Shown here: one piece after another, positions 1 to 64,000 of the stretch
Layout of the letters: every line of letters begins with the position of its first letter
Position numbering within the stretch: position 1 is the stretch's first letter
Assembly: GCA_964524845.1 (NCBI GenBank)
Contig: CAZGFX010000002.1
Location: 227,428-291,427, forward strand
DNA from: an uncultured Gammaproteobacteria bacterium
Lineage (GTDB): Bacteria > Patescibacteriota > Patescibacteriia > CAZGFX01
Direction of reading: 5' to 3'
Length of the DNA stretch: 64,000 nucleotides
Notes under the pieces: generated by a model
What the model was told of the DNA's origin: nothing
Database searches by the model: none
What the model saw: the letters and a program-made list of their open reading frames with translations, nothing else
Position numbers and translations under genes: made by a program

Positions 1-2280
1 TTCTTCACCGTGTTCTTCTGTTGACGCTGTATATCCATAATTTGGAGCCTCTCCATATGATGTAACCGGCTGTGTTCCATATAAGACACGCCCTCGAGCT
101 GGAATGTTTGTTCTCCATGTTACCAATATTGATGTCTCGTTTATTTGAGTTAAATCCGGAACATCTCCTCCTGTGGAATTAATTACATGTGGTGTAAATA
201 CGGTCGTTACCGCACCACCACCTCCACCACTTGTAGGAGTACATGATTGATTATTTCCAGAAGTTGTTTCTTTTTGGCATGTTGATGAACATCCATCGCT
301 AGAAACAGCATTTCCATCTTCGCACGTTTCTCCTGTATCAAGAATTCTATTTCCGCATATTTCAGTAGATAGACAACTTGAGCTACACCCATCTCCTGAT
401 ACTATATTTCCATCATCACACTCTTCGTTTCCTTCAATAATAGAGTTTCCACACGTTTGACCCGTACCTCCTGTTGTTGAAAGAGAATATACATCTCTCT
501 CCATTATATTTCCATTCAAATCTCTCGTATACACAATAATTGGAATGGTTTCTCCAGCAATGAAATCAACTTGCGGATCAAGAACAAATGAATAATTCGT
601 CGCCGTTCCTGATATGCCAGTAGTATCACCCGGATAATTTACACCGAATACACCAGTATCAAATTTTAGACTACTAGAAAAAGTGATGCGTGTACCCGAT
701 GTTGTCACAGATCCTGCTCCTCCTGAACGTGTATAATAAGAACCATTAACATAAACGATCGTATTTGCAATATCTACACCAACTCCCGAATCAACTATAT
801 CGAATTGAATCGTCCCATTAATCACAATATTACTATCATTTCCGGGAGCTTTATTAATTACTTGTGGTCCCGTAGCATCGCTAGTGGCAAAAGTATAATT
901 ATCAGTAACCATTGTGTTAGGGGTTAATGCATTGTCCTCACAATCATAAACAGAAACGGATATTATCTCGTTTTCTAGAAAATCACTTGGTGGATTAATT
1001 CCAAACCTAATTCCATAATCAATTGCTGATATTGTAACTTCCGGATCTCCTTGTTGATATGTATGAAGCGGAACACTTGGCGACGAAACATTTATTCGGC
1101 ATGTTCCTGCGTTTATTCCACTTCCTGATATCGATCCGGGGTATGTTTTTTTATCTAAAATATCAACTGAGATGTTTGTATTAACAGCGTTTCCCGAAGA
1201 GCCTCTTGATGGCGACTCTCCTTGAACACGAGGAGCAATATTATCCGTCTCTGTTTGAAACGTGTATGATTTTGCACTCATTGTGTTTGGACCGTTCGGA
1301 TCACCAAGTTGATCCTGGGTTGTTGAAGCCCTGTCTTTAAATCCTGATATCTCTACTGTATACGAAGTATCATATTTCCAATTTCTCTGATCTCCTCCGA
1401 CACCAGATGGACTACTTGGATTAAGTGTAGTCGCACACACATTCGTTCCCCACACTCCTGAGCACGAATACGAATCAAATGCTGTTGCATCAACTGTATT
1501 TGCATTTTCGGTTATTGTAATAACTCCGTAACCAACTCCTGTAGAAGTATTGACTCCAGTACCCACCCCTGAATTATCACCCTCGCCGTTTTTACTATCG
1601 CGAAGAGTAAATTGATAATTTGAATCAACCGCTACGTCAGTCGCACCATCTGCTGGAACAGGAGAAAGAGCATATGGAGACTTCGTATCTGCCCATACAT
1701 GAAAATTAAAATCTTCAACATCATCGAGAAGGTCGGCTCCGGCAAGAGATATATTACTGTCGGTGGTCTGTCCAATAATTCCCTCCTCAATATCTAGTAC
1801 CGCAGCAGATCCTGTGCCATAATTTGCAACGGTTGGACGATTAGCCGTAAAACGAACCGTACCAAAAGATCCGGTTCCGGATGAATTTGGAGCCGAAATA
1901 TTAAACCCCGTTGATTTTACCTTACCTCCAGAAATTGTTTGACTACTCCATGTATTAAAATATGATCCTGTCGTAAGATTGCTCGCATCGCATATTGCCG
2001 TATTGTAACCAATAATAATATTTGACGCGTTTGTTCCTCCTGACTTTATGCGCATAGTCGTCGTGAACTGTTGGCCTACATAATAATAATTAAAATCATT
2101 TGGATTTCCAGTTCCTCCATCTCCTGTATCATCAGACCCTGTTTGTTGTCCTGTGATTAATTCAAAAGTATCATCTCCTGAAGGAGTATCAGCAAACACG
2201 CTCATTGGCATACACAATGAAAAAAACACCGAAACAATCGCTATGTATGATATAAAAAACTTTGATTTTATACTATTCAT
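1..2280 (-). CDS. large secreted cysteine-rich surface protein; 3' end lies beyond window start (>=760 aa here)
   Basis: ATG at 2278-2280 (minus), 5 bp downstream of the stop of the 2285..3412 gene. N-terminus MNSIKSKFFISYIAIVSVFFSLCMPMSVFA is a signal peptide. No competing ORF >=60 aa in any frame across 393-2284. It is absent from the ORF track only because its stop is outside the window. Cys-rich repeats and an FN3-like stretch near 1-400. Confidence 0.55.
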   Translation of the reverse strand, partial: MNSIKSKFFISYIAIVSVFFSLCMPMSVFADTPSGDDTFELITGQQTGSDDTGDGGTGNPNDFNYYYVGQQFTTTMRIKSGGTNASNIIIGYNTAICDASNLTTGSYFNTWSSQTISGGKVKSTGFNISAPNSSGTGSFGTVRFTANRPTVANYGTGSAAVLDIEEGIIGQTTDSNISLAGADLLDDVEDFNFHVWADTKSPYALSPVPADGATDVAVDSNYQFTLRDSKNGEGDNSGVGTGVNTSTGVGYGVITITENANTVDATAFDSYSCSGVWGTNVCATTLNPSSPSGVGGDQRNWKYDTSYTVEISGFKDRASTTQDQLGDPNGPNTMSAKSYTFQTETDNIAPRVQGESPSRGSSGNAVNTNISVDILDKKTYPGSISGSGINAGTCRINVSSPSVPLHTYQQGDPEVTISAIDYGIRFGINPPSDFLENEIISVSVYDCEDNALTPNTMVTDNYTFATSDATGPQVINKAPGNDSNIVINGTIQFDIVDSGVGVDIANTIVYVNGSYYTRSGGAGSVTTSGTRITFSSSLKFDTGVFGVNYPGDTTGISGTATNYSFVLDPQVDFIAGETIPIIVYTRDLNGNIMERDVYSLSTTGGTGQTCGNSIIEGNEECDDGNIVSGDGCSSSCLSTEICGNRILDTGETCEDGNAVSSDGCSSTCQKETTSGNNQSCTPTSGGGGGAVTTVFTPHVINSTGGDVPDLTQINETSILVTWRTNIPARGRVLYGTQPVTSYGEAPNYGYTASTEEHGEE

Positions 2281-2284
2281 TGTG

Positions 2285-3412
2285 TTAATTATCTCCTGTT
2301 AAATCCAAATTGGCAAGTAATAATGACAGGTCAATTGAATTAACTATAGTGTCTTGATTTAAATTTGACCTGAAAGCGTTTCCTGTCGGATCATCAGCGT
2401 CTAGATCCGGTAACATAAGCGATAAATCCACCGAGTTAATCGCGTCATCACCGAGTGTTGTTGGCGATAATCCTACCCCATTTATATCTCCTGCGAAAAG
2501 CGTTTGTGTACCAAACGTTCCCGAATTATTAGACTGAGTGAAATTTAAAATATTGTTTCCTTCATTAAGGACAACATCTTGTAACACTTTTGTTATATGA
2601 GATTTTCCTTTTAATCCTATATCATAAGTTCCCGCGGTGATACCAGTAAAATCGATTGGCACGAGATACGTACCATCGCTTGCTAAAGTAGCCAGTGAAG
2701 GCTGTGTAAATAACACAACATCATCTGAGTTTGTGCTTGTACGAACAGTTAAATAAAAATCAGTGTCATAATTTGTTCCTAGTGCTCCTGAACGAGATTC
2801 CGGCACAGCCCATTGTACTGTTGCGCTTGTGTTTCCTCCGTCTTGAACACATACCGGAACAGGGGTAACGTTGCCTTCTACATTTATTCCTTGTACAGTG
2901 CCAACTACTTGGACACTTCTAGACCCTATATCACCAAATGTTCCAGCGACATCAATCGTATAATTTCCTCCAACAGAAGGGTTTACGACTAGATTTTCCG
3001 CGCAGTTTGCCATAAATTTTCCTATTTCAATTACTATGGATCCTCCGGCGGGAATCGTCGCCGTATTCGATGTAAATGTAATTACATTGCTACTTATATT
3101 AACGCCCCACATTGTTCCACTAGCAAGTGCCGCGACAGGTTGTCCTACACTATTAATTTCAATATCAACATCCTCATATGTAATAGAAGATATATCAAAC
3201 TCCGAGGCGAAAGTTACAGCAATTGTTTCTCCAGCATCAAGCCCCGAAGGTGTTAAAAATGATAATCTGTATCCAACTCCATCTCCAATACCAAGACTTG
3301 TGGTATTAACGGAATATCCGACGATTCCCGCCGCCATAACAGAAAACATCGGCATAAAAATCATGCCTATAGATATAAATGATCGCAGAAATATTGAAAA
3401 AAATTTTCTCAT
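2285..3412 (-). CDS. secreted protein with C-terminal tandem dockerin-like (Ca-binding loop) repeats
   Basis: N-terminal signal peptide MRKFFSIFLRSFISIGMIFMPMFSVMAAG. C-terminus has two repeats, GDDAINSVDLSLML and QDTIVNSIDLSLLLANL, matching the dockerin type I loop D-x-N-x-D-x-x-[IV]-N-S-x-D-L-x-L. Confidence 0.6.
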   Translation of the reverse strand: MRKFFSIFLRSFISIGMIFMPMFSVMAAGIVGYSVNTTSLGIGDGVGYRLSFLTPSGLDAGETIAVTFASEFDISSITYEDVDIEINSVGQPVAALASGTMWGVNISSNVITFTSNTATIPAGGSIVIEIGKFMANCAENLVVNPSVGGNYTIDVAGTFGDIGSRSVQVVGTVQGINVEGNVTPVPVCVQDGGNTSATVQWAVPESRSGALGTNYDTDFYLTVRTSTNSDDVVLFTQPSLATLASDGTYLVPIDFTGITAGTYDIGLKGKSHITKVLQDVVLNEGNNILNFTQSNNSGTFGTQTLFAGDINGVGLSPTTLGDDAINSVDLSLMLPDLDADDPTGNAFRSNLNQDTIVNSIDLSLLLANLDLTGDN

Positions 3413-3463
3413 CGTTTGTTTGTTTTTATATTATTTTATCTGTGTACAAAATATAATTAAAAA

Positions 3464-4381
3464 TTATTTCTTTTTTTGTTTTTTTCTTTTATAAATGAAT
3501 ACTGATCCTAAAACACAAATAATTACACAAACTATAATAATTATCATCGCGGGTGAAAATATCCATACGTTCAAATCCTGTATCGGTGTTTTTATGTCAC
3601 CACTAGACGAATAAGTAAGTGATACTTTGTATTTGCCAAATCTATACCAATCTCCGGCACCATCCCAATTAGTTTTGAATTCCCTGGGGCTACCAGGCAA
3701 TACTCTTCCTAGCTCCTCATTTAAAAATAATCGACCGACAGTATTTCCAAACAAGTTCGTTACTTTCAAATCACCATAAGGCCTCTCATCAGTGGTGCCT
3801 GTGTTTTTTACAACAGTTGATAATATTAAAGGATTTCCAAAAAGAATATTTTTTTGAGTATAAAACTGTTTTATTGATATTCCTCTCTGTGCCTTTTCTT
3901 TATCAACCGTGATAAAAACCGGCAAAAACATTCTTCCTAAAACAGAATCTCCAGTACCATCGGCTCGCTGACTTGTAACACGAAAACCAGCATGATAAGT
4001 CCCACTTGGCGTCCCCACCGGAACCGAAACTTCATACTTCATCGCGACAGGAGCATCATTCACAAGATATGCGCCGTTATCTTTCATAATAATCCAAGGC
4101 GTAATATCGGGATCCGCTTTATCAGGAGACACAATTTCAGGAGTCTTCCCGTCTTCTTTAACAATAAAATTATGAGTGGTGACAACAAATTTCTTCGGCG
4201 CGCCACTCTCTTTCATAATAAGTTCAAAAGAACCACTGATCCGCTCTCCTGATTGCACCTGAATTTCTTTGAAATACGGATTGGCTGTTATAGAATATGC
4301 TCTTACTTCATTGAATAAAAAAACTCCGCTACACAACACGATAATGATCACCAACCCTTTCGTGTAGCGGAGTATATTCAT
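3464..4381 (-). CDS. cell-surface protein with N-terminal signal and C-terminal TM anchor plus basic tail (DUF916/DUF3324-like architecture)
   Basis: Signal/TM LVIIIVLCSGVFLFNEVRA. C-terminal AMIIIIVCVIICVLGSVFIYKRKKQKKK. Architecture resembles the Gram-positive WxL-locus DUF916 proteins. Family assignment is inference. Confidence 0.5.
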   Translation of the reverse strand: MNILRYTKGLVIIIVLCSGVFLFNEVRAYSITANPYFKEIQVQSGERISGSFELIMKESGAPKKFVVTTHNFIVKEDGKTPEIVSPDKADPDITPWIIMKDNGAYLVNDAPVAMKYEVSVPVGTPSGTYHAGFRVTSQRADGTGDSVLGRMFLPVFITVDKEKAQRGISIKQFYTQKNILFGNPLILSTVVKNTGTTDERPYGDLKVTNLFGNTVGRLFLNEELGRVLPGSPREFKTNWDGAGDWYRFGKYKVSLTYSSSGDIKTPIQDLNVWIFSPAMIIIIVCVIICVLGSVFIYKRKKQKKK

Positions 4382-4400
4382 ATTTATGAGTACAATTATG

Positions 4401-5354
4401 TTATTTGCGTTTCTGTGCGGCTCGCTTTACCCATACTGACAAAATCGTTCTAACGACAAACAATGCAATAATCACGATAAGAATCGCTCGCCATGAAATG
4501 ACCCAGAAACTAACTTCGGAATTAAATGTTTTTCCTTGGGTTCCCCATGCTGTATCAAGCTTTGCGGTATATCTTCCGAAACCGAAATTCTTGAATTCAG
4601 CCTTCACCTCATCAACAAAAGATAAATCTGTTAGCTCTTTCTCACGAGTGAAAATCTTGCGAATTGAGTTCGGATATACGAGCGCGCTCGACTCATTTGC
4701 ATTAAGTACACGAGCAACTCCTCCGAACATGTTTTTCACCTCGACTACGCCCTCGGGTTTGTAGTGGACATTTCCAGTGTTTGCGTAACGTGTCATGAAG
4801 TTAACAGGAAAACGATTATAAAACTTCTTCGCAGTAGAAAACTCAACGACTTCTCCTGCTTCCGTCGCCTCACCAGCAACTCTCATCGCGATAATAGTAC
4901 CAACTTGTGCCTCAATTCCAGCTCCGGAACCCTCTATCTTACCTTCAAATTTTTCTTTAGATAAAACAATTGCATAATGACCGCCAGGAGTAGCATCAGA
5001 AGGAACTGTTATTTTAAAATTAACATCTTTTATTTCTTTTGGTTCAAATTTTATTTCTGTTACTGGAAATGATATCCAGTTTTGTAAATCATTTACTGTT
5101 TTATCAAGCTCTTCAAAAACAGGACTTCCTGTCTCGTTCGCATTAGGAGAAAACGCTTTCACAGATAAAGACACTGTGATCGGCACATCTTTTTCGTTTT
5201 GAAGCTTAATAACCCTTTCAAGCACGGACCCTGGATCTGTGTTTTCTTCTAATAGAGTAGTCTTCATAGTCAGCGCATTGGCGCCAGATCCCAAGAAAGC
5301 AAACACAATCATCGTCAATAACCCAATAATATAATATCTAAACTTTTTATTCAT
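4401..5354 (-). CDS. cell-surface protein with N-terminal signal and C-terminal TM anchor plus basic tail (paralogous architecture to 3464..4381)
   Basis: Signal YYIIGLLTMIVFAFLGSGANA. C-terminal WRAILIVIIALFVVRTILSVWVKRAAQKRK. Sits 20 bp from the neighbouring anchored protein gene. Confidence 0.5.
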   Translation of the reverse strand: MNKKFRYYIIGLLTMIVFAFLGSGANALTMKTTLLEENTDPGSVLERVIKLQNEKDVPITVSLSVKAFSPNANETGSPVFEELDKTVNDLQNWISFPVTEIKFEPKEIKDVNFKITVPSDATPGGHYAIVLSKEKFEGKIEGSGAGIEAQVGTIIAMRVAGEATEAGEVVEFSTAKKFYNRFPVNFMTRYANTGNVHYKPEGVVEVKNMFGGVARVLNANESSALVYPNSIRKIFTREKELTDLSFVDEVKAEFKNFGFGRYTAKLDTAWGTQGKTFNSEVSFWVISWRAILIVIIALFVVRTILSVWVKRAAQKRK

Positions 5355-5430
5355 AAAATAATATAACTAATCAATTACACAGTATTCTATCCGTAGCAAA
5401 AACCACAGATAGAATTTGTAAAATCGACGA

Positions 5431-5955
5431 TTAATTAACAGTGATTGTATATTCAACAATATGACTGTAACTTCCTGCTGGAGTGCTATTTCCTGCACGA
5501 GCACCGTGCTCAACAGTTATATCACCTTGGTACACTGGTCCCGCAGATGTTGCGAAATCACCAGCTATTGTAGGTACTCCCTGATATGCTGAACCATAAG
5601 AACCTGACATTGTGAAATCAGCTGTTGTACCATAAAAACCATAATCATTATCACCAAGAGCTCCTGTTGCATCGTCAAAACTATCTGTTCCATCTGTAAA
5701 TGCAGTATCAGCATCAGCCTGAATAGTAGCCCCATCAGTATCATTGGTAGTTCCAACTATTGTATAATTACATGTTGTGCTACTACCAACAGGGATTGTA
5801 CCCAAATCGCAAGTAGGAGATGCGATACTTAGAGCTGTATTATCAGATACAGTACCACTTACAGTAACACTGTCGCTCGTTTGAGCGAACGCCTGTGGCA
5901 CGACAAGCATCGATGCCAAGGTTAACATCAAAATTTCTGAAAGAAATTTCTTCAT
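5431..5955 (-). CDS. small secreted Thr/Gly/Asp-rich protein
   Basis: Signal peptide MKKFLSEILMLTLASMLVVPQAFAQ. Low-complexity T/S/G/D-rich mature region. First gene of the minus-strand surface-protein cluster. Confidence 0.5.
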   Translation of the reverse strand: MKKFLSEILMLTLASMLVVPQAFAQTSDSVTVSGTVSDNTALSIASPTCDLGTIPVGSSTTCNYTIVGTTNDTDGATIQADADTAFTDGTDSFDDATGALGDNDYGFYGTTADFTMSGSYGSAYQGVPTIAGDFATSAGPVYQGDITVEHGARAGNSTPAGSYSHIVEYTITVN

Positions 5956-6282
5956 AATAAGTTAGATTAATCTTTTAAATAAATGTTTTAGATATTTTTG
6001 TGGTAGTTTATTAGTTCCACTTAAATATCTTCAGCGCGTGGCTGAGTTTTGTTTTATCTTCTTTTGTGAACACATTTTATCAACATTGCGCGTAAAAACA
6101 AATTGTTTACACACAACTGATATTAGTTTAACATATTTTTTACATTTTATATATATTATCATTATATTATTGTGAATAAAATCGCTTATTTTTACTATTT
6201 TCAGAATTATTAAACATTATTATCTGGAAAGGTTTTGATATATTGTGTACAATATAATTAGGCTAAAATTAGAGATTTTTAT

Positions 6283-7404
6283 ATGTTTAAGCTACTTCAG
6301 CAATTAATTAAAAAAACGTCTTTGAGACTCGATTCTTTAAATGTTATTTCGATATATAGAGATTGTATTGTCAATAATTTCAATGTGTATAAAACGCATT
6401 CGGAATATATTTTTCCTGTACTCAAGTCAAACGCATACGGACACGGCATCGAACAGATCGCGACAATACTCAATGATATAGAAACTCCATATGTTACAGT
6501 AGATAGTTATTATGAATATCTCAAAATAAAAAAAATAACAAGGCACAAAGTTTTGATTATGGGATATAACCCACTTTCAAATCTACGTCTTTTTAATTAT
6601 AAAAAAATTGCAATTCTTGTTAATGATATTCCTACTCTGAAAGTACTAGCTTCGCTCGATACACAAATCACGATACATCTGAAGTTCAACACCGGTATGA
6701 ATCGTCAAGGACTTGAATTCGAAAACATTCCACAGATTATGGATTTGTGCAAAAAAAGAAATATTACTATAGAAGGAGTTGCGACTCACCTTGCTTGCGC
6801 GGATTCCGATGAACGAATTGTACAAGAACAATATGCAAAATTCGATGAAATAATCCGTGAAATAAAAAAACGAGGAGTTCATGTAAAATATATACACGTC
6901 AGCAATAGTGCAGGATCCAGATTTAACAAAAAAGAATATAATACGATACGGCTCGGACTCGGATTATATGGATATTTCACAGGCAAAGAAAACGAAATTA
7001 CTAGCAAACTTCTTCCTGGTCTTGAATTTAAAAGCACGATCATCAATGTACGAAATATTAAAAAAGGGGAGCACATCGGATATGATTATACATATACTGC
7101 GCCATGCGACATGATTATAGGCGTTGTTCCTGTGGGATATTATGAAGGAGTTGATAGATCGCTTTCAAATAACGGATATATGACGGTACGCGGAGTAAAA
7201 TGCCCAATTGTAGGTAGGGTTTCAATGAATATTTCAACAATAGATATAACAAGAGCGAACGCTGTCATGGGAGATGATATTTTGTTTATTTCAAAAGACA
7301 AAAATGCTGAAAATAGTGTGGTAAATATAGCGTCAAATACGAATACGATTCCTTATGTCGTCACTACTAAATTAAGTGAAAGTATACGAAGAAAAATTGT
7401 TTAA
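6283..7404 (+). CDS. alr: alanine racemase
   Basis: PLP-lysine motif VLKSNAYGHG near the N-terminus. Length and C-terminal barrel region are typical of Alr. Confidence 0.85.
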   Translation: MFKLLQQLIKKTSLRLDSLNVISIYRDCIVNNFNVYKTHSEYIFPVLKSNAYGHGIEQIATILNDIETPYVTVDSYYEYLKIKKITRHKVLIMGYNPLSNLRLFNYKKIAILVNDIPTLKVLASLDTQITIHLKFNTGMNRQGLEFENIPQIMDLCKKRNITIEGVATHLACADSDERIVQEQYAKFDEIIREIKKRGVHVKYIHVSNSAGSRFNKKEYNTIRLGLGLYGYFTGKENEITSKLLPGLEFKSTIINVRNIKKGEHIGYDYTYTAPCDMIIGVVPVGYYEGVDRSLSNNGYMTVRGVKCPIVGRVSMNISTIDITRANAVMGDDILFISKDKNAENSVVNIASNTNTIPYVVTTKLSESIRRKIV

Positions 7405-7428
7405 CACAAACAATCGCAACACGCAAAA

Positions 7429-7971
7429 TTAAAACTCATATACATATATTGGACCAAGCGCCTTCTTATCAAGTTGTATAACTCGAGCAGGTTCCATGTC
7501 CTTCATATTAAATGCATATGATATTACTTTTGCTCCCGGTTTAAGTTGCGCGCGCCACACGGGATACATGCGATTCATGAATTCCGGCATCGTGAAACAA
7601 ATAATTACATCCGCCATACTATAATCAGCGGTAAACGCATTTTCAAATCGCACAGTCATCCCGGGATTCATCCATGATCTTGTCTTCGCGAATATATAAG
7701 GGATAAAAAAAAGTTCAAATCCAATTGACTTGGTTTTGTATTCCCGTGTGGCGCGCGCAATAATACGTCCATCACCACATCCAGGATCAATAACAATTTT
7801 TCCAGGAGAAAGTTCCGCTGATTCCAACATGGCATCAATGATTTTCCTAGGAGTTGGAACCCAAGGAGCTCCCCAAATCATCGCTTTCACAAATTGAAAA
7901 AGAAGATATGCTAAAAAAAGAAATATACAAGCAAAAATAATTGTTTTAGCTATTTCTATAATCATAATCAT
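7429..7971 (-). CDS. membrane-anchored class I SAM-dependent methyltransferase
   Basis: N-terminal TM helix. SAM-binding motif I VIDPGCGDGRI. Confidence 0.6.
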   Translation of the reverse strand: MIMIIEIAKTIIFACIFLFLAYLLFQFVKAMIWGAPWVPTPRKIIDAMLESAELSPGKIVIDPGCGDGRIIARATREYKTKSIGFELFFIPYIFAKTRSWMNPGMTVRFENAFTADYSMADVIICFTMPEFMNRMYPVWRAQLKPGAKVISYAFNMKDMEPARVIQLDKKALGPIYVYEF

Positions 7972-8021
7972 TTATTTTAAAACGTGGGTCGCGCAATTTA
8001 TTAATCAGTTTTTATTTTATG

Positions 8022-10028
8022 TTATTTTTTCTTCATCTCATGAACTCCTGACCACTCGTGCTCAAGTCCTTTTGAAATTATTTCATCAATACGCGTCATG
8101 TGCGTCATACTTGGACCATCATTATATTTTTCTACAAGAAACGCGAACACCTCCCTTGCTTCTTTCAGTTTTCTTGAATCAAGAAGTGACATTGCATCTG
8201 CGTATCTAGAACAAATGTCTTTATATTGATCATCTGTGATATCAAAAACTTCTCCAATAAGTTCATAAATACGAACGGTGTTTTGTTTTCCTTTTACCTT
8301 CACAGCATCAATATATCTATATACAAGATCCTTGTCTTTTCCTATATTTTGAAGCTCGATTAATGTGGATTCGGAAAATATAATATATGTTCCGTATTCT
8401 TTGTTTAAACCCTCAAGACGAGATGCAAGATTCACTCCGTCTCCAATTGCTGTATAATCAAATCTTTGGAGCGATCCTACATTTCCAACGATTGCTTCGT
8501 CAGTATTTATACCAATTCCTATTGCAAGTGATTTCGAAATGGTTTTCTCTTCTTCCCATTTTTTATTCAGTTCAACAAGAGCCTTCTTCATATGAAGCGC
8601 TGTGAGCAAGGCACGATATGATTGTTGTTCATCGGAAAGAGGCGCGCCCCAAAGACACATAATCGCATCTCCTATATATTTATCAACGACGCCTTCGTGT
8701 CCGAATATAATATCAGTCATGCGCGAAAGATACTGATTTAGAATTAAAACGAGGTTTTCCGCATTCATTTTTTCTGACAAAGATGTGAAACCTCTGATAT
8801 CAGAAAATAGTACCGTTATCTTTTTTCTATCACCTCCCAATTTAATAGAATTCATCGATTTCAAAATTTCATCAGCAACAGGTGGCGATACATATGACAT
8901 AAATACCTTCCTGATACGACGCTTCTCTTTCTCTTCTGTGAGAAAACGAAATATAACTATGACACCATATACGATTACGAGCCCTGTTACAGGATAAAGA
9001 ATAGACGGTATAATTCCATTATCAAATAATTGAAATGAAATAATTGTATAAATAACGATACTTACAACCACTACCACAATCCCATATAATGGACGCACAA
9101 TCATATAAAGAAACGCCCCACAAATCATAATACAAAGAAGAACGAGAAGAACCGAGTGCGGCGCCTGCTCGCGCAAAAACTTCCCAGCAAGCACGGTGTT
9201 AAGTGCATGAGCATGAATCTCAACTCCTGTCGTCAGCGCCCCTCGCGAAAGCGGCGTAACATACGTATCGTGAAGATCCGGCGCAGTACTTCCTATAAGC
9301 ACAATACTGTTTTCAAATATAGATGGGTTGAATTGCTTCCTAAGCACATCTGCAAAAGAAATAGTCCTGAAGCGAGCAGGCGCCGCCGCAAAATTAATTA
9401 GCATGCCTCCTTTCTCATCACTTACAATATTTAACAGATCATCTCCTCTATATAAACGTACTATACGAGCAAAAAAACTTTCAATAATAACATCATTATA
9501 TTTAGCAGAAACAGGAAGTTTTCTCACAACACCATCTCTATCTATAATCACATTTGTTATGCCGTGTGCTAGGGCTTTTTTATATATTTCAGGAGTAGAC
9601 ACAAGAACAGAACGAGCAGTGTGATAATCAGACACACCGGCAAACTCGACCTCAACAGGCAATACTACATTTCCTGCTTTTGATATTGATTCAGCAAATA
9701 GCGAGTCTTCATCAGTCGGCTCCGGAAAATTAACATCGATGCCAATAACTGAAGGTTTGTGTTCATTTATAATATCAACCGCTTCTCCGAAAACAGATCG
9801 ATCCCACGGCCACCTTCCAATACTCTGTATACTCGCATCATCGATTGCAATAATGACTATTTTCTCTGAAGTAGGATAGGATCCATAGAGCTTGTCTGAA
9901 AATTTCCATTGCCATGAATCAAATATATTTGATCCGTACAAAATAGCAAAAACAAACCATACAATACATCCTATGCCAATGGCCTTCGTATAATGATTCG
10001 ATAGAATTGAACGAAACAAACGATTCAT
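8022..10028 (-). CDS. CHASE2 sensor domain adenylate/guanylate cyclase
   Basis: N-terminal TM, extracytoplasmic CHASE2-like region and 3 further TMs. C-terminal class III cyclase domain (VLFSDIRGFTSLSE ... YIGDAIMCLWGAP). Confidence 0.8.
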   Translation of the reverse strand: MNRLFRSILSNHYTKAIGIGCIVWFVFAILYGSNIFDSWQWKFSDKLYGSYPTSEKIVIIAIDDASIQSIGRWPWDRSVFGEAVDIINEHKPSVIGIDVNFPEPTDEDSLFAESISKAGNVVLPVEVEFAGVSDYHTARSVLVSTPEIYKKALAHGITNVIIDRDGVVRKLPVSAKYNDVIIESFFARIVRLYRGDDLLNIVSDEKGGMLINFAAAPARFRTISFADVLRKQFNPSIFENSIVLIGSTAPDLHDTYVTPLSRGALTTGVEIHAHALNTVLAGKFLREQAPHSVLLVLLCIMICGAFLYMIVRPLYGIVVVVVSIVIYTIISFQLFDNGIIPSILYPVTGLVIVYGVIVIFRFLTEEKEKRRIRKVFMSYVSPPVADEILKSMNSIKLGGDRKKITVLFSDIRGFTSLSEKMNAENLVLILNQYLSRMTDIIFGHEGVVDKYIGDAIMCLWGAPLSDEQQSYRALLTALHMKKALVELNKKWEEEKTISKSLAIGIGINTDEAIVGNVGSLQRFDYTAIGDGVNLASRLEGLNKEYGTYIIFSESTLIELQNIGKDKDLVYRYIDAVKVKGKQNTVRIYELIGEVFDITDDQYKDICSRYADAMSLLDSRKLKEAREVFAFLVEKYNDGPSMTHMTRIDEIISKGLEHEWSGVHEMKKK

Positions 10029-10031
10029 ATA

Positions 10032-11849
10032 TTATCTCATGATCGAAAAATCACTAAATCCATCTTTGAAATACTCGACCCAGAGTTTCTGCTTTTCAAA
10101 AGACTCACTCTTAAATACTTCCAGTTTTCCTACTTTTACGAGAGATTCTATAAATTTACGATATTGTTCCGGTGTTAAGCCAAATTGATTTGTTTCAATA
10201 GGAGTTGTCGGGAGAGGTTGTGTAGGAATTGGTTGTGGTAGAATAGGTGCCTGGATTTTTTGAGGATCTGTAGGAATAACAGGTGTTTGCCCAAGCAAGT
10301 TAAGAGTCTTGGGATCAATCAGGTTTTTTTCCGGAATAGGAAGCGAGTTGAGTGTTTTTAAACCATCGTTCATTTGATTGATAATTGTTGTTTTTTGATC
10401 TTCTGACAATGGAATCTGTTTAAGTAAATCTTTTACACCCTGTATTTCTTTTACTCCTATTCCCCTATAAAGATTGATTCTTTCAAGTGAACGAGAAAGA
10501 TCGTCGTCACCATTTTTATCTTTTTGCATTTTATTAATGTCTTTTTCGAGATTTATACGCTTCTGTTCGAGATCATAATATTCTTTTGAATCAGCGTTCT
10601 TTCCTTTTATATCAATGTATTTGCGTTTCAATTGATCCATTTCTCTCATTTTCAACTCTCGTTCGTTTAAGTTCATTGGATTTTTCTGAATAAAATCATC
10701 CTGGACCGAATCAATCGCCGCAACATAATCCTTTGTTTTACTTGAATCAAGCGCGAATATGGCTTTTTCATTTCTCTTCACAAACTCATCTATTTTTTCT
10801 CCTACGAACCCTCGTTGGTTTTGATCAAGTGATAATGCACCGGATATTTTTTCTTTCATTGTTGTTTCATACTGTACCATTAGGCTTTTTGACGTCTCAC
10901 TATCTCCTTTTTGTTCCAAAAGTAGCGCTTCGTCAAACCTGCGTCGAGCAAAATCAAGCTCTTTTTCGAGTTTCTTTTCATCGTCTCCTGTAAGAGAAAT
11001 ATCGAGTTTTTCAACGGCTTTTTTTATTCCATACAAAGCAGAATCAGGAAGAATCTTTTCTTTTTCCTGAAGTCGCTTCATCTCCTTCTCTTTCATTTGT
11101 TGTTCGAACTCGCCATCACGATTTTGATTTTGTTGAAACCAATCTGTTTTTTTAACCTCATCGGATATTTTTTCAATAATGATATTCTGTGATACAATAG
11201 GAAGCTCTTTCGGATCGAAACTAACTTGATTATCTTCCGGAACCGAAACTTTCGCCATTCTTTCGGTAATTTTTAATTTTCTTTTCCCAGTCACAGAATC
11301 TTTCTCTATAATTGTTTTTACCGCTTGCACCTCAACAACGTTGTCCGCAACTTGTACATCTGTTTTTCCTTCCTCATCAACGGAAACATCAAGCGCCGTG
11401 CCTCGCACAGTAGCGACGGCCGTTGGTGTCTGAATTGAGAAATCAGAATCTTTGTCTATTAGACGGAGTACTCGCGACCACACCGTTCCTTTTACAACGC
11501 CTATACCAATACGCTGTTCATAAGAACGATCAGTATTATAAAAAAGTGTATCAAGAGAAATTTCTGTATTCTCATCAAGACGACTCGTGCTATTATCAAA
11601 AAAAGAAAGTACGACGAAAGAATCTGAGCCTGTCTTAATCATGTCTCCTGTATGCACTTCGTCACCGACAAAAAGCTGTTTCCAATCAGTCGAATCAGCC
11701 GATTGAATAAGAACACTGCCTTTTGTTTCCATTATTTCGCTTTTCAAAACAGGCTCTTCATCTGAATACGCAAACGTCGTATATGCATAAGCTCCTCCAC
11801 CTCCTATAACAAAAAGAATTATAAGAAGAGTGATAAGTGTTTTTTTCAT
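10032..11849 (-). CDS. FecR-domain protein with coiled-coil/DUF5667-like C-terminal half
   Basis: Track ORF starts at a TTG (11900). First ATG gives MKKTLITLLIILFVIGGGGAYA as signal/TM. FecR-like beta-sandwich motif GDMIKTGSDSFVVLSFFDNSTSRL. Stop is 3 bp from the cyclase start. FecR+CHASE2 cyclase is a known gene pair. Confidence 0.6.
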   Translation of the reverse strand: MKKTLITLLIILFVIGGGGAYAYTTFAYSDEEPVLKSEIMETKGSVLIQSADSTDWKQLFVGDEVHTGDMIKTGSDSFVVLSFFDNSTSRLDENTEISLDTLFYNTDRSYEQRIGIGVVKGTVWSRVLRLIDKDSDFSIQTPTAVATVRGTALDVSVDEEGKTDVQVADNVVEVQAVKTIIEKDSVTGKRKLKITERMAKVSVPEDNQVSFDPKELPIVSQNIIIEKISDEVKKTDWFQQNQNRDGEFEQQMKEKEMKRLQEKEKILPDSALYGIKKAVEKLDISLTGDDEKKLEKELDFARRRFDEALLLEQKGDSETSKSLMVQYETTMKEKISGALSLDQNQRGFVGEKIDEFVKRNEKAIFALDSSKTKDYVAAIDSVQDDFIQKNPMNLNERELKMREMDQLKRKYIDIKGKNADSKEYYDLEQKRINLEKDINKMQKDKNGDDDLSRSLERINLYRGIGVKEIQGVKDLLKQIPLSEDQKTTIINQMNDGLKTLNSLPIPEKNLIDPKTLNLLGQTPVIPTDPQKIQAPILPQPIPTQPLPTTPIETNQFGLTPEQYRKFIESLVKVGKLEVFKSESFEKQKLWVEYFKDGFSDFSIMR

Positions 11850-11998
11850 AATAAAATATTTTATATGCCCATATATTACACCTATTTTTATAAAAAACAA
11901 AAAACCCTCCTAAAAAGGGTTTATAAAATAAGAATGGCGTGCCAACCGTAGCCGACTTGTACTCCGAAGTCAACAGACGAAGGAGTAAGGGCGAAGGT

Positions 11999-12073
11999 TG
12001 GTGGGTCCAGTGGGGGTCGAACCCACGACCAATAGCTTAAAAGGCTACTGCTCTACCACTGAGCTATAGACCC
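11999..12073 (-). tRNA. tRNA-Lys (anticodon UUU), CCA encoded
   Basis: Reverse complement GGGTCTATAGCTCAGTGGTAGAGCAGTAGCCTTTTAAGCTATTGGTCGTGGGTTCGACCCCCACTGGACCCACCA folds as a cloverleaf. Acceptor GGGTCTA/TGGACCC, anticodon loop CTTTTAA, T-loop TTCGACC. Confidence 0.85.
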
Positions 12074-12174
12074 ATGAGTGGTAAATTAGAAAAGACAAAA
12101 CAGATACATATTAGAAGAACTATAAGATCTTGGCAACCCGCCCCGCAGATCGAACGAAAGTGAGATTGTGCGGG

Positions 12175-12201
12175 GAGCTATAGACCCATGAGTGGTAAAT
12201 T
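12175..12201 (-). repeat. 27-bp direct duplicate of tRNA-Lys 5' end (13 nt) plus 14 nt of its upstream flank
   Basis: gagctatagacccatgagtggtaaatt is identical at 12061-12087 and 12175-12201. A 22-nt direct repeat ccgccccgcagatcgaacgaaa occurs at 12138-12159 and 12275-12297. Hairpins ccccgca...tgcgggg and gtcctgag..ctcaggac lie between. Confidence 0.7.
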
Positions 12202-12380
12202 CTAAATGAAACAATACTTAAATTTTCAAAAAACCACAATAGCTCGGTAACCTTGTCCTGAGCTTGTCTCAGGACCGCCCCGCAGATCGAACGAAAAACA
12301 AAAAACCTGTTGTATTATATGTGCTTTTTTTGTTTTTAGCAAGACGTTTTTTCATATTGCTTTAAATGTAATTTTTGGAA

Positions 12381-12410
12381 TAAAAAAAGCCATTTTAAAT
12401 TAAAATGGCT
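12381..12410 (-). terminator. rho-independent terminator downstream of the 12427..13059 gene
   Basis: 10-bp perfect stem agccatttta/taaaatggct with 3-nt loop. U-run on the minus-strand transcript. Confidence 0.5.
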
Positions 12411-12426
12411 AAAAATTTTTATTATA

Positions 12427-13059
12427 CTATACGACCTGTTTTGAACGTTGCAAATATTGCCTTATAGACAATATTAATATCGAGCCGTTTCCAAGTATTC
12501 CATTAATAAATGGATAAGCTAGCTCATAAGCTAAATTTGTGTAATCGCCTTTGAAATCAATAATAATCGAAGCGATTGAAAACACATAAGCTAGAACGGC
12601 CGCTACCCACACAGGAGGGGCTTCTTTTAATCGTCCTGTCCACAAACCTTTTATTGTAGGTATGCTTGCTGCAAACATTATAATCTGTAATACAACATTT
12701 GCTTCTCTTGCCCCAAACAATAACCACAAAATCAGAACTCCTCCAATAAACCACAAAAATTTTCTCTCGTAAGAGTTAAATTTTGCAAACTTCTTTTGTC
12801 TGAATAAATAAATAAACAAAGAAGTTAATAATATCGCAGTGACAACGGCTATTAGAGATTTTCCCCAGTGCACATCTACAATTATTGTATACGTAATTGC
12901 ATTTATTATAAGCCCGACCACCCATATAAACCATGATGTAATACTCGGAATAGATGTCCCACGCCGCGCTTGAAAAAAATACAGTGTATATGTAACAACG
13001 ACCAAACAACTCGCTATAATGCCAAATAAATGACTTAATGTAATGTTTTCAAATAACAT
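12427..13059 (-). CDS. polytopic integral membrane protein of unknown function (~6 TM)
   Basis: Hydrophobic helices throughout. No recognisable catalytic motif. Confidence 0.45.
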   Translation of the reverse strand: MLFENITLSHLFGIIASCLVVVTYTLYFFQARRGTSIPSITSWFIWVVGLIINAITYTIIVDVHWGKSLIAVVTAILLTSLFIYLFRQKKFAKFNSYERKFLWFIGGVLILWLLFGAREANVVLQIIMFAASIPTIKGLWTGRLKEAPPVWVAAVLAYVFSIASIIIDFKGDYTNLAYELAYPFINGILGNGSILILSIRQYLQRSKQVV

Positions 13060-13255
13060 TTCACACTCTCCTTTTTATTTTTTGTTTTTTTATTTATCAT
13101 TAAACGATAGCACTTTTTATATAAAAAGTCAAATATATAAAAGATCTTAGAAACAATACACAAAAAGTGTTCATAATATGAGGAACAACGATGTAAAACA
13201 ACTGCTTTCACCCTATACACTTCCTCTGTTTTTTCATACAATACACCCGAAACAC

Positions 13256-14686
13256 ATGCCTATGTCAGAACAGCAAAAAACACAAGGGCGTATACCCCCT
13301 CAAAATCTCGAAGCGGAACAATCCGTGCTTGGTGCACTTTTGATTGATAAAGAAGCCATACAAAAAATAGAAGGGTCTTTGAATCCTGAAGATTTTTATA
13401 AGGAGGCGCACGGAATTATATTTGATGTCATGCGTTCGCTTTATGAACACAATGAGCCGATCGACGTCCTCTCTGTAAGTAACAAGCTGGCGGAACGCAA
13501 AATGCTCGACAAAGTCGGAGACACACTTTATCTAAAAGAACTCACCACCATAGTACCTACGAGCAGTCACATCGAAACATATTCGAACATCGTCCAAAAG
13601 AAATCAATGCTCCGTAAACTCCTATCCGCATCATATGGTATTGCAGAGCTAGCTGAAGACAGCGACGATGATGTGGTTCGTCTTCTTGATGAGGCCGAAC
13701 AAAAGATATTTGATATTTCAAAAAAACACCTTCGTCAAAACTTCGTCGATATTAATACTGTTCTTTCTACGGCTTTTGATCGAATTGATGAGTTACACAG
13801 AAACAAGGGCAAGCTCACAGGAATCACTACTGGGTTTGTTGAAATAGATCAAATGCTTGGTGGTTTGAATCGATCTGACCTAATCATCCTTGCCGCACGC
13901 CCATCCGTTGGAAAAACAACCCTAGCACTTGATATGGCTCGTCATGCAGCAATTTTCGGCGGCGCGACTGTCGGAATATTCAGTTTGGAAATGGCAAAAG
14001 AGCAACTCACCGATCGCCTTCTCGCCGCAGAAGCAAATATCGAATTATGGAAAATGCGCACCGGAAATCTCGGCAACGATCCGGACGACAATGATTTCGA
14101 GAAATTGAGTAATGCGCTCGACACGCTTTCAAAGACGAAAATATTTATGGATGATTCCGGAAGTGCGAACGTGATGGAGGTCCGCACAAAGGCGCGCCGC
14201 CTTCAATCAAAATACGGGCTAGACATGTTGATAGTCGACTATCTTCAACTTATGGAAGGAAGAAGCCATAGTGATAATAGATATCTTGAAGTAACCGAAA
14301 TTACACGCGGACTAAAACAAATCGCAAAAGAACTTCACATTCCTGTGTTAGCGCTTTCACAGCTATCCCGTACTGTCGAGCAACGAGGTGGTATTGCGAT
14401 CCCACGTCTTTCAGACCTTCGTGAATCAGGATCAATCGAGCAAGATGCTGATGTTGTTATGTTTATCTACCGCAAAAAAATGGACCGCACTCAAGTGTGT
14501 GCACCAGAAGAAGAGCATACGGCCGAAATTCATATAGCAAAACATCGCAATGGGCCAACAGGAAAAATTGATCTATATTTTGACGATAGAAAAACAACAT
14601 TCAGAAACATAGAAAAATACCGCGCTCACGAAGGAGGTTTTGATGCTTCATATATTCCACCAGCTCCTGGATATTCAGGAAACTAA
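13256..14686 (+). CDS. dnaB: replicative DNA helicase DnaB
   Basis: N-terminal PPQNLEAEQSVLGALL motif. Walker A ARPSVGKTT. C-terminal HIAKHRNGPTGKIDLYF. Track ORF starts at 13178; conserved N-terminus begins at ATG 13256/13262. Confidence 0.9.
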   Translation: MPMSEQQKTQGRIPPQNLEAEQSVLGALLIDKEAIQKIEGSLNPEDFYKEAHGIIFDVMRSLYEHNEPIDVLSVSNKLAERKMLDKVGDTLYLKELTTIVPTSSHIETYSNIVQKKSMLRKLLSASYGIAELAEDSDDDVVRLLDEAEQKIFDISKKHLRQNFVDINTVLSTAFDRIDELHRNKGKLTGITTGFVEIDQMLGGLNRSDLIILAARPSVGKTTLALDMARHAAIFGGATVGIFSLEMAKEQLTDRLLAAEANIELWKMRTGNLGNDPDDNDFEKLSNALDTLSKTKIFMDDSGSANVMEVRTKARRLQSKYGLDMLIVDYLQLMEGRSHSDNRYLEVTEITRGLKQIAKELHIPVLALSQLSRTVEQRGGIAIPRLSDLRESGSIEQDADVVMFIYRKKMDRTQVCAPEEEHTAEIHIAKHRNGPTGKIDLYFDDRKTTFRNIEKYRAHEGGFDASYIPPAPGYSGN

Positions 14687-14765
14687 ATATATAAGTTGTT
14701 CGCTTACTACTAATAATTGAAAATGGTATACTAATAACGTTTTTATCATTATATAAATATATTTT

Positions 14766-15065
14766 ATGAGCATGTTCAGTAAACTCAAACAAATCAAAGA
14801 TCTCCGCGAAAAAGCAAAAAAAGTACAGGGGCTTTTGAGCGGAGAAGAGGTCACCGCTTCTGCGCGAGGAATTAGTATAACTATGGATGGTATGCAAAAA
14901 ATAACTCGAGTAGAATTATCGGATGATATGCTTGGAGTTGATCACAAAAAAGACCTCGAAAAATCAATCGCGGAAGCATATAACGACGCTGTCAAAAAAT
15001 TACAAACTGTCGTCGCGAAAAAAATGAAAGAAAGTGGCGATTTTAACTTGCCTGGACTAAGTTAA
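14766..15065 (+). CDS. ybaB: nucleoid-associated protein YbaB/EbfC
   Basis: ~100 aa with a GISITMDGMQKITRVELSDDML core. Immediately precedes recR, the conserved ybaB-recR pair. Confidence 0.85.
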   Translation: MSMFSKLKQIKDLREKAKKVQGLLSGEEVTASARGISITMDGMQKITRVELSDDMLGVDHKKDLEKSIAEAYNDAVKKLQTVVAKKMKESGDFNLPGLS

Positions 15066-15067
15066 TA

Positions 15068-15664
15068 ATGGAAACAGCGATACAGCGACTTGTTGAGCAG
15101 TTCGATAAACTTCCCGGAATCGGCCCGAAAAACGCCGAACGTTTGGCGTATTTTTTTCTTACACTTCCGGATGCGGCTCAACAAGAGTTTATAGCTTCTT
15201 TTACAAAAGCCGCCGGAGAAATCACAACGTGTGATGAGTGTAACAATCTCAGTGAGAAAAATCCTTGTCCGATTTGCACAAACCCCAGAAGAGACAAACA
15301 TATACTTTGTATTGTTCCTGAATACAAAGAGTTATACGCAATCGAACGCACAGGAGAATACAAGGGACTTTATCATATTATAGGAGGTGTCATAGCTCCG
15401 CTTCAAGGAATCACCCCGAAAGATCTGGATATTCATAAAATGATCGAAAGAATAAAAAACGATAAGAATATCACCGAAGTGATATTGGCAATCAACCCAA
15501 ATATCGAGGGAGAAACGACAATGATGTATATTACGGCTCTTCTAAAAGATTTACCCGTAAAAATCACACGACTAGCACGAGGAATACCTGTAGGAAGCGA
15601 GATCGAGTACATAGATGAGATGACCCTCGGCGACGCACTCAAAGAAAGAAGAGCGGTAAAATAA
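15068..15664 (+). CDS. recR: recombination protein RecR
   Basis: HhH motif LPGIGPKNAERLA. Cys4 zinc finger CDECNNLSEKNPCPIC. Toprim region. Confidence 0.9.
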   Translation: METAIQRLVEQFDKLPGIGPKNAERLAYFFLTLPDAAQQEFIASFTKAAGEITTCDECNNLSEKNPCPICTNPRRDKHILCIVPEYKELYAIERTGEYKGLYHIIGGVIAPLQGITPKDLDIHKMIERIKNDKNITEVILAINPNIEGETTMMYITALLKDLPVKITRLARGIPVGSEIEYIDEMTLGDALKERRAVK

Positions 15665-15668
15665 AAAA

Positions 15669-15700
15669 ACAGGCTATGGTTTCCATAACCTGTTTTTGGT
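15669..15700. terminator. bidirectional hairpin terminator between recR (+) and the 15714 gene (-)
   Basis: acaggctatgg/ccataacctgt 11-bp stem (1 mismatch), followed by TTTTT. Confidence 0.5.
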
Positions 15701-15713
15701 TTCTTCTAAAAGT

Positions 15714-16499
15714 TTACAATTTCCAAGGGTGGAGAATGTTATATTTTTTATTTCTTACAACAACATCTGTGGCGTATAACATGTTTTGCAACAAGTCTTT
15801 GTTTTTTTCTACAATATCTTCTTTCTGATAATATTTTGAAGGTACAATTTTTGAATTATCCGTACGAATTGCGAACCACACACGATTGGTGTCATTAAAA
15901 AACACCTCAACATCGACAGTATCCCCTGACTTATAATGTTTTCGTATACCTGGTACACATAAATCCTGATCACTATGAGGTAAAACCTTAATATTTTTAG
16001 TTTTGTTAACAACTTGATAAAAACCCCATCCGTGATCAACTTTTTGATCAAGCATACTATCGGGATATATGAGTCGCGTCAGAACAACAACGTTTTCTCC
16101 AACAACAATGGAATCGTATTCGTTAATAGTGAGTTTTGATCGCTCAATCGTATTACTGTCTTTTCCATAATACGTTCTGGAATATTCCAGGTTTCCTTCC
16201 CACCAAGACGAGCATCTCTGTATCGATAAAACACCTTCTAAAAACGAATGTCTATTCGATATCACAGATGCCTGAACATCATTGTTTTTGTTTTGCAAAA
16301 ACGAACCGCCAAATAACAGAAAAAAAACGGTGAGAACAATAGTAAAAGAAAGTGAAATAATAATAAACTTCTTTACTAATATTGCTTTTCTTTCATTAAA
16401 TTTACCCCTGATAATGTGCACCGTACAAAATGCCATAGCAAAACAAAGAAATATGGCAATAAGTCCCAGTGCGACAGCAAAAATATCTAACTGATTCAT
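15714..16499 (-). CDS. hypothetical membrane protein (2 N-terminal TMs, extracytoplasmic domain)
   Basis: ORF with ATG start. TM helices in the first 70 aa. No known motifs. Confidence 0.45.
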   Translation of the reverse strand: MNQLDIFAVALGLIAIFLCFAMAFCTVHIIRGKFNERKAILVKKFIIISLSFTIVLTVFFLLFGGSFLQNKNNDVQASVISNRHSFLEGVLSIQRCSSWWEGNLEYSRTYYGKDSNTIERSKLTINEYDSIVVGENVVVLTRLIYPDSMLDQKVDHGWGFYQVVNKTKNIKVLPHSDQDLCVPGIRKHYKSGDTVDVEVFFNDTNRVWFAIRTDNSKIVPSKYYQKEDIVEKNKDLLQNMLYATDVVVRNKKYNILHPWKL

Positions 16500-16607
16500 A
16501 CAAACCCCCTTTTTAAGTTATTTTAAGTTATTTAGGAAATTAAGTTTATTTTTCTTATTAAACCATTGATTATATATGAACAATCAATGGCTTTAAAGCA
16601 AAATAAT

Positions 16608-17486
16608 TTATTTATTTTGTTGTTTTTGTTTCCGCATGTTATGAGCTACGCCCGATAACATTACATACCGCCCAAAACCGCCTGTAACCTCATCAACCAT
16701 GGCAATAAGTATATCGTCACCATCTACAACAACTCGGTCAGTAACCTTCATTGAAAACAAGGCTCCGAGTTGTTGACCATTAAAAACCTGTGTTTTACAC
16801 TTATGATCTTTTGAAAATCCGTAATCCACGAATTTTTCATAAAAATCTTTTTTTAATTTATTGTCTTTCATAAAAGACAACAAGTTATCGATGAATTCTT
16901 CTCCGGTTTTTTTCATCTTTTCATTGATGGTTCCGATACCACACAAAGATGCTACATATGCCGCAACATCGTTAGCGTCTGAAAAAATAATATTTGACCC
17001 GAAATCACCACTCGATCCCGAAAAAGAAACTTTTTCGTGCTCATCAATACATAAATGTCCCCCTACGAAAATGAACGGAACCAGATTTTCTTCCTCGTTC
17101 ATTGTAAATATTGGTAATTTTTTGTTATCAATTACCGGCCAGTTCATTCTTTCGATATGATCCTTAACTATCTCTTTATGATATCCTTTGTCCAGACTAA
17201 TAAGATCAATGGTTGCCATGTCACCGAAAGAATAAAACCGAATTCCAATAACATATTTTTGATCCTCTTTTGCACGATCGCTTTTTTCGATATACGAACG
17301 CACAACAATCATGGCTGTAGTAAATTTGTCGTGAAAAAGATTTCCATTTGGATTGCCATCGATCTCAATCGCAAAATTCAATAAACCAGTTTTTTCATCG
17401 TATGCTTTCATAAATGAATCAATTGGCCACGATGCAATTAAGGATTTGGTTTGTAAAATTTCTTTGTTAAAAATACAATCTCTCAT
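16608..17486 (-). CDS. hypothetical protein (292 aa, no recognisable domain)
   Basis: Clean ORF with ATG start, predicted soluble. No motif I recognise. Confidence 0.4.
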   Translation of the reverse strand: MRDCIFNKEILQTKSLIASWPIDSFMKAYDEKTGLLNFAIEIDGNPNGNLFHDKFTTAMIVVRSYIEKSDRAKEDQKYVIGIRFYSFGDMATIDLISLDKGYHKEIVKDHIERMNWPVIDNKKLPIFTMNEEENLVPFIFVGGHLCIDEHEKVSFSGSSGDFGSNIIFSDANDVAAYVASLCGIGTINEKMKKTGEEFIDNLLSFMKDNKLKKDFYEKFVDYGFSKDHKCKTQVFNGQQLGALFSMKVTDRVVVDGDDILIAMVDEVTGGFGRYVMLSGVAHNMRKQKQQNK

Positions 17487-17549
17487 AAAAAACCTTTCTT
17501 TTTGTTTTGTTTTATTTTTATAAACCGTTTTTTATCATAATACGATACC

Positions 17550-17578
17550 ATGAAAAAAGCACTATTGCAATAGTGCTG
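17550..17578 (-). terminator. rho-independent terminator ending the liv operon
   Basis: Perfect palindrome gcactattgcaatagtgc followed by a U-run on the minus transcript, 30 bp past the livF stop. Confidence 0.55.
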
Positions 17579-17607
17579 AAGGCTGGTAATTAAGCCAAAA
17601 AACGTGT

Positions 17608-18327
17608 TTACAACTTTCCAAGGAAAACTCGCTCAAAAATATCTCCGTGCAAAACCTTATCCCCAGGTCCTTCAGTAACAACACGACCCTTGTCTAGAAT
17701 ATATGCCCTATCAACAACAGACAAGAGAGACTTAATATTGTGTTCAACAATCATAATTGCCGTATTGTGTCGTTCGTTTATTTCTTTTATTTTTTCAAAA
17801 ATTTCTTTCACAATCTTCGGAGCAAGACCAAGTGTCGGTTCATCAAGCAAAAGAACTTTCGGATCGCTCATAAGTCCGCGAGCAAGCGCAACCATTTGTT
17901 GTTGTCCTCCCGAAAGCGTTCCTGATGATTGTTTCAGTCTTGATTTTAATATTGGAAACAACTCCATAACTTCTTCAAACTTAATATCCGCGCCTCTTTT
18001 GTCATGAAGTACGAAACCACCTAATTCTATATTTTCTCGAACCGAAAGTGATGGAAAAACCCTTCTCCCCTGCGGTACAAAAGAGATCCCCAAGCGTACC
18101 ATATGATGAGGAATCGGATCAATCTGCTTTTCGTGCCAAAATACTTTTCCTGAATCGATCGGAGCAATTCCAAAAACAGCTTTCAAAATTGTACTTTTCC
18201 CAGCGCCATTAGGACCCATGACAGCAACGATCTCTCCTTCGTCAATAGCAACACTAGCACCATCAAGCGCCTTAACTCCTCCGTAATGTACGGAAATATC
18301 TTTTAGCTGTAATAATGTTTCTTTCAT
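17608..18327 (-). CDS. livF: branched-chain amino acid ABC transporter ATP-binding protein (LivF-type)
   Basis: Walker A GPNGAGKST. ABC signature LSGGQQQ. Walker B LLLDEP. Confidence 0.85.
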   Translation of the reverse strand: MKETLLQLKDISVHYGGVKALDGASVAIDEGEIVAVMGPNGAGKSTILKAVFGIAPIDSGKVFWHEKQIDPIPHHMVRLGISFVPQGRRVFPSLSVRENIELGGFVLHDKRGADIKFEEVMELFPILKSRLKQSSGTLSGGQQQMVALARGLMSDPKVLLLDEPTLGLAPKIVKEIFEKIKEINERHNTAIMIVEHNIKSLLSVVDRAYILDKGRVVTEGPGDKVLHGDIFERVFLGKL

Positions 18328-18389
18328 TTACCCTGTGAAATAAAATTTTTTATTATCGTTCGAACTTGTTTATTGTGTCACCACGAATG

Positions 18390-18606
18390 AATATTATCAT
18401 CATAAGCTTACATTGTCATCCTGAACAATGTCATCCTGAACTAACTTTGTCATCCTGAACTAACTTTGTCATCCTGAACTCGTTTCAGGATCTATGTATC
18501 TGTTTCAGGATCTACCTTGATACATTGTATTTTAGTAAAATTTATTTCTCATATTATCAAAAGTTACACGGTAGATTCTGAAACGAGTTCAGAATGACAG
18601 TGTTGT
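18390..18606. repeat. MITE-like element copy A (repeat family 1)
   Basis: Tandem caatgtcatcctgaa units. Core flanked by TIRs gtcatcctgaactcgtttcag ... ctgaaacgagttcagaatgac. Near-identical core at 26110-26285 and 61231-61432. Confidence 0.6.
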
Positions 18607-18646
18607 ATAATTCGCAATTTGTAATTCGCAATCCGTAATTCAACAC

Positions 18647-19378
18647 CTACTCCCCCAAATATGCCTCGATGACACTTCTTTTCTTAAGCACGTCTTCCGC
18701 TTCACCTTCCGCAAGAAGTTGTCCGCTATCCATCACAATAACATGATCCGAAAGTTCTCTGATAATGTCCATATTATGCTCTATCAGAACGACCGTCTTA
18801 CCATGAGAACGCAATTCCTTGATGACAGTAACTATAATTTTTCTCATTTCCGGAAAAAGACCAGCGAATGGTTCGTCGAGAAGATAAATTTCAGCTTGTA
18901 CAGCAAGCGCTCTCGCGATCTCTAGGAGTTTTCTTTGTCCATAAGACAACTCACGTCCCAGCGCTGTTCTTTTTTCCCAAAGACCAACTTTTTTTAAAAG
19001 TTCCTCTGCACGTCCGAGATGAAACTTGCTGTGTGTTTCAAACAAACTATTAAAAACATTTCTGTCCGTAAGCACCACAAGAAGATTATCGAGCACGGTC
19101 ATTTGTTCGAAAAGTCTCACCTCTTGAAACGTGCGTGTTATTCCATATAAAAATGAATCGTGTGGTTTTATCTTCTTTAAACACGCACTGTCAATACAAA
19201 TCGTACCGCCGTCAAACTGAAGCATACCACTCAGTACGTTTGTAAGAGTTGTTTTTCCTGATCCGTTTGGTCCTATGACGCTTGTTACCTTCCCTTGTTC
19301 TATCTCAATCGAAAGGTCATCTACCGCCCGAATTCCATTGAATCGTTTTGTCAGATTTGCTGTTTTAAGGACGTGCAT
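18647..19378 (-). CDS. livG: branched-chain amino acid ABC transporter ATP-binding protein (LivG-type)
   Basis: Walker A GPNGSGKTT. Signature LSYGQRK. Walker B YLLDEP. Confidence 0.85.
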   Translation of the reverse strand: MHVLKTANLTKRFNGIRAVDDLSIEIEQGKVTSVIGPNGSGKTTLTNVLSGMLQFDGGTICIDSACLKKIKPHDSFLYGITRTFQEVRLFEQMTVLDNLLVVLTDRNVFNSLFETHSKFHLGRAEELLKKVGLWEKRTALGRELSYGQRKLLEIARALAVQAEIYLLDEPFAGLFPEMRKIIVTVIKELRSHGKTVVLIEHNMDIIRELSDHVIVMDSGQLLAEGEAEDVLKKRSVIEAYLGE

Positions 19379-19489
19379 ATGAGTATTGTACTGATTTTAG
19401 GAATTAAAAGCAATGTTTTTGGCTTTGTTCTATATGTTTTATACAAAATAAAAAGACACCATGTAAATTAACACGATGTCTTATTAAAC

Positions 19490-19798
19490 TTATTCTAATA
19501 CGATACCCAAATTATTAGAAAAATGTTCGTTAATATAACCACAAATAGCAATCCAATTTCCCTCCACTTGAACGCAGGTTTTTGTGTTTTTTAAAATAGC
19601 TGTGTTGTTTTCCATAAAAAACACACATCCAGAATATCCATTCCCATAATTCTCAACTGTTTCGGTTTTGTCTCCTGCAAAAGCAAAAAACAAGACTTCA
19701 TCCGGATACGTTTTATCACCATCGTCAACAATCTCTGAATGAGGAATTTTTGTTAAACGTTTTTTTAAACCGTCCAATTTGTAATCCAAGAAAGACAT
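19490..19798 (-). CDS. small hypothetical protein (102 aa) embedded in the liv operon
   Basis: ORF with ATG start. No known motif. Flanked by a repeat element. Confidence 0.35.
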   Translation of the reverse strand: MSFLDYKLDGLKKRLTKIPHSEIVDDGDKTYPDEVLFFAFAGDKTETVENYGNGYSGCVFFMENNTAILKNTKTCVQVEGNWIAICGYINEHFSNNLGIVLE

Positions 19799-19874
19799 AA
19801 AAAACTCCTTTTTTTATTGTGGTTTTAATTATTCATTATATAAACATTTTTCATATCAAGTTACCATACTCAGA

Positions 19875-20150
19875 CACTTTTGTCAATAACCAAAAACCCC
19901 CTGTATAAAACAAGTTTTTCACTAATTTTCCTCGTAATTTCCCCTTCTCGTAATTCGTTCACCCTGTGAAATAAGATTCGAAACAGGCTGAGGTTTTGTT
20001 TATAAATTAATCAAAAATAATTGATTAAACATATATAATAGTAAAAATTAATCCGAATCTTAATTTCAGTATGAAATTATTTCACAGGGTAAATTCGCAA
20101 TCCGTAATTCTTCTCCCTTCTCGTAATTTCCTATCTCGTAATTCTTAATT
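19875..20150. repeat. non-autonomous copy of the TIR element (repeat family 2) with flanking ctcgtaatt-type short tandem repeats
   Basis: TIRs ttcaccctgtgaaataa (19958-19974) and ttatttcacagggtaaa (20077-20093). Upstream ccaaaaacc..tgtataaaacaagttt shared with the 24790 copy. Confidence 0.55.
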
Positions 20151-20154
20151 TATA

Positions 20155-21288
20155 TTATTCTTTATAATCAACAATCTTACCTCCTTTTATTTGTTTTAAC
20201 TGCAAATTAAGTCCTACAACATCTCCGTTTGAATCAAAATGATATGATCCGAGTACTCCATCATAATTTTTGATTCCATACAAATAATCTTTTACTTTAT
20301 CCGTGTTTGTTCCTACCTTCCCTATCGCCTCAGCAAGTAAATATATTTGATCGTACGCTCCGCCAGCGGCAAAAGGATAGGGTGGTTCTGAGTTATATTT
20401 TGATTTATATACTAACATGAAATCATTTGCTTTTGTATTTTTTGGATCAAAGACAGGTGTGTCAACCATAATTGCTCCCTCGGTTGCAGATCCGGATCCG
20501 GTAAATTCTTCTCCGGATAAAAACGCCCCATAAAGTTGTTGTTTCATACCAGCGTCGCGAATTTGTTTAACAATACGAGCGGCCGTTGGACCTGATTGTG
20601 GATTAAAAACAATTGCATCAGGGTTATTCTCCTTAATTTTTACAAGAAGAGATTTAAAATCCGTCGTTCCTGAAACAAATCTCTCTTGTGCTATAATCGT
20701 ACCACCTAATTCTATATAACGGTTTTTAAAAACATTTTCTATCGCGGTTGTATAATCGGTAAGCTCAGTAATAAGAGCTGTTTTTTTGTATTTTTTAATA
20801 ATTGTCTCAGCAAGAAGCTTTCCACTCTCAGCGTCACTTGGCCATGTACGAAAAACGTAATCTGCCATAGATGTAATTTGAGGACTTGACCCCTGCGCCA
20901 TTACAATAACTTTTTCTTTCTCTGTAATAGGAATGGAAGAGATCACTTCTCCACTACACACAAGCCCAATAATAAATTTTGTTTTATCAATAGACACAAG
21001 TTTTTGGGCAGCTATCGTCGCTTCTTTATTATTGCACTTACTGTCTTCATATATCGGTTCGATTCTTTTTCCATTAATGCCTACGCTCGCATTAATTTCA
21101 TCAATTGCAAGTGTAGTCGCATTCTTTATAGACTCTCCAAAAACAGCTGTTTCTCCTGAAAAAGATGCCATCACACCAATTTTTATCGTGTTTGAATCAC
21201 CGGTTTTTTTATCATTCAACACCGCATACCCGCCACCAATGATAACAAGTGCAATAATTATATAAAGAATTGTCTTATTTGATTTCAT
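20155..21288 (-). CDS. LivK-type (type I periplasmic-binding-fold) substrate-binding protein, TM-anchored
   Basis: N-terminal anchor MKSNKTILYIIIALVIIGGGYA. IKIGV...GE...G motifs of the Leu/Ile/Val-binding family. Confidence 0.8.
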   Translation of the reverse strand: MKSNKTILYIIIALVIIGGGYAVLNDKKTGDSNTIKIGVMASFSGETAVFGESIKNATTLAIDEINASVGINGKRIEPIYEDSKCNNKEATIAAQKLVSIDKTKFIIGLVCSGEVISSIPITEKEKVIVMAQGSSPQITSMADYVFRTWPSDAESGKLLAETIIKKYKKTALITELTDYTTAIENVFKNRYIELGGTIIAQERFVSGTTDFKSLLVKIKENNPDAIVFNPQSGPTAARIVKQIRDAGMKQQLYGAFLSGEEFTGSGSATEGAIMVDTPVFDPKNTKANDFMLVYKSKYNSEPPYPFAAGGAYDQIYLLAEAIGKVGTNTDKVKDYLYGIKNYDGVLGSYHFDSNGDVVGLNLQLKQIKGGKIVDYKE

Positions 21289-21299
21289 ATGTATTATGA

Positions 21300-22433
21300 T
21301 TATTGATTTATGTCTTCTAATTTTTTATTATGTATCCTTCTTAATATAAATTCGCGAACAGCATCTCCGTTTTTATCAATACTAATCATACCACTAGAAC
21401 CTTTATAATTTTGAACTGAGTATAAATAATCCTTGATACAATCTGCTTTATAATTATCTTTGCAGTAAACAATACCATCGTATAACACATTATAAACATC
21501 ATAACCCAGTGTAGCAACCATTGTATCTTTTAAAGAAGTTCCGTATTTTTTCTCATAAGAACTAATTAGGTGTTGTGTCTCTGGGCTTTGTGTATCATAT
21601 TTATACATCGTAACGATCATGCCCTCAGCATCAGGATTGTCTGTAACAACACTCATACTAAAAGTTTCGTTTCCTATTATTTGTTTTTTAATTCCGAACT
21701 CTTTGGTCTGTTTGAGAACAATATTTTGTAACGCTGGAGTTAAAAATACATAAACCAAAGCATCTACGTCTTCGTTCTGTAGTTTTAATAATTGGCTTTT
21801 AACATCCGTGTCGGCTGAATTAACACTTTCTGAAACAATTGTATTTCCTGGGGTTTCCTTAAACTTCTTTTCAAAAACATCTTTCCAAGTAACAGAATAT
21901 TCATTCTTTTCGTAAAGAATACCTAGTTTTTTATATGAAAGTTTTTTAATCATTTCAGCAGAAACATCGGCACGTACTTCAGACGAAGCCGTTATACGAA
22001 ATACGTAATCTCCCGCTGTAGTTAAGTTCGGTGTAGCTGCAATTGGTGTAATTAAAATCACACGATTACTCTCTGCCAAAGGAGCAACAGCAAGAGTAGA
22101 GCTACTACACACTCCTGATATAAGAATTTTCACTTTATCAACATCTATAAGTTTTTGAGCGGCTGAAACAGCTTTTTTCGGATCACACATATCATCTTCG
22201 TATAAAACCTTAATTGTTTTACTTCCTATTTTTTGTTTTTCTTCCTCAGCAAGACGCAAAGAATTAACAGATTCTTCATATGCTCCCGCAAGAGGTCCTG
22301 TAAGAGGCCCAAAATATCCTATCTTTATCACATCAGAATTATTATCAGCTTTCTCATTCTTGAGCATCGCATACCCACCACCAATGATAACAAGCGCGAT
22401 AATTATATAAAGAATTGTCTTATTTGATTTCAT
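21300..22433 (-). CDS. LivK-type substrate-binding protein paralog
   Basis: First 22 aa and ~40 bp of upstream DNA identical to the 20155..21288 gene. Type I SBP fold motifs. Confidence 0.8.
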   Translation of the reverse strand: MKSNKTILYIIIALVIIGGGYAMLKNEKADNNSDVIKIGYFGPLTGPLAGAYEESVNSLRLAEEEKQKIGSKTIKVLYEDDMCDPKKAVSAAQKLIDVDKVKILISGVCSSSTLAVAPLAESNRVILITPIAATPNLTTAGDYVFRITASSEVRADVSAEMIKKLSYKKLGILYEKNEYSVTWKDVFEKKFKETPGNTIVSESVNSADTDVKSQLLKLQNEDVDALVYVFLTPALQNIVLKQTKEFGIKKQIIGNETFSMSVVTDNPDAEGMIVTMYKYDTQSPETQHLISSYEKKYGTSLKDTMVATLGYDVYNVLYDGIVYCKDNYKADCIKDYLYSVQNYKGSSGMISIDKNGDAVREFILRRIHNKKLEDINQ

Positions 22434-22444
22434 ATGTATTATGA

Positions 22445-23602
22445 TTATTGATTATTTTCGTATTTTATAATCTTTGAATCCTTAACTGTTTGCATCTCGA
22501 AACTATCTGGCGGCGTATCAACAAATCCATTTTGTTTAAAAGTAATTGATGTTAATGACACGCCCTGATAATTATTCGTTTTAGCAATGGCATCGCGAAG
22601 TATATCATTTCCCGCTAAATTTGTTTTCTCCAAAGCATCAGTAATAATTCCGACGGCATCATACGCGGTAATCGTACTCGGGAAAAGTACGTCCATTCCA
22701 TATTTTTGTTTGAATTTTTCATTAAATTCTATAAATCTTGACGAACGAACCGGAGCACTAAAATAAACATTTTCTAATTGTTTTGGGCATTGTGACAAAG
22801 AAACATCATTACCAGCGGCCTCAGTAGCTAACAGTGGTATCATAAGACCCATATCCTTCATTTGTTGTAATAAAGCGCATTCATTTATATCTCCAACCAC
22901 CATAAACAAAGCATCTGGTTTTGATTGTTTTATTTTCAAAAGATGAGTACGAAAATCCGTCACAAGCGGATTACCAAGATCAATATCCTCAACAATATTA
23001 ACTCCATAACTCGGAGCCCTCTCTACAAAAATATCATGTGTAAACTTCCAAAAACCACCATCAAACACACGCATCAAAGCGATGTTTTTCAAGTTCTTTT
23101 TCTTCGCAAAATCGAGAACGACATCAATACCAACTCTACTGTCATACCATGTTCCAAAAAGATATTCGTATGATTTTTGTGCTTCAACATTATCGGTGGT
23201 ATTGTGACCAATCATAGGAATCCGAGCCGCCTCAATCGCTGGAAGTATTGCTTCTGTGGGTTCGTCCCATTGTGCACCGACAATTGCTTTTACTTTATCG
23301 ACACTGATGAGTTTATTTGCAACAAGTCCGGCGTTTTTTAGCTTATCAATTGACAAGTCCTCTCCAATAAACTCAATTCTTTTTCCTTTTATACCTCCGT
23401 TGATATTAATTTCTTCGACTGCCAGTTCCGCGCCCCTTAACTCCTCAAGTCCCATTGATGCGCCGGCACCAGTCAAAGCAAACACTCCTCCTATTTTTAC
23501 TGTACCACTGTTCTGTCTTGATTGAAACAAAACATATCCTACAAAAACAATAATAATGATAATAACTGCGATTTTAAATATTCTATTACTTTTCATAATC
23601 AT
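22445..23602 (-). CDS. LivK-type substrate-binding protein paralog
   Basis: N-terminal TM anchor. VKIGGVFALTGAGAS...GIKGKRIE motif block. Confidence 0.8.
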   Translation of the reverse strand: MIMKSNRIFKIAVIIIIIVFVGYVLFQSRQNSGTVKIGGVFALTGAGASMGLEELRGAELAVEEININGGIKGKRIEFIGEDLSIDKLKNAGLVANKLISVDKVKAIVGAQWDEPTEAILPAIEAARIPMIGHNTTDNVEAQKSYEYLFGTWYDSRVGIDVVLDFAKKKNLKNIALMRVFDGGFWKFTHDIFVERAPSYGVNIVEDIDLGNPLVTDFRTHLLKIKQSKPDALFMVVGDINECALLQQMKDMGLMIPLLATEAAGNDVSLSQCPKQLENVYFSAPVRSSRFIEFNEKFKQKYGMDVLFPSTITAYDAVGIITDALEKTNLAGNDILRDAIAKTNNYQGVSLTSITFKQNGFVDTPPDSFEMQTVKDSKIIKYENNQ

Positions 23603-23614
23603 AAATTAAAAAGA

Positions 23615-24769
23615 TTATCCGTCATATCTCATGAACTTTCCATCTTTAACTGTCTTGAAGAAAATTTGCTTAATTGCATCACCATTTTCATCAATATCAA
23701 ATGTACCACTTGCACCCTTAAAACCTTTTGTTTCGTATAAACATTGTTTAACTGCATCAACATCATCTCCCTCAGCCTCAACGCATCCACTCAACAAATA
23801 TGCCGCATCATATGCGTTTGCCGCAACTGTGTCTGGTTCTGTGGAAAAACGCTCAACGTACTTAGAATAAAACCTCTTTACCGCCGGTGATTCGTCGTGA
23901 TTATCGTACGAATATGGATATAGAAGTCCTTCGGCATATTTTCCTGCGTTTTTCACTATTTCAGGACCTTCTGTTCCTAGATTATAAAATTGTGCATCAA
24001 TTCCAAGTTCACGCGCTTGTTTAAGAATAAGGCCGATTTGTTTGTTCCCTGCTATTGTAAAAATACTGGTCGGCTTTTGCGCTTTTAACTTTAATAATTC
24101 AGTTTTAAAATCAGTCGCCTTACTATCAAATTTTTCTATACTACCAATTGTTTTACCACTTGATTCAAAAACAGAACGAAACCTGTTTATATACGGATCA
24201 CTAATGGCTGTATTAATGGCAAGAAAATGAATTACACCTCCTTGCATATGCTTCGCCACGAAACGAGCTGATACAGGTGCCTCTTGTGCAACATTATGAA
24301 TAATTCTGAAAACATAATCTCCTGCTTGTGATATCTCATCTGTTTGAGCACTATGAGAAATCATAATTGTTTTTGATTGCTCTGCAATCGGAGCAACCGC
24401 CAACACTTCTGATGAATTATACGGACCAATAATATAATGGATTTTATCTAAATCAATAAACTTACGAACAGCACTTACAGCAACTTGTGGCTCATACCGA
24501 GTGTCTTCATACAGAAAATTAATTTTGTATTTGTTTTTTGTGTTTGAATTAATTTCTTCTTCCGCAATCGAAATTCCATTTTTTGTAAACTCACCAGCAT
24601 CTGCACGAACCCCGGTAAGAGGAGCAGGAATCCCAATTGTGATTGTCTTAGGATAATCTGGATCATGCCTCAACATAATGACATATCCTGTGACAATAAT
24701 AATCGCAATAATAATTATATATACAGTAATACTAGCCTTTTTTATATTCATATCTTGTTCGTTCAACAC
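23615..24769 (-). CDS. LivK-type substrate-binding protein paralog
   Basis: N-terminal TM anchor. ITIGIPAPLTG motif. Type I SBP fold. Confidence 0.8.
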   Translation of the reverse strand: MLNEQDMNIKKASITVYIIIIAIIIVTGYVIMLRHDPDYPKTITIGIPAPLTGVRADAGEFTKNGISIAEEEINSNTKNKYKINFLYEDTRYEPQVAVSAVRKFIDLDKIHYIIGPYNSSEVLAVAPIAEQSKTIMISHSAQTDEISQAGDYVFRIIHNVAQEAPVSARFVAKHMQGGVIHFLAINTAISDPYINRFRSVFESSGKTIGSIEKFDSKATDFKTELLKLKAQKPTSIFTIAGNKQIGLILKQARELGIDAQFYNLGTEGPEIVKNAGKYAEGLLYPYSYDNHDESPAVKRFYSKYVERFSTEPDTVAANAYDAAYLLSGCVEAEGDDVDAVKQCLYETKGFKGASGTFDIDENGDAIKQIFFKTVKDGKFMRYDG

Positions 24770-24789
24770 TCATATTTTATTACTTTTAA

Positions 24790-25180
24790 GCCAAAAAGCA
24801 ACTACCAAAAAACCTTGTATAAAACAAGTTTCCACTAATCCTTCTCGTAATTTTCCCTTCTCGTAATTCGTTCACCCTGTGAAATAAGATTTGAGCCTTC
24901 TTTTAATAAACATCTTACCATAAAAAGTCTTTAAATACTTTTCTCTTCGTGTGGCATCCTGTTGATTAAGACAAACCTCAAAATAAATAAGTTTTAAAGG
25001 TCTTCTCTCTTTTGTTGATGGTATTAACCCTTTATTATGTCGCTCAAATCTTAACTTCAAATTTTTTGTATACCCAGTATACATCTTATTATCTTTTTTA
25101 CTCTTTAATACATATGTATAAAACATATAATAATTGTTTTATATAAAAAATTTGGAGTTATTTCACAGGGTAAATTTATA
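24790..25180. mobile_element. TIR-bounded element carrying a GIY-YIG nuclease gene (repeat family 2, putative autonomous copy)
   Basis: Inverted repeats ttcaccctgtgaaataa (24871-24887) and ttatttcacagggtaaa (25158-25174) bracket the GIY-YIG ORF. Same TIRs and flank occur without the ORF at 19875-20150. Solo TIRs at 18328, 26043 and 56985. Confidence 0.5.
24872..25126 (-). CDS. GIY-YIG nuclease family protein (YhbQ/UPF0213-like, 84 aa)
   Basis: MFYTYVLKSKKDNKMYTGYTKNLKLRFERHNKG matches the GIY-x10-YIG...R...E..H core. Conserved downstream E in LIYFE. Confidence 0.8.
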   Translation of the reverse strand: MFYTYVLKSKKDNKMYTGYTKNLKLRFERHNKGLIPSTKERRPLKLIYFEVCLNQQDATRREKYLKTFYGKMFIKRRLKSYFTG

Positions 25181-26042
25181 ATTTATATTCTCCTTTAAGT
25201 CCTTGTGGGCGATATATCATAAGAAAAACAAGAAGTGCTCCATATACCACCTGTCGCATCTGTGCCGCTATATCGGTTGGAAATCCAACAAAACGCATAA
25301 TTTCCGGTAACAAAATAAGAAACAAGGCACCAAGAAGCGATCCTTCTAAATTAGCAAGACCGCCTAAAATAATTATCGCTAATATAAAAATAGATTCCGG
25401 AAGCGCGAATGTCGACGGATCAATAAATGTAATATAAGAAGCAAAAAGAGCTCCGGCAATTGCGGCCATACCCGCCGATATCATAAAAATAACAAGTTTA
25501 TACTGCAGTGTGTTATATCCGAAAACTTGTAACGCTTTTTCGTCATCACGAATAGCTTTGAGAGCGCGTCCAAACGATGACTTGGTAACATATCGCGCAC
25601 ATATATATACAATGATCATGAATAACGCACTTAAAACAAGAAACGTCAGATTATCACGAAAAACAAATCCGAATATCTCCGGTCTTCCTATTCCTGGAAT
25701 ACCGAGCGGGCCTCGAGTAAGATCCTGCCAGTTCAATAAAATACTAAACACAATAACATTGAAACCAAACGATGCAAGAGCATAATAATCTGATTCAAAT
25801 TTGCTCATAACGAATCCAATTAGAAAGCTCACCGCCATCGAGAGAATGATACTGAATATAACAGCAACAAAAAAATTAACACCGAGCTCAGTCATCAGAA
25901 TTGCCGATGCATACGCACCAACACCATAAAAAGCCGCGTGCGTTACTGACAAAAGCCCTGTATATCCTACGACCAAATTCAAACTTATACCAAGTATGGC
26001 ATATATTGTGAAAAGTATCGCTAAATGTATTAAATATTCCAT
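25176..26042 (-). CDS. livM: branched-chain amino acid ABC transporter permease (LivM-type)
   Basis: 8-10 TM helices. Permease family motifs (GLLSVTHAAFYGVGAY). Confidence 0.8.
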   Translation of the reverse strand: MEYLIHLAILFTIYAILGISLNLVVGYTGLLSVTHAAFYGVGAYASAILMTELGVNFFVAVIFSIILSMAVSFLIGFVMSKFESDYYALASFGFNVIVFSILLNWQDLTRGPLGIPGIGRPEIFGFVFRDNLTFLVLSALFMIIVYICARYVTKSSFGRALKAIRDDEKALQVFGYNTLQYKLVIFMISAGMAAIAGALFASYITFIDPSTFALPESIFILAIIILGGLANLEGSLLGALFLILLPEIMRFVGFPTDIAAQMRQVVYGALLVFLMIYRPQGLKGEYKL

Positions 26043-26109
26043 TTACCCTGTGAAATAAGGTTTTTTTAATTCGTAATTCAAACTTTTTTATTGTACTACA
26101 TTAAAAGAA

Positions 26110-26285
26110 CATTATCATCTTAGATTGACCTTGTCATGTTGAACATTGTCATCCTGAACTGACCCTGTCATCCTGAACTCGTTTCAGGATCTACCTTGAT
26201 ACAATGTTTTCTAGGAAAACTTATAACACATATTATCAAAAGTTACACGGCAGATGCTGAAACGAGTTCAGCATGACATTGTGGC
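26110..26285. repeat. MITE-like element copy B (repeat family 1), followed by cgtaattc short tandem repeats to 26343
   Basis: Same TIRs and core as 18390-18606. Occupies the livH-livM intergenic spacer. Confidence 0.6.
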
Positions 26286-26343
26286 GTAATTCGTAATTAT
26301 TCTTCCCTCTCGTAATTTTCCCTTCTCGTAATTCGTAATTGTA

Positions 26344-27258
26344 TTACTTCTTTTTAAATATTCCCGATGGTCTGAAGAGAAGGAAAACGATAAGCACCCC
26401 AAATGCAATAGCGTCTTTCCACTCGCCGGATATCTTCCAAATACCGAAGTTCTCTATAAATCCGAGAAGCATCGCTCCAGCAAAACCTCCGTATGTATTT
26501 CCAACACCTCCGATAATTGCCGCGATGACACCCTTGAGAAGCAGTGCCATACCCATCGTAGGTTCAAGTCCCGTGTCAAACCCAACAAGTGCACCAGCAA
26601 GTCCGGCAATGGCCGAACCGATAATAAATACAATCGATATTATTTTATTGACATTGATACCAACCACTTTCGAAACCTCCTGATCATCGCTTACAGCACG
26701 AATAGCATATCCGATTTTTGTCTTTTTCAAGAAAATTACAAGTCCTCCCATAATCAACGCCGCGCACACCAACATGATCAATTGTATTTCTGTAATAACA
26801 CCTCCAAAAATAGTATATACTTTATTTTCTGTAAGTGATGTCGAGAGTGTCTGAAATTGACTTGTAAACAAAATCGCTATGATCGCCTGAATTGCCGTAA
26901 AAGCACCGAGAGATGCGACAAGATACACCATGAGAGACGCTTTTCGCGAACGAAGTTGTCTATATATGGACACCTCAAGTCCCCATCCGATCATGGCGGC
27001 AAGAACAACACCAAGAATGACGCTTGGAATGATACCAATCTCCGTATTTTTAATGAAAAACAATGCGGTATAACCACCAACAGCAGCCAGCACCCCGTGT
27101 GCCAGATTAAAAAACTTGGTCGTATTGTACGTCAAATTAAAACCAAGAGCCACGAGCGCATAAATCGCGCCGGCAATAATACTATTGACTGTAAGTTGAA
27201 TGACTATATCCACATGGCTTATTATAGCGAAAATACGAAATAAATCAAAAACACCCAA
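26344..27258 (-). CDS. livH: branched-chain amino acid ABC transporter permease (LivH-type)
   Basis: 304 aa, 8 TM. LivH-like motif GFNLTYNTTKFFNLAHG. Confidence 0.8.
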   Translation of the reverse strand: MGVFDLFRIFAIISHVDIVIQLTVNSIIAGAIYALVALGFNLTYNTTKFFNLAHGVLAAVGGYTALFFIKNTEIGIIPSVILGVVLAAMIGWGLEVSIYRQLRSRKASLMVYLVASLGAFTAIQAIIAILFTSQFQTLSTSLTENKVYTIFGGVITEIQLIMLVCAALIMGGLVIFLKKTKIGYAIRAVSDDQEVSKVVGINVNKIISIVFIIGSAIAGLAGALVGFDTGLEPTMGMALLLKGVIAAIIGGVGNTYGGFAGAMLLGFIENFGIWKISGEWKDAIAFGVLIVFLLFRPSGIFKKK

Positions 27259-27290
27259 TTAATGTTCGAGTGTTTTTTGATTATAATAAT

Positions 27291-28391
27291 TTATTTTACA
27301 GGGATCTGCTTTCCGTTTTTAATTTCATAAACACTTGCACGAGATATTACAATTCCGTCCTTATCAACAGAAAGAGGTCCTAAAACTCCTTCAAAATTCG
27401 TAATTTCTTGAAGTGCTTTTGCTATTTCACCAGTTGACGGATAATGATCTTTTCCGACTTTTTCTGTAGAATAGACAAACAAATTAAATACATCATATGT
27501 ATTCGGTGCACCAGGAGTAACTTCCTTATTAAATTCAGAATTAAATTTATTTCTAAATTCATCTGTTGCATTTGCGGCATCAACATACCAACATCCTTCA
27601 ATTAACTCTTTTTGATTTGAAAAAGAAAAAGCCTCAATAGACGTCAGTGGAGTTGTAATTCCAAGATCTTTTATTTGTTTAGTAATTATTTCCAGTTCTG
27701 GAGAAAAAGCAAGAATATATATAATATCAGGATTTTTCTGTTGTATTCTAGTAATTATCGTTTTAAAATCTTTTTCTCCACTGTTATACCATTCGCTTTG
27801 AACGATAGATATATCAGTATCTTTCAAATGTTCTCTGATTTCGTCATCGATGGCTTTCGCTCCTTGTTGATTCAATGCAATTGTTGCAATCTTTTTTATG
27901 CCTCTTTTTTTAAATTCTTCTACAACAAGTTTTGCTTCTTCTGATGGAGGTGTCCAATGCATAAAATTATATTCTCCTTTTGCTATATTTGCATCAGACG
28001 CAATACCAAAATGCACCACTTTATTCGTCTCAGCAACTGGTGTAACAACATTTCCACTTCCTGAAGTAAATGATATAACAGCGCTTACCTTATCAATATT
28101 TATTAACTTATTAACAGCGCTTGCTGTCATTTTTGGATTAAGTTGATCATCTTCATAAACAACATCATATTTATATTTTGTTGTCTTTTTGTCTTTCATA
28201 GCAAGTGTTAAAGAATTTTTAACACCTTCACCAAGATGTGCCATATCACCGGTCAATGGAAGAATTACTCCTATCTTTATCGTCTCCTGTTTATCGTTTT
28301 GTGATGTCTTGTTTGTTGTAATAGTATATACCGCTCCTACAACAACCAAAACAGCTACCACCCAGACTAGAATTTTGTTTTGTTTCGACAT
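27291..28391 (-). CDS. LivK-type substrate-binding protein paralog
   Basis: N-terminus MSKQNKILVWVVAVLVVVGAVYTITTNKTSQNDKQETIKIGVI identical to the 30808..31944 gene. Type I SBP motifs. Confidence 0.8.
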   Translation of the reverse strand: MSKQNKILVWVVAVLVVVGAVYTITTNKTSQNDKQETIKIGVILPLTGDMAHLGEGVKNSLTLAMKDKKTTKYKYDVVYEDDQLNPKMTASAVNKLINIDKVSAVISFTSGSGNVVTPVAETNKVVHFGIASDANIAKGEYNFMHWTPPSEEAKLVVEEFKKRGIKKIATIALNQQGAKAIDDEIREHLKDTDISIVQSEWYNSGEKDFKTIITRIQQKNPDIIYILAFSPELEIITKQIKDLGITTPLTSIEAFSFSNQKELIEGCWYVDAANATDEFRNKFNSEFNKEVTPGAPNTYDVFNLFVYSTEKVGKDHYPSTGEIAKALQEITNFEGVLGPLSVDKDGIVISRASVYEIKNGKQIPVK

Positions 28392-28412
28392 ATAAAAGAA
28401 TTATTATCGATT

Positions 28413-29561
28413 TTATTTATAAATTTCCGGTATTCCATTTCGAATAATTTTAACAACATGCCCTCCAATACGATCACCATCCGCACCTATTTCTACAAGA
28501 CCAGAAGCGCCTTTCCAGTCTTTGACAGATCTGAACCATGCAGCAATTTTAGAAGTGTCAGTACCGACCGCCTTAATAGCGTCACGAATCATATATACAG
28601 CGTCATATTCCGTCTGTCCGTAACTCTGATATGGCATCTCTTTTCCAAATTGTTTTTGATATTCATTAATAAAATTTTTAAATATAGAATTAGTAGGATC
28701 GACACCAAATTCAGCTGCAAAAGCTCCTTCAAGAGCACTTTTATTACGTTGAACCATCTCATTTGCACCTGACACAGCGTCAGACACAATAAGAGATGGC
28801 TTCCAACCTAAATCGGCCATTTGTTTAAAAATGCGATCAGCTGCGGCCGGAGTTTGTGGAACAACGAATAATGCATCTGGGTTCTCATTGCGCAACTTAG
28901 TAAGAATAGTCTTAAAATCAGTAACAGTCGAAGGGAATTCTTCTTTTACTACTGTTCCGCCAAGTTCAGAAAATTTATTATTGAAAGCATTGTATATACC
29001 AAGAGCATAGTCGGTTTGTTCCTGAATAAATGCTATCTTCTTCCATTGTTTATTTGTGTATGCTAATTGAGCAAGTGTTGATCCTTGTGTCGCATCACTT
29101 GGATAATTTCGAACAAAATAATCACTTATTCCGGTCAGTGCTGGACTACTTGACCCAGCAGAAATCATAAATACTTTATTTTCCAGAGCAATTGGAACAG
29201 CGGATAGCGATTCACTACTGCAAAATCCCCCAATAATAATTTTTACTTTATCAACAGTAATAAGTTTTGACGCGGCGTTTGCACCATCTTTGCCACTACA
29301 CTTACCGTCTTCTACTATGAGGTTTATTTTCTTTCCGTTAATACCTCCTGATGCATTAATCTCGTTAACTGCCATTTGATATATATTACGAGCCGGTTCA
29401 CCATAAAAAGCCGCGTCTCCTGACAATGGCACTATTACTCCTATCTTTATCGTCTCCTGTTTATCATTTTGTGATGTCTTGTTTGTTATGATTGTGTACA
29501 CAGCACCTACAATCACAATTATCGCCACAATCCATACTAAAACATTATTTCGTTTACTCAT
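28413..29561 (-). CDS. LivK-type substrate-binding protein paralog
   Basis: Near-identical N-terminal 45 aa to the neighbouring paralogs. SBP fold. Confidence 0.8.
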   Translation of the reverse strand: MSKRNNVLVWIVAIIVIVGAVYTIITNKTSQNDKQETIKIGVIVPLSGDAAFYGEPARNIYQMAVNEINASGGINGKKINLIVEDGKCSGKDGANAASKLITVDKVKIIIGGFCSSESLSAVPIALENKVFMISAGSSSPALTGISDYFVRNYPSDATQGSTLAQLAYTNKQWKKIAFIQEQTDYALGIYNAFNNKFSELGGTVVKEEFPSTVTDFKTILTKLRNENPDALFVVPQTPAAADRIFKQMADLGWKPSLIVSDAVSGANEMVQRNKSALEGAFAAEFGVDPTNSIFKNFINEYQKQFGKEMPYQSYGQTEYDAVYMIRDAIKAVGTDTSKIAAWFRSVKDWKGASGLVEIGADGDRIGGHVVKIIRNGIPEIYK

Positions 29562-29675
29562 AGATTAATTAATTATACCTAAATATTACTCTCTATCTCT
29601 GTCGAAAATCAAGTTTTTATCAACAAAAAAAACGTTAAAAAACCAGGCTTATTACAATTAAAATAAGTTATTAAT

Positions 29676-30779
29676 TTATGGTTTTTTTTCAAGCAATACT
29701 TGCTTTCCGTCTCTTATCTCATATACATCAGCCTTTGAAACAACTATCCCATCTGTATCTATCGTGAGAGATCCCATAGCTCCAGAAAAATCTTTGATTA
29801 TATGAAGATTTTTTATTATCTCATCCGCGGTTGGACGATTGTTTGTTTTTACGTTCTCAATCGCATACACAAGTAATTTTATTATATCGTATGAATTTGG
29901 CGCACCTTGAGTGATTGTTGTTTTGTATGTATTTTCATATAATTGTTTGAATTGTAGTGACGGATCTCCAGCATCAACATACCAACTTCCTTCAAGTAAT
30001 TCTTTGTTCTTTGCCCATGAAAACGCTTCAATCGAAGTAAGTGGTGTGGTAATTCCTAAATCTTTAATTTGTTTTATAACAAGCTCGAGTTCTGGAGAAA
30101 AAGCCTTAATAGATATTATATCTGGATTTCCTTTTTGTGCTTTAAGAATAACCGTTTTAAAATCAGTATCTCCTTTCATAATCAACTCATCTCCGACTAT
30201 TTCAATATCAGTTTTTTTAAGATATTCGTTTGCCGCAGAATGAGTTGCCAACGCGCCCTGTTGATTTAAAGTAATTGAAGATATTTTCTTTATTTCTCTT
30301 TTTTTCAACTCTTCTACAAATAATTTTGCTTTTTCAGCAGGGGGTGTCCAATGAATAAAATTATATTCTCCTTTGGCAATATTCGCATCATTTGCAATGC
30401 CGAAATGAATAATTTTATTCGTCTCAGCTATCGGAGCAATAACATTTCCACTTCCTGAAGTAAACGATATAACCGCATCAACCTTATCTATATTGATAAG
30501 CTTATTGATTGCTGAGGCGGTTTTTTTTGGATCAAGCTGGTCATCCTCAAATATGAGTTCATATTTATAATGTGTGTTTTTTATTGAATCATAAGCCAAA
30601 AGAACACCATTTCGAACACCTTCTCCAAGCGAAGCCATGTTCCCACTCAAAGGAGCGATAACTCCTATTTTAATTATATTATTATTTTCTAAATCTTTTT
30701 TTGTCGCGACAATATAAATTCCACCAACAAAAAATAGACATATCACGATCCATATGATAATTTTATTTTCTTTTGACAT
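29676..30779 (-). CDS. LivK-type substrate-binding protein paralog
   Basis: N-terminal TM anchor. IKIGVIAPLSGNMASLGEG motif. Confidence 0.8.
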   Translation of the reverse strand: MSKENKIIIWIVICLFFVGGIYIVATKKDLENNNIIKIGVIAPLSGNMASLGEGVRNGVLLAYDSIKNTHYKYELIFEDDQLDPKKTASAINKLINIDKVDAVISFTSGSGNVIAPIAETNKIIHFGIANDANIAKGEYNFIHWTPPAEKAKLFVEELKKREIKKISSITLNQQGALATHSAANEYLKKTDIEIVGDELIMKGDTDFKTVILKAQKGNPDIISIKAFSPELELVIKQIKDLGITTPLTSIEAFSWAKNKELLEGSWYVDAGDPSLQFKQLYENTYKTTITQGAPNSYDIIKLLVYAIENVKTNNRPTADEIIKNLHIIKDFSGAMGSLTIDTDGIVVSKADVYEIRDGKQVLLEKKP

Positions 30780-30807
30780 AAAAAATATTATTAATATCGA
30801 TTATTTT

Positions 30808-31944
30808 TTATTCATTTAATTTAATAAACGTTCCGTTTTCTAATTTCATTAATTGAACATCTCTTCTTGCTTCTCCGTTTTCATCGAAATCTATTTTTCC
30901 TCCCGCACCAACGTAATTGTGTGTTTCATATAAAACATTTTTTATTTTTTCTGTATTATAACCGACTTTTTTTACAATATTTATAATAATTTTAAAAGCA
31001 TCATAACCATTTATAGAATAAATTCCTGCGTTTTCGCCATATCTTAATTTATATATATTATTGAAATCTGTGTAAAAAGGGTTATTTTCATCTATTCCTT
31101 CATTAGCAATAATTGTTCCTTCGCTTGAATTTTTAGCTTGTTTATATAAATCATCTGATTTTAAAGAAGATATGCCAAACCACGTCGGCTTCAGTCCTAA
31201 CTCAATGGATCTATTAAAAAAAGTTGCGGCTTGTTCAACAAGCAAAACAGTAAACACTGCGTCTGGGTTTTTTTCTTTTAAACTTAATGCTTTTGTTCTT
31301 AGGTCCATATCTCCTATTTGCAATAAATCACGTGCGATCAACTGTACTCCCATTGCAGAAAGCCTTTCTTCAAACGCATTAATATATGGTAAACCCGCTT
31401 CGTTATTCATTGCAATTGCAGCCACTCTTTTATAACCCTTTTTTTGTATATAATCAGCGATCGCATTTGCCTCGAAAGTCCCATTAACTCGATTTCTAAA
31501 AATAAAATCACCAGCATTGGTAATAGAAGGACTTGATGCAAGTGAAACAAAAAGAAGAACCTTGTTTTCATTTGCAATAGGTGCCATCGCCATAACAGAA
31601 CTACTCCCTGTTCCTGTAATAATTACTTTTACTCTATCAACCGATATTAGCTTTTGAAGTGCGCTAACAGAAGTTTTTGGATCACTTTTTCCATCTTCTA
31701 TTAATATTTGTATATTTTTTCTTACGCCATTTGATTTGTTCTCATTTTCAAAAGCTATTTCAATTCCATTTTTTACCCACCCTCCATATAATGACATTGG
31801 TCCTGTCAAATCTGCTATAACACCAATTTTTATAGTCTCTTGTTTATCGTTTTGTGATGTCTTGTTTGTTGTGATAGTATATACCGCTCCCACAACAACC
31901 AAAACAGCTACCACCCAGACTAGAATTTTGTTTTGTTTGGACAT
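30808..31944 (-). CDS. LivK-type substrate-binding protein paralog
   Basis: 5' ~130 nt identical to the 27291..28391 gene. SBP fold. Confidence 0.8.
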   Translation of the reverse strand: MSKQNKILVWVVAVLVVVGAVYTITTNKTSQNDKQETIKIGVIADLTGPMSLYGGWVKNGIEIAFENENKSNGVRKNIQILIEDGKSDPKTSVSALQKLISVDRVKVIITGTGSSSVMAMAPIANENKVLLFVSLASSPSITNAGDFIFRNRVNGTFEANAIADYIQKKGYKRVAAIAMNNEAGLPYINAFEERLSAMGVQLIARDLLQIGDMDLRTKALSLKEKNPDAVFTVLLVEQAATFFNRSIELGLKPTWFGISSLKSDDLYKQAKNSSEGTIIANEGIDENNPFYTDFNNIYKLRYGENAGIYSINGYDAFKIIINIVKKVGYNTEKIKNVLYETHNYVGAGGKIDFDENGEARRDVQLMKLENGTFIKLNE

Positions 31945-32036
31945 AAAAATAATTATTTATTCTGTACTTATAATACTCCTTATTTTAAGGAAATTTCAAG
32001 GAAACACGAACACATATAATTATCTACTCGATACTT

Positions 32037-33035
32037 TTATTCAATCTCGATCGCCTTCCCATTCTCAATCTTTTTTAACCGAATAGGTCTTTTCATTACT
32101 CCATTCTCATCAAATTTACCTGATGAAACAATCGTGTCGCGAACACAGTCATATTTTCCACTGCATTTTTTTACAACTTCTCCCATAATCTCGGCCGCTT
32201 CTTTTGAAATATGAAAAATTCCACCATCGCCTGTATTTGGTAGATCGGCCGGAAAAGAATAAATTACACCCTCCACAAAATCACGCATCGCTGGAAGTTC
32301 GGTGGTGTATTGAGAGTATATCGGCGCAGCCACACCGAGCCTCCTCAACTTATTAATTCCATCAGCAAAGAAAAAAGCAGCATCAGCCACAAATATCGCA
32401 TCAGGCTGCGCCGCACGAATTTTGAGAAGTTCAGAAGAAACATCAGCACCATTATCTGCAAACCAAGACTCGTGCGCAATTTCTCCGGAATAATTTTTTC
32501 TGAAAGAATCCGCATGTGTCCTAGAAAAAGCATTCTCATAAGCGACTAGCGCGACACGCTTCATCCCTAGTTCGAACATCTTACGCGCCAAGAAACTTGA
32601 TTCATCTTCGAGAGAATAATGCATATTAAACATATTTCCTCCGCTTGATGAGAAAAGATTTTTAGACGCGGCGGAAGGCACTATACTCAAAATCTTTTTG
32701 TCTTTCAGAAGCGTTGCGACAACTTCTTGTGGCGACCCGCATGCAGGACCAATAACAAAAGAAACATTATCGAAATCAACGAGTTTTCTAAATGCGCTTA
32801 TTGCGGTTTTTGGTTCGCACTTTTCGTCTTCGAACACAAACTCCACACCATCAAATGAAACAGAAGACACTCCTCGACGAATCTCTTCCCCATACTTTGC
32901 AAAAACATCACTAAGAGGAGCTATTACTCCAATTTTCATATTTCCGTCTGTGTGAGTCGTATTATAAACAAAAAATCCTGCTACAATAAAGAGGCATAAG
33001 ACAACAAACAATATTAATTTTCCTAAAGTTGTCAT
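32037..33035 (-). CDS. LivK-type substrate-binding protein paralog (first gene of liv operon)
   Basis: Track ORF starts at a TTG (33068). First ATG gives MTTLGKLILFVVLCLFIVAGFF as TM anchor. MKIGVIAPLS motif. Confidence 0.75.
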   Translation of the reverse strand: MTTLGKLILFVVLCLFIVAGFFVYNTTHTDGNMKIGVIAPLSDVFAKYGEEIRRGVSSVSFDGVEFVFEDEKCEPKTAISAFRKLVDFDNVSFVIGPACGSPQEVVATLLKDKKILSIVPSAASKNLFSSSGGNMFNMHYSLEDESSFLARKMFELGMKRVALVAYENAFSRTHADSFRKNYSGEIAHESWFADNGADVSSELLKIRAAQPDAIFVADAAFFFADGINKLRRLGVAAPIYSQYTTELPAMRDFVEGVIYSFPADLPNTGDGGIFHISKEAAEIMGEVVKKCSGKYDCVRDTIVSSGKFDENGVMKRPIRLKKIENGKAIEIE

Positions 33036-33043
33036 AAATATAT

Positions 33044-33078
33044 AAAAAAGCAAAAAACCGCCGACCAAGGGCGACGGA
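33044..33078 (-). terminator. putative terminator after rplU
   Basis: GC-rich imperfect hairpin ccgccgacc..gggcgacgg followed by UUUUUUGCUUUUUU on the minus transcript. Confidence 0.35.
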
Positions 33079-33080
33079 TT

Positions 33081-33383
33081 TTATTTGATTCTCACAACAG
33101 TCATTGGTTGACGATGTCCAAATGGAGTTCCTGATGAACGTGTCTTGTTTTTCCATTTCAGACCAAACACCTTTTTCGTCTTCTTCTGTATAATGATCTC
33201 GCCTGTTATCGTATCACCTGTTGTCGGCGCACCAACTTTGATAGTGCCACCAGTGCTAGTCATTAGAACATCAGAAAATTTAACAGTGTCGCCAGTCTTA
33301 CCATCGATTTTCTCAACGGTTACCGGTTTGCCCGTCTGAACAATGTACTGTTTACCACCTGTCTTAATAACGGAAAAATCCAT
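33081..33383 (-). CDS. rplU: 50S ribosomal protein L21
   Basis: MDFSVIKTGGKQYIVQTGKPVTVEKI matches the L21 N-terminus. Track ORF extends upstream; conserved start at 33383. Confidence 0.85.
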   Translation of the reverse strand: MDFSVIKTGGKQYIVQTGKPVTVEKIDGKTGDTVKFSDVLMTSTGGTIKVGAPTTGDTITGEIIIQKKTKKVFGLKWKNKTRSSGTPFGHRQPMTVVRIK

Positions 33384-33480
33384 ATATATAGTATTAAAGT
33401 GAACGCGTGCATAATAGCAAAACCAAGCCAAAAGTCAATAGTGAAAAAGCATTTCAACTAATGGTCGAAGCGAAGTAAAA

Positions 33481-33620
33481 TATATAGGATGAGACCTCTT
33501 CCTGACATACGTCAGGACAGGCTCCTCCGGTCGAGGTGACAATTTCCGCAAGGCGGGATCCCGCTTTGCGGTGGGTTGAGCCAAGTGAATGTGCCTGTAC
33601 TGAGCAGAACGAATGTGCCA
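33481..33620. repeat. GC-rich palindromic repeat unit (family 3), copy 1, in the rplU 5' leader region
   Basis: ggatgagacctcttcctgacatacgtcaggacaggc...tcgaggtgacaa, shared with 56711-56812. Strong palindrome ccgcaaggcggga/tcccgctttgcgg. Far more GC-rich than the surroundings. Confidence 0.5.
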
Positions 33621-33624
33621 AAAA

Positions 33625-34131
33625 TTAAAATTCTTGTTTATCAAGCTCTGCTTCTTCTCTTGATTTCTTCGGAAACTCCATGGTTGATCCAACCGTAATA
33701 CCGCGCCGAGCAACGTCTCCGGCCGGCAATTCAAGCACATAACGCACAGGTTCATTTGATGAGTAGTGTTTCAATTCATTATCAGGTCTTCCATATCCTG
33801 GTTCAGCGCTTTCTTCAAACCCAATAACATTGCCTTTATTAGTAATCCAAACCATATCGAGAGAAATCTTGGTATTTTTCATCCAAAAAGACTGGACTCG
33901 TTCTCTCTGCATATCAAACAACATTCCATCATAATAAAAAGAATCTCTAAATCCCATACCTCTTTGTTGTTGTGAAGGAGTTGCAGCAATTTCAACCGTA
34001 AGATATTCTCCATTTATAGTAATATCTTTTGTTTGAAGCGACACTTTTGCATACGGGCTATCATCGTATCCGCAAGAACTCAGAGTCACACCACCAACAA
34101 AAATCAATACAAAAATTAAAAAACGTTTCAT
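33625..34131 (-). CDS. DUF192-family lipoprotein
   Basis: Lipobox LSSC. MLFDMQ...FWMKNT...DMVWI...YVLELPAG is the DUF192 (COG1430) pattern. Confidence 0.65.
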   Translation of the reverse strand: MKRFLIFVLIFVGGVTLSSCGYDDSPYAKVSLQTKDITINGEYLTVEIAATPSQQQRGMGFRDSFYYDGMLFDMQRERVQSFWMKNTKISLDMVWITNKGNVIGFEESAEPGYGRPDNELKHYSSNEPVRYVLELPAGDVARRGITVGSTMEFPKKSREEAELDKQEF

Positions 34132-34165
34132 ATAATAATATATTTCTTTGATAGTATATCAAATA

Positions 34166-35233
34166 TCACGTACTCTTTTCAATCCCTATCTGACTATTTT
34201 TTGATCGTGACATTAAATAAAGCGGCCCAAAGAAAATACAAAGACCAGCAACAACAAATAAAACAAGCTTCCACTTAGTATCAGCAAGAATGCTTATAAT
34301 TCCAAAAACTATACTACATGCATATAAAAATACGACGCTTCTCACATATCCGAAACCTGATCCGAGAAGCACATGGTGTATATGTCGCCTGTCTCCTTCG
34401 TTAAATACAGATGTATGAGCAAGAAATTTTCTGCAAAACATAATGCGAACAACATCAATAAGTGGAATACTCATAATAAGCGCCGTTGCGGCGATTTTGC
34501 TCCCACTCATTATAGAAAGAACTCCTAACGCAAACCCAGCAAAAACACTTCCTGACTCACCAAGAAAAATTCGCGCAGGATGCCAATTCCAAACCAAAAA
34601 ACCCAAATAAGATCCCATAAGAGCAAGAAGAAGCGATGATGTAGGAGTCGTCGCTTGATCCCAAAGAAGACTCACAATAAAAACAAAAAACGCCGCAATC
34701 GCAGTAAGTCCTGAAACAAGTCCATCCATTCCATCAAGCACCTTCGTACTATTCATAAGCCCAAGAAGCCATACAAAAGCTATAAGATGAGGAACATAAC
34801 CCAGAGAAGATATTGTTATGCTTCCTCCAAGTGGATTTGTAAGAACATCAGGAAGTATTCCACTTCCAATAACTATAAAAATTGCGAGACACTGAAACAA
34901 AAGTTGATACCTAACTCGCAGTGTATACACATCATCCAGAAATCCTCCTATCATGAGTACACCTCCTCCTACAATAAATCCAATAAGTGGAATTATCGTC
35001 TCCTGAGAAAACGCGGATGGTTGGCTGAAAAAAAGAACCGCGCATCCAATACAAAAACCTATAAACACTGCTATTCCACCGAGAAGAGGTGTCGGATTGG
35101 TGTGAATCTTTTTTGAGTGAACGGATGGATTATCAATAATATTTTTCTTTAATGCAAAAAGACGTACAAGCGCTGTCGCTCCAACCGCCATAACAAATGA
35201 AACAAAAAATATTATAACATGTATTAATGTCAT
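34166..35233 (-). CDS. glycosyltransferase family 4 polyprenyl-phosphate phospho-sugar transferase (WecA/MraY-like)
   Basis: 10-11 TM. HTNPTPLLGG and MNSTKVLDGMDGL motifs of the MraY/WecA superfamily. Confidence 0.65.
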   Translation of the reverse strand: MTLIHVIIFFVSFVMAVGATALVRLFALKKNIIDNPSVHSKKIHTNPTPLLGGIAVFIGFCIGCAVLFFSQPSAFSQETIIPLIGFIVGGGVLMIGGFLDDVYTLRVRYQLLFQCLAIFIVIGSGILPDVLTNPLGGSITISSLGYVPHLIAFVWLLGLMNSTKVLDGMDGLVSGLTAIAAFFVFIVSLLWDQATTPTSSLLLALMGSYLGFLVWNWHPARIFLGESGSVFAGFALGVLSIMSGSKIAATALIMSIPLIDVVRIMFCRKFLAHTSVFNEGDRRHIHHVLLGSGFGYVRSVVFLYACSIVFGIISILADTKWKLVLFVVAGLCIFFGPLYLMSRSKNSQIGIEKST

Positions 35234-35234
35234 A

Positions 35235-35627
35235 TTAATTATTTTTCTCTATATAAAGAGTCAAAATATTCATCGCGGAGAGTTCGTCTCTTCCTTTCTC
35301 GGACCCTTCTTTTATAAAACGATCAGAGAGTTGTGAGCTCATGACTTCATTAACTTCAAAAATATCGTATGGACTTTGATTTTTAAGTTTTTCGATAAAA
35401 AATCTAGTTATTCGCAACTGTTCGTTATCTCTTCCAGCAAAAGGAACCGGAACACCAACAACAATTCCATCACATCCATAAAGCGTAGCAGTTGAGATTA
35501 TTTTTTTTATAGCCTCATCAAAATTATCAGAAACCACCTCGATTGTTGTAAGTGGAACGACTACGGCTCCATCTGAAAACGCTATACCAATTCTTTTTTC
35601 TCCATAATCCACCCCTAGATATTTCAT
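35235..35627 (-). CDS. ruvX: Holliday junction resolvase-like YqgF/RuvX
   Basis: MKYLGVDYGEKRIGIAFSD N-terminal RNase H-like motif, ~130 aa. Confidence 0.8.
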   Translation of the reverse strand: MKYLGVDYGEKRIGIAFSDGAVVVPLTTIEVVSDNFDEAIKKIISTATLYGCDGIVVGVPVPFAGRDNEQLRITRFFIEKLKNQSPYDIFEVNEVMSSQLSDRFIKEGSEKGRDELSAMNILTLYIEKNN

Positions 35628-35636
35628 ATTATTCTA

Positions 35637-36392
35637 TTATATTCTAGTAATTATCCTCACTTGTCCATCCGAGTCGATTGCTATGGTGTGCTCAAAATGA
35701 GCAGCGACCGATCCGTCCATTGTTTTAACTGTCCAATGGTCTTTTGTAATATACACAGCATCATCACCCAGCATAATCATCGGCTCAAGACAAAAAACCA
35801 TTCCTTTTGTTATAGAAACTCCCATTCCTTTTCTTCCAAAATTCGGAAAAGGTGGATCTTCGTGCACCGAATAACCTACTCCATGTCCTGTATAATCCCT
35901 AACAATTCCATACGAACCTTGCATGGAAACATATGTTTCGATCGCATTACCAATGTCTCCGGTGGTTACTCCGTCATGAATTGCATCGATGCCGGCTGTG
36001 AGCGCGCCGCGCGCGGCATCAATCAAACCATGTATCTTCTTATCAACATTACCAACAGGTACTGTTATAGCCGCATCCGTATACAAGTTTTTATAAAGAA
36101 GACCTGCGTCTATACTAATACAATCTCCGTCTTTTAGAATACGTGCGCTCGGGATACCATGAACCACCTCATCATTCACAGAAGTACAAAGTCCTGCCGG
36201 AAATCCTTTGTATCCTTTAAACGCGGGCCGCGCGCCGGCGCGCGAAACCCCTTCTTCAAAATATTTATTGAGTTCAAGCGTTGTTATTCCGGAACGAACT
36301 TGATTCGCAGTTTCAATAAGAAGATTCATGAGAATTTTTCCGCCTTCTTCCAGGATAGCTATGTCAGCATCTGTCTTTAGTCTTGTTCTCAT
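35637..36392 (-). CDS. map: methionine aminopeptidase type I
   Basis: Metal-binding residues in the DAGL..Y.D, GHGVG and EPM/EHT blocks. Follows adk as in spc operons. Confidence 0.9.
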   Translation of the reverse strand: MRTRLKTDADIAILEEGGKILMNLLIETANQVRSGITTLELNKYFEEGVSRAGARPAFKGYKGFPAGLCTSVNDEVVHGIPSARILKDGDCISIDAGLLYKNLYTDAAITVPVGNVDKKIHGLIDAARGALTAGIDAIHDGVTTGDIGNAIETYVSMQGSYGIVRDYTGHGVGYSVHEDPPFPNFGRKGMGVSITKGMVFCLEPMIMLGDDAVYITKDHWTVKTMDGSVAAHFEHTIAIDSDGQVRIITRI

Positions 36393-36398
36393 ATAAAT

Positions 36399-37073
36399 TT
36401 AAATCTCATAAGCACTAAGAACATCTAGCTTATCAACGACCGCATGATTGACATCAGAAATTGTCATCGTTCCATCAATATGTACGAGCCTTCCTTCGGA
36501 CTCATAAAGTTTGATTGCTGGCATTACTTGTTCATAAAAACTATCAAGACGCTTATTAATCGCATCAATATTAATATCGTCTTTTCTAATAATTATATTC
36601 GTACTTCCGCACTTGTCACACTGTTTTATATCAGAAGAAGTAAAAATTTTTCCGCATTCGCCACACAAAGAACGTTTTTGCAAACGATCTGCGGCCGTTT
36701 CCCTTGGTATGTCAATCCACAACGCAATAATATGCTTATAATCAAACTCTTTCGCCATCTTATCGAGATCGTGTTTTTGTACAACAGAACGAGGATATCC
36801 ATCAAATATAATATCATCTGAAACATCCATTAATTCCAGTTTTCTATGAATAATTTTTGTTATTATAGAATCATCAAGAAAAGCACCTGACTCCATCGTC
36901 TTTTTTACCAAATGACCTAGATCAGAATCTTCTTTCGATATCTCACGAACCACGTCTCCGGCAACAATTCTCTGATATCCGCGATGATCTTCGAGAAATT
37001 GAGATTGAGTACCTTTTCCTGCGCCGGAAATCCCCAATAAAACAATAATTCGTTTATGATTTTGTTTGTCCAT
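36399..37073 (-). CDS. adk: adenylate kinase (zinc-lid form)
   Basis: P-loop GISGAGKGTQ. LID Cys4 CGECGKIF...CDKCGS. Track ORF starts at a TTG (37100); first ATG at 37073. Confidence 0.9.
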   Translation of the reverse strand: MDKQNHKRIIVLLGISGAGKGTQSQFLEDHRGYQRIVAGDVVREISKEDSDLGHLVKKTMESGAFLDDSIITKIIHRKLELMDVSDDIIFDGYPRSVVQKHDLDKMAKEFDYKHIIALWIDIPRETAADRLQKRSLCGECGKIFTSSDIKQCDKCGSTNIIIRKDDINIDAINKRLDSFYEQVMPAIKLYESEGRLVHIDGTMTISDVNHAVVDKLDVLSAYEI

Positions 37074-37163
37074 ATGTTTACATTGTAACAAATCAATCAA
37101 ATAAGGATAGGTGAAAAAAATCCGCCAAAAAGGCGGATGAGGCTTTGTTAAAATGTATAAAAA

Positions 37164-38441
37164 TTACAGCTTATCGTACTCACTATGGACTAACTGAGCA
37201 TCGATTTGGCGCATAGATTCTAACACAACCTGTACCACGATCAATAAACTAGTACCACCTATAATACTAGAAATAGAGGCGTTTATAGGATTAACTACGA
37301 TTGGAAGAACAGCCAAAACGCCTAAAAACAAAGCTCCAGCAAAAGTAATTCGGAAAACAACTTTTCGTAAATAATTTATGGTTTCTTCTCCCGGACGAAC
37401 ACCAACGACAAAAGCGCCTTGTTTTTGAAGATTGTCAGCAACTTCTTTTGGATTAAATACTATACTTGTATAAAAATATGTGAAAAGCACCACGAGAATG
37501 AAATAGATAGAAGCGTAAAACGTGTTATCTTGAAATAGCGCTATTACTTTCTGTGCGAATTCAGCAAGCCATGGAGTCGGTGCCGAAAGAAAAAATTGGG
37601 CGATAAGAGACGGAAATATCATTACTGAAATAGCGAAGATAATAGGAATTACTCCGGCGATATTAACGCGCAAAGGAAGATTTGTACGAACCTTATCACC
37701 TATCATAAGTCCGCGTGTATGTCTAGCATATTGAATTGGAATTTCTCTTTGCCCTTCTGTTATAAACACCACACCAACGACAACTGCGATAAACGCTGTT
37801 ATTAAAAGCGCGTAATTAATGATCTGAGATGGGTCGTATAAAACGATCATCTGTTGAACAATTGACGGAATACTAGCAAGAATTCCTGCAAAAATAAGCA
37901 AAGAGAGACCATTTCCAATTTTCTTCTCTGTAATAAGTTCTCCGAGCCACATTAGAAACACTGTTCCGGCAGTAACAATAATCATTGTTAAGAATAACTC
38001 CCACCCTTGAATTGACTGAAGCGCACTTACAGCAACTTGTTTTTTAATAAGAGAAATAAAACCATATGCCTGAAGCATTGAAATAGGAACTGTAGCCCAC
38101 CTGGTATATCGATTGATTCTTTTTCTTCCTATTTCTCCTTCTTCTTTTTGCATTCGTTCTAAACGAGGAATGACAATGGTCAAAAGCTGGAAAATAATCG
38201 AGGAGGTAATGTATGGTCCGATACCAAGCATCATAATTGAGAAGCTTCTAAGCCCACCTCCGGAAAAAACATTAAGAATACCAAGGTATTCGTTTGCGGA
38301 AAAAAAATCGCGGAGCGCTTGCGCATCAATTCCTGGAACAGGTATGTTCGCACCAAGTCTAAACACAGCAAACATCAGAAGCACAAATATAATACTTCCT
38401 CGAAGACGTTTGTTCTGCCAAATAAGTTCAAACTTGGTCAT
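37164..38441 (-). CDS. secY: preprotein translocase subunit SecY
   Basis: 10 TM, 425 aa. Located between rplO and adk. Confidence 0.9.
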   Translation of the reverse strand: MTKFELIWQNKRLRGSIIFVLLMFAVFRLGANIPVPGIDAQALRDFFSANEYLGILNVFSGGGLRSFSIMMLGIGPYITSSIIFQLLTIVIPRLERMQKEEGEIGRKRINRYTRWATVPISMLQAYGFISLIKKQVAVSALQSIQGWELFLTMIIVTAGTVFLMWLGELITEKKIGNGLSLLIFAGILASIPSIVQQMIVLYDPSQIINYALLITAFIAVVVGVVFITEGQREIPIQYARHTRGLMIGDKVRTNLPLRVNIAGVIPIIFAISVMIFPSLIAQFFLSAPTPWLAEFAQKVIALFQDNTFYASIYFILVVLFTYFYTSIVFNPKEVADNLQKQGAFVVGVRPGEETINYLRKVVFRITFAGALFLGVLAVLPIVVNPINASISSIIGGTSLLIVVQVVLESMRQIDAQLVHSEYDKL

Positions 38442-38464
38442 ATTAATTATATAAAAAATTATGT

Positions 38465-38953
38465 TTATTGAGTCTTTTTGGTTTTTGGTTTAGTTTTTGT
38501 TTTCTTTTTGTTTCTTGCGTCAGAGATTATGTGTATCTTTCCACCTTGTTTTTCAATTGCTTCACGAGCTGTTCCGGAACATTCGTGTACGTAAATTTCT
38601 ATTTTTTTCGTTAGTTTTCCTTTGCCAAGTATTTTCACACCAAATCGCTCAGTCGAAATTATACCTGCCTGAACAAGATTAATAGGTTGTATCGTCGTCA
38701 TACCAATTGTTTCGAGCGACGACAAATTAACAACCGCTCGTTTCGGGAAACGTGGTACAAAACCTCTTATTTTCGGAATTTGAAAAACAAACTGCTTCAA
38801 ACCTCTCTGTGCAAAACCAGCAGTACCCGAACGTGCGCGCTGACCTTTGCGCCCTTTTCCAGAATACGAACCAGCACCGGAACTGTCTCCTCGACCAAGT
38901 CGTTTTCCCGATTTTGTGGTTCCTTTACTTTTTAAACTGTGTAATGTAAGCAT
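38465..38953 (-). CDS. rplO: 50S ribosomal protein L15 (Lys-rich C-terminal extension)
   Basis: GKRLGRGDSSGAGSYSGKGRKGQ motif. Directly follows rpsE with no rpmD between. Confidence 0.9.
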   Translation of the reverse strand: MLTLHSLKSKGTTKSGKRLGRGDSSGAGSYSGKGRKGQRARSGTAGFAQRGLKQFVFQIPKIRGFVPRFPKRAVVNLSSLETIGMTTIQPINLVQAGIISTERFGVKILGKGKLTKKIEIYVHECSGTAREAIEKQGGKIHIISDARNKKKTKTKPKTKKTQ

Positions 38954-38980
38954 ACGTATTTTCCTAAAAAACTCTATATA

Positions 38981-39577
38981 TTATGATAATGCCGATTGGC
39001 TTTTTGATTCGTTGGATTGATTTTCTTTTTGATTTTTCCCAAATGTTTTCGGTTCTTTTTCGTTATTATTATTCTGATCATTTTCTTCGTTTGTTGGGAA
39101 TCCTTTCCCTCGAACATTTTTAAAATGACTGAGCGCTCTCATCAAACATTGTGAAACGACCACCTTGTTTGTCGATCCATGAATTTTACATACAATATCT
39201 CGAACACCAGCTAGTTCGAGAATGATACGAGCTGATCCTCCAGCTTTCAAACCGGCTCCGCTTCTTGCAGGACGCAAAATAATACGAGCAGACTTAAATT
39301 TATGAGTAAGTTCGTGTGTTACAGTACCACCAAATAAGGGAAATCTTATCAAATTTTTTCGTGCCTGAGTAGCGGCCTTGTTCATTGCGATTGACACATC
39401 TGCTCCTTTTGCAATACCTAGCCCAACCATTCCTGATCGATTACCAATAGCAACAGTGGCACGAAAACGCATACGTTTACCACCGGCCATAACACGAGTG
39501 ACACGAGCAAGATCGATCGTCTCCTGATCAAAGGCGTCTTTTACTTTCTTATTTCTTTTGTTACCTTCGTATGCCAT
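38981..39577 (-). CDS. rpsE: 30S ribosomal protein S5 (with ~40 aa C-terminal low-complexity tail)
   Basis: GGTVTHE...ARIILRPARSGAGLKAGG S5 core. Confidence 0.9.
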   Translation of the reverse strand: MAYEGNKRNKKVKDAFDQETIDLARVTRVMAGGKRMRFRATVAIGNRSGMVGLGIAKGADVSIAMNKAATQARKNLIRFPLFGGTVTHELTHKFKSARIILRPARSGAGLKAGGSARIILELAGVRDIVCKIHGSTNKVVVSQCLMRALSHFKNVRGKGFPTNEENDQNNNNEKEPKTFGKNQKENQSNESKSQSALS

Positions 39578-39584
39578 ATACTAT

Positions 39585-39950
39585 TTAAAAATTAATTCCT
39601 TGTGAGCGTATACCGTCAGCAAGTGCTTTGATACGACCGGTATATGCGTACCCACCACGATCAAACACAACTGATGAAATCCCTTTGTTCTTAGCCAATT
39701 TTCCAACTTCTTCTCCGAGTATTCGCGCTTGTTCAAGTGGTTTCTTTTTCTTTTGTTCTGCCGAAAGAACACGATCATCAAATGAGACGAGCGTACGACT
39801 ATTTGTATCATCAATTATTTGCACATACATGTGTACCAGACTTCTGTATACCGAAATACGAGGACGTGATAATGTCCCACATATTTGACTGCGTATTTTC
39901 GTATGTCGACGCATTCTTTTTATATTTCGTGATTGTGCGATACTCTTCAT
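39585..39950 (-). CDS. rplR: 50S ribosomal protein L18
   Basis: RPRISVYRS...FDRGGYAYTGRIKALADG. Confidence 0.9.
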   Translation of the reverse strand: MKSIAQSRNIKRMRRHTKIRSQICGTLSRPRISVYRSLVHMYVQIIDDTNSRTLVSFDDRVLSAEQKKKKPLEQARILGEEVGKLAKNKGISSVVFDRGGYAYTGRIKALADGIRSQGINF

Positions 39951-39981
39951 AAAATTGAATCAAAATTGTATTGTGTTCGCT

Positions 39982-40521
39982 TTATTTCGCGACCTTGCCC
40001 GCCTTACGAACAATGACTTCGTCTGCGTACTTAATTCCTTTACCTCCGTATGGTTCAGGCTTCTTTAATAAACGAATCTCCGCTGCTATCTGTCCTACTT
40101 TTTGTTTATCTTGCCCAGTTATCGTAATAAAATTATCAGTAACAACAAGGGTGACACCATCTAATGATGGTTTATATTCAACCGGATGAGAAAACCCTAT
40201 ATTAAGAGTTAGACCATTCCCCTTACTCTGAACGCGATAACCTACTCCAACCACCTCGAGCTTCTTACTATATTCTTTTGTAACTCCTTCGACTGCGTTA
40301 TTAATAAGACTTCTCATCATTCCCCAATGAGCCTTCTCTTCTTTGTTGTCTGTGTTTTTTATAGAACACACAACCGAACCGTTTTCATTAATTACGGTTA
40401 CAAAAGGACTTGGAGGAACGTGAACCGTACCCTTTGGTCCTTTAACATCAATACCCTTGTCTCCGATCGTTATCGAGACTCCCTCGGGAATAATAATAGG
40501 TTTTTTACCAATACGAGACAT
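39982..40521 (-). CDS. rplF: 50S ribosomal protein L6
   Basis: MSRIGKKPIIIPEGV N-terminus. Two-domain length. Confidence 0.9.
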   Translation of the reverse strand: MSRIGKKPIIIPEGVSITIGDKGIDVKGPKGTVHVPPSPFVTVINENGSVVCSIKNTDNKEEKAHWGMMRSLINNAVEGVTKEYSKKLEVVGVGYRVQSKGNGLTLNIGFSHPVEYKPSLDGVTLVVTDNFITITGQDKQKVGQIAAEIRLLKKPEPYGGKGIKYADEVIVRKAGKVAK

Positions 40522-40525
40522 ATGC

Positions 40526-40921
40526 TTACCAGACTTTACAAATTAATTCGCCTCCGATTTTACGACGGCGCGCTTCGCGCCCAGTCATAACTCCTTGCGA
40601 TGTTGAAACAATCGAAATACCAATACCACTCAAGACAAAAGGAATATTATTATAATCAATATATACTCTTCGTCCTGGTTTTGATACGCGCTCTATATTG
40701 GTAATTGCTGGGTTCTTACCTCTGTATTTAAGTGCTACACGAAGTATAGGAAAAGATCCTTTTTTCTCAACTTTTTCAAAACCATCAACATACCCGTTTT
40801 TTTGCAACATACCTGCAAGCGCATATTTCGTTTTTGAAAACGGAATCAAAGCCTCTTTCTTATGAGAAAAAGACGCGTTACGAATATGTGTCAAAAAATC
40901 TGCTATTGGATCAGTCATCAT
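40526..40921 (-). CDS. rpsH: 30S ribosomal protein S8
   Basis: MMTDPIADFLTHIRNA N-terminus. Track ORF over-extends upstream into rpsZ. Confidence 0.9.
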   Translation of the reverse strand: MMTDPIADFLTHIRNASFSHKKEALIPFSKTKYALAGMLQKNGYVDGFEKVEKKGSFPILRVALKYRGKNPAITNIERVSKPGRRVYIDYNNIPFVLSGIGISIVSTSQGVMTGREARRRKIGGELICKVW

Positions 40922-40934
40922 ATATGTGTATAAT

Positions 40935-41141
40935 TTACCAGCTTGATTTCTTAAGACCTGGAATTTCATTACGATCTGCGCGTTCTCGTAAACAAATACG
41001 GCACAAGTCAAAAAGCCGTACGTAACCGCGTGCTCGTCCGCACAATGCACATCGATTACGATGTCTGTTTCCAATTGCTTTGCCAGACGCCTCAATTGCG
41101 GCAAGCTTCTTCATCTTTGCTACTCGTGCTTTTGTTGCCAT
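40935..41141 (-). CDS. rpsZ: 30S ribosomal protein S14 type Z (zinc-binding)
   Basis: 61-68 aa with a CALCGR...CRIC Cys4. Confidence 0.9.
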
Positions 41142-41146
41142 ATGTG

Positions 41147-41689
41147 TTATTTTTTAAACGGAAAACCTAGAAGTGTAAAAAATTCCAAACCTTTTTCTCG
41201 TGTACCGCATGTGGTAGTAAAGCTTACCTCGACTCCGTGCAGCTTCTCTACCTCATCTGATCGAATTTCAGGAAAAATATTGTATTCAGAAAAACCAACC
41301 GTTAGATTGCCATTCTGATCAAACCCCTTATTCGAATCCAGGCCACGGAAATCTCTAACACGTGAAAATGTAATGCTCAAAAGTTTATCAATAAAATCTT
41401 CCATTCTCTTTCCACGAAGTGTCGCCTTGACTCCGATGACCATGCCTTCGCGAAGCTTAAAGTTTGAAATTGATTTACGAGCTTTGATAAGCACCGGTTT
41501 TTGACCAGTGATACGTTTGAGCACGTTTTCCGCAACCTCGATCCATCCTTTATCATCTACCGCTTTCCCCAATCCAACATTTAGTGTGACTTTTGTTATT
41601 TTTGGCATAGCCATAACATTCGTGATGCCAAAACGCTCACGAAATGCCGGAATAACTTTCTTTTCATAATTTTCTTTGTATATAATCAT
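41147..41689 (-). CDS. rplE: 50S ribosomal protein L5
   Basis: Operon position and length. Confidence 0.9.
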
Positions 41690-41693
41690 ACAA

Positions 41694-42020
41694 TTACTTT
41701 TCTAAAATATGGCCTGATTTCTTCGTAATACGAACTTTTACGCCTTTTTCGTTTACTGTATACCCAACACGAGTTGGTTTTTCTGATTTCGGATCAATAA
41801 CCATAACGTTTGATATGTGTAATGGCGCATTAAATTCTATTTTTTGACCCTTATCTCCTTTTCGCGTTGGTCGAATATGACGATATCGAATATTTGCTCC
41901 TTCAACAACAACACGTTCTTCTTTTGGAAAAACCTGTGTAACAGATCCGATCGTTCCCTTATCTCTTCCTGCAACGATCTGAACCTTGTCTCCTACTTTT
42001 ATTTTGAATTTCGTTATCAT
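41694..42020 (-). CDS. rplX: 50S ribosomal protein L24
   Basis: KVGDKVQIVAGRDKG KOW motif. Confidence 0.9.
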   Translation of the reverse strand: MITKFKIKVGDKVQIVAGRDKGTIGSVTQVFPKEERVVVEGANIRYRHIRPTRKGDKGQKIEFNAPLHISNVMVIDPKSEKPTRVGYTVNEKGVKVRITKKSGHILEK

Positions 42021-42027
42021 ATGAATA

Positions 42028-42399
42028 CTATATTACTTCAGGAGCAAGTGAAATTATTTTTGCAAAACCAAGCTGACGAAGCTCTCGAGCAACAGGACCG
42101 AATATACGAGTTCCTTTCGGCTCTTTGTTTTTCTTATCTATAATTACAACAGCATTTTCATCAAATCGGATATAAGTTCCATCCTTGCGACGAAGCTCCT
42201 TGTGCTGACGAACCACAACTGCGTGATGTACTTCTCCCGATTTCACTTCTGTATGTGGAGTCGAGTGTTTCACTGTGACAGTAACAATATCTCCAATCTG
42301 AGCATATCGTTTTTTGTATCCACCCAACACCTTAATACACTGGACGCGGAGTGCGCCAGAATTATCAGCAACAGTAAGCATTGAACGGTGTTGAATCAT
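42028..42399 (-). CDS. rplN: 50S ribosomal protein L14
   Basis: [17 protein letters not shown]-terminus. Confidence 0.9.
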
Positions 42400-42405
42400 A
42401 GTTTT

Positions 42406-42687
42406 TTATTTTGTATCAATTGAAGCTAGTTTCCAGCACTTGTGTCGAGAAATTGGACGACACTCCTCTATAGAAACAATCATGCCAACTTTACACTTAT
42501 TAAGTGGATCGTGTACTTTATAATTTTTACTTCGAGTAATGATTTTCTTGTATTTTGAATGCTGAACAGAACGATCAACTCGAACGACAGTTGTTTTGTT
42601 CAACGAACCAGATACGACAAGACCTTGCAGTTTTCGTTTTCGAACTGCTGTTTTTTGAGTCGTTAACTGTTTATTTTTTGATTCCAT
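42406..42687 (-). CDS. rpsQ: 30S ribosomal protein S17
   Basis: GLVVSGSLNKTTVVRVDR OB-fold motif. Confidence 0.9.
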   Translation of the reverse strand: MESKNKQLTTQKTAVRKRKLQGLVVSGSLNKTTVVRVDRSVQHSKYKKIITRSKNYKVHDPLNKCKVGMIVSIEECRPISRHKCWKLASIDTK

Positions 42688-42703
42688 AGTATTGTTTCGT
42701 CAT

Positions 42704-42898
42704 TTAAGCATGTTTTTTTAACTCTTTCAAGACTGTCTGTATTCGAGCTATATCGTTTCGAAGAACCTTAAATAAATGATTATGCTTAAGTTGGCCTGAC
42801 ACCACCTGTGCGCGCATTTTTTGGAGCTCTGTGCGTTTCTCAATAATGAGGCTCGCAAGCTCTTTTTCATTCATTTTTCTGAAATCCTGTATTTTCAT
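42704..42898 (-). CDS. rpmC: 50S ribosomal protein L29
   Basis: 64 aa helical protein. Operon position between rplP and rpsQ. Confidence 0.85.
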   Translation of the reverse strand: MKIQDFRKMNEKELASLIIEKRTELQKMRAQVVSGQLKHNHLFKVLRNDIARIQTVLKELKKHA

Positions 42899-42906
42899 AT
42901 GACTTT

Positions 42907-43329
42907 TTATGAATGATGTTTAATGACAAATTTCGTAGAAAGCGATATTTTGTGTTGTCCAAGACGAAGTGCTTCTTTTGCAACTTTTTCATCAACACCA
43001 CCAACCTCGAAAATAATCATTCCTGCGCGAATTTTTGCAACATAATGATCAGGACCACCCTTACCGCCTCCCATTTTCGTACCACTAACACCAGTACCAA
43101 TTGTACGAACAACATCTGGAAATACTCTAATATAAATATCACCGCCTCGATTCATGTGACGTGCCATAGCACGACGAGCGGCTTCAATCTGACGAGAGGT
43201 TATAAATCCAGCAACAATAGCCTTCATTCCATATTCACCAAACGCAACACTGCATCCGCGATGTGCCTTGCCTCTTATCTGATCTGTACGAAATTGCTTT
43301 CGATATTTAACTTTTTTTGGAGCCAACAT
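42907..43329 (-). CDS. rplP: 50S ribosomal protein L16
   Basis: MLAPKKVKYRKQFR N-terminus. Confidence 0.9.
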   Translation of the reverse strand: MLAPKKVKYRKQFRTDQIRGKAHRGCSVAFGEYGMKAIVAGFITSRQIEAARRAMARHMNRGGDIYIRVFPDVVRTIGTGVSGTKMGGGKGGPDHYVAKIRAGMIIFEVGGVDEKVAKEALRLGQHKISLSTKFVIKHHS

Positions 43330-43330
43330 A

Positions 43331-44008
43331 TTAGTGTGTTTCTTTTAATGCCGCATGGGGTTGGTTTTCAGGATCGCTAAACTCTCCCTTGTATATCCAA
43401 ACCTTGATACCAATAATTCCGAATGTTGTGAGTGCTTCTGCGTGACTATAATCAATAAATGCACGAAGCGTTGTAAGAGGAATGCTTCCATCAACCAATG
43501 TTTCTGTGCGAGCAATATCAGCACCGTTTAAACGACCTGATATTTTTACCTTGATTCCCTTTGCACCCGAACGCATAACACGTTCAATCGTTTGTTTCAT
43601 GGAACGTCTAAATGGCATGCGTTTTTCAAGATCTTGTGCAATTGTGAAAGCAACAATATCAGCATTAAGATTCGGTTTCTTTATTTCTATAATGTTGATT
43701 TTAATTGTTTCTTTCTTACACTTAATCATCTTTGCCAAATTCTTCTGAAGTGTTTCCACTCCTGCGCCACCGCGACCAATTACAACTCCTGGTTTTGCCA
43801 AATTAATATTAATAGTAATATTATCAGCAAAACGTTCGATAATAATATCCGAAACATGCGCTTCTTTCAGTTGCTTTTTTATATAAGCGCGCATTCGAAG
43901 ATCATCCAATAACAAATGCGCATATCGCCTTTTACGTGCGTACCATTTTGATGTCCATTCAAGACCTGTGCCAAGTCGATAAGCTTTTGGATTTACTTTG
44001 GATGACAT
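43331..44008 (-). CDS. rpsC: 30S ribosomal protein S3
   Basis: KH-domain GRGGAGVETL motif. Confidence 0.9.
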   Translation of the reverse strand: MSSKVNPKAYRLGTGLEWTSKWYARKRRYAHLLLDDLRMRAYIKKQLKEAHVSDIIIERFADNITININLAKPGVVIGRGGAGVETLQKNLAKMIKCKKETIKINIIEIKKPNLNADIVAFTIAQDLEKRMPFRRSMKQTIERVMRSGAKGIKVKISGRLNGADIARTETLVDGSIPLTTLRAFIDYSHAEALTTFGIIGIKVWIYKGEFSDPENQPHAALKETH

Positions 44009-44011
44009 AAA

Positions 44012-44491
44012 TTATTTCTTCGTTGATTTTTCTTTCTTAGGTGTCAAAACAGGTGTTTTCTTTTTTGAAATTGGTTTCTTTGTTTTTATTTTGTTGCTTT
44101 CTGATGAGATATCCTCCTTCATTTCTGTTTTTGGTTCAACCGATGATTCAGTAGGTGAGGAGTGTATGCCCACTACAATCGTCACATGAGACATCTGACG
44201 TTTGAACTGAGCAGCACGACCCATCGCACGTGGCATAACACGCTTCAAAGCCATTCCTTGATTAACAAAAATTTCTTCGATTTTTAATAATTTTGGATCA
44301 AGATGATAATTATGCTCAGCGTTTGCGATAGCTGATTTTAAAAGTTTAAGTATAGGTGTAGCACTCTTTTTTAAAGAAAATTTAAGTTGTTCGCGCGCAA
44401 CATCAACGTTTTTTCCACGAATAAGACCGGCAACGAGACGTACTTTTCTCGGCGAAATTTTTAAGTTTTTAAGATGTGCTTGTACCTTCAT
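44012..44491 (-). CDS. rplV: 50S ribosomal protein L22 (Lys-rich C-terminal extension)
   Basis: Core L22 motifs. Operon position. Confidence 0.9.
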   Translation of the reverse strand: MKVQAHLKNLKISPRKVRLVAGLIRGKNVDVAREQLKFSLKKSATPILKLLKSAIANAEHNYHLDPKLLKIEEIFVNQGMALKRVMPRAMGRAAQFKRQMSHVTIVVGIHSSPTESSVEPKTEMKEDISSESNKIKTKKPISKKKTPVLTPKKEKSTKK

Positions 44492-44501
44492 AATTTAATT
44501 A

Positions 44502-44783
44502 TTATTTTGCAGAAGTAGTTGGTGTACTTGACTTCTGGCCTCCGTGTGCAACGAACTTACGTGTCGGAGAGAATTCACCAAGCTTGTGTCCAACCATGTT
44601 TTCTACAACATATACCTTTATAAAAGATTTGCCGTTGTGCACCATGAAATTAATTCCAACCATTTCAGGCGTAATCGTTGAAGAACGAGACCATGTCTTG
44701 ATAGTATCTCCCGGTTTTATGGAAGAAAGCTTCTTAAGAATACTCTCGTGAACAAAATAACCTTTTTTTAGACTTCGTGTCAT
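44502..44783 (-). CDS. rpsS: 30S ribosomal protein S19
   Basis: [11 protein letters not shown] and VHNGK motifs. Confidence 0.9.
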
Positions 44784-44792
44784 ATGTTTATT

Positions 44793-45626
44793 TTATTTGG
44801 TGCGACGTGAAACAATATCACGATTAGACCTCTTGTGTTTCTTTCTTGTTTTCACACCCAATGCTGGTTTACCTGTATAAGTAACCGGTCGTTTCAAACC
44901 GATTGAGTTACGCGCCTCACCTCCACCATGACGATGATCAACTGGATTCATAACCTTACCGCGAACAGTAGGTCTGATACCACACAAACGGATACGCCCA
45001 GCCTTTCCCCATCGAATATTTCTGTATTCCGAATTGCTCACGCTGCCAACTGTAGCCATACATTCTTTATTCACCATACGTACTTCTCCAGATGGTAAAC
45101 GAAGAATTGCTTTCTGACCATCAATCGCAAGAAACATGATTGCATTACCAGCTGAACGTGCAATTTTGCCTCCTGCATGCGGAGTCAATTCAACATTGTG
45201 TATTTCAATACCGGTAGGCAATTGTGAAAGAGGCATTCGATTTCCGGGAATAACATCGACTCTGTTTAATGATGATATTATCTTATCTCCTTGTTTCATA
45301 TCTTTGTGAGCGATAACATATCTTTTCTCACCATCTGCATAACAAACAAGTGCGATAAAAGCATTTCTGTTTGGATCATATTCTATGGTTTGGACAATTC
45401 CTGGAATATCATATTTGTCCATAATAAAATCTACGATACGACAAAAACGTTTCACACCACCGCCTCTGTGACGAACAGTTATCTTGCCTTGGTTATTGCG
45501 ACCTGCTTTGGTTTTGATTGTAAAACGAAGAGCTTTTGGCGGATTGTTCGGAGACAAAATATCATTAACAACCACGCTTGTTCCGCGTCGTCCCGGTGTA
45601 GTCGGTCTGTATATTTTTATCGCCAT
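44793..45626 (-). CDS. rplB: 50S ribosomal protein L2
   Basis: AIKIYRPTTPGRR N-terminus. 277 aa. Confidence 0.9.
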   Translation of the reverse strand: MAIKIYRPTTPGRRGTSVVVNDILSPNNPPKALRFTIKTKAGRNNQGKITVRHRGGGVKRFCRIVDFIMDKYDIPGIVQTIEYDPNRNAFIALVCYADGEKRYVIAHKDMKQGDKIISSLNRVDVIPGNRMPLSQLPTGIEIHNVELTPHAGGKIARSAGNAIMFLAIDGQKAILRLPSGEVRMVNKECMATVGSVSNSEYRNIRWGKAGRIRLCGIRPTVRGKVMNPVDHRHGGGEARNSIGLKRPVTYTGKPALGVKTRKKHKRSNRDIVSRRTK

Positions 45627-45634
45627 ACATCAAT

Positions 45635-45991
45635 TTATTTAGTGTGAAAAGTATCGATAACAGATCCTTTCGGAAGTGTTATAATTGCTTTTTTCCAAGA
45701 ATTTCTTTTGCCTTCACGAGCTCCAAAACGAACTTTTTTTCCACGAACAATCATCGTTGCAACTTTTTCTGGACGAACTCCGTATACCGCCGCAACAGAA
45801 CGCGCTATGGAAACTTTGTTTGCATTTCGCGCAACTTCAAAAACATACTGTCTCATGCCTTGTATTGATGATGTCTTTTCAGTTACAACTGGTCTGACAA
45901 GTATAGTATGAGAATCAAAAGAATCCAGTGTTTTTATATCACGTGGTTCTGAAGATTTTTCGATTGTTTTCTTTTTGCGCAACAATGACAT
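45635..45991 (-). CDS. rplW: 50S ribosomal protein L23
   Basis: Operon position. L23 fold motifs. Confidence 0.85.
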   Translation of the reverse strand: MSLLRKKKTIEKSSEPRDIKTLDSFDSHTILVRPVVTEKTSSIQGMRQYVFEVARNANKVSIARSVAAVYGVRPEKVATMIVRGKKVRFGAREGKRNSWKKAIITLPKGSVIDTFHTK

Positions 45992-45999
45992 ATGTATAA

Positions 46000-46629
46000 T
46001 TAGTAAGCGTAGGTTTTTTCTACCTCCGCAACGGCAGGGGTGGTAAGTACAATATATTCATACTTAAGCACATCAACAATATTTAGGCTTTGTGCATTGG
46101 TAATATGCGTTGAACGCACGTTTCGCACTGCACGAACCACATTTGAAACCTTGCCTGGAAGAGCAACAAGCACTTTTTTTCCGGAACACGGAAGATTTTT
46201 TAAAATAGAAGCAATCTCTTTTGTCTTGTATTCTTTTGATTGCAATTCATCTAAAATAATAATCTTATCGTGTGCGAATTTATCTGACAGTGCAATACAC
46301 ACTGCTTTTTTCTTTGTTTTCTTATTGATCTTCAAGGAAAAATTTCTTTCATTTGTAGGACCAAATACAATTCCTCCTCCAACCCACTGAGGAGCACGAA
46401 TGGATCCTTGACGAGCACGACCAGTGCCTTTCTGACGCCATGGTTTCTTTCCACCACCTCTTACATCAGAACGAGTCTTGGTATGTGCTACGGCACTTCG
46501 ATTGTTCGCCATCTGAGCACGAACAGCGTCATATACGACTGTTTCATTAATAGGAAGACCGAAGATCTCTTTCTTAAGATCTATTTCTTCTTTTATTTTT
46601 CCCGTGCTGTCGTATACTTTTGTTTTCAT
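46000..46629 (-). CDS. rplD: 50S ribosomal protein L4
   Basis: GGGKKPWRQKGTGRARQGS loop motif. Confidence 0.9.
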   Translation of the reverse strand: MKTKVYDSTGKIKEEIDLKKEIFGLPINETVVYDAVRAQMANNRSAVAHTKTRSDVRGGGKKPWRQKGTGRARQGSIRAPQWVGGGIVFGPTNERNFSLKINKKTKKKAVCIALSDKFAHDKIIILDELQSKEYKTKEIASILKNLPCSGKKVLVALPGKVSNVVRAVRNVRSTHITNAQSLNIVDVLKYEYIVLTTPAVAEVEKTYAY

Positions 46630-46648
46630 ACGTAGTTACGTTTTTTGA

Positions 46649-47557
46649 TTACGCTTGTATCTTATCATTCTTTTCTTCTGTGTCTTCTTTGTTTTCTACC
46701 AATTCTTCTGCTTTCTCTTCGTTGTTTTTCTGCGCTTCTTGTTCTTCTGGTTTTTCGGAAGTAGTGACTTCTTCTGAAACAGGAGCGTCTTTTGAAACAA
46801 CCTCCTCTAACACAGGTGTTTCAGATACGTTTGTATCGCTTATTAAAGCCGAATTATCTTCAACAACGCGTGCGGTATTATTATCTTTTATATTATCATT
46901 GTCAATGCTGGAACCCTCTGTTTTCGACAGTTTTTCAGATACTTTGAGGTCTCCATTTCCCTCTATATATACAATACCACCAATGTGACCAGGAACCGCT
47001 CCAAGAAGATACAAAAGATTTTTCTCTGGATCAACCTTTTCTATTGTAAGATTTATAATCGTATGCTGATCGCCACCCATACGTCCTGGTTTTTTTACAC
47101 CAGGAAATACACGTTGTGGAGCCTGTGCTCCTGACGATCCAGGCATTCTTAACTGATCCTTGTGACCATGTGTTTTAGGATGACCTCCAAACCCGTGGCG
47201 TTTCACAACACCTTGGAATCCCTTGCCTTTCGTAACTCCTGTAACTTTTACAACATCTCCCGAAGCAAATGTATCAACAGTAATGACATCGCCTTTTTTC
47301 GCAATATTCGCATCTTCTATATGAAATTCCTTCAAAAAACGATTTGTTTCAATATCACCACAATGTCCTTTCTGTGGTTTATTAATGTTTTTTGCTTTTC
47401 CAAATCCAATTTGAAACGCTCCATACCCGTGTGTATCTGGACGTTTAACTTCAGTGATATGACATGGGCCGGCCTCAATAACCGTTACCGGTTTTACAGT
47501 GCCGTCCGCATCAAACAACTGCGTCATCTCAATCTTTTTTCCAATAATAAACTTCAT
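46649..47557 (-). CDS. rplC: 50S ribosomal protein L3 with ~95-aa acidic low-complexity C-terminal extension
   Basis: MKFIIGKKIEMTQLFD N-terminus at ATG 47557 (track ORF over-extended to 47644). Core to ~aa 205, then a Glu/Ser/Lys-rich tail. Confidence 0.85.
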   Translation of the reverse strand: MKFIIGKKIEMTQLFDADGTVKPVTVIEAGPCHITEVKRPDTHGYGAFQIGFGKAKNINKPQKGHCGDIETNRFLKEFHIEDANIAKKGDVITVDTFASGDVVKVTGVTKGKGFQGVVKRHGFGGHPKTHGHKDQLRMPGSSGAQAPQRVFPGVKKPGRMGGDQHTIINLTIEKVDPEKNLLYLLGAVPGHIGGIVYIEGNGDLKVSEKLSKTEGSSIDNDNIKDNNTARVVEDNSALISDTNVSETPVLEEVVSKDAPVSEEVTTSEKPEEQEAQKNNEEKAEELVENKEDTEEKNDKIQA

Positions 47558-47700
47558 AATGATTTCGTAAGAAACAAATACGATATGTTCGTATGTAATA
47601 TGCGTACAAATTTGTGTACAAAACATCGATACGTATCGCGTCACAATATTCCGTACAAAAAAATAATCTGTACGAAAATTATTTAGAAACAGAGATAAAA

Positions 47701-48027
47701 TTAATAATTTTTGATCTCCACTTCTACACCAGCCGGCAATGAAAGCGATGAGAGTCCTTCGATTGTTGTTGGATTGAAATTGAATATATCAACAACTCTC
47801 TTATGAGTTCTCATTTCATACTGCGTTCTTGCGTTCTTGTGTACAAACGTTGACTTTAGAAGCGTGAACTTCTTTTTATCAGTTGGCAATGGAATTGGCC
47901 CTTTTACGTTTGCTCCTGATCTTCGTGCAGTATCAATAATCGTCTTCGCCGCCTGATCAATAATCTTATGATCGTAAGAACGAATTTTAATGCGTATCTT
48001 CGAAGCGTCTGTGTTTTTTTCAGTCAT
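47701..48027 (-). CDS. rpsJ: 30S ribosomal protein S10
   Basis: RIKIRSYDHKIIDQAAKTIIDTARRSGANVKGPIPLP. Confidence 0.9.
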   Translation of the reverse strand: MTEKNTDASKIRIKIRSYDHKIIDQAAKTIIDTARRSGANVKGPIPLPTDKKKFTLLKSTFVHKNARTQYEMRTHKRVVDIFNFNPTTIEGLSSLSLPAGVEVEIKNY

Positions 48028-48060
48028 ATTTCAATTAATGCGTATACCTCAAGAGAAGAT

Positions 48061-48093
48061 GGAAGAGCTTGCACATAAGTGACAAGCTCTTCC
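48061..48093 (-). promoter_or_regulatory. stable hairpin in the tuf-rpsJ spacer (attenuator or processing stem)
   Basis: 10-bp perfect stem ggaagagctt/aagctcttcc with a 12-nt loop. Confidence 0.3.
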
Positions 48094-48109
48094 AATGTTC
48101 GAGAGCCGA

Positions 48110-49297
48110 TTATTTAATAACCTTTGAGATCACTCCTGACCCGACAGTTCTGCCACCCTCTCGGATAGCTAAACGCTGTTGAGCTTCGAGCGCAATCGGC
48201 TTAAGCAACTTAACCTTAACAGTAACATGATCACCAGGCATAACCATTTCCATACCCTCTGGTAATTCCAATTCACCCGTAACATCTGTTGTGCGAATAT
48301 AGAACTGTGGTTTATAACCTTTGAAAAACGGAGTATGACGACCACCTTCGTCTTTCGTAAGAATGTAGAGCTGCGCCTCAAATTCTGTATGAGGAGTCGC
48401 TGAACCAGGAGCAACAATTACTTGTCCTCTTTCTACATCTTCTTTCTTTAAGCTTCTGAGAAGTAAACCGGCATTATCGCCTGCCATACCCTCATTAAGA
48501 CTTTTGTTAAACATCTCGACTCCGGTAATAACGCTTTTTTGAGTATCGCGCAAACCAACAATTTCTACCTCGTCTCCAACTTTTATTTGTCCTCTTTCAA
48601 TACGGCCTGTAACAACTGTACCTCGGCCAGAAATTGAGAAAACATCTTCAATTGGCATAAGGAATGGTTTATCGATATCGCGTTTTGGTGTTTCAATGTA
48701 AGTATCAACCGCTTCCATAAGATCAAGAATTGCTTTCGCATCAGGACCTGATGGATTTTCGAGAGCCTTAAGTGCAGAACCTCTTATAATAGGGGTCTTG
48801 TCACCAGGAAATTCATATTTTGAAAGTAAATCGCGAATTTCTTGTTCAACAAGTTCAACAAGCTCTGGGTCAGAAACCTGATCCATCTTGTTTAAAAATA
48901 CTACAACATAAGGAACACCTACTTGTTTTGCTAGAAGGATGTGTTCGCGTGTCTGAGGCATCGGACCGTCAGCTGCGGAAACAACAAGAATTGCTCCGTC
49001 CATCTGTGCGGCACCTGTAATCATGTTTTTTACATAATCAGCATGTCCCGGACAATCTACGTGCGCGTAGTGACGCGCTGCAGTTTCATACTCAACGTGA
49101 GCAGCAGAGATAGTAATACCACGAGCTTTTTCCTCGGGCGTACCATCAATCTGATCAACACCTTTCTGTTGAGCGGCAAAACCGCCTGCATTGAGCACGG
49201 ACAAAATAGCCGCGGTCAACGTTGTCTTCCCATGATCTACATGACCAATGGTACCGACATTGACGTGTGGTTTTGATCTGTTAAAACTATCTGCCAT
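48110..49297 (-). CDS. tuf: elongation factor Tu
   Basis: [15 protein letters not shown] and NKMD GTPase motifs. 395 aa. Confidence 0.95.
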
Positions 49298-49495
49298 GGT
49301 TGTTAATTAAAAATTTCTTACTGTTAGGAATCAAGTGTGCCAAAAAAGGACACTTAGATCAACTCTATGAGTGCGGAAAACCGCTTAACATAGTGTTTTT
49401 TCTTTTGAAACAAAAGAAAAGACGATAAACGTCAGAAGCATTGTAACAAAAATTTGATTTTATGCAAGGGTATAACCTCTTGAAAACTTCGATTG

Positions 49496-51604
49496 TTACG
49501 ATACTTTTGCCGTACCTCTCTTTTTTTGAATCTCGGCGAGAACGTTTGTTGGAACCTGATCATATCGCTCAAACTCCATAGTATAAGTACCTCGACCTTG
49601 CGTCATAGAACGAAGCGTTGTGGAATAACCAAACATCGAAGCAAGAGGTACTGTGGCTGAAATAACCTTATTTCCTCCTCTGTCTCCCATCGAACCAATT
49701 TGCCCTCTTTTCGAATTAAGATCACCAACAACAACGCCCATATAATCTTCCGGTGTAATAACTTCAATTTTCATCATTGGCTCGAGAAGTATAGGACGAC
49801 TCTTCATAAAAGCGTCTTTAAAACCAATAGATCCGGCAATTTTAAACGCATATTCACTCGAATCAACATCGTGATACGAACCGTCAAATACTGTGGCCTT
49901 AACATTAATAATTGGATATCCGGCAAGTTGTCCGGAATTAAGTGTTTCTTCAATACCCTTTCCAACTGCAGGAATATATTCTCTTGGAATAGACCCTCCT
50001 TTAATAGCATCAACGAATTCAAATGTTTTCTTTTTATCTTCTGAATCAGCATCATGAACGAGTGGCTCGAGTTTGATCCAACAGTGCCCATACTGACCAC
50101 GACCTCCTGATTGTTTTACATACTTTCCTTCTGCTTCAGCTGAAGAAGTGATTGTTTCACGATATGAAACTTCTGGTGCACCAACGTTTGCGTCAACACC
50201 AAACTCTCTCTTCATACGATCAACAATAATTTCAAGATGAAGTTCTCCCATACCGGCAATAATAGTCTGACTTGATTCTGGGTCAACTTTTACACTAAAT
50301 GTAGGATCTTCTTCCGCAAGTTTCTGAAGTGCAAATCCCATTTTCTCTTGATCGTTTTTTGTTTTGGCCTCTACGGCAATATGAATAACTGGTTCAGGAA
50401 ATGTAATTGATTCGAGAATAATCTGTTTATCAAGATCACAAAGCGTATGCCCGGTGAAAGTATTTTTGAGACCAATAACAGCAGCTATATCTCCTGATGG
50501 AACCTCATCAACTTCTTCTCTTTGGTTTGCATGCATACGAACAATACGACCAATACGTTCTTTGTTTCCTGTTGATGAGTTAAGTACGTATGAACCCGAT
50601 TTCAAAACACCTGAGTACACACGAACGAAAGTGAGACGACCAACAAAAGGATCTGTTGCAACTTTAAAAGCAAGAGCAGCTAGTGGCGCATCATCGTCAA
50701 CTTTAATTGGGTTTGTAATAGACGGGTCAGATACGTTGTGTCCGATCGGAGCCGCGATATCAAGCGGTGAAGGCAAATAATAATCAACCGCATCCAAAAG
50801 AAGTTGAACTCCTTTATTTTTAAGTGCCGAACCGCACAAAATCGGAATAAATTGATATGTAATAACACCTTTTCGAATAGCTTGTCTGATCTCATCTATT
50901 GTAAGAGATTCTCCTCCTAGATATTTTTCAAGAAGATGTTCATCAACGGAAGCAACAGCTTCAAGCATCTCTCCTCTATATTTTTTTACTTTTTCAATCA
51001 TGTCTGACGGGATATCTTCTTCTTTGCAAGTACCCATATCATCAATAAACATAAATGCGCGCTCAGTAACAAGATCAATAATACCCTTAAAATTATCTTC
51101 TATACCTATAGGAAGCTGAATTGGATGAGCACTTGTTGTAAGTTTTGAACGAATATCATCTATATCATAATAGAAATCGGCTCCTGTACGATCAAGTTTA
51201 TTTACAAAACAAAGACGTGGAACTTTGTACTTTTCTGCCTGACGCCATACTGTTTCTGTTTGTGGTTCAACACCCGAAACACCGTCAAAAACAACAACTC
51301 CTCCATCAAGAACACGAAGAGATCGCTCTACCTCAACTGTGAAATCTACATGTCCTGGGGTATCGATAACATTAATAACTTTATCTTTCCAAAAACACGT
51401 CGTCGCAGCAGACGTGATTGTGATACCACGTTCCTGCTCTTGTTCCATCCAATCCATTACGGCCTCTCCTTCATGCACCTCACCAATCTTATGAGTTTTT
51501 CCAGTATAAAATAAAATACGCTCGGACACCGTTGTCTTACCCGCATCAATGTGTGCAATGATACCAATATTACGCACTCTTTCCAAAGGATACTTCCTAG
51601 GCAT
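49496..51604 (-). CDS. fusA: elongation factor G
   Basis: [14 protein letters not shown] and NKLD motifs. Five-domain length. Track ORF over-extended; ATG at 51604 precedes the conserved [15 protein letters not shown]. Confidence 0.95.
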
Positions 51605-51827
51605 ATACTTTCTTAAAAAATAATAATTACTAACTGACATTATTCATGTCATCTCGGATAAAGCGTGTAATACAGGGTTCGCTGTATTCGAGAAGACACA
51701 ATTTTTGGTTTTTTATAATAAGTAACAACAAGAGATATAAAAAGCGCGCTGCAATACGCAATAACCCAACGCGCCAAAAAATCATCAAAACAGTCAATTA
51801 AAACAATCGTTTCCCGTCTCTTTGTTT

Positions 51828-52292
51828 TTATGCAAAATGAGCAAATGCGCGATTAGCTTCAGCCATCTTATGAACGTCTTCGCGTTTTTTAATGGCCGCA
51901 CCCTGATTGTTCGACGCTTCGATAAGCTCTTGAGCAAGCTTCTCTGCCATTGCCGATCCTTTGCGTGAACGCACCGACTCAAGAATCCAACGCATTGCCA
52001 AAGCCAATTTACGTTCAGGATTTACTGGATAAGGAATTTGATAATTTGCGCCACCGATTCTGCGTCCTCTAACCTCAAGCGCGGGACCAACGTTCTGAAG
52101 CGCTGTTTCAAAAATTTCTAACGGATTTGATTTCGTTTTTTCGGAAATAACATCAAGAGCACCATACACAACTCGTTGTGCAGTGCTTTTCTTTCCGTTC
52201 TTCATTATTTTATTCACGAACTTCGTAATCGTTGTACTATTATATTTTGAATCAGGAACAACGACGCGTTTCGGAGCTTGTTTTCCTCTCAT
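51828..52292 (-). CDS. rpsG: 30S ribosomal protein S7
   Basis: Operon position rpsL-rpsG-fusA. S7 motifs. Confidence 0.9.
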   Translation of the reverse strand: MRGKQAPKRVVVPDSKYNSTTITKFVNKIMKNGKKSTAQRVVYGALDVISEKTKSNPLEIFETALQNVGPALEVRGRRIGGANYQIPYPVNPERKLALAMRWILESVRSRKGSAMAEKLAQELIEASNNQGAAIKKREDVHKMAEANRAFAHFA

Positions 52293-52302
52293 AAACTTCT
52301 AA

Positions 52303-52725
52303 TTATTTAGGTTTTTTAGCGCCATAAAGTGATCTACCTTGTCGACGGCCATCAACACCCTGCGAATCATACATACCGCGAACAATGTGATATCGGACAC
52401 CAGGCAAATCTTTTACACGACCTCCTCGAATCATAACGATCGAGTGTTCCTGCAAATTATGCCCGACTCCAGGAATATATGCCCACACCTCCATACCATT
52501 TGAAAGCTTCACACGAGCGACTTTTCGAAGCGCAGAGTTTGGTTTTTTAGGTGTCATTGTAGTCACCTTGACGCAAACGCCACGTTTAAATGGAGCCCCG
52601 CCATCACCGACAATCTGTTTTTTTGTACGATGCAAAGTATCAAGATTCCACTGCAAAGCAGGAGATTTTGACTTCCACACCGGAGACTTTCTTCCTTTCT
52701 TTATAAGCTGATTAATTGTTGGCAT
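52303..52725 (-). CDS. rpsL: 30S ribosomal protein S12 (with ~16-aa insertion after the PAL motif)
   Basis: [13 protein letters not shown]...[23 protein letters not shown]...NLQEHS...[13 protein letters not shown]. Confidence 0.9.
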
Positions 52726-52922
52726 ATATACACTTCGGTTAATTAATACTAAAAACCTTAATTAATAACGCGGGTAGAATATCACTCGTTTCCTCGCCTG
52801 TCAACTCTTTTTGTTGTTATTATGGGTAAAAATAAGCATATGTAATTTTATACATGGAATTGCAAAACATCACTCAAAAACGGCTTGTTTACTTAATTTC
52901 TCAGTGTTTCCTTATATTATTA

Positions 52923-52951
52923 TTGACAAGAAACAGGAAACACTATATATT
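52923..52951 (+). promoter_or_regulatory. sigma70-like promoter (TTGACA-17-TATATT) flanked by a 9-bp inverted repeat
   Basis: TTGACA at 52923-28, TATATT at 52946-51. Inverted repeat agtgtttcc (52903-11) / ggaaacact (52936-44) brackets the -35. Confidence 0.35.
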
Positions 52952-53018
52952 CTAATGATAATAATTAACCAAAAAACTAAAAAATAACCGCCATATTTAC
53001 ATGGCAAGGAGAATTGAA

Positions 53019-53426
53019 ATGAAAAAAACAATACTAAAATCTGTTAGTTTAATTGTTTTGATCGGAATTATCTTTTTGGTAGGCAGACTTACTGCACCAA
53101 ACTACGACGAATCTTCCAAAGAAATAAATGGCTTATTCTATTTTTTTGCTTGTGTGTTTGCCGGATCGTCTATTATTTCTCTGTATATAATGCATGAGAC
53201 AAGTACAAAGATTACGATAGAATACTCTCGTTTATTAATAGTACTTATACTATTGATGGTATTCGTGTTTATTATTGAAATTTATTTTTCAAACAAAACA
53301 ATTATTTCATCATACGAGTTTGGATCGCGACCACTAATATTGTTTTTAACGAGTATAATATCGTCTGGCGGTTTGTGCTTGGTCGTAAAATACTGGATTG
53401 TAAAAAAACACTCAATAACTAATTAA
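53019..53426 (+). CDS. small 4-TM membrane protein, unknown function
   Basis: aggaga SD 7 nt upstream of ATG 53019 (MKKTILKS). Track ORF begins at 53001. Confidence 0.45.
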   Translation: MKKTILKSVSLIVLIGIIFLVGRLTAPNYDESSKEINGLFYFFACVFAGSSIISLYIMHETSTKITIEYSRLLIVLILLMVFVFIIEIYFSNKTIISSYEFGSRPLILFLTSIISSGGLCLVVKYWIVKKHSITN

Positions 53427-53494
53427 CGTTCTTTAAATTAAAAGGGGTTTAACGTGAAAAATGTAAGAAAATAAAAAAAGTTAAGGAGAAAATA

Positions 53495-53749
53495 ATGAGC
53501 AAAAAAATAGTTATATCTCGTTTCGGAGAATCTTTAGAAGTCGACACATCAGATAATGCCTGTAGTAAATTTGGCTTTAAACACGGCGACCGTATCATCG
53601 ACAACAGTGGTTACAAAAGCACTGTCATAGGGGTTGCTGTAAGTAGTATTACGAATGAAACATTATGGTACGCCCGCGACTGCGATAACGGCAGGGTTAG
53701 CTACTATGAACCATGGGCGGGTGCCAATTTTTCGCTAATTCCTTCCTGA
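53495..53749 (+). CDS. small hypothetical soluble protein (84 aa)
   Basis: aaggag SD upstream. No known motif. Confidence 0.4.
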   Translation: MSKKIVISRFGESLEVDTSDNACSKFGFKHGDRIIDNSGYKSTVIGVAVSSITNETLWYARDCDNGRVSYYEPWAGANFSLIPS

Positions 53750-53895
53750 TTTCGAGACTCTAATTTTTCTTTCAAGTTGTTGATTGCCATCGTACGATCG
53801 ACAACTTTATAAGAAAAGTTTGCAAAAAAATAAATTAAACCATCAAAAATAAATAAAAAAATAACCACCACATTTACATGACAAAGGAGATTGAC

Positions 53896-54249
53896 ATGAA
53901 ATATCAAAATGTATTTCTATGGCTAGCGTTTATTTTTCTAATTGTCTTTATCGGACTAATATTTACCAAAAAACTATTAGGAAACGAGGAGCTGCACGCT
54001 TCACTTATGATTTTTTCTTTGATAATGATTGTAATTTGTATTTTTGCTCCAATGTTCATTGCAGAAAAAAAACTCAGTTATAGTGCACTTATAATCACAC
54101 TAGCAGTCGGGATTCCCCTCGTACTTTTGGGCGATTATCTGTTATTAATATCAGATGGAAAATTCTATTATATGTGCGTAGGGATTCTGTTTTTTTTCGG
54201 AACGTTTATTCTAGTAGAACGACTTGCTCAAAAAACCAAATCACAATAA
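53896..54249 (+). CDS. small 4-TM membrane protein, unknown function
   Basis: Same ~40-bp conserved leader as the 53019 gene (aaaataaccNccaNatttacatgNcaa-ggaga). Start ATG 53896 (MKYQNVFLW). Confidence 0.45.
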   Translation: MKYQNVFLWLAFIFLIVFIGLIFTKKLLGNEELHASLMIFSLIMIVICIFAPMFIAEKKLSYSALIITLAVGIPLVLLGDYLLLISDGKFYYMCVGILFFFGTFILVERLAQKTKSQ

Positions 54250-54371
54250 TTTTTCTTTTAATTCGATAAAACAAAAAATCGCTAAGTTAAAAAACAAGGC
54301 GGTTTTTTATTTCGGAAAAATAAAAAAACAACCTGTGATATGTTTTCAGTAGGTTGTTTTTTAATAAGTAT

Positions 54372-54656
54372 CTATTCACTAAACTCATCAGCTGTTACAT
54401 CATCAAGAGAATCTTTTGATACATCTTTGAATAAGTCATCGACTTCTTTTGTAAGATCAGACACTTCTTCTGGGGCGCCTGATGTAACAGATGGAGTTGT
54501 CTCTTTTGTGTCTTCTATTATATTAGTTTCTGTTTTCTCTGTTGCCTTCACATCATCTTGTTTCTGGTTTTTTTCTACCATACCACATCCTGTTAATCCA
54601 CCAACAACTACAACGATCAAAAACATGGCAATTGATAAAAATAATGTTTTTTTCAT
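54372..54656 (-). CDS. small acidic lipoprotein
   Basis: Signal + lipobox LTGC. Glu/Asp/Thr-rich mature region. Confidence 0.5.
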   Translation of the reverse strand: MKKTLFLSIAMFLIVVVVGGLTGCGMVEKNQKQDDVKATEKTETNIIEDTKETTPSVTSGAPEEVSDLTKEVDDLFKDVSKDSLDDVTADEFSE

Positions 54657-54684
54657 ATTTGTATAAATTATTATTTGATTTTAA

Positions 54685-55413
54685 TTATTCTTGAGTTCCT
54701 GTCGTTGTTCCTGTGTTTTCTGTTGTTTGTGCTGAAGAACCCGCTTCAGTTGAACCAGTTGGTGTTGTTGTGGTTGTTGTATCTGTAACAGGAGTTACCT
54801 TCTGACTCTTTATCGAGACGAGGTGTTCTGCAATAACTTTGTGTAGTGCAACAACTTTTTTGTTTATATCCCTAACACCCTGCAACTCTCCTCGCGCAAT
54901 ATCTATTTTTCCTTTGAATTGTCCCTCACTTTCTCCACAAGTCAGATCTTTTGATGATTTAAGAGTGTCGATAAATTTAGCGTATGCGGTTTTCATTTCG
55001 TTTATATATCCTTCGAGAGTAGTCACATCTCCTTGAAGCAAAGACGCATCATACCCTTTTTCCGATAATCGAGTAATCATTGTGGTAAGACGTGTATGTA
55101 TTTTATCAAGTCGTTGTAAACGAAGTGTTTGTCCATCATCGTATTTTGTAATTCGGGTATCAATGCGCCTACCAGCATGTTCGCAAAGTTTTGTTTTTAC
55201 TTTTTCCTTTATCTCGGCCTTCTTTTCTTCGAAAATTGTTTTTAATTCAGCGCGCTTTTCTTTCGCGTCTTCACGAATTTCTTGTATTTTTGTTTTTGGT
55301 GAATCAGTCGTCGATTCATCGATGACATCTTCTGCTGACACACGTATGGCAGTACCTAGAACCAGTGTTAATACGCTTATCGGCAAAAGATAAAAAGCAA
55401 CAGTTTTTTTCAT
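54685..55413 (-). CDS. secreted coiled-coil protein with Thr-rich C-terminal tail
   Basis: Signal peptide. Lys/Glu-rich helical region. C-terminal TTTTTTPTGSTEAGSSAQTTENTGTTTGT. Confidence 0.5.
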   Translation of the reverse strand: MKKTVAFYLLPISVLTLVLGTAIRVSAEDVIDESTTDSPKTKIQEIREDAKEKRAELKTIFEEKKAEIKEKVKTKLCEHAGRRIDTRITKYDDGQTLRLQRLDKIHTRLTTMITRLSEKGYDASLLQGDVTTLEGYINEMKTAYAKFIDTLKSSKDLTCGESEGQFKGKIDIARGELQGVRDINKKVVALHKVIAEHLVSIKSQKVTPVTDTTTTTTPTGSTEAGSSAQTTENTGTTTGTQE

Positions 55414-55544
55414 AGAAAATTAAATATTTATTTACTATAGAAGTATCACTTCTGCATATATAATATCACATAATTTTTGTTTAATAAAAAAACGCCCATA
55501 TGGACGATTTCTTATTAAATTATTGAACGTTTATTTGTAAATAA

Positions 55545-56195
55545 TCAAAATACAGACGGCAAGAAACTGAGAACAAAATTAATCGCTCCACTGAAAAGTC
55601 TTGAGAAAAGACTTATTCCAACAAAACGATCTACCAATATAAGTCCGAGAATAATCCAAGGACCATTCTTTTCAAAACTGCGTTTGAATGAGTCAAGTGA
55701 TGATGGAAGATAATCGAGTAATACTCGAGATCCATCAAGAGGTGGAATTGGAATAAGATTAAAGAGCGCGAGCACTAGATTTATAACAATGAGAAATACT
55801 ATAAATTGAGCGAGCATATTATCAACAGTAATAATTTCAAAATGGAAAAGTGCTCGCGCGAGTATTATGAATACAACAACAGCAATTAGGTTTGCCGCAG
55901 GCCCGGCCAAAGCCACTAGACTCGGGCCATGCTTTCCTGTTCGAAGTTTGTTAGGATCATATGGCACGGGTTTGGCCCAACCAAATCCCAAAAAAACAAA
56001 CATAAGAAAACCCCAAGGATCTATATGAGCAAGAGGATTCATAGTTAGACGACCATAATATTCAGCTGTTTTATCTCCTTGTATATAACCCAGAAGCGCA
56101 TGAGCATATTCATGAATCGTCATAGCAAAAACGATTGCGATCATCCAGATCACAAATAAAATGGGGTTTGTTTCCAATAATCCAAGTGGCGACAT
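55545..56195 (-). CDS. peptidase M50 family (short site-2 protease, SpoIVFB-like, no PDZ)
   Basis: HEYAHAL zinc motif in TM1. 6 TM. LDG motif region. Confidence 0.75.
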   Translation of the reverse strand: MSPLGLLETNPILFVIWMIAIVFAMTIHEYAHALLGYIQGDKTAEYYGRLTMNPLAHIDPWGFLMFVFLGFGWAKPVPYDPNKLRTGKHGPSLVALAGPAANLIAVVVFIILARALFHFEIITVDNMLAQFIVFLIVINLVLALFNLIPIPPLDGSRVLLDYLPSSLDSFKRSFEKNGPWIILGLILVDRFVGISLFSRLFSGAINFVLSFLPSVF

Positions 56196-56257
56196 CTTGA
56201 CTCTATTATATAATTACTCTATTATAATACCATTAATTCGAGGTTTGAAGAAAGTCT

Positions 56258-56488
56258 ATGGCAAAAAAATCAGAGCTTACAGGCAAAAAACCGCGTACGA
56301 TGAATCAGCGGAGCCACTCAATGAACGCAACAAAGCGCGTACAGGGTATTAATTTACAGACGATTCGGGTCGAGGGAAAAAAAATATGCGCTACCGCACG
56401 CGAGATAAAAGCGATAAAGAAAATGCTTGCTGAGAATATTCCATTCTCAAAAATCAAGAAAATGTATAACAAGGCTGTTATAGCATAA
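56258..56488 (+). CDS. rpmB: 50S ribosomal protein L28
   Basis: MAKKSELTGKKP..NQRSHSMNATKR L28 pattern. 76 aa. Confidence 0.85.
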   Translation: MAKKSELTGKKPRTMNQRSHSMNATKRVQGINLQTIRVEGKKICATAREIKAIKKMLAENIPFSKIKKMYNKAVIA

Positions 56489-56508
56489 TCGCAACACGTA
56501 CACGCCAC

Positions 56509-56538
56509 AGACAGGATCTCTCCTGTCTTTTTGTTTTG
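56509..56538 (+). terminator. rho-independent terminator after rpmB
   Basis: agacagga-tctc-tcctgtct 8-bp stem followed by TTTTTGTTTTG. Confidence 0.6.
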
Positions 56539-56710
56539 CAATAATTAGAAACGTGTCGAAGACACGTGTCAAAGAAATGAAAAACAACCCCGCAAAGCGA
56601 TAGCGTGCGGGGTATGTAGAGATATTTTTGGATGAAAAGGATAAGCGACTTGTTCGAGAGAACATAAAAATCATATGAATTATAATGCGAACAGAAGTGC
56701 TCGCGTTAAA

Positions 56711-56812
56711 GTGGATGAGACCTCTCCCTGACATGCGTCAGGGCAAGCATATTCGTTCGAGGTGACAAAGTTGGTCGAGGTGACAAGTCCCGCCGAGCGT
56801 CAGCGATGACGG
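56711..56812. repeat. GC-rich palindromic repeat unit (family 3), copy 2
   Basis: ggatgagacctctccctgacatgcgtcagggcaagc...tcgaggtgacaa, shared with 33481-33620. Confidence 0.5.
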
Positions 56813-56820
56813 GATATTAA

Positions 56821-56984
56821 CAATGTCATCCTGAACAATGTCATCCTGAATAATGCCATCCTGAACAATGTCATCCTGAACAATGTCATCCTGAACAATG
56901 TCATCCTGAATTTATTTCAGGATCTATGTATCTGTTTCAGGATCTGTGTATCTATTTCAGGATCTGTGTATCTGTTTCAGGATG
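56821..56984. repeat. tandem arrays of 6 x 15 bp (caatgtcatcctgaa) then 3.5 x 20 bp (tttcaggatctgtgtatctg); arms mutually complementary
   Basis: Direct reading. Units are the same motifs that form the family-1 MITE termini. Followed by a solo family-2 TIR at 56985-57005. Confidence 0.7.
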
Positions 56985-57529
56985 AAATTATTTCACAGGG
57001 TAAATTCATAATTTTTCTAAAATCAAAAACCCCGTAGCAAAAAATAACTAGATAAATATGCTACGGGGTTCAACCTATACCTATATACACGTCTGAGATA
57101 CGTATTACTATCTATACGAATAAGCTTTTGGATGAGGATTTGGGATTCGATCAGTTAGCCTCCATCTTTTTATGTGTACAAAATCTTTTCGACATTGGAA
57201 GTTTTCGGATCTTATGAAATAAGTTCTCGGACCTCCTTATGTGCCTAAAAACGATTTTGTAACGTGCCTATATATCGCCCGCATAGGAAGTTTAGTACAC
57301 GAACGAAACAATGGCATAAGTAAATATTGCTTGAAAAGTAACCACGGATTCCAAATGCACTCATCCACTATAGGTTTACGCCCACTTACAAAAAATTACA
57401 AATGAGAAAATCACCGTTTTGTACCCTGTTATGCACTTCTTATTTTTCCGCTAAAATAACATCTTTTAAAACAAGTTTATAATCATTATTTAACGAATAA
57501 AAAAAACAAACAGGAGAATTTAGTAGGGT

Positions 57530-57690
57530 GATTATCCCCGGGAAATACCGAGGCACCGGTATAAGGCAGTGTTAGCCGCCTGATACTGGCGATCGCCTCA
57601 TGTGGCCGCAAAGCATGGTCTAAGACCACACAAACTTTAAGCCGCCAATCAACGATGTTGTAGAGAAATCACAGTTCTAAATCAAATCCT
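57530..57690. ncRNA. candidate structured non-coding RNA (unidentified)
   Basis: Locally GC-rich, hairpin-rich segment inside a ~960-bp region (56735-57692) with no ORF >=60 aa on either strand. Identity not established. Confidence 0.2.
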
Positions 57691-57912
57691 GTTTGCACTT
57701 AAAGTATACACCTTCCAGTCTGTTTTTTAAGATCGGGAAAATCCCTATTTTCAGTCATTGTTCAAAAGTTATCCACCTTGTGTTTTTTTTTTGCTTAAAT
57801 ACACGCTTTTCCAATATAAAAACTCGAAAAGTCTCTGTTTTGACCAATTTATATAAATCCGTTATCATCTACCATACTATTATCATATTAATTAAGTTAA
57901 AAAATCGAGTAT

Positions 57913-58506
57913 ATGAAAACAGAGAGAACACTTGTGATTATAAAACCAGATGGAGTACAACGTGGATTAATGGGAGAAATAATAAGACGAATAGAACAAA
58001 CGGGCTTAAAATTTGTTGCATTTAAATTTCTCGTTCCAACAGAGGAACAGTGCTGGACACATTACAACAAGGCTGACGCGTGGTTTGAAGAAAAAGGTGC
58101 ACGAATAATGAAAAACAAACAAGAACTTGGACTTCCTGTTGAAAAAACCGCACGAGAATATGGACAAGATATTATACGAAACAATGTTAAATTTTTTACA
58201 TCCGGACCGCTTCTTGCCATGGTTGTCGAAGGAAATAAATCAGTTGGTGTTGTGAAAAAATTAGTCGGAACTACTGAACCACTCACATCTGATGTTGGAA
58301 CAATCCGTGGAGATCTCACAATTGATTCGTACGACCTTGCGGAACTAGATGGAAGACCGGTGAGAAATCTCGTTCATTGCACAGATGATCCAAAAGAATC
58401 TGACAGAGAAATATCAATCTGGTTCAAACCGGAAGAGATGATCAATTATTATCTTATTGGAGAAAAAATCCTTTACGACATACAACTCGAGGGATTGTTA
58501 AAATAA
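57913..58506 (+). CDS. ndk: nucleoside diphosphate kinase-like protein (197 aa; extended)
   Basis: N-terminal RTLVIIKPDGVQRGLMGEIIRRIE is the canonical NDK fold start. Catalytic His in NLVHCTDD (usually NxxHGSD). Extra ~50 aa. Confidence 0.7.
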   Translation: MKTERTLVIIKPDGVQRGLMGEIIRRIEQTGLKFVAFKFLVPTEEQCWTHYNKADAWFEEKGARIMKNKQELGLPVEKTAREYGQDIIRNNVKFFTSGPLLAMVVEGNKSVGVVKKLVGTTEPLTSDVGTIRGDLTIDSYDLAELDGRPVRNLVHCTDDPKESDREISIWFKPEEMINYYLIGEKILYDIQLEGLLK

Positions 58507-58518
58507 AAAAATACCAAA

Positions 58519-58550
58519 AAGATACGTTTTCAACCGTATCTTTTTTATTT
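58519..58550. terminator. bidirectional terminator between ndk (+) and comEC (-)
   Basis: aagatacg/cgtatctt 8-bp stem with U-runs on both sides. Confidence 0.55.
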
Positions 58551-58595
58551 TCCAATAACTTTAATCCATCAGTAAAAACTTATTTTTAATTGTTC

Positions 58596-59456
58596 TTAAA
58601 AATGTAGCTCATACCTGTCACTATATATTCTAAAAACAATCGTTCCTTTTTCATCTGTGCGTAATATTTTTACTCCGCGCTTAAGAAGACGTTCAACTGC
58701 TTCAGCATGAGGATGACCATATGAATTTCCAATTCCAACTGATATTACAGCATACTCTGGCTTCGTCAAAGAAAGAAACTCATCTGATGTTGATCCCTTG
58801 CTTCCATGATGAGCCACTTTCAATATATCAACATCGGGAATAAGCGAATTATCAATGTTCGACTCTTCCGTAATCGGCAAATCACCTGTCAGAAGAATTT
58901 TTGAGTCTCCATATTCAACGAGCACGACAATTGAGAGATCATTCAAATCCTCCGGGCGGCGCGGCGGCGGACTTTTTGGATGAAGCACTGTCAAACGAAC
59001 TCCGTCAATCTCATACACATTACCTGCATATGGGGCAATAATACGAGCACCTTCTTCTTTTAATGCATCTTCATATACAGAATAAGACGATGAGCCATCT
59101 CCATCGGTGTTTTCAAGAATATTCTTTACATTATATCTATCCAAAACTTCTATAAGCCCTATATAATGATCCGTATGAGGATGTGTCAATATCATCAAAT
59201 CAATATCTCTATCATATAAAGACATCTTCCTTCCTATACTTTGTATACAACGAAGATCAGGACCTCCATCAATAAGAATACTTTTATGATGAGGGGTTAT
59301 TATTAATGTTCCGTCGCCATTTCCTACATTAAAAAATATAATCTCGGTATATGAGCGATTTAGTGTAAAATGAGCATGAACCGCCGCGCCGCCCGCACAG
59401 AGTAAGCTCAAAATACATATGATAATTTTCTTTTTATTAAAATGAAACATATGCAT
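58596..59456 (-). CDS. comEC: ComEC C-terminal metallo-beta-lactamase domain protein (separate ORF)
   Basis: HPHTDHYIGL MBL motif, plus a preceding TM segment. Overlaps the upstream ComEC N-terminal ORF out of frame. Confidence 0.65.
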   Translation of the reverse strand: MHMFHFNKKKIIICILSLLCAGGAAVHAHFTLNRSYTEIIFFNVGNGDGTLIITPHHKSILIDGGPDLRCIQSIGRKMSLYDRDIDLMILTHPHTDHYIGLIEVLDRYNVKNILENTDGDGSSSYSVYEDALKEEGARIIAPYAGNVYEIDGVRLTVLHPKSPPPRRPEDLNDLSIVVLVEYGDSKILLTGDLPITEESNIDNSLIPDVDILKVAHHGSKGSTSDEFLSLTKPEYAVISVGIGNSYGHPHAEAVERLLKRGVKILRTDEKGTIVFRIYSDRYELHF

Positions 59457-60894
59457 ATGGTATCGCGGCAAATGCTTCGGCCACGCGAATTACATATTCG
59501 AGAAAAAGCCACGTAAGCCATCCGTTTAATGCTCCGACTGTACCGAAAACACTGCCAAAAATAATGGTAAAAAATCCTGTAAGCATTGCGTATGGGATAA
59601 CAGGAAGCACAAGAAGATTGACTATTGGCGCTATCAGAGAAATTCCTTTAAACGCATATACTGTTATCGGGAGTGTAGCTATTGTAGCGGAAAGTGTTGA
59701 AACGAATGATTCACGAATTCCAAACATTTCCGGCACCCATCCACACACTTTAATAACGTAAGGACTGAGATATATCAGCCCTATTGTCGCAAGAAACGAG
59801 AGATGAAATCCCATGTCATATATGATAAACGGATTCATTGCAAGCATAAGAAAAGCGGAGCATATGAGTAACATAAATGGATATACCGATCGTCCTCCAT
59901 ACTTCGCGATAAGTGCGATCACACCCATCACCGCTGCACGAATAACAGAGGCCTGAGCTCCTGTAATACACACATAAAAAATTATACCGAGCATAACTAG
60001 CCACAACGCATATTTTCTATGAACACCAAAATACGGCAGAATAGCGAGAAATGCCACACCAATAATCGTAATGTTATATCCTGACACGGCAACAATATGC
60101 GTTATTCCAACGCGTCGAAATGTTTCCGACACGTCGTCAGGAATTCCTTGTTTTGCTCCCCACAAAATCCCTGCGGCAAGCGATGCATGTGGTTCAATCA
60201 GACGAGAAGTAAGTTCTATAATGAGAATTTTTTTTACTTTTAATATGTTTGAATACAAAAAAGATCCTTTTCCCTCATTTATTTTTTTAACAGAACGAAC
60301 AATATAACATACACCTGTTATGTTGTGGCGCATCAAAAAATGATAATAATCAAAATCCTCTATCATACCAGCCTTCTCGAGCGGACACTTAACAGAAAGT
60401 TCGTCTCCGTATGTAAAACGAGGGTACAGAGGCAGTGTTATGAGTGTTTTTTCTTTTTCTGATATTCTTTCACTGATATCTTTGCTTATGATGTGCCCGA
60501 TCGTGTATTTTACTTTATCAGTACGCACATCCGGTTCATCAACAACAACACCCGTAAATGAAACAAGGTGTCGTTCTCCGTCAGCAATAAACCGAGCAAT
60601 ATTTCCGTGCTCCATGTGTTCCACATGAATTGAATATCTCCACACTCCACATGCCGTGCCAAATAAAAAAAGAAAACATAATGCCGACACCGATAAAACA
60701 AATTGTTTTTTTGAATAAAACTTGCCAAATCGACAAAAAATTATCGCGTACGATATACTTGTTATAATAATTATTGTGTTTAATGTATCCGGAATAACAA
60801 AATATGGCGCAATAAACACACCAAGTACAAAACCGCTTCCAACAGATCGCACAAGCCATGTTTTTGATATATAGTCACGAGATATTATTTTCAT
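59437..60894 (-). CDS. comEC: ComEC/Rec2 N-terminal (DUF4131 + competence channel domain), lacking MBL domain
   Basis: Multi-TM. Competence-domain motifs (ITHIVAVSGYNITI). Ends 20-35 bp inside the next ORF. Confidence 0.7.
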   Translation of the reverse strand: MKIISRDYISKTWLVRSVGSGFVLGVFIAPYFVIPDTLNTIIIITSISYAIIFCRFGKFYSKKQFVLSVSALCFLFLFGTACGVWRYSIHVEHMEHGNIARFIADGERHLVSFTGVVVDEPDVRTDKVKYTIGHIISKDISERISEKEKTLITLPLYPRFTYGDELSVKCPLEKAGMIEDFDYYHFLMRHNITGVCYIVRSVKKINEGKGSFLYSNILKVKKILIIELTSRLIEPHASLAAGILWGAKQGIPDDVSETFRRVGITHIVAVSGYNITIIGVAFLAILPYFGVHRKYALWLVMLGIIFYVCITGAQASVIRAAVMGVIALIAKYGGRSVYPFMLLICSAFLMLAMNPFIIYDMGFHLSFLATIGLIYLSPYVIKVCGWVPEMFGIRESFVSTLSATIATLPITVYAFKGISLIAPIVNLLVLPVIPYAMLTGFFTIIFGSVFGTVGALNGWLTWLFLEYVIRVAEAFAAIPYAYVSF

Positions 60895-60915
60895 GCGGGT
60901 ATTTTTCTACTGATA

Positions 60916-60924
60916 TTATCCACA
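60916..60924. promoter_or_regulatory. perfect DnaA box TTATCCACA
   Basis: Direct reading. Confidence 0.4.
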
Positions 60925-60948
60925 TTACAAAACACCCTCAAGCGCCGT

Positions 60949-61110
60949 CGGTGGATAAACTAGCGCCGCCTGCCCTTCTCTTGCGAAGCAAGAGATAGGG
61001 TCGGTGGATAAACTAGCGCCGCCTGCCCTTCTCTTGCGAAGCAAGAGATAGGGTCGGTGGATAAACTAGCGCCGCCTGCCCCCTAGCGAAGCGAGGGACC
61101 TTACTGAGCG
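60949..61110. repeat. 3 x 53-bp GC-rich tandem repeat, each unit with a DnaA-box-like GGTGGATAA and a ctcttgc-gaa-gcaagag hairpin
   Basis: Units begin at 60949, 61002 and 61055 (third degenerate). 20-bp sub-repeats ccttactgagcgaagcgagg x2 at 61097-61135. Confidence 0.7.
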
Positions 61111-61189
61111 AAGCGAGGAACCTTACTGAGCGAAGCAAGAGATAGGGTCTGTTGATAAACCCTCTCACCATACACAAAACAAACCTCAT

Positions 61190-61207
61190 ATATCCACTTG
61201 TGGATAA
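61190..61207. promoter_or_regulatory. head-to-head DnaA-box palindrome ATATCCACT / TGTGGATAA
   Basis: tatccacttgtggata perfect inverted repeat. TGTGGATAA (61199-61207) matches the consensus exactly. TGTTGATAA at 61150-58. Confidence 0.4.
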
Positions 61208-61230
61208 AAAAACAGCTCGTAAAGCTGTTT

Positions 61231-61432
61231 ATGTCATCCTGAACCATGTCATCCTGAATTTATTTCAGGATCTATATATCTGTTTCAGAATCTTCCTTGA
61301 TACATTGTGTATTATGTCATTCTGAACTTGTTTCAGAATCTTCCTTGATACATTGTTTTCTAGGAAAACTTATATTTCATATTATTAAAAGTTACACTGC
61401 AGATGCTGAAACGAGTTCGGCATAACGCAATG
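61231..61432. repeat. MITE-like element copy C (repeat family 1, with internal 40-bp duplication)
   Basis: Same termini and core as 18390-18606 and 26110-26285. Confidence 0.6.
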
Positions 61433-61459
61433 ATTATCTTTCTATAAAAAATCAAAAAA

Positions 61460-62017
61460 TTATTTTTTATATTGTTCGATAATCGCATCTATATTCTTTT
61501 CAAAATCTTCTATTGTTCCGTTGTTATCAACGATGCATTGCGAAACATCTTTCAAACCCCGAATCTGTACTTCCGTTTCTTGTAATTGTTCTTTTTCAAA
61601 TTGCTCAAATGTTTTTGTACTATCGCCGACATTTTCTCCACGCGCAACAAGTCGTTCATATCTTTTTTTAACATCGGTTTCAATATATACAAGCATAAAA
61701 CTAGGGAGCATCTTTAAATATTTTATATCAGCATTTCTCCTTACTCCATCAATTACGATTATTTCATGTGAATCGTGTTCAGCGTCCTGAGACATTACTT
61801 TTGCCAAAACATCATCTCCAAAATTTGCGCGCAAAACCGTCGATAGAGTTTGTAGATTATCTCTGCTTTGCTCAATATACAATCTATCCAGAACATCTCT
61901 CAGCATCGTTGAAAACCGATGTGTATGAGCACCATACTTTTCAACACAATACTTTGTAAAAGTTCCTTTTCCACTCGCGATCTCACCCGCTAATCCAATT
62001 ATTATTTTGTTTGCCAT
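61460..62017 (-). CDS. P-loop nucleotide/nucleoside kinase-like protein
   Basis: Walker A GLAGEIASGKGT. Small kinase fold with LID-like DGVRRNAD. Specific substrate not assignable. Confidence 0.45.
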   Translation of the reverse strand: MANKIIIGLAGEIASGKGTFTKYCVEKYGAHTHRFSTMLRDVLDRLYIEQSRDNLQTLSTVLRANFGDDVLAKVMSQDAEHDSHEIIVIDGVRRNADIKYLKMLPSFMLVYIETDVKKRYERLVARGENVGDSTKTFEQFEKEQLQETEVQIRGLKDVSQCIVDNNGTIEDFEKNIDAIIEQYKK

Positions 62018-62029
62018 AATAATATATAT

Positions 62030-62527
62030 TTACTTTCCCTGATCAGCGTACTCTGTAACCCTATTATTAAGAAGTTCATATAAAACACCAGCTTCTTTAA
62101 AAACTTCCTTGCTTCTCTGTCCTGCGTGATAATCCTCCTCACACACGACACGTTTAATTCCGGCGTTAATAATCATCTTCGCGCACGCATAACACGGAGT
62201 CATCTTGCAATACAATGTAGCTCCTTCTAACGCGACACCAATTCTTGCCGCTTGAATAATCGCGTTCTGCTCAGCGTGAGCCGTTCTTATACAATGACGT
62301 GTTTCGTGATTATCCTCGTGTACGACGGTGTGCATCTCATGACCCACCTCATCACAATGAGGGAGTCCGACTGGAGAACCAACATATCCGGTTGATATAA
62401 TTCTCTTGTCCGAAGTGATCACGCACCCTGAGCGTCCTCGATCACATGTTCCGCGCGAACCGATAATTTTAACTATCTCCATAAAATACTCATCCCATGA
62501 CGGTCTTTTGTATTTTTCCTCTTCCAT
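62030..62527 (-). CDS. dCMP deaminase (ComEB-like cytidine/deoxycytidylate deaminase)
   Basis: HAEQNAI and PCYACAKMII zinc-ligand motifs. Confidence 0.8.
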   Translation of the reverse strand: MEEEKYKRPSWDEYFMEIVKIIGSRGTCDRGRSGCVITSDKRIISTGYVGSPVGLPHCDEVGHEMHTVVHEDNHETRHCIRTAHAEQNAIIQAARIGVALEGATLYCKMTPCYACAKMIINAGIKRVVCEEDYHAGQRSKEVFKEAGVLYELLNNRVTEYADQGK

Positions 62528-62669
62528 ATAATTATGTTTTAGTATTATGTACCAAAATATTTATTACTCACTTTCATATTTAATACTATCACCTCAAATA
62601 CTACTCTTTTCTTTTTTTATGGTCAAAAAACATTATTTTTAATAGTTTTTCTAAATTAAAATCAATAAG

Positions 62670-63768
62670 TTACACCTTGTCCCATTTCAAATACGCCTCG
62701 ACGAATTCTTCGATTTTCCCATTGAGCACTCCTTCCGTATCATTCGTCTCATATCCTGTGCGAACATCCTTTACAAGCTGGTACGGATAAAGTACGTACG
62801 ATCTTATCTGACTTCCCCACTCAGTCGATTTTCGTTCTCCGCGAACTCCTCGCTCTCTATCACGACGCTTCTCATATTCCAAAATCTTGAGCTTTGATTT
62901 CAAAACATTCATCGCGGTTTCTTTGTTTTGTGTTTGTGATCGTTCATTCTGACATGTAACGACAATTCCTGTAGGAATATGATTGATTCGTACGGCGGAA
63001 TCAGTTGTGTTCACTCCCTGGCCACCGTGTCCGGACGCACGATAAACATCAATTCGGATATCTTTATCTTCTATTACAATATCGGATACGAGTCCGAAGT
63101 CGGGTATTACTTCGATTTGTGAAAAAGATGTGTGACGAGCCTTATCAGCGTCAAAAGGCGATATTCGTACAAGTCTATGAACACCTGATTCCGAACGGAG
63201 ATTCCCATATGCCTTATCTCCTTTAACTGTAAAAGAAACATTTTTTATTCCCGCCTCAAGCCCTCTGCTAGTATCAATAATTTCCGTAGTATATCCTTTT
63301 CTTTCACAGTATCGAAGCATCATTCGAAGTAATATCTCAGTCCAGTCCTGTGCTTCCGTCCCGCCCGCTCCTGCCTGTATATTTACTATGGCATCATAAT
63401 GATCGAACTCACCCGTGAAAAGCGCCTGCACCTCAACAACATGCAGGAGCGGGCGGATTTTTTCAATTGCTTTTTCTAGGTCACTTATATCATTACTCTT
63501 TTCCATTTCAATAATATCACATATATCACGAGCATCTGCACATTCTTTTTCTAGCAAAGCGAAATCGGCCAGGTCTTTTTTTATTCCCGCCGCATATTGT
63601 GTACGCGCAACCGCTTTTTTCGGATCGGCCCAGATCTCCGATCCTCCAAATTCTTTCTCTAATTCAACAAGCTCTCTCCTTTTTCCTTCAACGTCAAAGT
63701 AAGTGAGCGAAGTCTTTTACTCTTTGCTCGATTAATTCTAATTGTTTCTTTGCTTCGTAAAGTTCCAT
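62670..63768 (-). CDS. prfB: peptide chain release factor 2, expressed via programmed +1 frameshift
   Basis: SPF tripeptide and GGQ motif. 0-frame ATG 63768 encodes MELYEAKKQLELIEQRVKDFAHLL, then in-frame TGA inside CTT TGA C at 63694-63699. +1 frame continues DVEGKRRELVELEKEF... to 62670. Confidence 0.85.
63694..63699 (-). promoter_or_regulatory. RF2 autoregulatory +1 frameshift site CUU UGA (C)
   Basis: Exact canonical shifty sequence at codon 25. Confidence 0.8.
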
Positions 63769-63776
63769 TATAAAAA

Positions 63777-64000
63777 TTATTGCATCTTCCTTCTAATGAA
63801 AGTTGGGATGTCCAATTCTTCTTCCGAAATATCATTTTCACTTGAAGCCTTTTTTCTAGAAGCTTCTGATTGCAAAGGTCGACGATGTTCGTCTGATCGT
63901 TCTTTTCTTTGATTTGATGCTTGATCGTTTACTGACATATCATTCATGGTTTCACGAATTGATGCACGTGATGGACGCATTGTTTTTTGTATGAGTTCTT
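63777..64000 (-). CDS. ftsZ: cell division protein FtsZ, 3' end only (gene starts beyond window end)
   Basis: C-terminus EEELDIPTFIRRKMQ matches the conserved FtsZ C-terminal peptide D-I-P-x-F-[LI]-R. Low-complexity linker precedes it. Confidence 0.5.
   Translation of the reverse strand, partial: ELIQKTMRPSRASIRETMNDMSVNDQASNQRKERSDEHRRPLQSEASRKKASSENDISEEELDIPTFIRRKMQ

Follow-up and report, generated by a model that had tools for sequence, protein, structure and literature searches.

A GIY-YIG nuclease gene nested in a conserved three-way-junction fold: a compact, probably mobile element of Patescibacteria and other bacteria

A conserved intrastrand three-way junction defines both a compact mobile unit carrying an 84-aa GIY-YIG nuclease gene and the gene-less miniatures of this unit. 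The unit was found in a window of 64,000 nucleotides (the whole stretch of DNA analyzed here) and compared with its homologous loci. The alignments indicate that the inverted arms surrounding the gene are just one helix of the junction, which includes coding sequence. We consider that we are probably dealing with a widespread compact mobile DNA element with a three-way-junction fold and an embedded nuclease, whose ends would be cut by this nuclease and which would be mobilized as single-stranded DNA (ssDNA). This reading is built on the observed anatomy of the unit, the covariation of its helices, its sharp boundaries, its duplication and the presence/absence polymorphism of a miniature.

In the window, the 17-nt motif TTYACCCTGTGAAATAA is found seven times (18327+, 19958+, 20077-, 24871+, 25158-, 26042+ and 56988-) for 0.36 copies expected, a number reached by none of 100 shuffles. 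Two inverted copies bracket the only GIY-YIG ORF of the window, which matches the Pfam family PF01541 with an E-value of 1.9e-16 (60.5 bits versus a cut-off of 22.6). This confirms the original prediction of a GIY-YIG gene located between 17-nt inverted repeats. The gene had been described as "exactly bracketed", which is right in that inverted arms are present on both sides; however, the left arm is part of the ORF except for its last base, since it encodes S-Y-F-T-G and the stop codon before this base. The right arm is located 31 nt upstream of the ATG, and the whole unit begins one base past the stop codon of livM. The protein has no exact match in assemblies. The predicted 136-bp ORF-less copy is real and shares with the full copy a flank of about 66-75 nt beyond the arm (91% identity); given the approximately 75 nt that are common beyond the arm, their sequences suggest that the two copies may originate from a segmental duplication. 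The three solo arms that had been reported (18327, 26042 and 56988) are indeed present, with no partner arm within about 400 nt. The coordinates of all these features are given in Table 1.

Table 1. Positions in the window of the GIY-YIG unit, its helices, its ORF-less derivative and the solo arms
Feature	Position	Strand	Sequence	Basis or remark
Complete unit, 304 nt (5' arm, leader, GIY-YIG ORF, 3' arm)	24871..25174	-		Conservation limits, 76 aligned units
Single-domain GIY-YIG nuclease ORF, 84 aa, stop included	24872..25126	-		PF01541
P1 5' arm (right terminal inverted repeat of the original prediction)	25158..25174	-	TTTACCCTGTGAAATAA	
P1 3' arm (left terminal inverted repeat of the original prediction)	24871..24887	-	TTATTTCACAGGGTGAA	Synonymous sites frozen, codons 78-84; runs from the last base of codon 80 through codons 81-84 and the stop to one further base
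P2 5' arm, leader	25146..25157	-	CTCCAAATTTTT	Pairs with codons 21-24; covariation across loci
P2 3' arm, codons 21-24	25055..25066	-	AAAAATTTGAAG	
P3 5' arm, codons 25-29	25042..25054	-	TTAAGATTTGAGC	Contains invariant Arg26, candidate catalytic Arg
P3 3' arm, codons 77-81	24885..24896	-	GCTCAAATCTTA	
ORF-less derivative, 136 nt, junction kept	19958..20093	-		P1 arms 20077-20093 and 19958-19974
Mini-P2 hairpin of the ORF-less copy	20064-20076		TTTCA-tac-TGAAA	
P3 of the ORF-less copy	20054-20063 paired with 19972-19980	-		Compensatory changes versus the full copy
Solo arm	18327..18343	.		Abuts the ATG of the minus-strand ABC ATPase gene 17608..18327
Solo arm	26042..26058	.		Abuts the ATG of livM (25176..26042); end of the 301-nt block 26043-26343
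Solo 5'-type arm with mini-P2 hairpin	56975..57004	-	TTTCA-tcc-TGAAA (hairpin)	Runs into SRM-like hairpin arrays; family D14

The ctcgtaatt repeat, supposed to be always near the arms, lies close to some of them but is missing near the one at 56988. Its eight copies (CTCGTAATT), all on the plus strand (AAUUACGAG in the liv transcript), are found only in the spacers of the liv operon, directly after stop codons (19931-20143, 24844-24868 and 26309-26333) and outside the GIY-YIG unit. This repeat, which had been viewed as a companion of the element, is a separate and genome-specific one that is not found beside the units of other genomes.

Homologs flanked by the same repeats, for which a search had been proposed, were found at all of the 80 homologous loci. 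In 76 of them, an inverted copy of the last 14 nt of the gene is located 25-46 nt upstream of the ATG; in the four others, the arm is present with an indel or extra mismatches. The variable position of the arms covaries (T-A in 51 loci, C-G in 13, G-C in 10 and two wobbles). The units are 285-306 nt long. When 76 of them are aligned, the similarity between loci starts exactly at TTYACCC and stops exactly at GGGTRAA, between unrelated flanks; the base at -1 is mostly A or G and the base at +1 is often T. These data contradict the scenario, raised together with the original prediction, in which the 17-nt motif would be a regulatory or ribosome-binding site of host genes unrelated to GIY-YIG. Two solo arms do abut the ATG of liv genes, as such a site could. 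However, elsewhere the same sequence beside an ATG is the 3' end of a GIY-YIG ORF, both arms accompany all 80 homologous genes, and the matching gene junctions of relatives, which are 1-2 nt long or overlapping, are devoid of the motif. Hence, we regard this scenario as hardly credible.

Along the gene, synonymous sites are near saturation, six-fold degenerate Leu and Arg codons reaching about 2.2-2.4 bits, and they are almost frozen in codons 22-28 and 78-84. These codons form two further helices. P2 joins the leader immediately downstream of the 5' arm (TTTTAAATT) to codons 22-24, and P3 joins codons 25-28 (TTAAGATTTGAG) to codons 78-81. The helices P1, P2 and P3 meet with at most two unpaired bases, or with none in an alternative register. 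Lineages differ by compensatory variants of these helices, for instance TTTCAAATC with GATTTGAAA, CTTGAG with CTCAAG, TGCAAATCC with GGATTTGCA and TTCAATATT with AATATTGAA. Furthermore, codons 26 (AGA or CGA) and 80 (TCT or TCG) covary in 11 cases out of 11, a synonymous pair of changes 54 codons apart.

In the alignment of 76 sequences, 94.4% of the cells are paired according to the three-helix model, and double changes affect 18 of its 36 pairs. Doubly changed cells amount to 113, versus 29.5±4.2 in shuffles (0/500 as high), and the pairing falls to 25-54% when the partners are slid by 1-3 columns. P1 and P3 are recovered independently by RNAalifold. Position 3 of P1 is a conserved non-Watson-Crick pair (C·A in 34 loci, T·G in 21 and Watson-Crick in 11), a bias with a Fisher p-value of 2e-8 when the loci are treated as independent. 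Folded as ssDNA, the unit of the window adopts the three-way junction in both the minimum free energy and the centroid structures (z=-5.4), as does the 136-nt copy (z=-6.7).

The junction could also be an RNA structure in the operon transcript, which would stabilize or autoregulate the nuclease mRNA, or would keep the stop codon next to the following start and so preserve translational coupling. The identical pairs would form in the sense RNA, the units are co-oriented with their neighbors and often have a stop codon and an ATG directly at their ends, and no promoter of its own is predicted for the unit of the window; the strong co-orientation with transcription would fit an RNA-level role too. 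However, a functional sense RNA would favor G·U pairs. Outside position 3, sense G·T pairs occupy 32 cells versus 45 for A·C pairs; given this lack of G·U bias, the fold is most likely one of DNA rather than RNA. Moreover, loops C-GAA-G and C-TTC-G are equally common in the miniatures, Rfam gives no match for the unit or for 12 miniature-bearing loci, and the related Ssn enzymes leave RNA uncut (PMC11893778). Sharp boundaries and indel polymorphism require a DNA-level process anyway. The RNA reading is therefore rather improbable in our opinion. A hammerhead-like ribozyme was also considered and rejected, since the junction has no unpaired core nucleotides and Rfam returned no match.

Gene-less derivatives of about 55-135 nt retain the junction in many metagenomes. 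In other genomes, where they were detected at several loci (L034, L029, L038, L039 and L090), they measure approximately 50-65 nt. For instance, the miniature of L034 reads TTCACCCTGTTAAAT-(CCCGC gaa GCGGG)-(AATTTCGCC aaa GGCGAAATT)-ATTTAACAGGGTAAA. Scanning metagenomes for paired arms separated by 18-48 nt retrieved at least 120 stretches, from which 80 unique miniatures were read. Among the matches listed, 62 of these 80 miniatures fold into P1 and two hairpins, and 48 of the 62 have no unpaired base at the junction. Also among the matches listed, triloops account for 87 of the 124 hairpin loops, most commonly with a C-G closure, and the complementary loop types (C-GAA-G versus C-TTC-G) have about equal frequencies. 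In the miniatures listed, position 3 is C·A or T·G in 45 cases and Watson-Crick in 10, although no stop codon is needed there. Whereas the sequences of P2 and P3 vary freely, P1 and the shape are conserved. These miniatures are MITE-like in being short and gene-less, in having the termini of the full unit and in showing insertion polymorphism.

Two contigs of a single metagenome-assembled genome (MAG), L055 and L056, carry units identical at 295 of 299 positions (98.7%) in unrelated flanks, and the identity breaks exactly at the ends of the arms. In a freshwater population, a 57-nt miniature is present in nine contigs, and a tenth contig (L087), identical on both sides, has TCTT instead. The presence/absence variation that had been proposed as a check does exist, in the form of a precise polymorphism of one miniature within one population. 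The TCTT seen when L081:4924-4980 is compared with L087 is possibly an excision footprint, or consists of target bases replaced on insertion. Pseudogenized or decayed units were also found (L015, L075 and L090:4276-4535). Many of the loci compared are from MAGs. In the window, the spacers of the liv operon reach 300-425 nt, versus 1-2 nt in relatives. In the relative whose LivM is at least 90% identical (P0241 contig, compared by its gene table and ending 54 nt after livM), livH and livM overlap by 1 nt, which indicates that the 301-nt block at the livM ATG of the window is an insertion. Taken with the arms present at all 80 loci and the abundance of gene-less miniatures, the duplicated unit and the indel polymorphism support the view of an autonomous element with non-autonomous derivatives.

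Target-site duplications, for which a check around the copies had been proposed, were not found: neither the 76 units nor the 80 miniatures lie between direct repeats. This is one of the arguments against a classical double-stranded transposon or IS whose arms would be transposase binding sites. Terminal inverted repeats, sharp ends and gene-less derivatives would all be expected from such an element. However, the sole ORF of the unit encodes the 84-aa GIY-YIG protein, and no DNA-binding, DDE, serine, tyrosine, HUH or other recombinase domain was detected in the unit. Furthermore, P2 and P3 covary and yet differ freely between lineages, which points to base pairing rather than to the recognition of a fixed motif by a protein. 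We therefore hold a transposon of this kind to be very improbable. The lack of target-site duplication, the four unexplained nucleotides TCTT in the empty allele and the low copy number also count against our own model of a mobile element, as do the flank shared by the two copies of the window and the rejoining of DNA, for which a hydrolytic GIY-YIG enzyme would need a partner.

Full units are low-copy, with one or two per genome among the loci seen, and one identical protein (P0067) has the same context in 24 contigs. This combination of low copy number and fixed context is closer to what a domesticated single-copy gene, for instance a RAYT, would show than to the behavior of an active IS. 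The nuclease might accordingly be a domesticated, Ssn-like ssDNA nuclease beneficial to the host, with the junctions as its target sites and the architecture as a relic of mobility; for example, in ultra-small bacteria with natural competence, it would limit or shape the recombination of DNA that is taken up. In Neisseria, transformation is modulated by Ssn nucleases that have their target hairpins on either side, and the stable position of the units in one population, the very strong purifying selection on the protein and the saturated synonymous sites go in the same direction. However, near-identical units in unrelated contexts (L055 and L056), the decayed copies mentioned above and the precise indel polymorphism of a miniature, which reflects ongoing turnover, do not fit well with domestication. 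We find this reading unlikely, although it is compatible with the one that we prefer.

The units have the same orientation as their neighbors in most cases (46:4 upstream and 55:5 downstream) and, for about a quarter of them, the next ATG is 0-5 nt from the stop codon. Neither a sigma-70-like promoter nor an intrinsic terminator was predicted in the unit of the window. Since the units have no evident promoter, are co-oriented and often fill exactly the interval separating a stop codon from the next ATG, they are probably expressed by read-through.

Under the mobile element model, the loops of P2 and P3 would carry the nuclease gene, the ends, the leader and the codons pairing within one strand. 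During a single-stranded phase (replication, DNA uptake or repair), the element would fold and its two ends would be brought together. The nuclease would recognize the GC-rich part of P1 (ACCCTGT/ACAGGGT) and the non-Watson-Crick pair at position 3, and would cut at the base of P1, where the mismatch would loosen the last base pairs, much as Ssn nucleases cleave ssDNA beside the hairpin repeats on either side of their genes. We infer this action on the junction from the precedent of Ssn and from the SLX1-like fold of the modeled protein. GIY-YIG enzymes hydrolyze DNA without a covalent intermediate; therefore, the rejoining of DNA would need a further partner beyond the nuclease, and host ligation or replication could complete excision and insertion. 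The gene-less miniatures, with P1 and two short hairpins, would be mobilized in trans. As a promoterless unit, the element would be expressed by read-through from the host operon and would burden the host little.

The homologues form more than 4200 clusters at about 75-84% identity, mostly from Patescibacteria, with an invariant C-terminus RLKSY[LF]TG. Other carriers among the genome loci include Bacteroidota, Desulfobacterota (on a closed chromosome of 4.16 Mb), Scalindua and others; one of them, the isolate Saccharicrinis sp. FJH54 (Bacteroidota, locus L067), is cultured. In a published survey, GIY-YIG proteins are listed among the genes that other bacteria are predicted to have acquired from Patescibacteria (PMC12455944). 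The high identity of the protein across phyla is by itself weak evidence of horizontal transfer, because the neighboring LivM is also approximately 75% identical across the same lineages. Carriage by phages was rejected, since only one distant relative was found in a scan of 2.9 million viral contigs. Moreover, no family of PADLOC (anti-phage defense) or PHROGs (phage) matches.

The protein is under very strong purifying selection, with saturated synonymous sites, and its residues Y16, G18, R26, H30 and E62 are invariant. The AF2 model (pLDDT 81) has a GIY-YIG fold (beta-beta-alpha-beta-alpha), and its best structural neighbors are UPF0213 BH0048, Slx1 (TM 0.65-0.70) and the catalytic domain of I-TevI. 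The best matches of the sequence profile against PDB are 1zg2 (UPF0213, E=4.8e-7) and 1ywl (E=5.7e-6). Profile and model thus suggest a nuclease lineage that is SLX1/UPF0213-like; membership in UPF0213 itself is not supported because the scores are weak, and no NCBIfam family reaches its cut-off for the 84-aa protein. The Ssn-like ORF of L021 (1914-2213), which has SRM-like flanks, shows 28% identity with the 84-aa protein and an hhalign probability of 67%, and the UPF0213 scores are slightly above those of this comparison. The 84-aa protein appears to belong to a clade separate from Ssn (cd10448), the Ssn side being represented in this sequence comparison by one Ssn-like ORF.

This Ssn-like gene of L021, a Buchananbacteria MAG, encodes 99 aa and lies between SRM-like inverted flanks (1850-2300), 0.5 kb upstream of an 84-aa unit; hence, two nuclease-and-repeat systems coexist there. 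Relatives of the 84-aa protein at 41-57% identity have their own flanking inverted repeats (L091:3950-4270, L095:480-900 and L124), the pair of L091 being ACCCCGTAGGATTT with AAATCCAACGGGGT. Being bracketed by structured repeats may be common to small GIY-YIG genes in general. In L008 (841-1557), a distant GIY-YIG relative reads in frame into a type IV pilin-like ORF (GFTIVELL...), which may be a fusion or a stop codon lost at the end of the element. At the gene junctions where the window has repeats, related genomes (L092-L095) harbor HEPN/nucleotidyltransferase toxin-antitoxin pairs and a 23S-rRNA-IVP gene.

The window contains other repeats. A second family consists of tGTCATCCTGAAC-n3-TTTCAGGATCT hairpins in tandem and inverted arrays (18409-18500, 18575-18600, 26127-26200, 26255-26290, 56804-56985 and 61227-61345). 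These SRM-like hairpins, which were read by eye, resemble an AT-rich version of the Ssn motif GTCAT + hairpin + ATC (PMC11893778); no Ssn-like gene was found in the window. A 565-nt intergenic region combines such hairpins with 53-nt tandem repeats (60947-61160) that carry GCGAAGC-type mini-hairpins, e.g. CTCTTGC-GAA-GCAAGAG. A dispersed structured repeat of 56 nt (33487-33542 and 56713-56768, 84% identity) contains the hairpin CCTGACATACGTCAGG. A 78-nt direct repeat (12061-12138 and 12175-12252, 76% identity) overlaps the tRNA-Lys gene (11999-12073, minus strand) and could be a scar left by the integration of an element at this tRNA. The liv ABC-transporter operon (17608-32000), which includes at least four tandem paralogues of the substrate-binding gene, is an insertion hot spot.

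If our explanation is correct, this is a new type of very small mobile element which, at about 300 bp, is among the smallest autonomous ones. A nuclease acting as the sole transposition enzyme would, if proven, found a new class. More tentatively, and less likely than not, this could be the first class of prokaryotic transposons having a bare, structure-selective GIY-YIG nuclease as only protein and a folded ssDNA three-way junction as ends, recognized by shape and a short conserved stem, with the gene as a part of the recognized structure. Its transposition logic would then be distinct from that of DDE, HUH, serine, tyrosine and Cas1 systems, and a large population of three-way-junction miniatures would extend across Patescibacteria and into Bacteroidota, Desulfobacterota and Planctomycetota. 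The unit also offers a clear natural case of overlapping codes, in which synonymous changes are coordinated between codons separated by more than 50 positions so that the DNA helix is kept. Moreover, the miniature junctions are a previously unannotated class of repeats of candidate-phyla-radiation genomes, where they break assemblies and occupy operon junctions. Like Ssn, a nuclease that cleaves ssDNA at a defined three-way junction would have practical use as an ssDNA tool.

Several known systems share part of these properties. Like the free-standing GIY-YIG homing endonucleases (Seg and Mob of T-even phages, I-TevI), the element would be a selfish GIY-YIG gene between host genes; however, homing endonucleases combine large DNA-binding domains with a spread that relies on homologous repair at a single cognate site, and they lack inverted arms and miniatures. 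Integron cassettes also carry small promoterless co-directional ORFs and a folded-ssDNA site with mispaired or extrahelical bases. Unlike the junction, attC is wholly downstream of the ORF and is used by a tyrosine recombinase acting at attI; the locus contains neither an integrase nor a cassette array. SLX1 and UPF0213 (YhbQ-like) proteins provide the best matches in sequence and fold, and SLX1 cuts branched DNA, but it requires SLX4 and has a RING domain. To our knowledge, UPF0213 genes embedded in conserved DNA structures have not been reported.

Elements of the IS200/IS605 family, which like REP/RAYT are functional analogues, are likewise small, with ends that depend on ssDNA structure and without target-site duplication, but they have a separate subterminal hairpin at each end instead of ends paired with each other, and a Y1 HUH transposase, and insert beside a specific target of 4-5 nt. 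The REP/REPIN-RAYT (TnpA-REP) system has a low-copy nuclease gene between inverted copies of a short structured repeat, and many gene-less hairpin copies presumed to be mobilized in trans as ssDNA, as proposed here for the miniatures. However, RAYT is an HUH/Y1 enzyme working through a covalent intermediate and REPINs are simple hairpins outside the gene, whereas here a GIY-YIG enzyme is associated with a three-way junction that includes coding sequence. Our literature searches found no description of a gene nested in a junction partly built from its own codons.

The closest precedent is that of the Ssn nucleases and their hairpin repeats, described in 2025. These are ssDNA-only, hairpin-guided GIY-YIG nucleases whose genes are flanked by NTS/SRM repeats, an IS-like architecture noted by the authors (Chenal et al. 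2025, Nat Commun, PMC11893778). For SRM and Ssn, the gene is present in 81% of the genomes rich in the repeat. Both systems have a single GIY-YIG domain of about 90 aa and inverted structured repeats on both sides that are also dispersed in the genome; activity on folded ssDNA is known for Ssn and, by analogy, is the working model for the 84-aa nuclease. If correct, our explanation would extend the Ssn discovery by suggesting that the reading of DNA shape by lone GIY-YIG domains exists in several independent families. Nevertheless, the clade appears to be another one and the architecture differs: the SRM pattern HGTCWY...hairpin...RNCYNB has no match in the window and three scattered ones in the 80 loci, and here one inverted pair encloses the whole gene, with one coding arm and two more helices.

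Follow-up and report, generated by a model that had tools for sequence, protein, structure and literature searches.

A candidate orphan small RNA in the repeat-laden gap between rpmB and ndk of a Patescibacteria genome

Introduction

Apart from rRNA, tRNA, and the introns of both, hardly any work has addressed the noncoding RNAs of the Patescibacteria (candidate phyla radiation). For AT-rich bacterial genomes, the Breaker laboratory's approach, based on GC content and intergenic region length, reportedly nominates GC-rich intergenic candidates for noncoding RNAs, and such candidates are said to be accepted only after their homologues show covariation. The locus described here lies in a 64-kb stretch of a metagenome-assembled Patescibacteria genome, the whole of which is called the window below. 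Its folded domain resembles the Breaker-type candidates, being an island of about 53% GC in a long intergenic region of a 37%-GC genome that folds far beyond its shuffles, and differs from the accepted ones in having no homologue in any collection searched.

A second comparison is with 6S RNA (RF00013) and other stable RNAs with paired ends. As in 6S RNA, the 5′ and 3′ ends of the ~190-nt domain are predicted to pair in a long interrupted helix, and from its sequence the domain appears to be an independent transcription unit. Unlike 6S RNA, its predicted core is a multi-hairpin junction without a central bubble and apical stem, and the Rfam model is silent at E values up to 10. The domain is also similar to miniature transposable elements (MITEs) in being ~190 bp long and noncoding, with imperfect inverted repeats at both ends, but only one copy is known in the sequence searched, its flanks show no target-site duplication, and its interior is a junction of independent hairpins.

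Patescibacteria have intron-containing tRNA genes that elude standard tools (PMC13011429). The domain is like these genes in being structured, in its host group, in going unseen by Rfam and ARAGORN, and in lying at the position of tRNA genes in relatives; unlike them, it shows no tRNA exons in the intron mode of ARAGORN, and RF00028 is silent at E values up to 10. An intron-bearing tRNA was considered on this model and dropped, as ARAGORN found no exons in the candidate; for a group I intron, 190 nt minus the exons would be too short.

Results and discussion

Composition of the rpmB-ndk gap

The original prediction had placed a candidate noncoding RNA gene in an ORF-free stretch at 56735-57692, and the ORF list confirmed this stretch, with no ORF of at least 60 aa. 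It is bordered on the left by a spurious 95-aa ORF ending at 56734 and on the right by an ORF of at least 60 aa starting at 57693, likewise spurious, which overlaps ndk. The gap between genuine genes is larger, extending over 1424 bp from rpmB to ndk (56489-57912), and is the longest noncoding run in the window. The flanking genes are rpmB, encoding L28 (Pfam, 3.4e-09), whose stop codon ends at 56488, and ndk (PF00334). Exact look-ups of rpmB and of the gene at the left edge gave no match on record. The gap is a mosaic, consisting mostly of dispersed repeats and terminator hairpins plus one unique folded segment, and is a repeat-laden rearrangement point. Outside the repeats and the folded segment, it contains the following features:

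56509-56538, plus strand: intrinsic terminator of rpmB, found by the terminator scan; an 8-bp stem AGACAGGA/TCCTGTCT followed by TTTTTGTTTTG, beginning 21 nt past the rpmB stop
57017-57070, minus strand: terminator-like hairpin; a 13-bp stem (AACCCCGUAGCA...), a 19-nt loop, then UUUUUGAUUUU
57075-57498, no strand assigned: AT-rich spacer of ~430 nt that neither folds significantly nor contains an ORF longer than 54 aa

The GC-rich structured segment of the prediction also stood. In 100-nt windows, GC content was 0.49-0.54 at 57500-57650 versus 0.26-0.39 on both sides, and the segment folds with z = -6.19; in 130-nt noncoding windows its GC content reached 0.53, the noncoding mean being 0.37 (sd 0.08). 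The string ccccgggaaataccgaggcaccgg, quoted earlier from this segment, is located at 57537-57560. GC-richness and structure are no proof of function in this genome, because, of the four other GC-rich noncoding islands of the window, one is the tRNA-Lys gene and the other three (56.7, 33.5, and 61.0 kb) consist of repeats. At 60.9-61.2 kb, DnaA-box-like sites cluster as they might at an oriC, yet the GC skew keeps its sign there.

As a candidate noncoding RNA gene, the predicted stretch was upheld in part: it contains a strongly and autonomously folding GC-rich domain, the appearance expected of a structured RNA gene where the genome is AT-rich, but the 960 bp are not one RNA, since they include repeats, a terminator-like hairpin, and the unstructured DNA of 57075-57500. 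Within the gap, only the single-copy segment of ~190-200 nt at 57499-57696 behaves like a gene, and the repeats, the terminator-like hairpin, and the spacer are not part of the candidate RNA.

Repeats in the left part of the gap

The prediction had named repeat debris as the alternative to an RNA gene. This applies to about 300 bp (56713-57014), which consist of dispersed or REP-like repeats from at least three dispersed repeat families. The repeats are as follows:

56713-56768, no strand assigned: GC-rich 56-nt dispersed repeat with an internal hairpin, GGATGAGACCTCTYCCTGACATRCGTCAGG...GTCGAGGTGACAA (self-BLAST)
56819-56910, plus strand: array in which the 15-bp unit AACAATGTCATCCTG is repeated 6.1 times in tandem (TRF score 170; repeat family D1)
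56899-56927, no strand assigned: full REP-like hairpin TGTCATCCTGAA-TTTA-TTTCAGGATCTAT, where the two arrays meet
56915-56983, plus strand: array in which the 20-bp unit TTTCAGGATCTGTGTATCTG is repeated 3.5 times in tandem (TRF score 124; family D2; inverted repeats I1-I6)
56975-57014, no strand assigned: short dispersed motif TTATTTCACAGGGTAAAT (self-BLAST, 96-100% identity)

Self-BLAST revealed another copy of the 56-nt repeat upstream of rplU, at 33487-33542, with 84% identity along all 56 nt (E = 4e-11), and further copies of the TTATTTCACAGGGTAAAT motif lie at 20064-20096 and 25158-25184 and, on the minus strand, at 18326-18343 and 26041-26058; neither sequence was matched in IMG/VR. A tRNA-Ser called by ARAGORN at 56727-56814, only when the threshold was lowered to 80%, is weak, falls on the dispersed repeat, and was rejected.

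The two arrays at 56819-56983 belong to the REP-like hairpin repeat family. Every 15-bp unit bears the left half-site of the hairpin, GTCATCCTGAA, and every 20-bp unit the right half-site; the motif GTCATCCTGAA has 20 matches in the window versus 1.09 expected, clustered at four intergenic loci. Arrays related to the 20-bp one lie at 18410-18513, 26124-26193, and 61231-61293, and those at 18.4 and 26.1 kb occupy intergenic positions within the liv transporter cluster. Like REP/BIME elements, the repeat is built on a short palindromic unit (GTC-ATCCTGAA-loop-TTCAGGAT-CT) that is intergenic, multi-copy per genome, clustered, and sometimes tandemly amplified. They differ from REP/BIME elements in that the half-sites are separately amplified into 15-bp and 20-bp tandem arrays, and the hairpin sequence is unrelated to that of enterobacterial REPs. 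A literature search with the repeat sequence returned chance primer matches only.

Within the window, the hairpin GTCATCCTGAA...TTCAGGATCT recurs at four loci, and a scan of IMG/VR with a 21-mer located it in ten contigs. The copy at 56899-56927 is identical in 29 of 29 bases to IMG/VR contigs L094 and L096 and to 61247-61275 of the window. The variant with a CTCG loop is present, mostly between genes and in up to 7 copies each, in 10 IMG/VR contigs whose GC content ranges from 39 to 57%. For near-identical hairpins this is an unusual breadth compared with classical REPs. Because the 29-base hairpin is common to contigs of ~50% GC, REP-like DNA seems to travel between hosts, and its near-identity in unrelated environmental contigs suggests that it may be a widely travelling palindromic repeat.

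These surroundings give weight to the possibility that the domain itself is nonfunctional or selfish structured DNA, that is, a single-copy MITE- or REP-type relic or foreign DNA in a rearrangement scar, whose fold reflects its origin (imperfect terminal inverted repeats and internal palindromes) and not present selection. The three or more repeat families within 300 bp, the repeat nature of the other GC-rich islands, and the mobility suggested by the shared hairpin all fit such an origin, and in the sliding scan the repeat copy at 26.1 kb folds equally well (z of about -4.2 on both strands).

The minus-strand hairpin and the AT-rich spacer

A perfect hairpin had been predicted near 57030-57068, and it was found at 57028-57070, with 12-nt arms (57028-57039 and 57059-57070; labelled I9) that are 100% complementary. 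It folds into 13 bp with -21.8 kcal/mol (z = -4.3, 0 of 200 shuffles as good), and a U-run lies beside it on the minus strand only. With a GC-rich stem followed by a U-tract, it looks like an intrinsic terminator; the consensus terminator scan, which covered loops of 3-8 nt, missed it because its 19-nt loop is larger than usual.

The spacer beyond it (fold z = -1.5 on the minus strand and -0.6 on the plus strand) may be decayed DNA. Small ORFs of the gap had no Pfam matches, and a tblastn comparison of the spacer with 4581 ORFs from the ndk loci of relatives found no match; a pseudogene or small protein was rejected, since similarity stayed at chance level with these 4581 ORFs as well as with the liv, ComEC, and other proteins encoded in the window itself. 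The string AAGGAGGUCCGAG at 57238-57226, which resembles CR-I of RNase P RNA, was also dismissed: it lies outside the folded domain in unstructured AT-rich DNA, and the RNase P models are silent.

The minus strand of the spacer contains two orphan Shine-Dalgarno-like sites, GGAGG at 57164-57160 and AAGGAGGT at 57238-57231. Downstream of each, ~36-44 codons are open but lack a start codon. Together with a strong minus-strand terminator-like hairpin that lies 430 nt downstream of the domain and has nothing obvious to terminate, they would fit a decayed minus-strand gene, with a promoter, the domain as a structured leader with a U8 attenuator, a small gene in 57075-57498, and the terminator at 57028-57070. 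We consider this unlikely, since the spacer shows no intact ORF, no Pfam match, and no tblastn similarity to genes of the neighbouring loci in relatives; known leader families are unmatched, and an intact GC-rich leader of a dead gene would need a separate explanation.

Structure and strand of the folded domain

The domain and the signals around it are:

57499-57696, minus strand: candidate RNA, a 191-nt folding domain (57506-57696) with a U8 tail (57499-57506)
57696-57687/57515-57506, minus strand: predicted terminal helix P1 (10 bp)
57683-57677/57523-57517, minus strand: predicted terminal helix P2 (7 bp)
57672-57662/57539-57528, minus strand: predicted terminal helix P3 (11 bp)
57660-57650, minus strand: predicted junction hairpin H1
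57647-57603, minus strand: predicted junction hairpin H2
57599-57550, minus strand: predicted junction hairpin H3
57549-57540, minus strand: predicted junction hairpin H4
57703-57730, minus strand: promoter-like TTAAAA-16 nt-TATACT (consensus scan 9/12), with +1 at about G57696, the first base of P1
57456-57483, plus strand: rival promoter-like ATAACA-16 nt-TATAAT (consensus scan 10/12), which would transcribe the domain toward ndk

On the minus strand, 57498-57700 folds with -73.7 kcal/mol (z = -6.19), a value that none of 200 dinucleotide shuffles reached, and the MFE structure is identical to the centroid. In a GC-corrected sliding scan, the domain was the third most structured minus-strand locus of the window. 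All 69 pairs (33 GC, 28 AU, and 8 GU) persisted in four larger contexts of 300-760 nt, with a mean pair probability of 0.86 and a range of 0.53-0.99 among the helices. The longest ORF in the domain has 47 aa and no Pfam match. The predicted fold thus has the stability and the definition expected of a novel structured noncoding RNA.

The plus-strand fold of the same segment has -61.7 kcal/mol (z = -4.2) and 2 GU pairs. The raw energy difference of -12 kcal/mol was discarded as evidence for the strand, because it is typical of the window (mean -6.7, sd 7.7). The U8 run after the terminal helix is present on the minus strand only, and its first U is the last paired base of the domain. The TTAAAA-16-TATACT site alone is weak evidence, because such sites are no commoner in the region than in shuffles (4 found versus 6.8 expected).

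Our preferred reading, to which we give a probability of roughly 40%, is that the minus strand of 57499-57696 encodes a small RNA that is specific to this lineage and forms a transcription unit of its own, divergent from ndk. The sigma-70-like promoter TTAAAA-16-TATACT (57730-57703) would start the transcript at about G57696, and its 5′ and 3′ ends would form a long terminal helix, interrupted into parts of 10, 7, and 11 bp, that closes a junction with two small hairpins and two long GC-rich ones, H2 (45 nt) and H3 (50 nt). The U8 run right after the last paired base would end the transcript in the fashion of an intrinsic terminator. Given that both ends would be enclosed by pairing and that the arms are GC-rich although the genome has 37% GC, a stable RNA that binds proteins or acts as a scaffold appears more likely than one that regulates by base pairing. 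For this reading count the fold, its autonomy, its rank in the window, the strand signals, the GC content, the promoter-like site at the first paired base, the lack of a coding signal, the uniqueness of the sequence, and its position where the relative L086 carries tRNA genes. The fold, its autonomy, its uniqueness, and the absence of coding or known-family signals are observed, whereas the transcript, its strand, its ends, and its role are proposed. Against it count a terminator stem that encloses ~170 nt, which is atypical, zero comparative support, the weak promoter (9/12), the ordinary raw strand difference, and the setting in a repeat-laden scar.

The plus-strand signals would instead suit a cis-regulatory leader of ndk, riboswitch-like or protein-binding, transcribed from ATAACA-16-TATAAT at 57456-57483 with a 5′ UTR of ~420 nt. 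Its promoter match is the better one (10/12), the plus-strand fold is also significant, and ndk is the next plus-strand gene downstream. Such a leader is nevertheless improbable: ndk has its own promoter-like site at 57840-57868 (10/12), 150 nt past the domain, and past the domain the plus strand contains no expression platform, with neither a terminator nor sequestration of the Shine-Dalgarno sequence. In addition, the minus strand folds better once composition is normalised, riboswitch and leader families are unmatched even at E = 10, and 75 relatives with upstream gaps of ~80 bp show no conserved leader.

Comparison with known RNA families

RNase P RNA, tmRNA, and 6S RNA had been suggested as identities on account of size, and none of them was matched by Rfam 15 or ARAGORN; moreover, both RNase P RNA and tmRNA are larger than the ~190-nt domain. 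At gathering thresholds, Rfam 15 detected only the tRNA-Lys at 12002-12073 in the whole window. In E-value mode, the best scores for 56400-58000 and for 57480-57720 (241 nt) were 12-23 bits against thresholds of 39-60, with E values of 0.39-10, so that no family matched in the gap in either mode. In the original prediction, no RNase P, tmRNA, SRP, TPP, or c-di-GMP consensus had been matched by eye. ARAGORN found nothing in the gap at default settings, and nothing in 57000-57900 when introns of up to 1000 nt were allowed (-i) or with -m at the 80% threshold. As far as Rfam 15 and ARAGORN detect them, RNase P RNA, tmRNA, 6S RNA, SRP RNA, riboswitches, ribozymes, and ribosomal protein leaders are thereby excluded. 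The firmer result for this locus is this negative one: the ORF-free kilobase marks a rearrangement point and is composed largely of repeats, and no universal RNA gene is hidden there.

A very divergent universal RNA beyond the Rfam models in Patescibacteria, most plausibly 6S RNA, would share the length, the long 5′/3′ terminal helix, and the stand-alone layout of the domain, and a literature search gave no paper linking 6S RNA and the candidate phyla radiation. We regard it as very improbable, as the 6S model is silent even at E = 10 with the 241-nt query. Where 6S RNA should form a rod with a large central open bubble, the MFE and centroid structures give a four-hairpin junction closed by the terminal helix, with pair probabilities of 0.5-0.99. 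A housekeeping RNA should also be conserved, yet it is absent from the loci of relatives, a weak argument that covers their ndk neighbourhoods only.

Copy number, homologues, and the ndk loci of relatives

No second copy of the domain was found in the window and 9.5 kb of extra genome. No homologue was detected in 80 GTDB ndk loci or the contigs of the closest relatives, by blastn and nhmmer against 90 loci, or by BLAST against phages and plasmids. Exact-pattern scans of JGI metagenomes (two patterns) and IMG/VR (two 18-mers) gave nothing, and a single-sequence covariance model of the domain, run over 0.83 Mb of the relatives' loci, matched only itself. These missing homologues say little, because even the next best Ndk among 5.8 billion proteins, that of the nearest organism, is no more than 73% identical. 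The candidate is one orphan sequence from one metagenome-assembled genome, and its value is that of a lead.

The short-read Logan contig L001 runs through the domain and breaks at the flanking repeats, at 56978 (within the array of 20-bp units) and at 60976. The domain ends are imperfect inverted repeats (CAAACAGGAG.../...ATCCTGTTTG, helices P1 and P2), and its flanks AATAAAAAAAA and CACTTAAAG show no target-site duplication. In 75 relatives, the gaps upstream of ndk are ~80 bp long, so the DNA of the gap appears to be a lineage-specific gain. The inverted repeats at the ends and this gain of DNA are what a structured relic would leave, and we judge such a relic nearly as probable as the orphan small RNA. 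Several observations speak against it: a second copy is absent from all searched collections, the short-read assembly is continuous across the domain, and no target-site duplication is seen at its ends. The interior consists of local hairpins around a junction, in contrast to the mirror-image halves of typical MITEs, and GC-rich helices with 8 G-U pairs on one strand should erode in an AT-biased genome without selection.

For the orphan small RNA, the position relative to ndk is of interest. Rfam searches of 23 loci from relatives for a conserved ndk leader or a known RNA near ndk recovered only tRNAs and one L10 leader. A doubtful extension of the preferred reading, based on the predicted fold, is that the domain represents a new class of stable ~190-nt RNA, closed end to end around a four-way junction, from a lineage of the Patescibacteria that branches deeply and is poorly sampled. 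This RNA would have replaced the tRNAs that occupy an RNA-gene slot next to ndk in relatives, and might have a protein-binding or housekeeping role in a minimal regulatory repertoire. If expressed, it would be one more lineage-specific RNA in very small genomes, in which retained noncoding elements are likely useful. In the nearest relatives, ndk has the opposite orientation and tRNA genes lie at the equivalent position, and the contigs of the three closest ones carry tRNAs, rpmB, a CYTH gene, and AspRS at this site. In the relative L086, a tRNA gene cluster in the same orientation is located where the domain lies here.

The rpmB–ndk intergenic gap

The host genome belongs to the Patescibacteria (CPR, Parcubacteria-like) and has a GC content of 37%. 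The original prediction placed a candidate noncoding RNA gene in a stretch (56735-57692) said to lack any ORF of at least 60 aa. The absence of such ORFs was confirmed; the true intergenic gap extends from 56489 to 57912 (1424 bp), and no other non-coding run in the window is as long. The GC-rich segment was recovered as described, with 0.49-0.54 GC at 57500-57650 versus 0.26-0.39 in the flanks, as was the perfect hairpin, which is perfect across 12 nt at 57028-57070 (z = -4.3). The RNA-gene reading of the entire 960 bp was partly supported, for around 200 bp; the remainder consisted of repeats, a terminator-like hairpin, and unstructured DNA.

Flanking genes and features of the gap
55545-56195, minus: Peptidase_M50 gene
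56258-56488, plus: rpmB (L28)
56509-56538: rpmB terminator
56551-56614: hairpins ACGTGTCGAAGACACGT and CCCCGCAAAGCGATAGCGTGCGGGG, past the rpmB terminator and before the repeats
56713-56768: GC-rich repeat, with 84% identity to a copy (33487-33542) upstream of rplU
56819-56910: six 15-bp repeats, an array multiplying GTCATCCTGAA
56899-56927: complete hairpin at the junction of the 15-bp and 20-bp arrays
56915-56983: 20-bp repeat, 3.5 copies, an array multiplying TTCAGGATCT, the complement of GTCATCCTGAA
56975-57014: short motif TTATTTCACAGGGTAAAT, with four further copies in the window
57017-57070: terminator-like hairpin, then UUUUUGAUUUU, which is 3' of the hairpin on the minus strand only
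57075-57498: spacer, structure not significant (z = -1.5 and -0.6)
57499-57696: structured GC-rich element (the candidate element)
57700-57912: promoter-like sites in both directions
57913-58506, plus: ndk
After ndk, minus: MBL-fold gene and ComEC

The only Rfam match of the hairpins at 56551-56614 was Hrs1, at chance level (20.7 bits, E = 0.39). The spacer contained no ORF above 54 aa and no Pfam match, and had no similarity to genes near ndk in relatives.

Predicted fold and strand

Folded as RNA, the minus strand of 57498-57700 reached -73.7 kcal/mol (z = -6.19), a value equaled by none of 200 shuffles, and its centroid was identical to the minimum free energy structure. All 69 pairs were retained when 300, 400, 600, or 760 nt of context was folded, with a mean pair probability of 0.86. 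In a GC-corrected sliding 200-nt scan of the window, the element ranked third on the minus strand, and only a repeat copy at 26.1 kb and a locus at approximately 5.3-5.5 kb ranked higher.

Predicted helices of the candidate element
57696-57687 with 57515-57506, minus: terminal helix P1, 10 bp
Minus: helix P2, 7 bp
Minus: helix P3, 11 bp
Minus: junction hairpins H1, H2 (45 nt), H3 (50 nt), and H4

The same scan listed 5261-5560 (minus) and 49321-49560 (plus, the EF-G/EF-Tu junction) among the most structured windows; neither had an Rfam match at the gathering thresholds.

The minus strand was favored by its lower composition-normalized z (the plus strand gave -61.7 kcal/mol, z = -4.2), by eight G-U pairs versus two on the plus strand, by a run of eight U starting at the last paired base (57506-57499), and by a promoter-like TTAAAA-16-TATACT (57730-57703) that places +1 at around G57696, the first paired base. 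The raw difference of 12 kcal/mol between the strands was not counted, since the window average already favors the minus strand by 6.7 ± 7.7 kcal/mol. The scanned region 56200-58200 contained four promoter-like sites against 6.8 expected by chance. The minus-strand site is a weak match, and a site pointing in the opposite direction at 57456-57483 matches better (10/12). Therefore, the assignment of the candidate RNA to the minus strand is tentative.

Our preferred reading, with a probability of about 0.4, is that the element is a stand-alone minus-strand small RNA of approximately 190-200 nt. Both of its ends would be held in the long helix, and the U8 tail would end the transcript. Orphan terminator and Shine-Dalgarno sites would also suit the leader of a decayed minus-strand gene, which we regard as improbable. 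A diverged 6S RNA is very improbable, since 6S RNA is a rod with a bubble and the predicted fold is a junction.

Searches for known RNAs and further copies

None of the RNA families named in the original prediction was detected in the region, and the Rfam comparison it proposed gave no family match to the element in Rfam 15, whether at the gathering thresholds or, for a 241-nt query under lax filters, at E-values as high as 10. Standard tools miss tRNA genes of Patescibacteria that contain group I introns (PMC13011429); for this reason, tRNA and tmRNA genes with or without introns were checked carefully and rejected, none being found. A coding sequence was likewise ruled out. The element was absent from phage and plasmid collections, and no second copy was found in the 64-kb window or in 9.5 kb past its right edge. 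The short-read Logan contig L001, identical to window positions 56978-60976 (100%), passes through the element and breaks at genuine repeats on either side. What is new here is limited to an orphan RNA candidate.

The rearranged ndk locus

The Ndk protein had at most 68% identity to GTDB species representatives (labeled Falkowbacteria, Moranbacteria, Magasanikbacteria, and similar) and, leaving aside the organism's own entry, at most 73% among 5.8 billion proteins. Since the next Ndk is only 73% identical, there is no comparative evidence for the element. Nothing similar to it was found by sequence searches of the relatives' loci or by a covariance model built from its single sequence and fold over 0.83 Mb of these loci, and exact-pattern scans of JGI metagenomes and IMG/VR gave no matches.

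Upstream of ndk, 75 GTDB relatives typically have around 80 bp of DNA, in which no known RNA was detected. A plus-strand leader of ndk is an improbable explanation: the relatives have no leader, ndk has its own promoter-like site, and the element has no expression platform.

The three closest relatives share the gene order ComEC, MBL, (AspRS), ndk, gap, M50, rpsL, rpsG, fusA, tuf. In one of the contigs carrying these loci (L086), the gap contains tRNA-Pro(CGG), another tRNA whose anticodon is ambiguous, tRNA-Val, tRNA-Pro(GGG) on the reverse strand, and rpmB. Compared with the relatives' contigs (L082-L088), ndk is inverted here, and the tRNA genes that follow it in L086 are missing; therefore, the candidate element lies at a rearrangement breakpoint. 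It occupies the same position and orientation as the L086 tRNA cluster. The main rival to a small RNA, which we rate as somewhat unlikely, is that the element is a relic with structure, lying in a rearrangement scar rich in repeats. In its favor, the window has four other non-coding islands of high GC content, of which three are repeats and one is the tRNA-Lys gene, and one repeat copy folds equally well.

At 1940-2060 of L086, a partial direct duplicate of the anticodon-arm region (CCACCCTAAGGATGCG vs. CCACCCCAAGGATGCG) precedes the reverse-strand tRNA-Pro(GGG), with GC-rich inverted flanks on both sides. The arrangement resembles a scar left at a tRNA gene by integration or duplication.

Repeat elements

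The window has 20 sites with GTCATCCTGAA, where chance would give 1.09. They cluster at four intergenic loci (18.4, 26.1, 56.9, and 61.2 kb), the first two of which separate genes of an ABC transporter cluster of the liv type (livG from livF, livH from livM). The hairpin family at 56899-56927 is a REP-like palindromic repeat amplified here by half-sites, and the assembly of L001 breaks within its array at 56978. A 21-mer from the hairpin was present in ten environmental "viral" contigs from IMG/VR (39-57% GC), in some with up to seven copies, mostly intergenic, and 56899-56927 matched two of the ten at 29/29 bases. In these contigs, the hairpin GTCATCCTGAAC-N-GTTCAGGATCT is almost unchanged and often precedes other GTCAT-initiated motifs (e.g., TGTCATTTCGAGCG and TGTCATTGCGAGG); it looks like a widely traveling class of REP-like repeat. 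A literature search by sequence for this hairpin returned no match.

The non-coding GC-rich island (0.53-0.55) at 33465-33620, between a DUF192 gene and rplU (L21), has no Rfam match. Its 56-nt repeat is the one also found at 56713-768, and it carries further hairpins such as TCCGCAAGGCGGGATCCCGCTTTGCGG. At 60907-61230, a GC-rich non-coding block contains a perfect 53-bp tandem repeat of 2.5 copies (60947-61081), a 22-bp repeat (61085-61136), and seven DnaA-box-like sites in 300 bp; among these are two perfect TTATCCACA boxes (60916, 61199) and three TTATCCACC boxes within the repeats. The block could be an origin or a cluster of sites bound by DnaA, but the GC skew keeps its sign here and neither dnaA nor dnaN lies nearby.

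Composite repeat elements of approximately 300 bp lie between consecutive liv genes (livG/livF, livH/livM) at 18328-18646 and 26043-26343. Each contains arrays of GTCATCCTGAAC, short repeats of the TAATTCG type, and an inverted repeat that is long and imperfect. In their hairpin ATNCTGAA...TTCAGN'AT, pairing is kept via paired changes between copies (CC/GG, GC/GC, TC/GA).

Follow-up and report, generated by a model that had tools for sequence, protein, structure and literature searches.

A DnaA-box-bearing tandem repeat upstream of comEC in an uncultured member of the Patescibacteria: a candidate non-origin DnaA-box cluster

Do the DnaA-box-like motifs gathered upstream of comEC in this genome mark the replication origin, a secondary site at which the initiator would bind, or a spacer filled with repeat DNA? 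Judging from the labels of its best ComEC homologues, the genome belongs to an uncultured bacterium of the Patescibacteria. The window, i.e., the whole stretch of DNA that was analysed, is 64,000 nucleotides long, and the cluster lies within a 565-bp gap (60895–61459) between two genes of the minus strand, a kinase-like gene upstream and comEC downstream. Following the minus strand in the direction of transcription, the gap contains a MITE-like copy, a terminator, an inverted pair of boxes, a partial repeat unit, a 22-bp repeat, a 53-bp repeat and a perfect box, after which comEC starts (Table 1).

Table 1. Features of the gap upstream of comEC and of the neighbouring genes (positions are those of the window).
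Feature	Position	Strand	Remarks
Nucleoside-diphosphate kinase, 197 aa	57913–58506	+	profile match
ComEC C-terminal MBL-domain ORF, 291 aa	58596–59471	−	overlaps the channel ORF by 35 nt
comEC N-terminal part, 485 aa	59437–60894	−	DUF4131 + Competence; Pfam PF03772, 5.9e-54
Candidate sigma-70-type comEC promoter	60913–60941	−	−35 TTGAGG (60941–60936), 17-nt spacer, −10 TAATAT (60918–60913)
Perfect DnaA box TTATCCACA	60916–60924	+	22 nt before the comEC ATG, outside the tandem repeat; motif scan
53-bp tandem unit GTCGGTGGATAAACTAGCGCCGCCTGCCCTTCTCTTGCGAAGCAAGAGATAGG, ×2.5	60947–61081		100% identity; Tandem Repeats Finder
DnaA-like box TTATCCACC, 1 mismatch (GGTGGATAA on the + strand)	60950–60958	−	53-bp unit 1; motif scan
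DnaA-like box TTATCCACC, 1 mismatch	61003–61011	−	53-bp unit 2; motif scan
DnaA-like box TTATCCACC, 1 mismatch	61056–61064	−	53-bp unit 3; motif scan
22-bp sub-repeat AGCGAAGCGAGGAACCTTACTG, ×2.4	61085–61136		three further GCGAAGC motifs; Tandem Repeats Finder
Degenerate closing partial unit GCGAAGCAAGAGATAGGGTCTGTTGATAAAC	61130–61160		94% identical to the unit junction; carries the 61150–61158 box
Box TTATCAACA (+ strand TGTTGATAA), 1 mismatch	61150–61158	−	inside the degenerate partial unit
Inverted box pair, 0 bp apart	61190–61207		ATATCCACT (61190–61198, +, 2 mismatches) and TGTGGATAA (61199–61207, −, perfect)
Intrinsic-terminator-like hairpin AAACAGCTTTACGAGCTGTTT + T-run	61210–61230	−	ends the upstream ftsA...kinase unit; fold z −5.7
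MITE-like element copy	61231–61425		GTCATCCTGAA repeats and a ~125-bp core with inverted ends; neighbour, outside the box cluster
P-loop nucleoside/nucleotide-kinase-like gene	61460–62017	−	next gene upstream; profile match
ComEB-like dCMP deaminase	62030–62527	−	precedes the kinase-like gene; profile match

Seven DnaA-box-like 9-mers are present in 292 bp (60916–61207): two are perfect, four have one mismatch and one has two. All seven align on nGTGGATAA, the core of the DnaA box. An earlier note on this DNA had listed the sites at 60916, at 61199 with its palindrome, at one position per 53-bp unit and at 61150, and every one of them was found where it had been placed. The consensus boxes at 60916 and 61199 bracket four near-consensus boxes; the former is also seen in an independent Logan contig (L001). 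Of the seven, about 4–5 are independent sites: three boxes are copies of one duplicated unit, and the 61150 box belongs to a fourth unit, partial and degenerate. Both perfect boxes, as well as the inverted partner, lie outside the duplicated 53-bp unit and are therefore independent of the duplication.

The pair at 61190–61207 forms the inverted repeat TATCCAC-TT-GTGGATA, and abutting half-sites of this kind are typical of helix-turn-helix dimers. The motif could thus belong to another protein, a dimeric transcription factor that would recognise the 18-bp TTATCCAC-AA-GTGGATAT and the GTGGATAAAC direct repeats and control comEC. The half-site is, however, exactly the core of the DnaA box, and two of the sites match the DnaA consensus at 9 of 9 positions.

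As the earlier note had estimated, less than one perfect box is expected per 64 kb (0.75–0.79 by our calculation); two were found, and there are no others in the window. Chance was evaluated with 1000 first-order Markov simulations of the window, in which boxes with at most one mismatch were counted in the densest 300 bp. Four such boxes per 300 bp were reached in only 2 of the 1000 simulations, and the locus has six, or four with the repeated unit counted a single time. In 4 simulations out of 1000, two perfect boxes fell within 300 bp of each other. Taken over the whole window, boxes with no more than one mismatch show no enrichment (25 found versus ~21 expected), but 6 of these 25 are concentrated in the 292 bp of the locus. 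The cluster is real and non-random.

These figures can also be read in another way, in which the spacer is a functionless accumulation of repeats (a complex minisatellite beside a MITE-like element) with fortuitous box-like 9-mers, and DnaA has no meaningful role. A probability of ~0.002–0.004 per window is not extreme when many windows are scanned. Tandem duplication has multiplied one box, and the T-run of the terminator helps to make another: it extends into the perfect box at 61199–61207, which shares its TT. On the other hand, the two perfect boxes that lie outside the repeat, the inverted partner and the box of the unit are jointly much rarer than either simulation statistic.

How often boxes are carried by tandem repeats was seen in a control scan of 185,579 species genomes for GGTGGATAAAC-N30-60-GGTGGATAAAC (41–71 bp spacing). 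It returned 47 loci, ~32 of which are coding heptad repeats (FEQVDKR) and 15 unrelated non-coding tandem arrays. Unrelated GGTGGATAAAC arrays are thus found in many phyla and in ordinary gene contexts (mfd, dinB, glycosidase), which is what a functionless repeat would look like. The 15 non-coding control arrays carry GGTGGATAAAC in each of their units. However, in none of them do the 250 bp to the left and to the right contain a perfect DnaA box, and this argues against the functionless reading. What is distinctive at the locus is not the repeat-borne boxes alone, it is their combination with independent consensus boxes on both flanks.

Two arrays from Phocaeicola / Caecibacteroides genomes (L029, 1372–1474, and L036, 4265–4367), consist of 46-bp non-coding tandem repeats with an abutting inverted pair, TTATCTACC|GGTGGATAA, in each unit. 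The pairs have the same 0-bp head-to-head geometry as that at 61190–61207, and the repeats adjoin glycoside hydrolase genes.

The boxes had been described as embedded in GC-rich 53-bp tandem repeats, and this description holds: Tandem Repeats Finder returns the 53-bp unit in 2.5 copies, and the array has a GC content of 58%, versus 37% in the window, of which it is the longest GC-rich island. Each unit consists of one DnaA-like box and an imperfect GC-rich hairpin centred on GCGAAGC; the hairpin folds of the array have z values of −2.7 to −3.6. The 22-bp sub-repeat, which the same description had missed, folds no better than shuffled sequences (z +1.8). The five GCGAAGC motifs of the locus are all on the plus strand. 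By simple arithmetic, a period of 53 bp is close to five helical turns, and the three boxes of the units should therefore face the same side of the helix. The order of the boxes in the array is box, spacer, box, spacer, box, long spacer, box: because the closing partial unit holds a box, the array both starts and ends with one. This partial unit differs from the full units at only two positions, both of them within the box.

The perfect identity of the 53-bp copies indicates a recent duplication. The short-read assembly of Logan (L001 and L002) confirms the edges of the region only, up to position 60976 and from 61334 on, and breaks inside the repeats, so that the number of 53-bp copies is that of the MAG assembly alone. 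Perfectly identical copies accompanied by complex sub-repeats point to recent slippage, again in line with a functionless repeat. The 53-bp unit is not demonstrably dispersed, as it occurs at a single locus in 75 kb, and this weighs on the other side: no other copy was found in the 75 kb available, nor any in the rest of the window with up to 3 mismatches allowed. Likewise, an exact 21-mer of the unit had no match in metagenome or viral collections. The 58-aa ORF that runs across the array, used as a probe for homologous repeats called as genes, had no match among predicted proteins. BLAST of the array against plasmids and phages gave no meaningful match, the only one being a chance-level alignment of 47 bp in its AT-rich edge.

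Two familiar kinds of repeat were considered and rejected. The array is not a CRISPR, since whole 53-bp units are identical and the "spacers" would hence be identical too. It is not the iteron origin of a plasmid or phage either: its units are 53 bp long, it lies between a kinase gene and comEC, there is no rep gene nearby, and no similarity to plasmids or phages was detected. The term "iteron-like", which had been applied to the repeats, is therefore misleading, all the more so as the copies are 100% identical and stem from a recent duplication.

The array might also act as RNA, either as a 5' leader of comEC or as a small RNA. GC-rich islands often mark RNA genes in AT-rich genomes, and this one is the longest of a window with 37% GC; its folds are more stable than those of shuffled sequences (z about −2.8 on either strand). 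No Rfam family was detected with covariance models, at the gathering threshold or at a permissive one, and identical tandem copies followed by 22-bp sub-repeats with a z of +1.8 are unlike a single structured RNA. Overall, a motif that has nothing to do with DnaA, whether the site of a dimeric regulator or a structured RNA, seems to us quite unlikely.

The proposal that the locus is oriC-like deserves a separate discussion. Its density of boxes is that of an origin (six to seven in 292 bp, two at consensus), dnaB is 47 kb away, and genes for ribosomal proteins and ftsAZ, which are often close to the origin in bacteria, are in the neighbourhood. Nevertheless, the locus is not the replication origin. 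The earlier note suggested examining the whole genome for a minimum of the GC skew at this position. Across the window, the GC skew of the plus strand is negative throughout (−0.13, −0.17, −0.22 and −0.22 in the bins that flank the locus), and its cumulative curve is monotonic. The sign of the skew and the orientation of the genes are still the same 10.7 kb past the end of the window, on an overlapping Logan contig (run SRR12133403) which carries co-oriented genes for signal peptidase, hisS, ybeY, ftsA, ftsZ, prfB, deaminase and kinase. There is no change of coding strand at this point, the genes on either side (ftsA-ftsZ-prfB-deaminase-kinase before it, comEC-MBL after it) being all on the minus strand. 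Negative skew and gene co-orientation extend over 61 kb to the left of the locus and 13.5 kb to its right. The sign of the skew implies that the replication fork crosses the locus from right to left and that the origin is therefore more than 13.5 kb further to the right.

The other elements of an origin are missing as well. The DNA up to 300 bp from the boxes contains no run of three or more DnaA-trios, and none of the boxes has an AT-rich unwinding element next to it. The AT-rich stretch that had been noticed beside the boxes is nothing special, the flanks having 60–72% AT for a window mean of 63%; an AT content of 88% is reached in one patch only, which is where the kinase gene ends, 230 bp off, behind the MITE-like element and the terminator. 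There is no dnaA or dnaN among the 30 ORFs scanned with Pfam, which extends to the 75 kb examined the earlier remark that these two genes are not adjacent, and no site with fewer than 3 mismatches to parS was detected in the same region. It is thus extremely improbable that the locus is oriC, or one half of a bipartite origin.

Comparison with other genomes brings a last argument against an origin and two of a different kind. The scan of genome contigs with ComEC returned no close relative, the best homologue being 39% identical. The order prfB ... comEC-MBL ... ndk ... rpsL-rpsG-fusA is found again in two distant relatives (L003 and L005). Their gaps upstream of comEC measure 32 and 220 bp and contain no box cluster, so that relatives devoid of the cluster share the gene order across the site, which is not expected of oriC. 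This conserved order also shows that the MAG has no misjoin at the repeats and that the site is not one of rearrangement. The absence of both the gap and the boxes in relatives is, conversely, one more point in favour of a functionless repeat.

The genes that surround the locus form a comE-like nucleotide-salvage group, as their profile matches indicate: a ComEB-like deaminase, a kinase, a ComEC split in two and a nucleoside-diphosphate kinase. In terms of the NCBIfam model ComEC_Rec2, the channel ORF covers positions 80–366 and the MBL-fold ORF positions 435–663; the same split into two genes is observed in distant relatives. Upstream of comEC, the candidate promoter matches the sigma-70 consensus at 8 of 12 positions and was recognised by eye, below the threshold of the scan (9 of 12), so that it is a matter of inference only. 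The perfect box at 60916–60924 overlaps it, in the predicted −10 element and spacer.

Two genes of this neighbourhood have peculiarities of their own. The nucleoside-diphosphate kinase matches its profile in two stretches (~1–52 and 57–178), which suggests an insertion relative to typical enzymes of ~140 aa. The gene of release factor 2, prfB, appears to have the classical programmed +1 frameshift site CTT TGA C (63768–63690 of the window, minus strand): a short upstream frame runs from the ATG at 63768 into ...CAC TTA CTT TGA CGT..., and the main ORF (62670–63557) matches the PCRF profile only from position 50.

The reading that we favour is that the locus is a lineage-specific secondary cluster of DnaA boxes, which would bind DnaA so as to titrate it, to regulate comEC, or both; we give it a probability of about one half. 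Titration of DnaA is plausible, being compatible with all the findings, and it is the best interpretation available, the binding itself being putative. Several arguments favour a DnaA-box cluster. Four boxes remain when the tandem copies are counted once, a number that 2 of 1000 simulations reached; the only perfect boxes of the 64 kb lie within 300 bp of each other; none of the 15 control arrays is flanked by a perfect box; the setting is intergenic, between a terminator and the start of a gene; and the surrounding genes belong to a comE-like nucleotide-salvage group.

The three phased boxes stem from a recent tandem duplication, probably caused by slippage or by an unequal exchange involving two direct-repeat boxes that were already there; exchange between such boxes would fit an array that starts and ends with a box. 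DnaA would bind the two high-affinity boxes and spread cooperatively across the weaker, phased ones. A nucleoprotein complex of ~290 bp would then form, with the terminator of the ftsA-ftsZ-prfB-deaminase-kinase unit on one side and the comEC start on the other. Such a complex could keep DnaA from oriC, in the manner of datA and of the DnaA-box clusters of Bacillus subtilis. It could also modulate the promoter of comEC, whose predicted −10 element and spacer are overlapped by the proximal perfect box. DNA uptake and nucleotide salvage would thereby be tied to the status of the initiator, as ribonucleotide reduction genes (nrdAB) are in E. coli through their control by DnaA. Past the presence of the motifs, each of these steps is one that we infer.

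Some observations call for restraint. The cluster is not conserved (the best ComEC homologue is 39% identical, and the two distant relatives have no cluster), which tempers the reading as a DnaA-box cluster. The phased arrangement is young, since the 53-bp copies are 100% identical, and it may be neutral. Both differences of the closing unit fall inside the 61150 box, which is unlike the result of purifying selection. Regulation of comEC has to be regarded with caution because its promoter matches at 8 of 12 positions, was read by eye and is missing from the results of the scan. Finally, the gap holds a dispersed MITE-like repeat and there are other GC-rich dispersed repeats in the genome, the window included, so that the spacer does accumulate repeat DNA, in line with the functionless reading. 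That reading is a serious contender, although we consider it doubtful.

The other repeats of the window are worth describing for themselves. Full MITE-like copies are found at 18413–18600, 26131–26280 and 61231–61425, and partial arrays at 56819–56990. Their layout is a series of tandem GTCATCCTGAA(C) repeats followed by a core of ~125 bp with inverted ends, TGTCATCCTGAACTCGTTTCAG ... CTGAAACGAGTTCAGCATGACA. The three full copies have a column identity of 81%, the 11-mer occurs 20 times versus 1.1 expected, and two of the copies are inside a Liv-type ABC-transporter operon. Two GC-rich intergenic islands on the plus strand (33480–33560 and 56705–56790) have in common a core of ~60 nt, GGATGAGACCTCTYCCTGACATRCGTCAGGRCA...TCGAGGTGACAA, which includes a hairpin and has no match in Rfam; they may correspond to a small RNA or to another dispersed repeat.

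Elsewhere in the window, the region 56200–57900 is an unusually long stretch (~1.7 kb) of mostly non-coding DNA. It includes a patch with 55–57% GC (57510–57648) that has no Rfam match and, seen by eye, a possible small ORF at about 56259–56488 on the plus strand; this stretch may hold an unannotated RNA gene. A long run of ORFs of similar size, ~343–385 aa, occupies 20155–33068 on the minus strand. All three that were scanned (20155–21288, 23615–24769 and 32037–33068) are Liv-type periplasmic binding proteins (Peripla_BP_6), which suggests that the run is a tandem family of substrate-binding proteins around ABC-transporter genes.

Whatever the function of the locus, the window should not be annotated as containing oriC. 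If DnaA does bind, the locus would be a first in the Candidate Phyla Radiation, for which we know of no other candidate secondary DnaA-box cluster and in which, to our knowledge, the control of replication is essentially unstudied; among the papers listed by a literature search on Patescibacteria and oriC or DnaA boxes, none dealt with the topic. Patescibacteria with reduced genomes are thought to use the DNA-uptake channel to scavenge nucleotides, and the favoured reading, if true, would link the initiator to this channel. In its most far-reaching form, a tandem-amplified, lineage-specific array would let the initiator of an ultra-small Patescibacteria genome control ComEC and so couple the import of DNA for nucleotide supply to the replication cycle, while changes in the number of 53-bp copies would tune the titration of DnaA. 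We regard this full scenario as unlikely. The perfect tandem duplication shows how clusters of boxes could quickly gain or lose sites. If DnaA does not bind, the locus is only a repeat-rich spacer, and a caution that box counting alone over-calls origins.

Several known systems resemble the locus in part. The MIRU of mycobacteria are intergenic minisatellites of ~46–101 bp dispersed at many loci. Like them, the array is a tandem repeat of ~50 bp between co-oriented genes, the copy number of which is likely to vary; in contrast with them, its unit is seen at one locus only, and the sequences are not related. Bacterial origins have dense DnaA boxes in common with the locus, which differs from them by the lack of a strand-bias switch, of an unwinding element, of DnaA-trios and of dnaA or dnaN nearby.

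DnaA is also a regulator of transcription, which controls its own gene, dnaA, and, in E. coli, nrdAB. A passage of PMC13438810 presents it as a transcription factor at the promoter of the gidAB-parAB operon of P. aeruginosa. The arrangement upstream of comEC is similar to that of DnaA-regulated promoters, in that a box overlaps or adjoins the promoter of a gene for DNA or nucleotide supply, but the promoter is here only a candidate, with a weak match to the consensus.

The core of DARS1 and DARS2 of E. coli consists of oppositely oriented DnaA boxes, one of which is a full consensus; boxes I and II are 5 bp apart and box III is closely adjacent (PMC6868365). An inverted pair in which one box is at consensus is present at the locus too. 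A DARS was nevertheless rejected on the basis of its geometry, the boxes of the pair being 0 bp apart and the next one 40 bp away.

Closer in concept is datA of E. coli, which lies outside the origin, contains about five DnaA boxes of high affinity and lowers the pool of initiation-competent DnaA (PMC3245932). Both are clusters of boxes outside the origin, in unrelated phyla and with unrelated sequences. The datA locus acts with IHF and promotes the hydrolysis of the ATP bound to DnaA.

The nearest parallel is found in B. subtilis. Okumura et al. (2012, PMC3245932) described intergenic DnaA-box clusters outside oriC, which bind DnaA, regulate the neighbouring genes and restrain initiation; examples are yydA-yycS, ywcI-vpr and yqeG-sda, mostly close to the origin and bound by DnaA in vivo. 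That study describes no cluster built, as the locus partly is, of an exactly repeated 53-bp unit with GC-rich hairpins as spacers, and its clusters are known to bind DnaA in vivo whereas the locus is known from its sequence. In both cases, consensus and near-consensus boxes are grouped in intergenic DNA beside ordinary genes, and the dual role of the B. subtilis clusters is the one proposed here. Non-origin DnaA-box clusters are recognised by the presence of several boxes, at or near consensus, that share a few hundred bp of intergenic DNA away from oriC, and the gap upstream of comEC contains such a group. The locus is therefore provisionally filed with them, most likely as another member of a kind already known in other bacteria.
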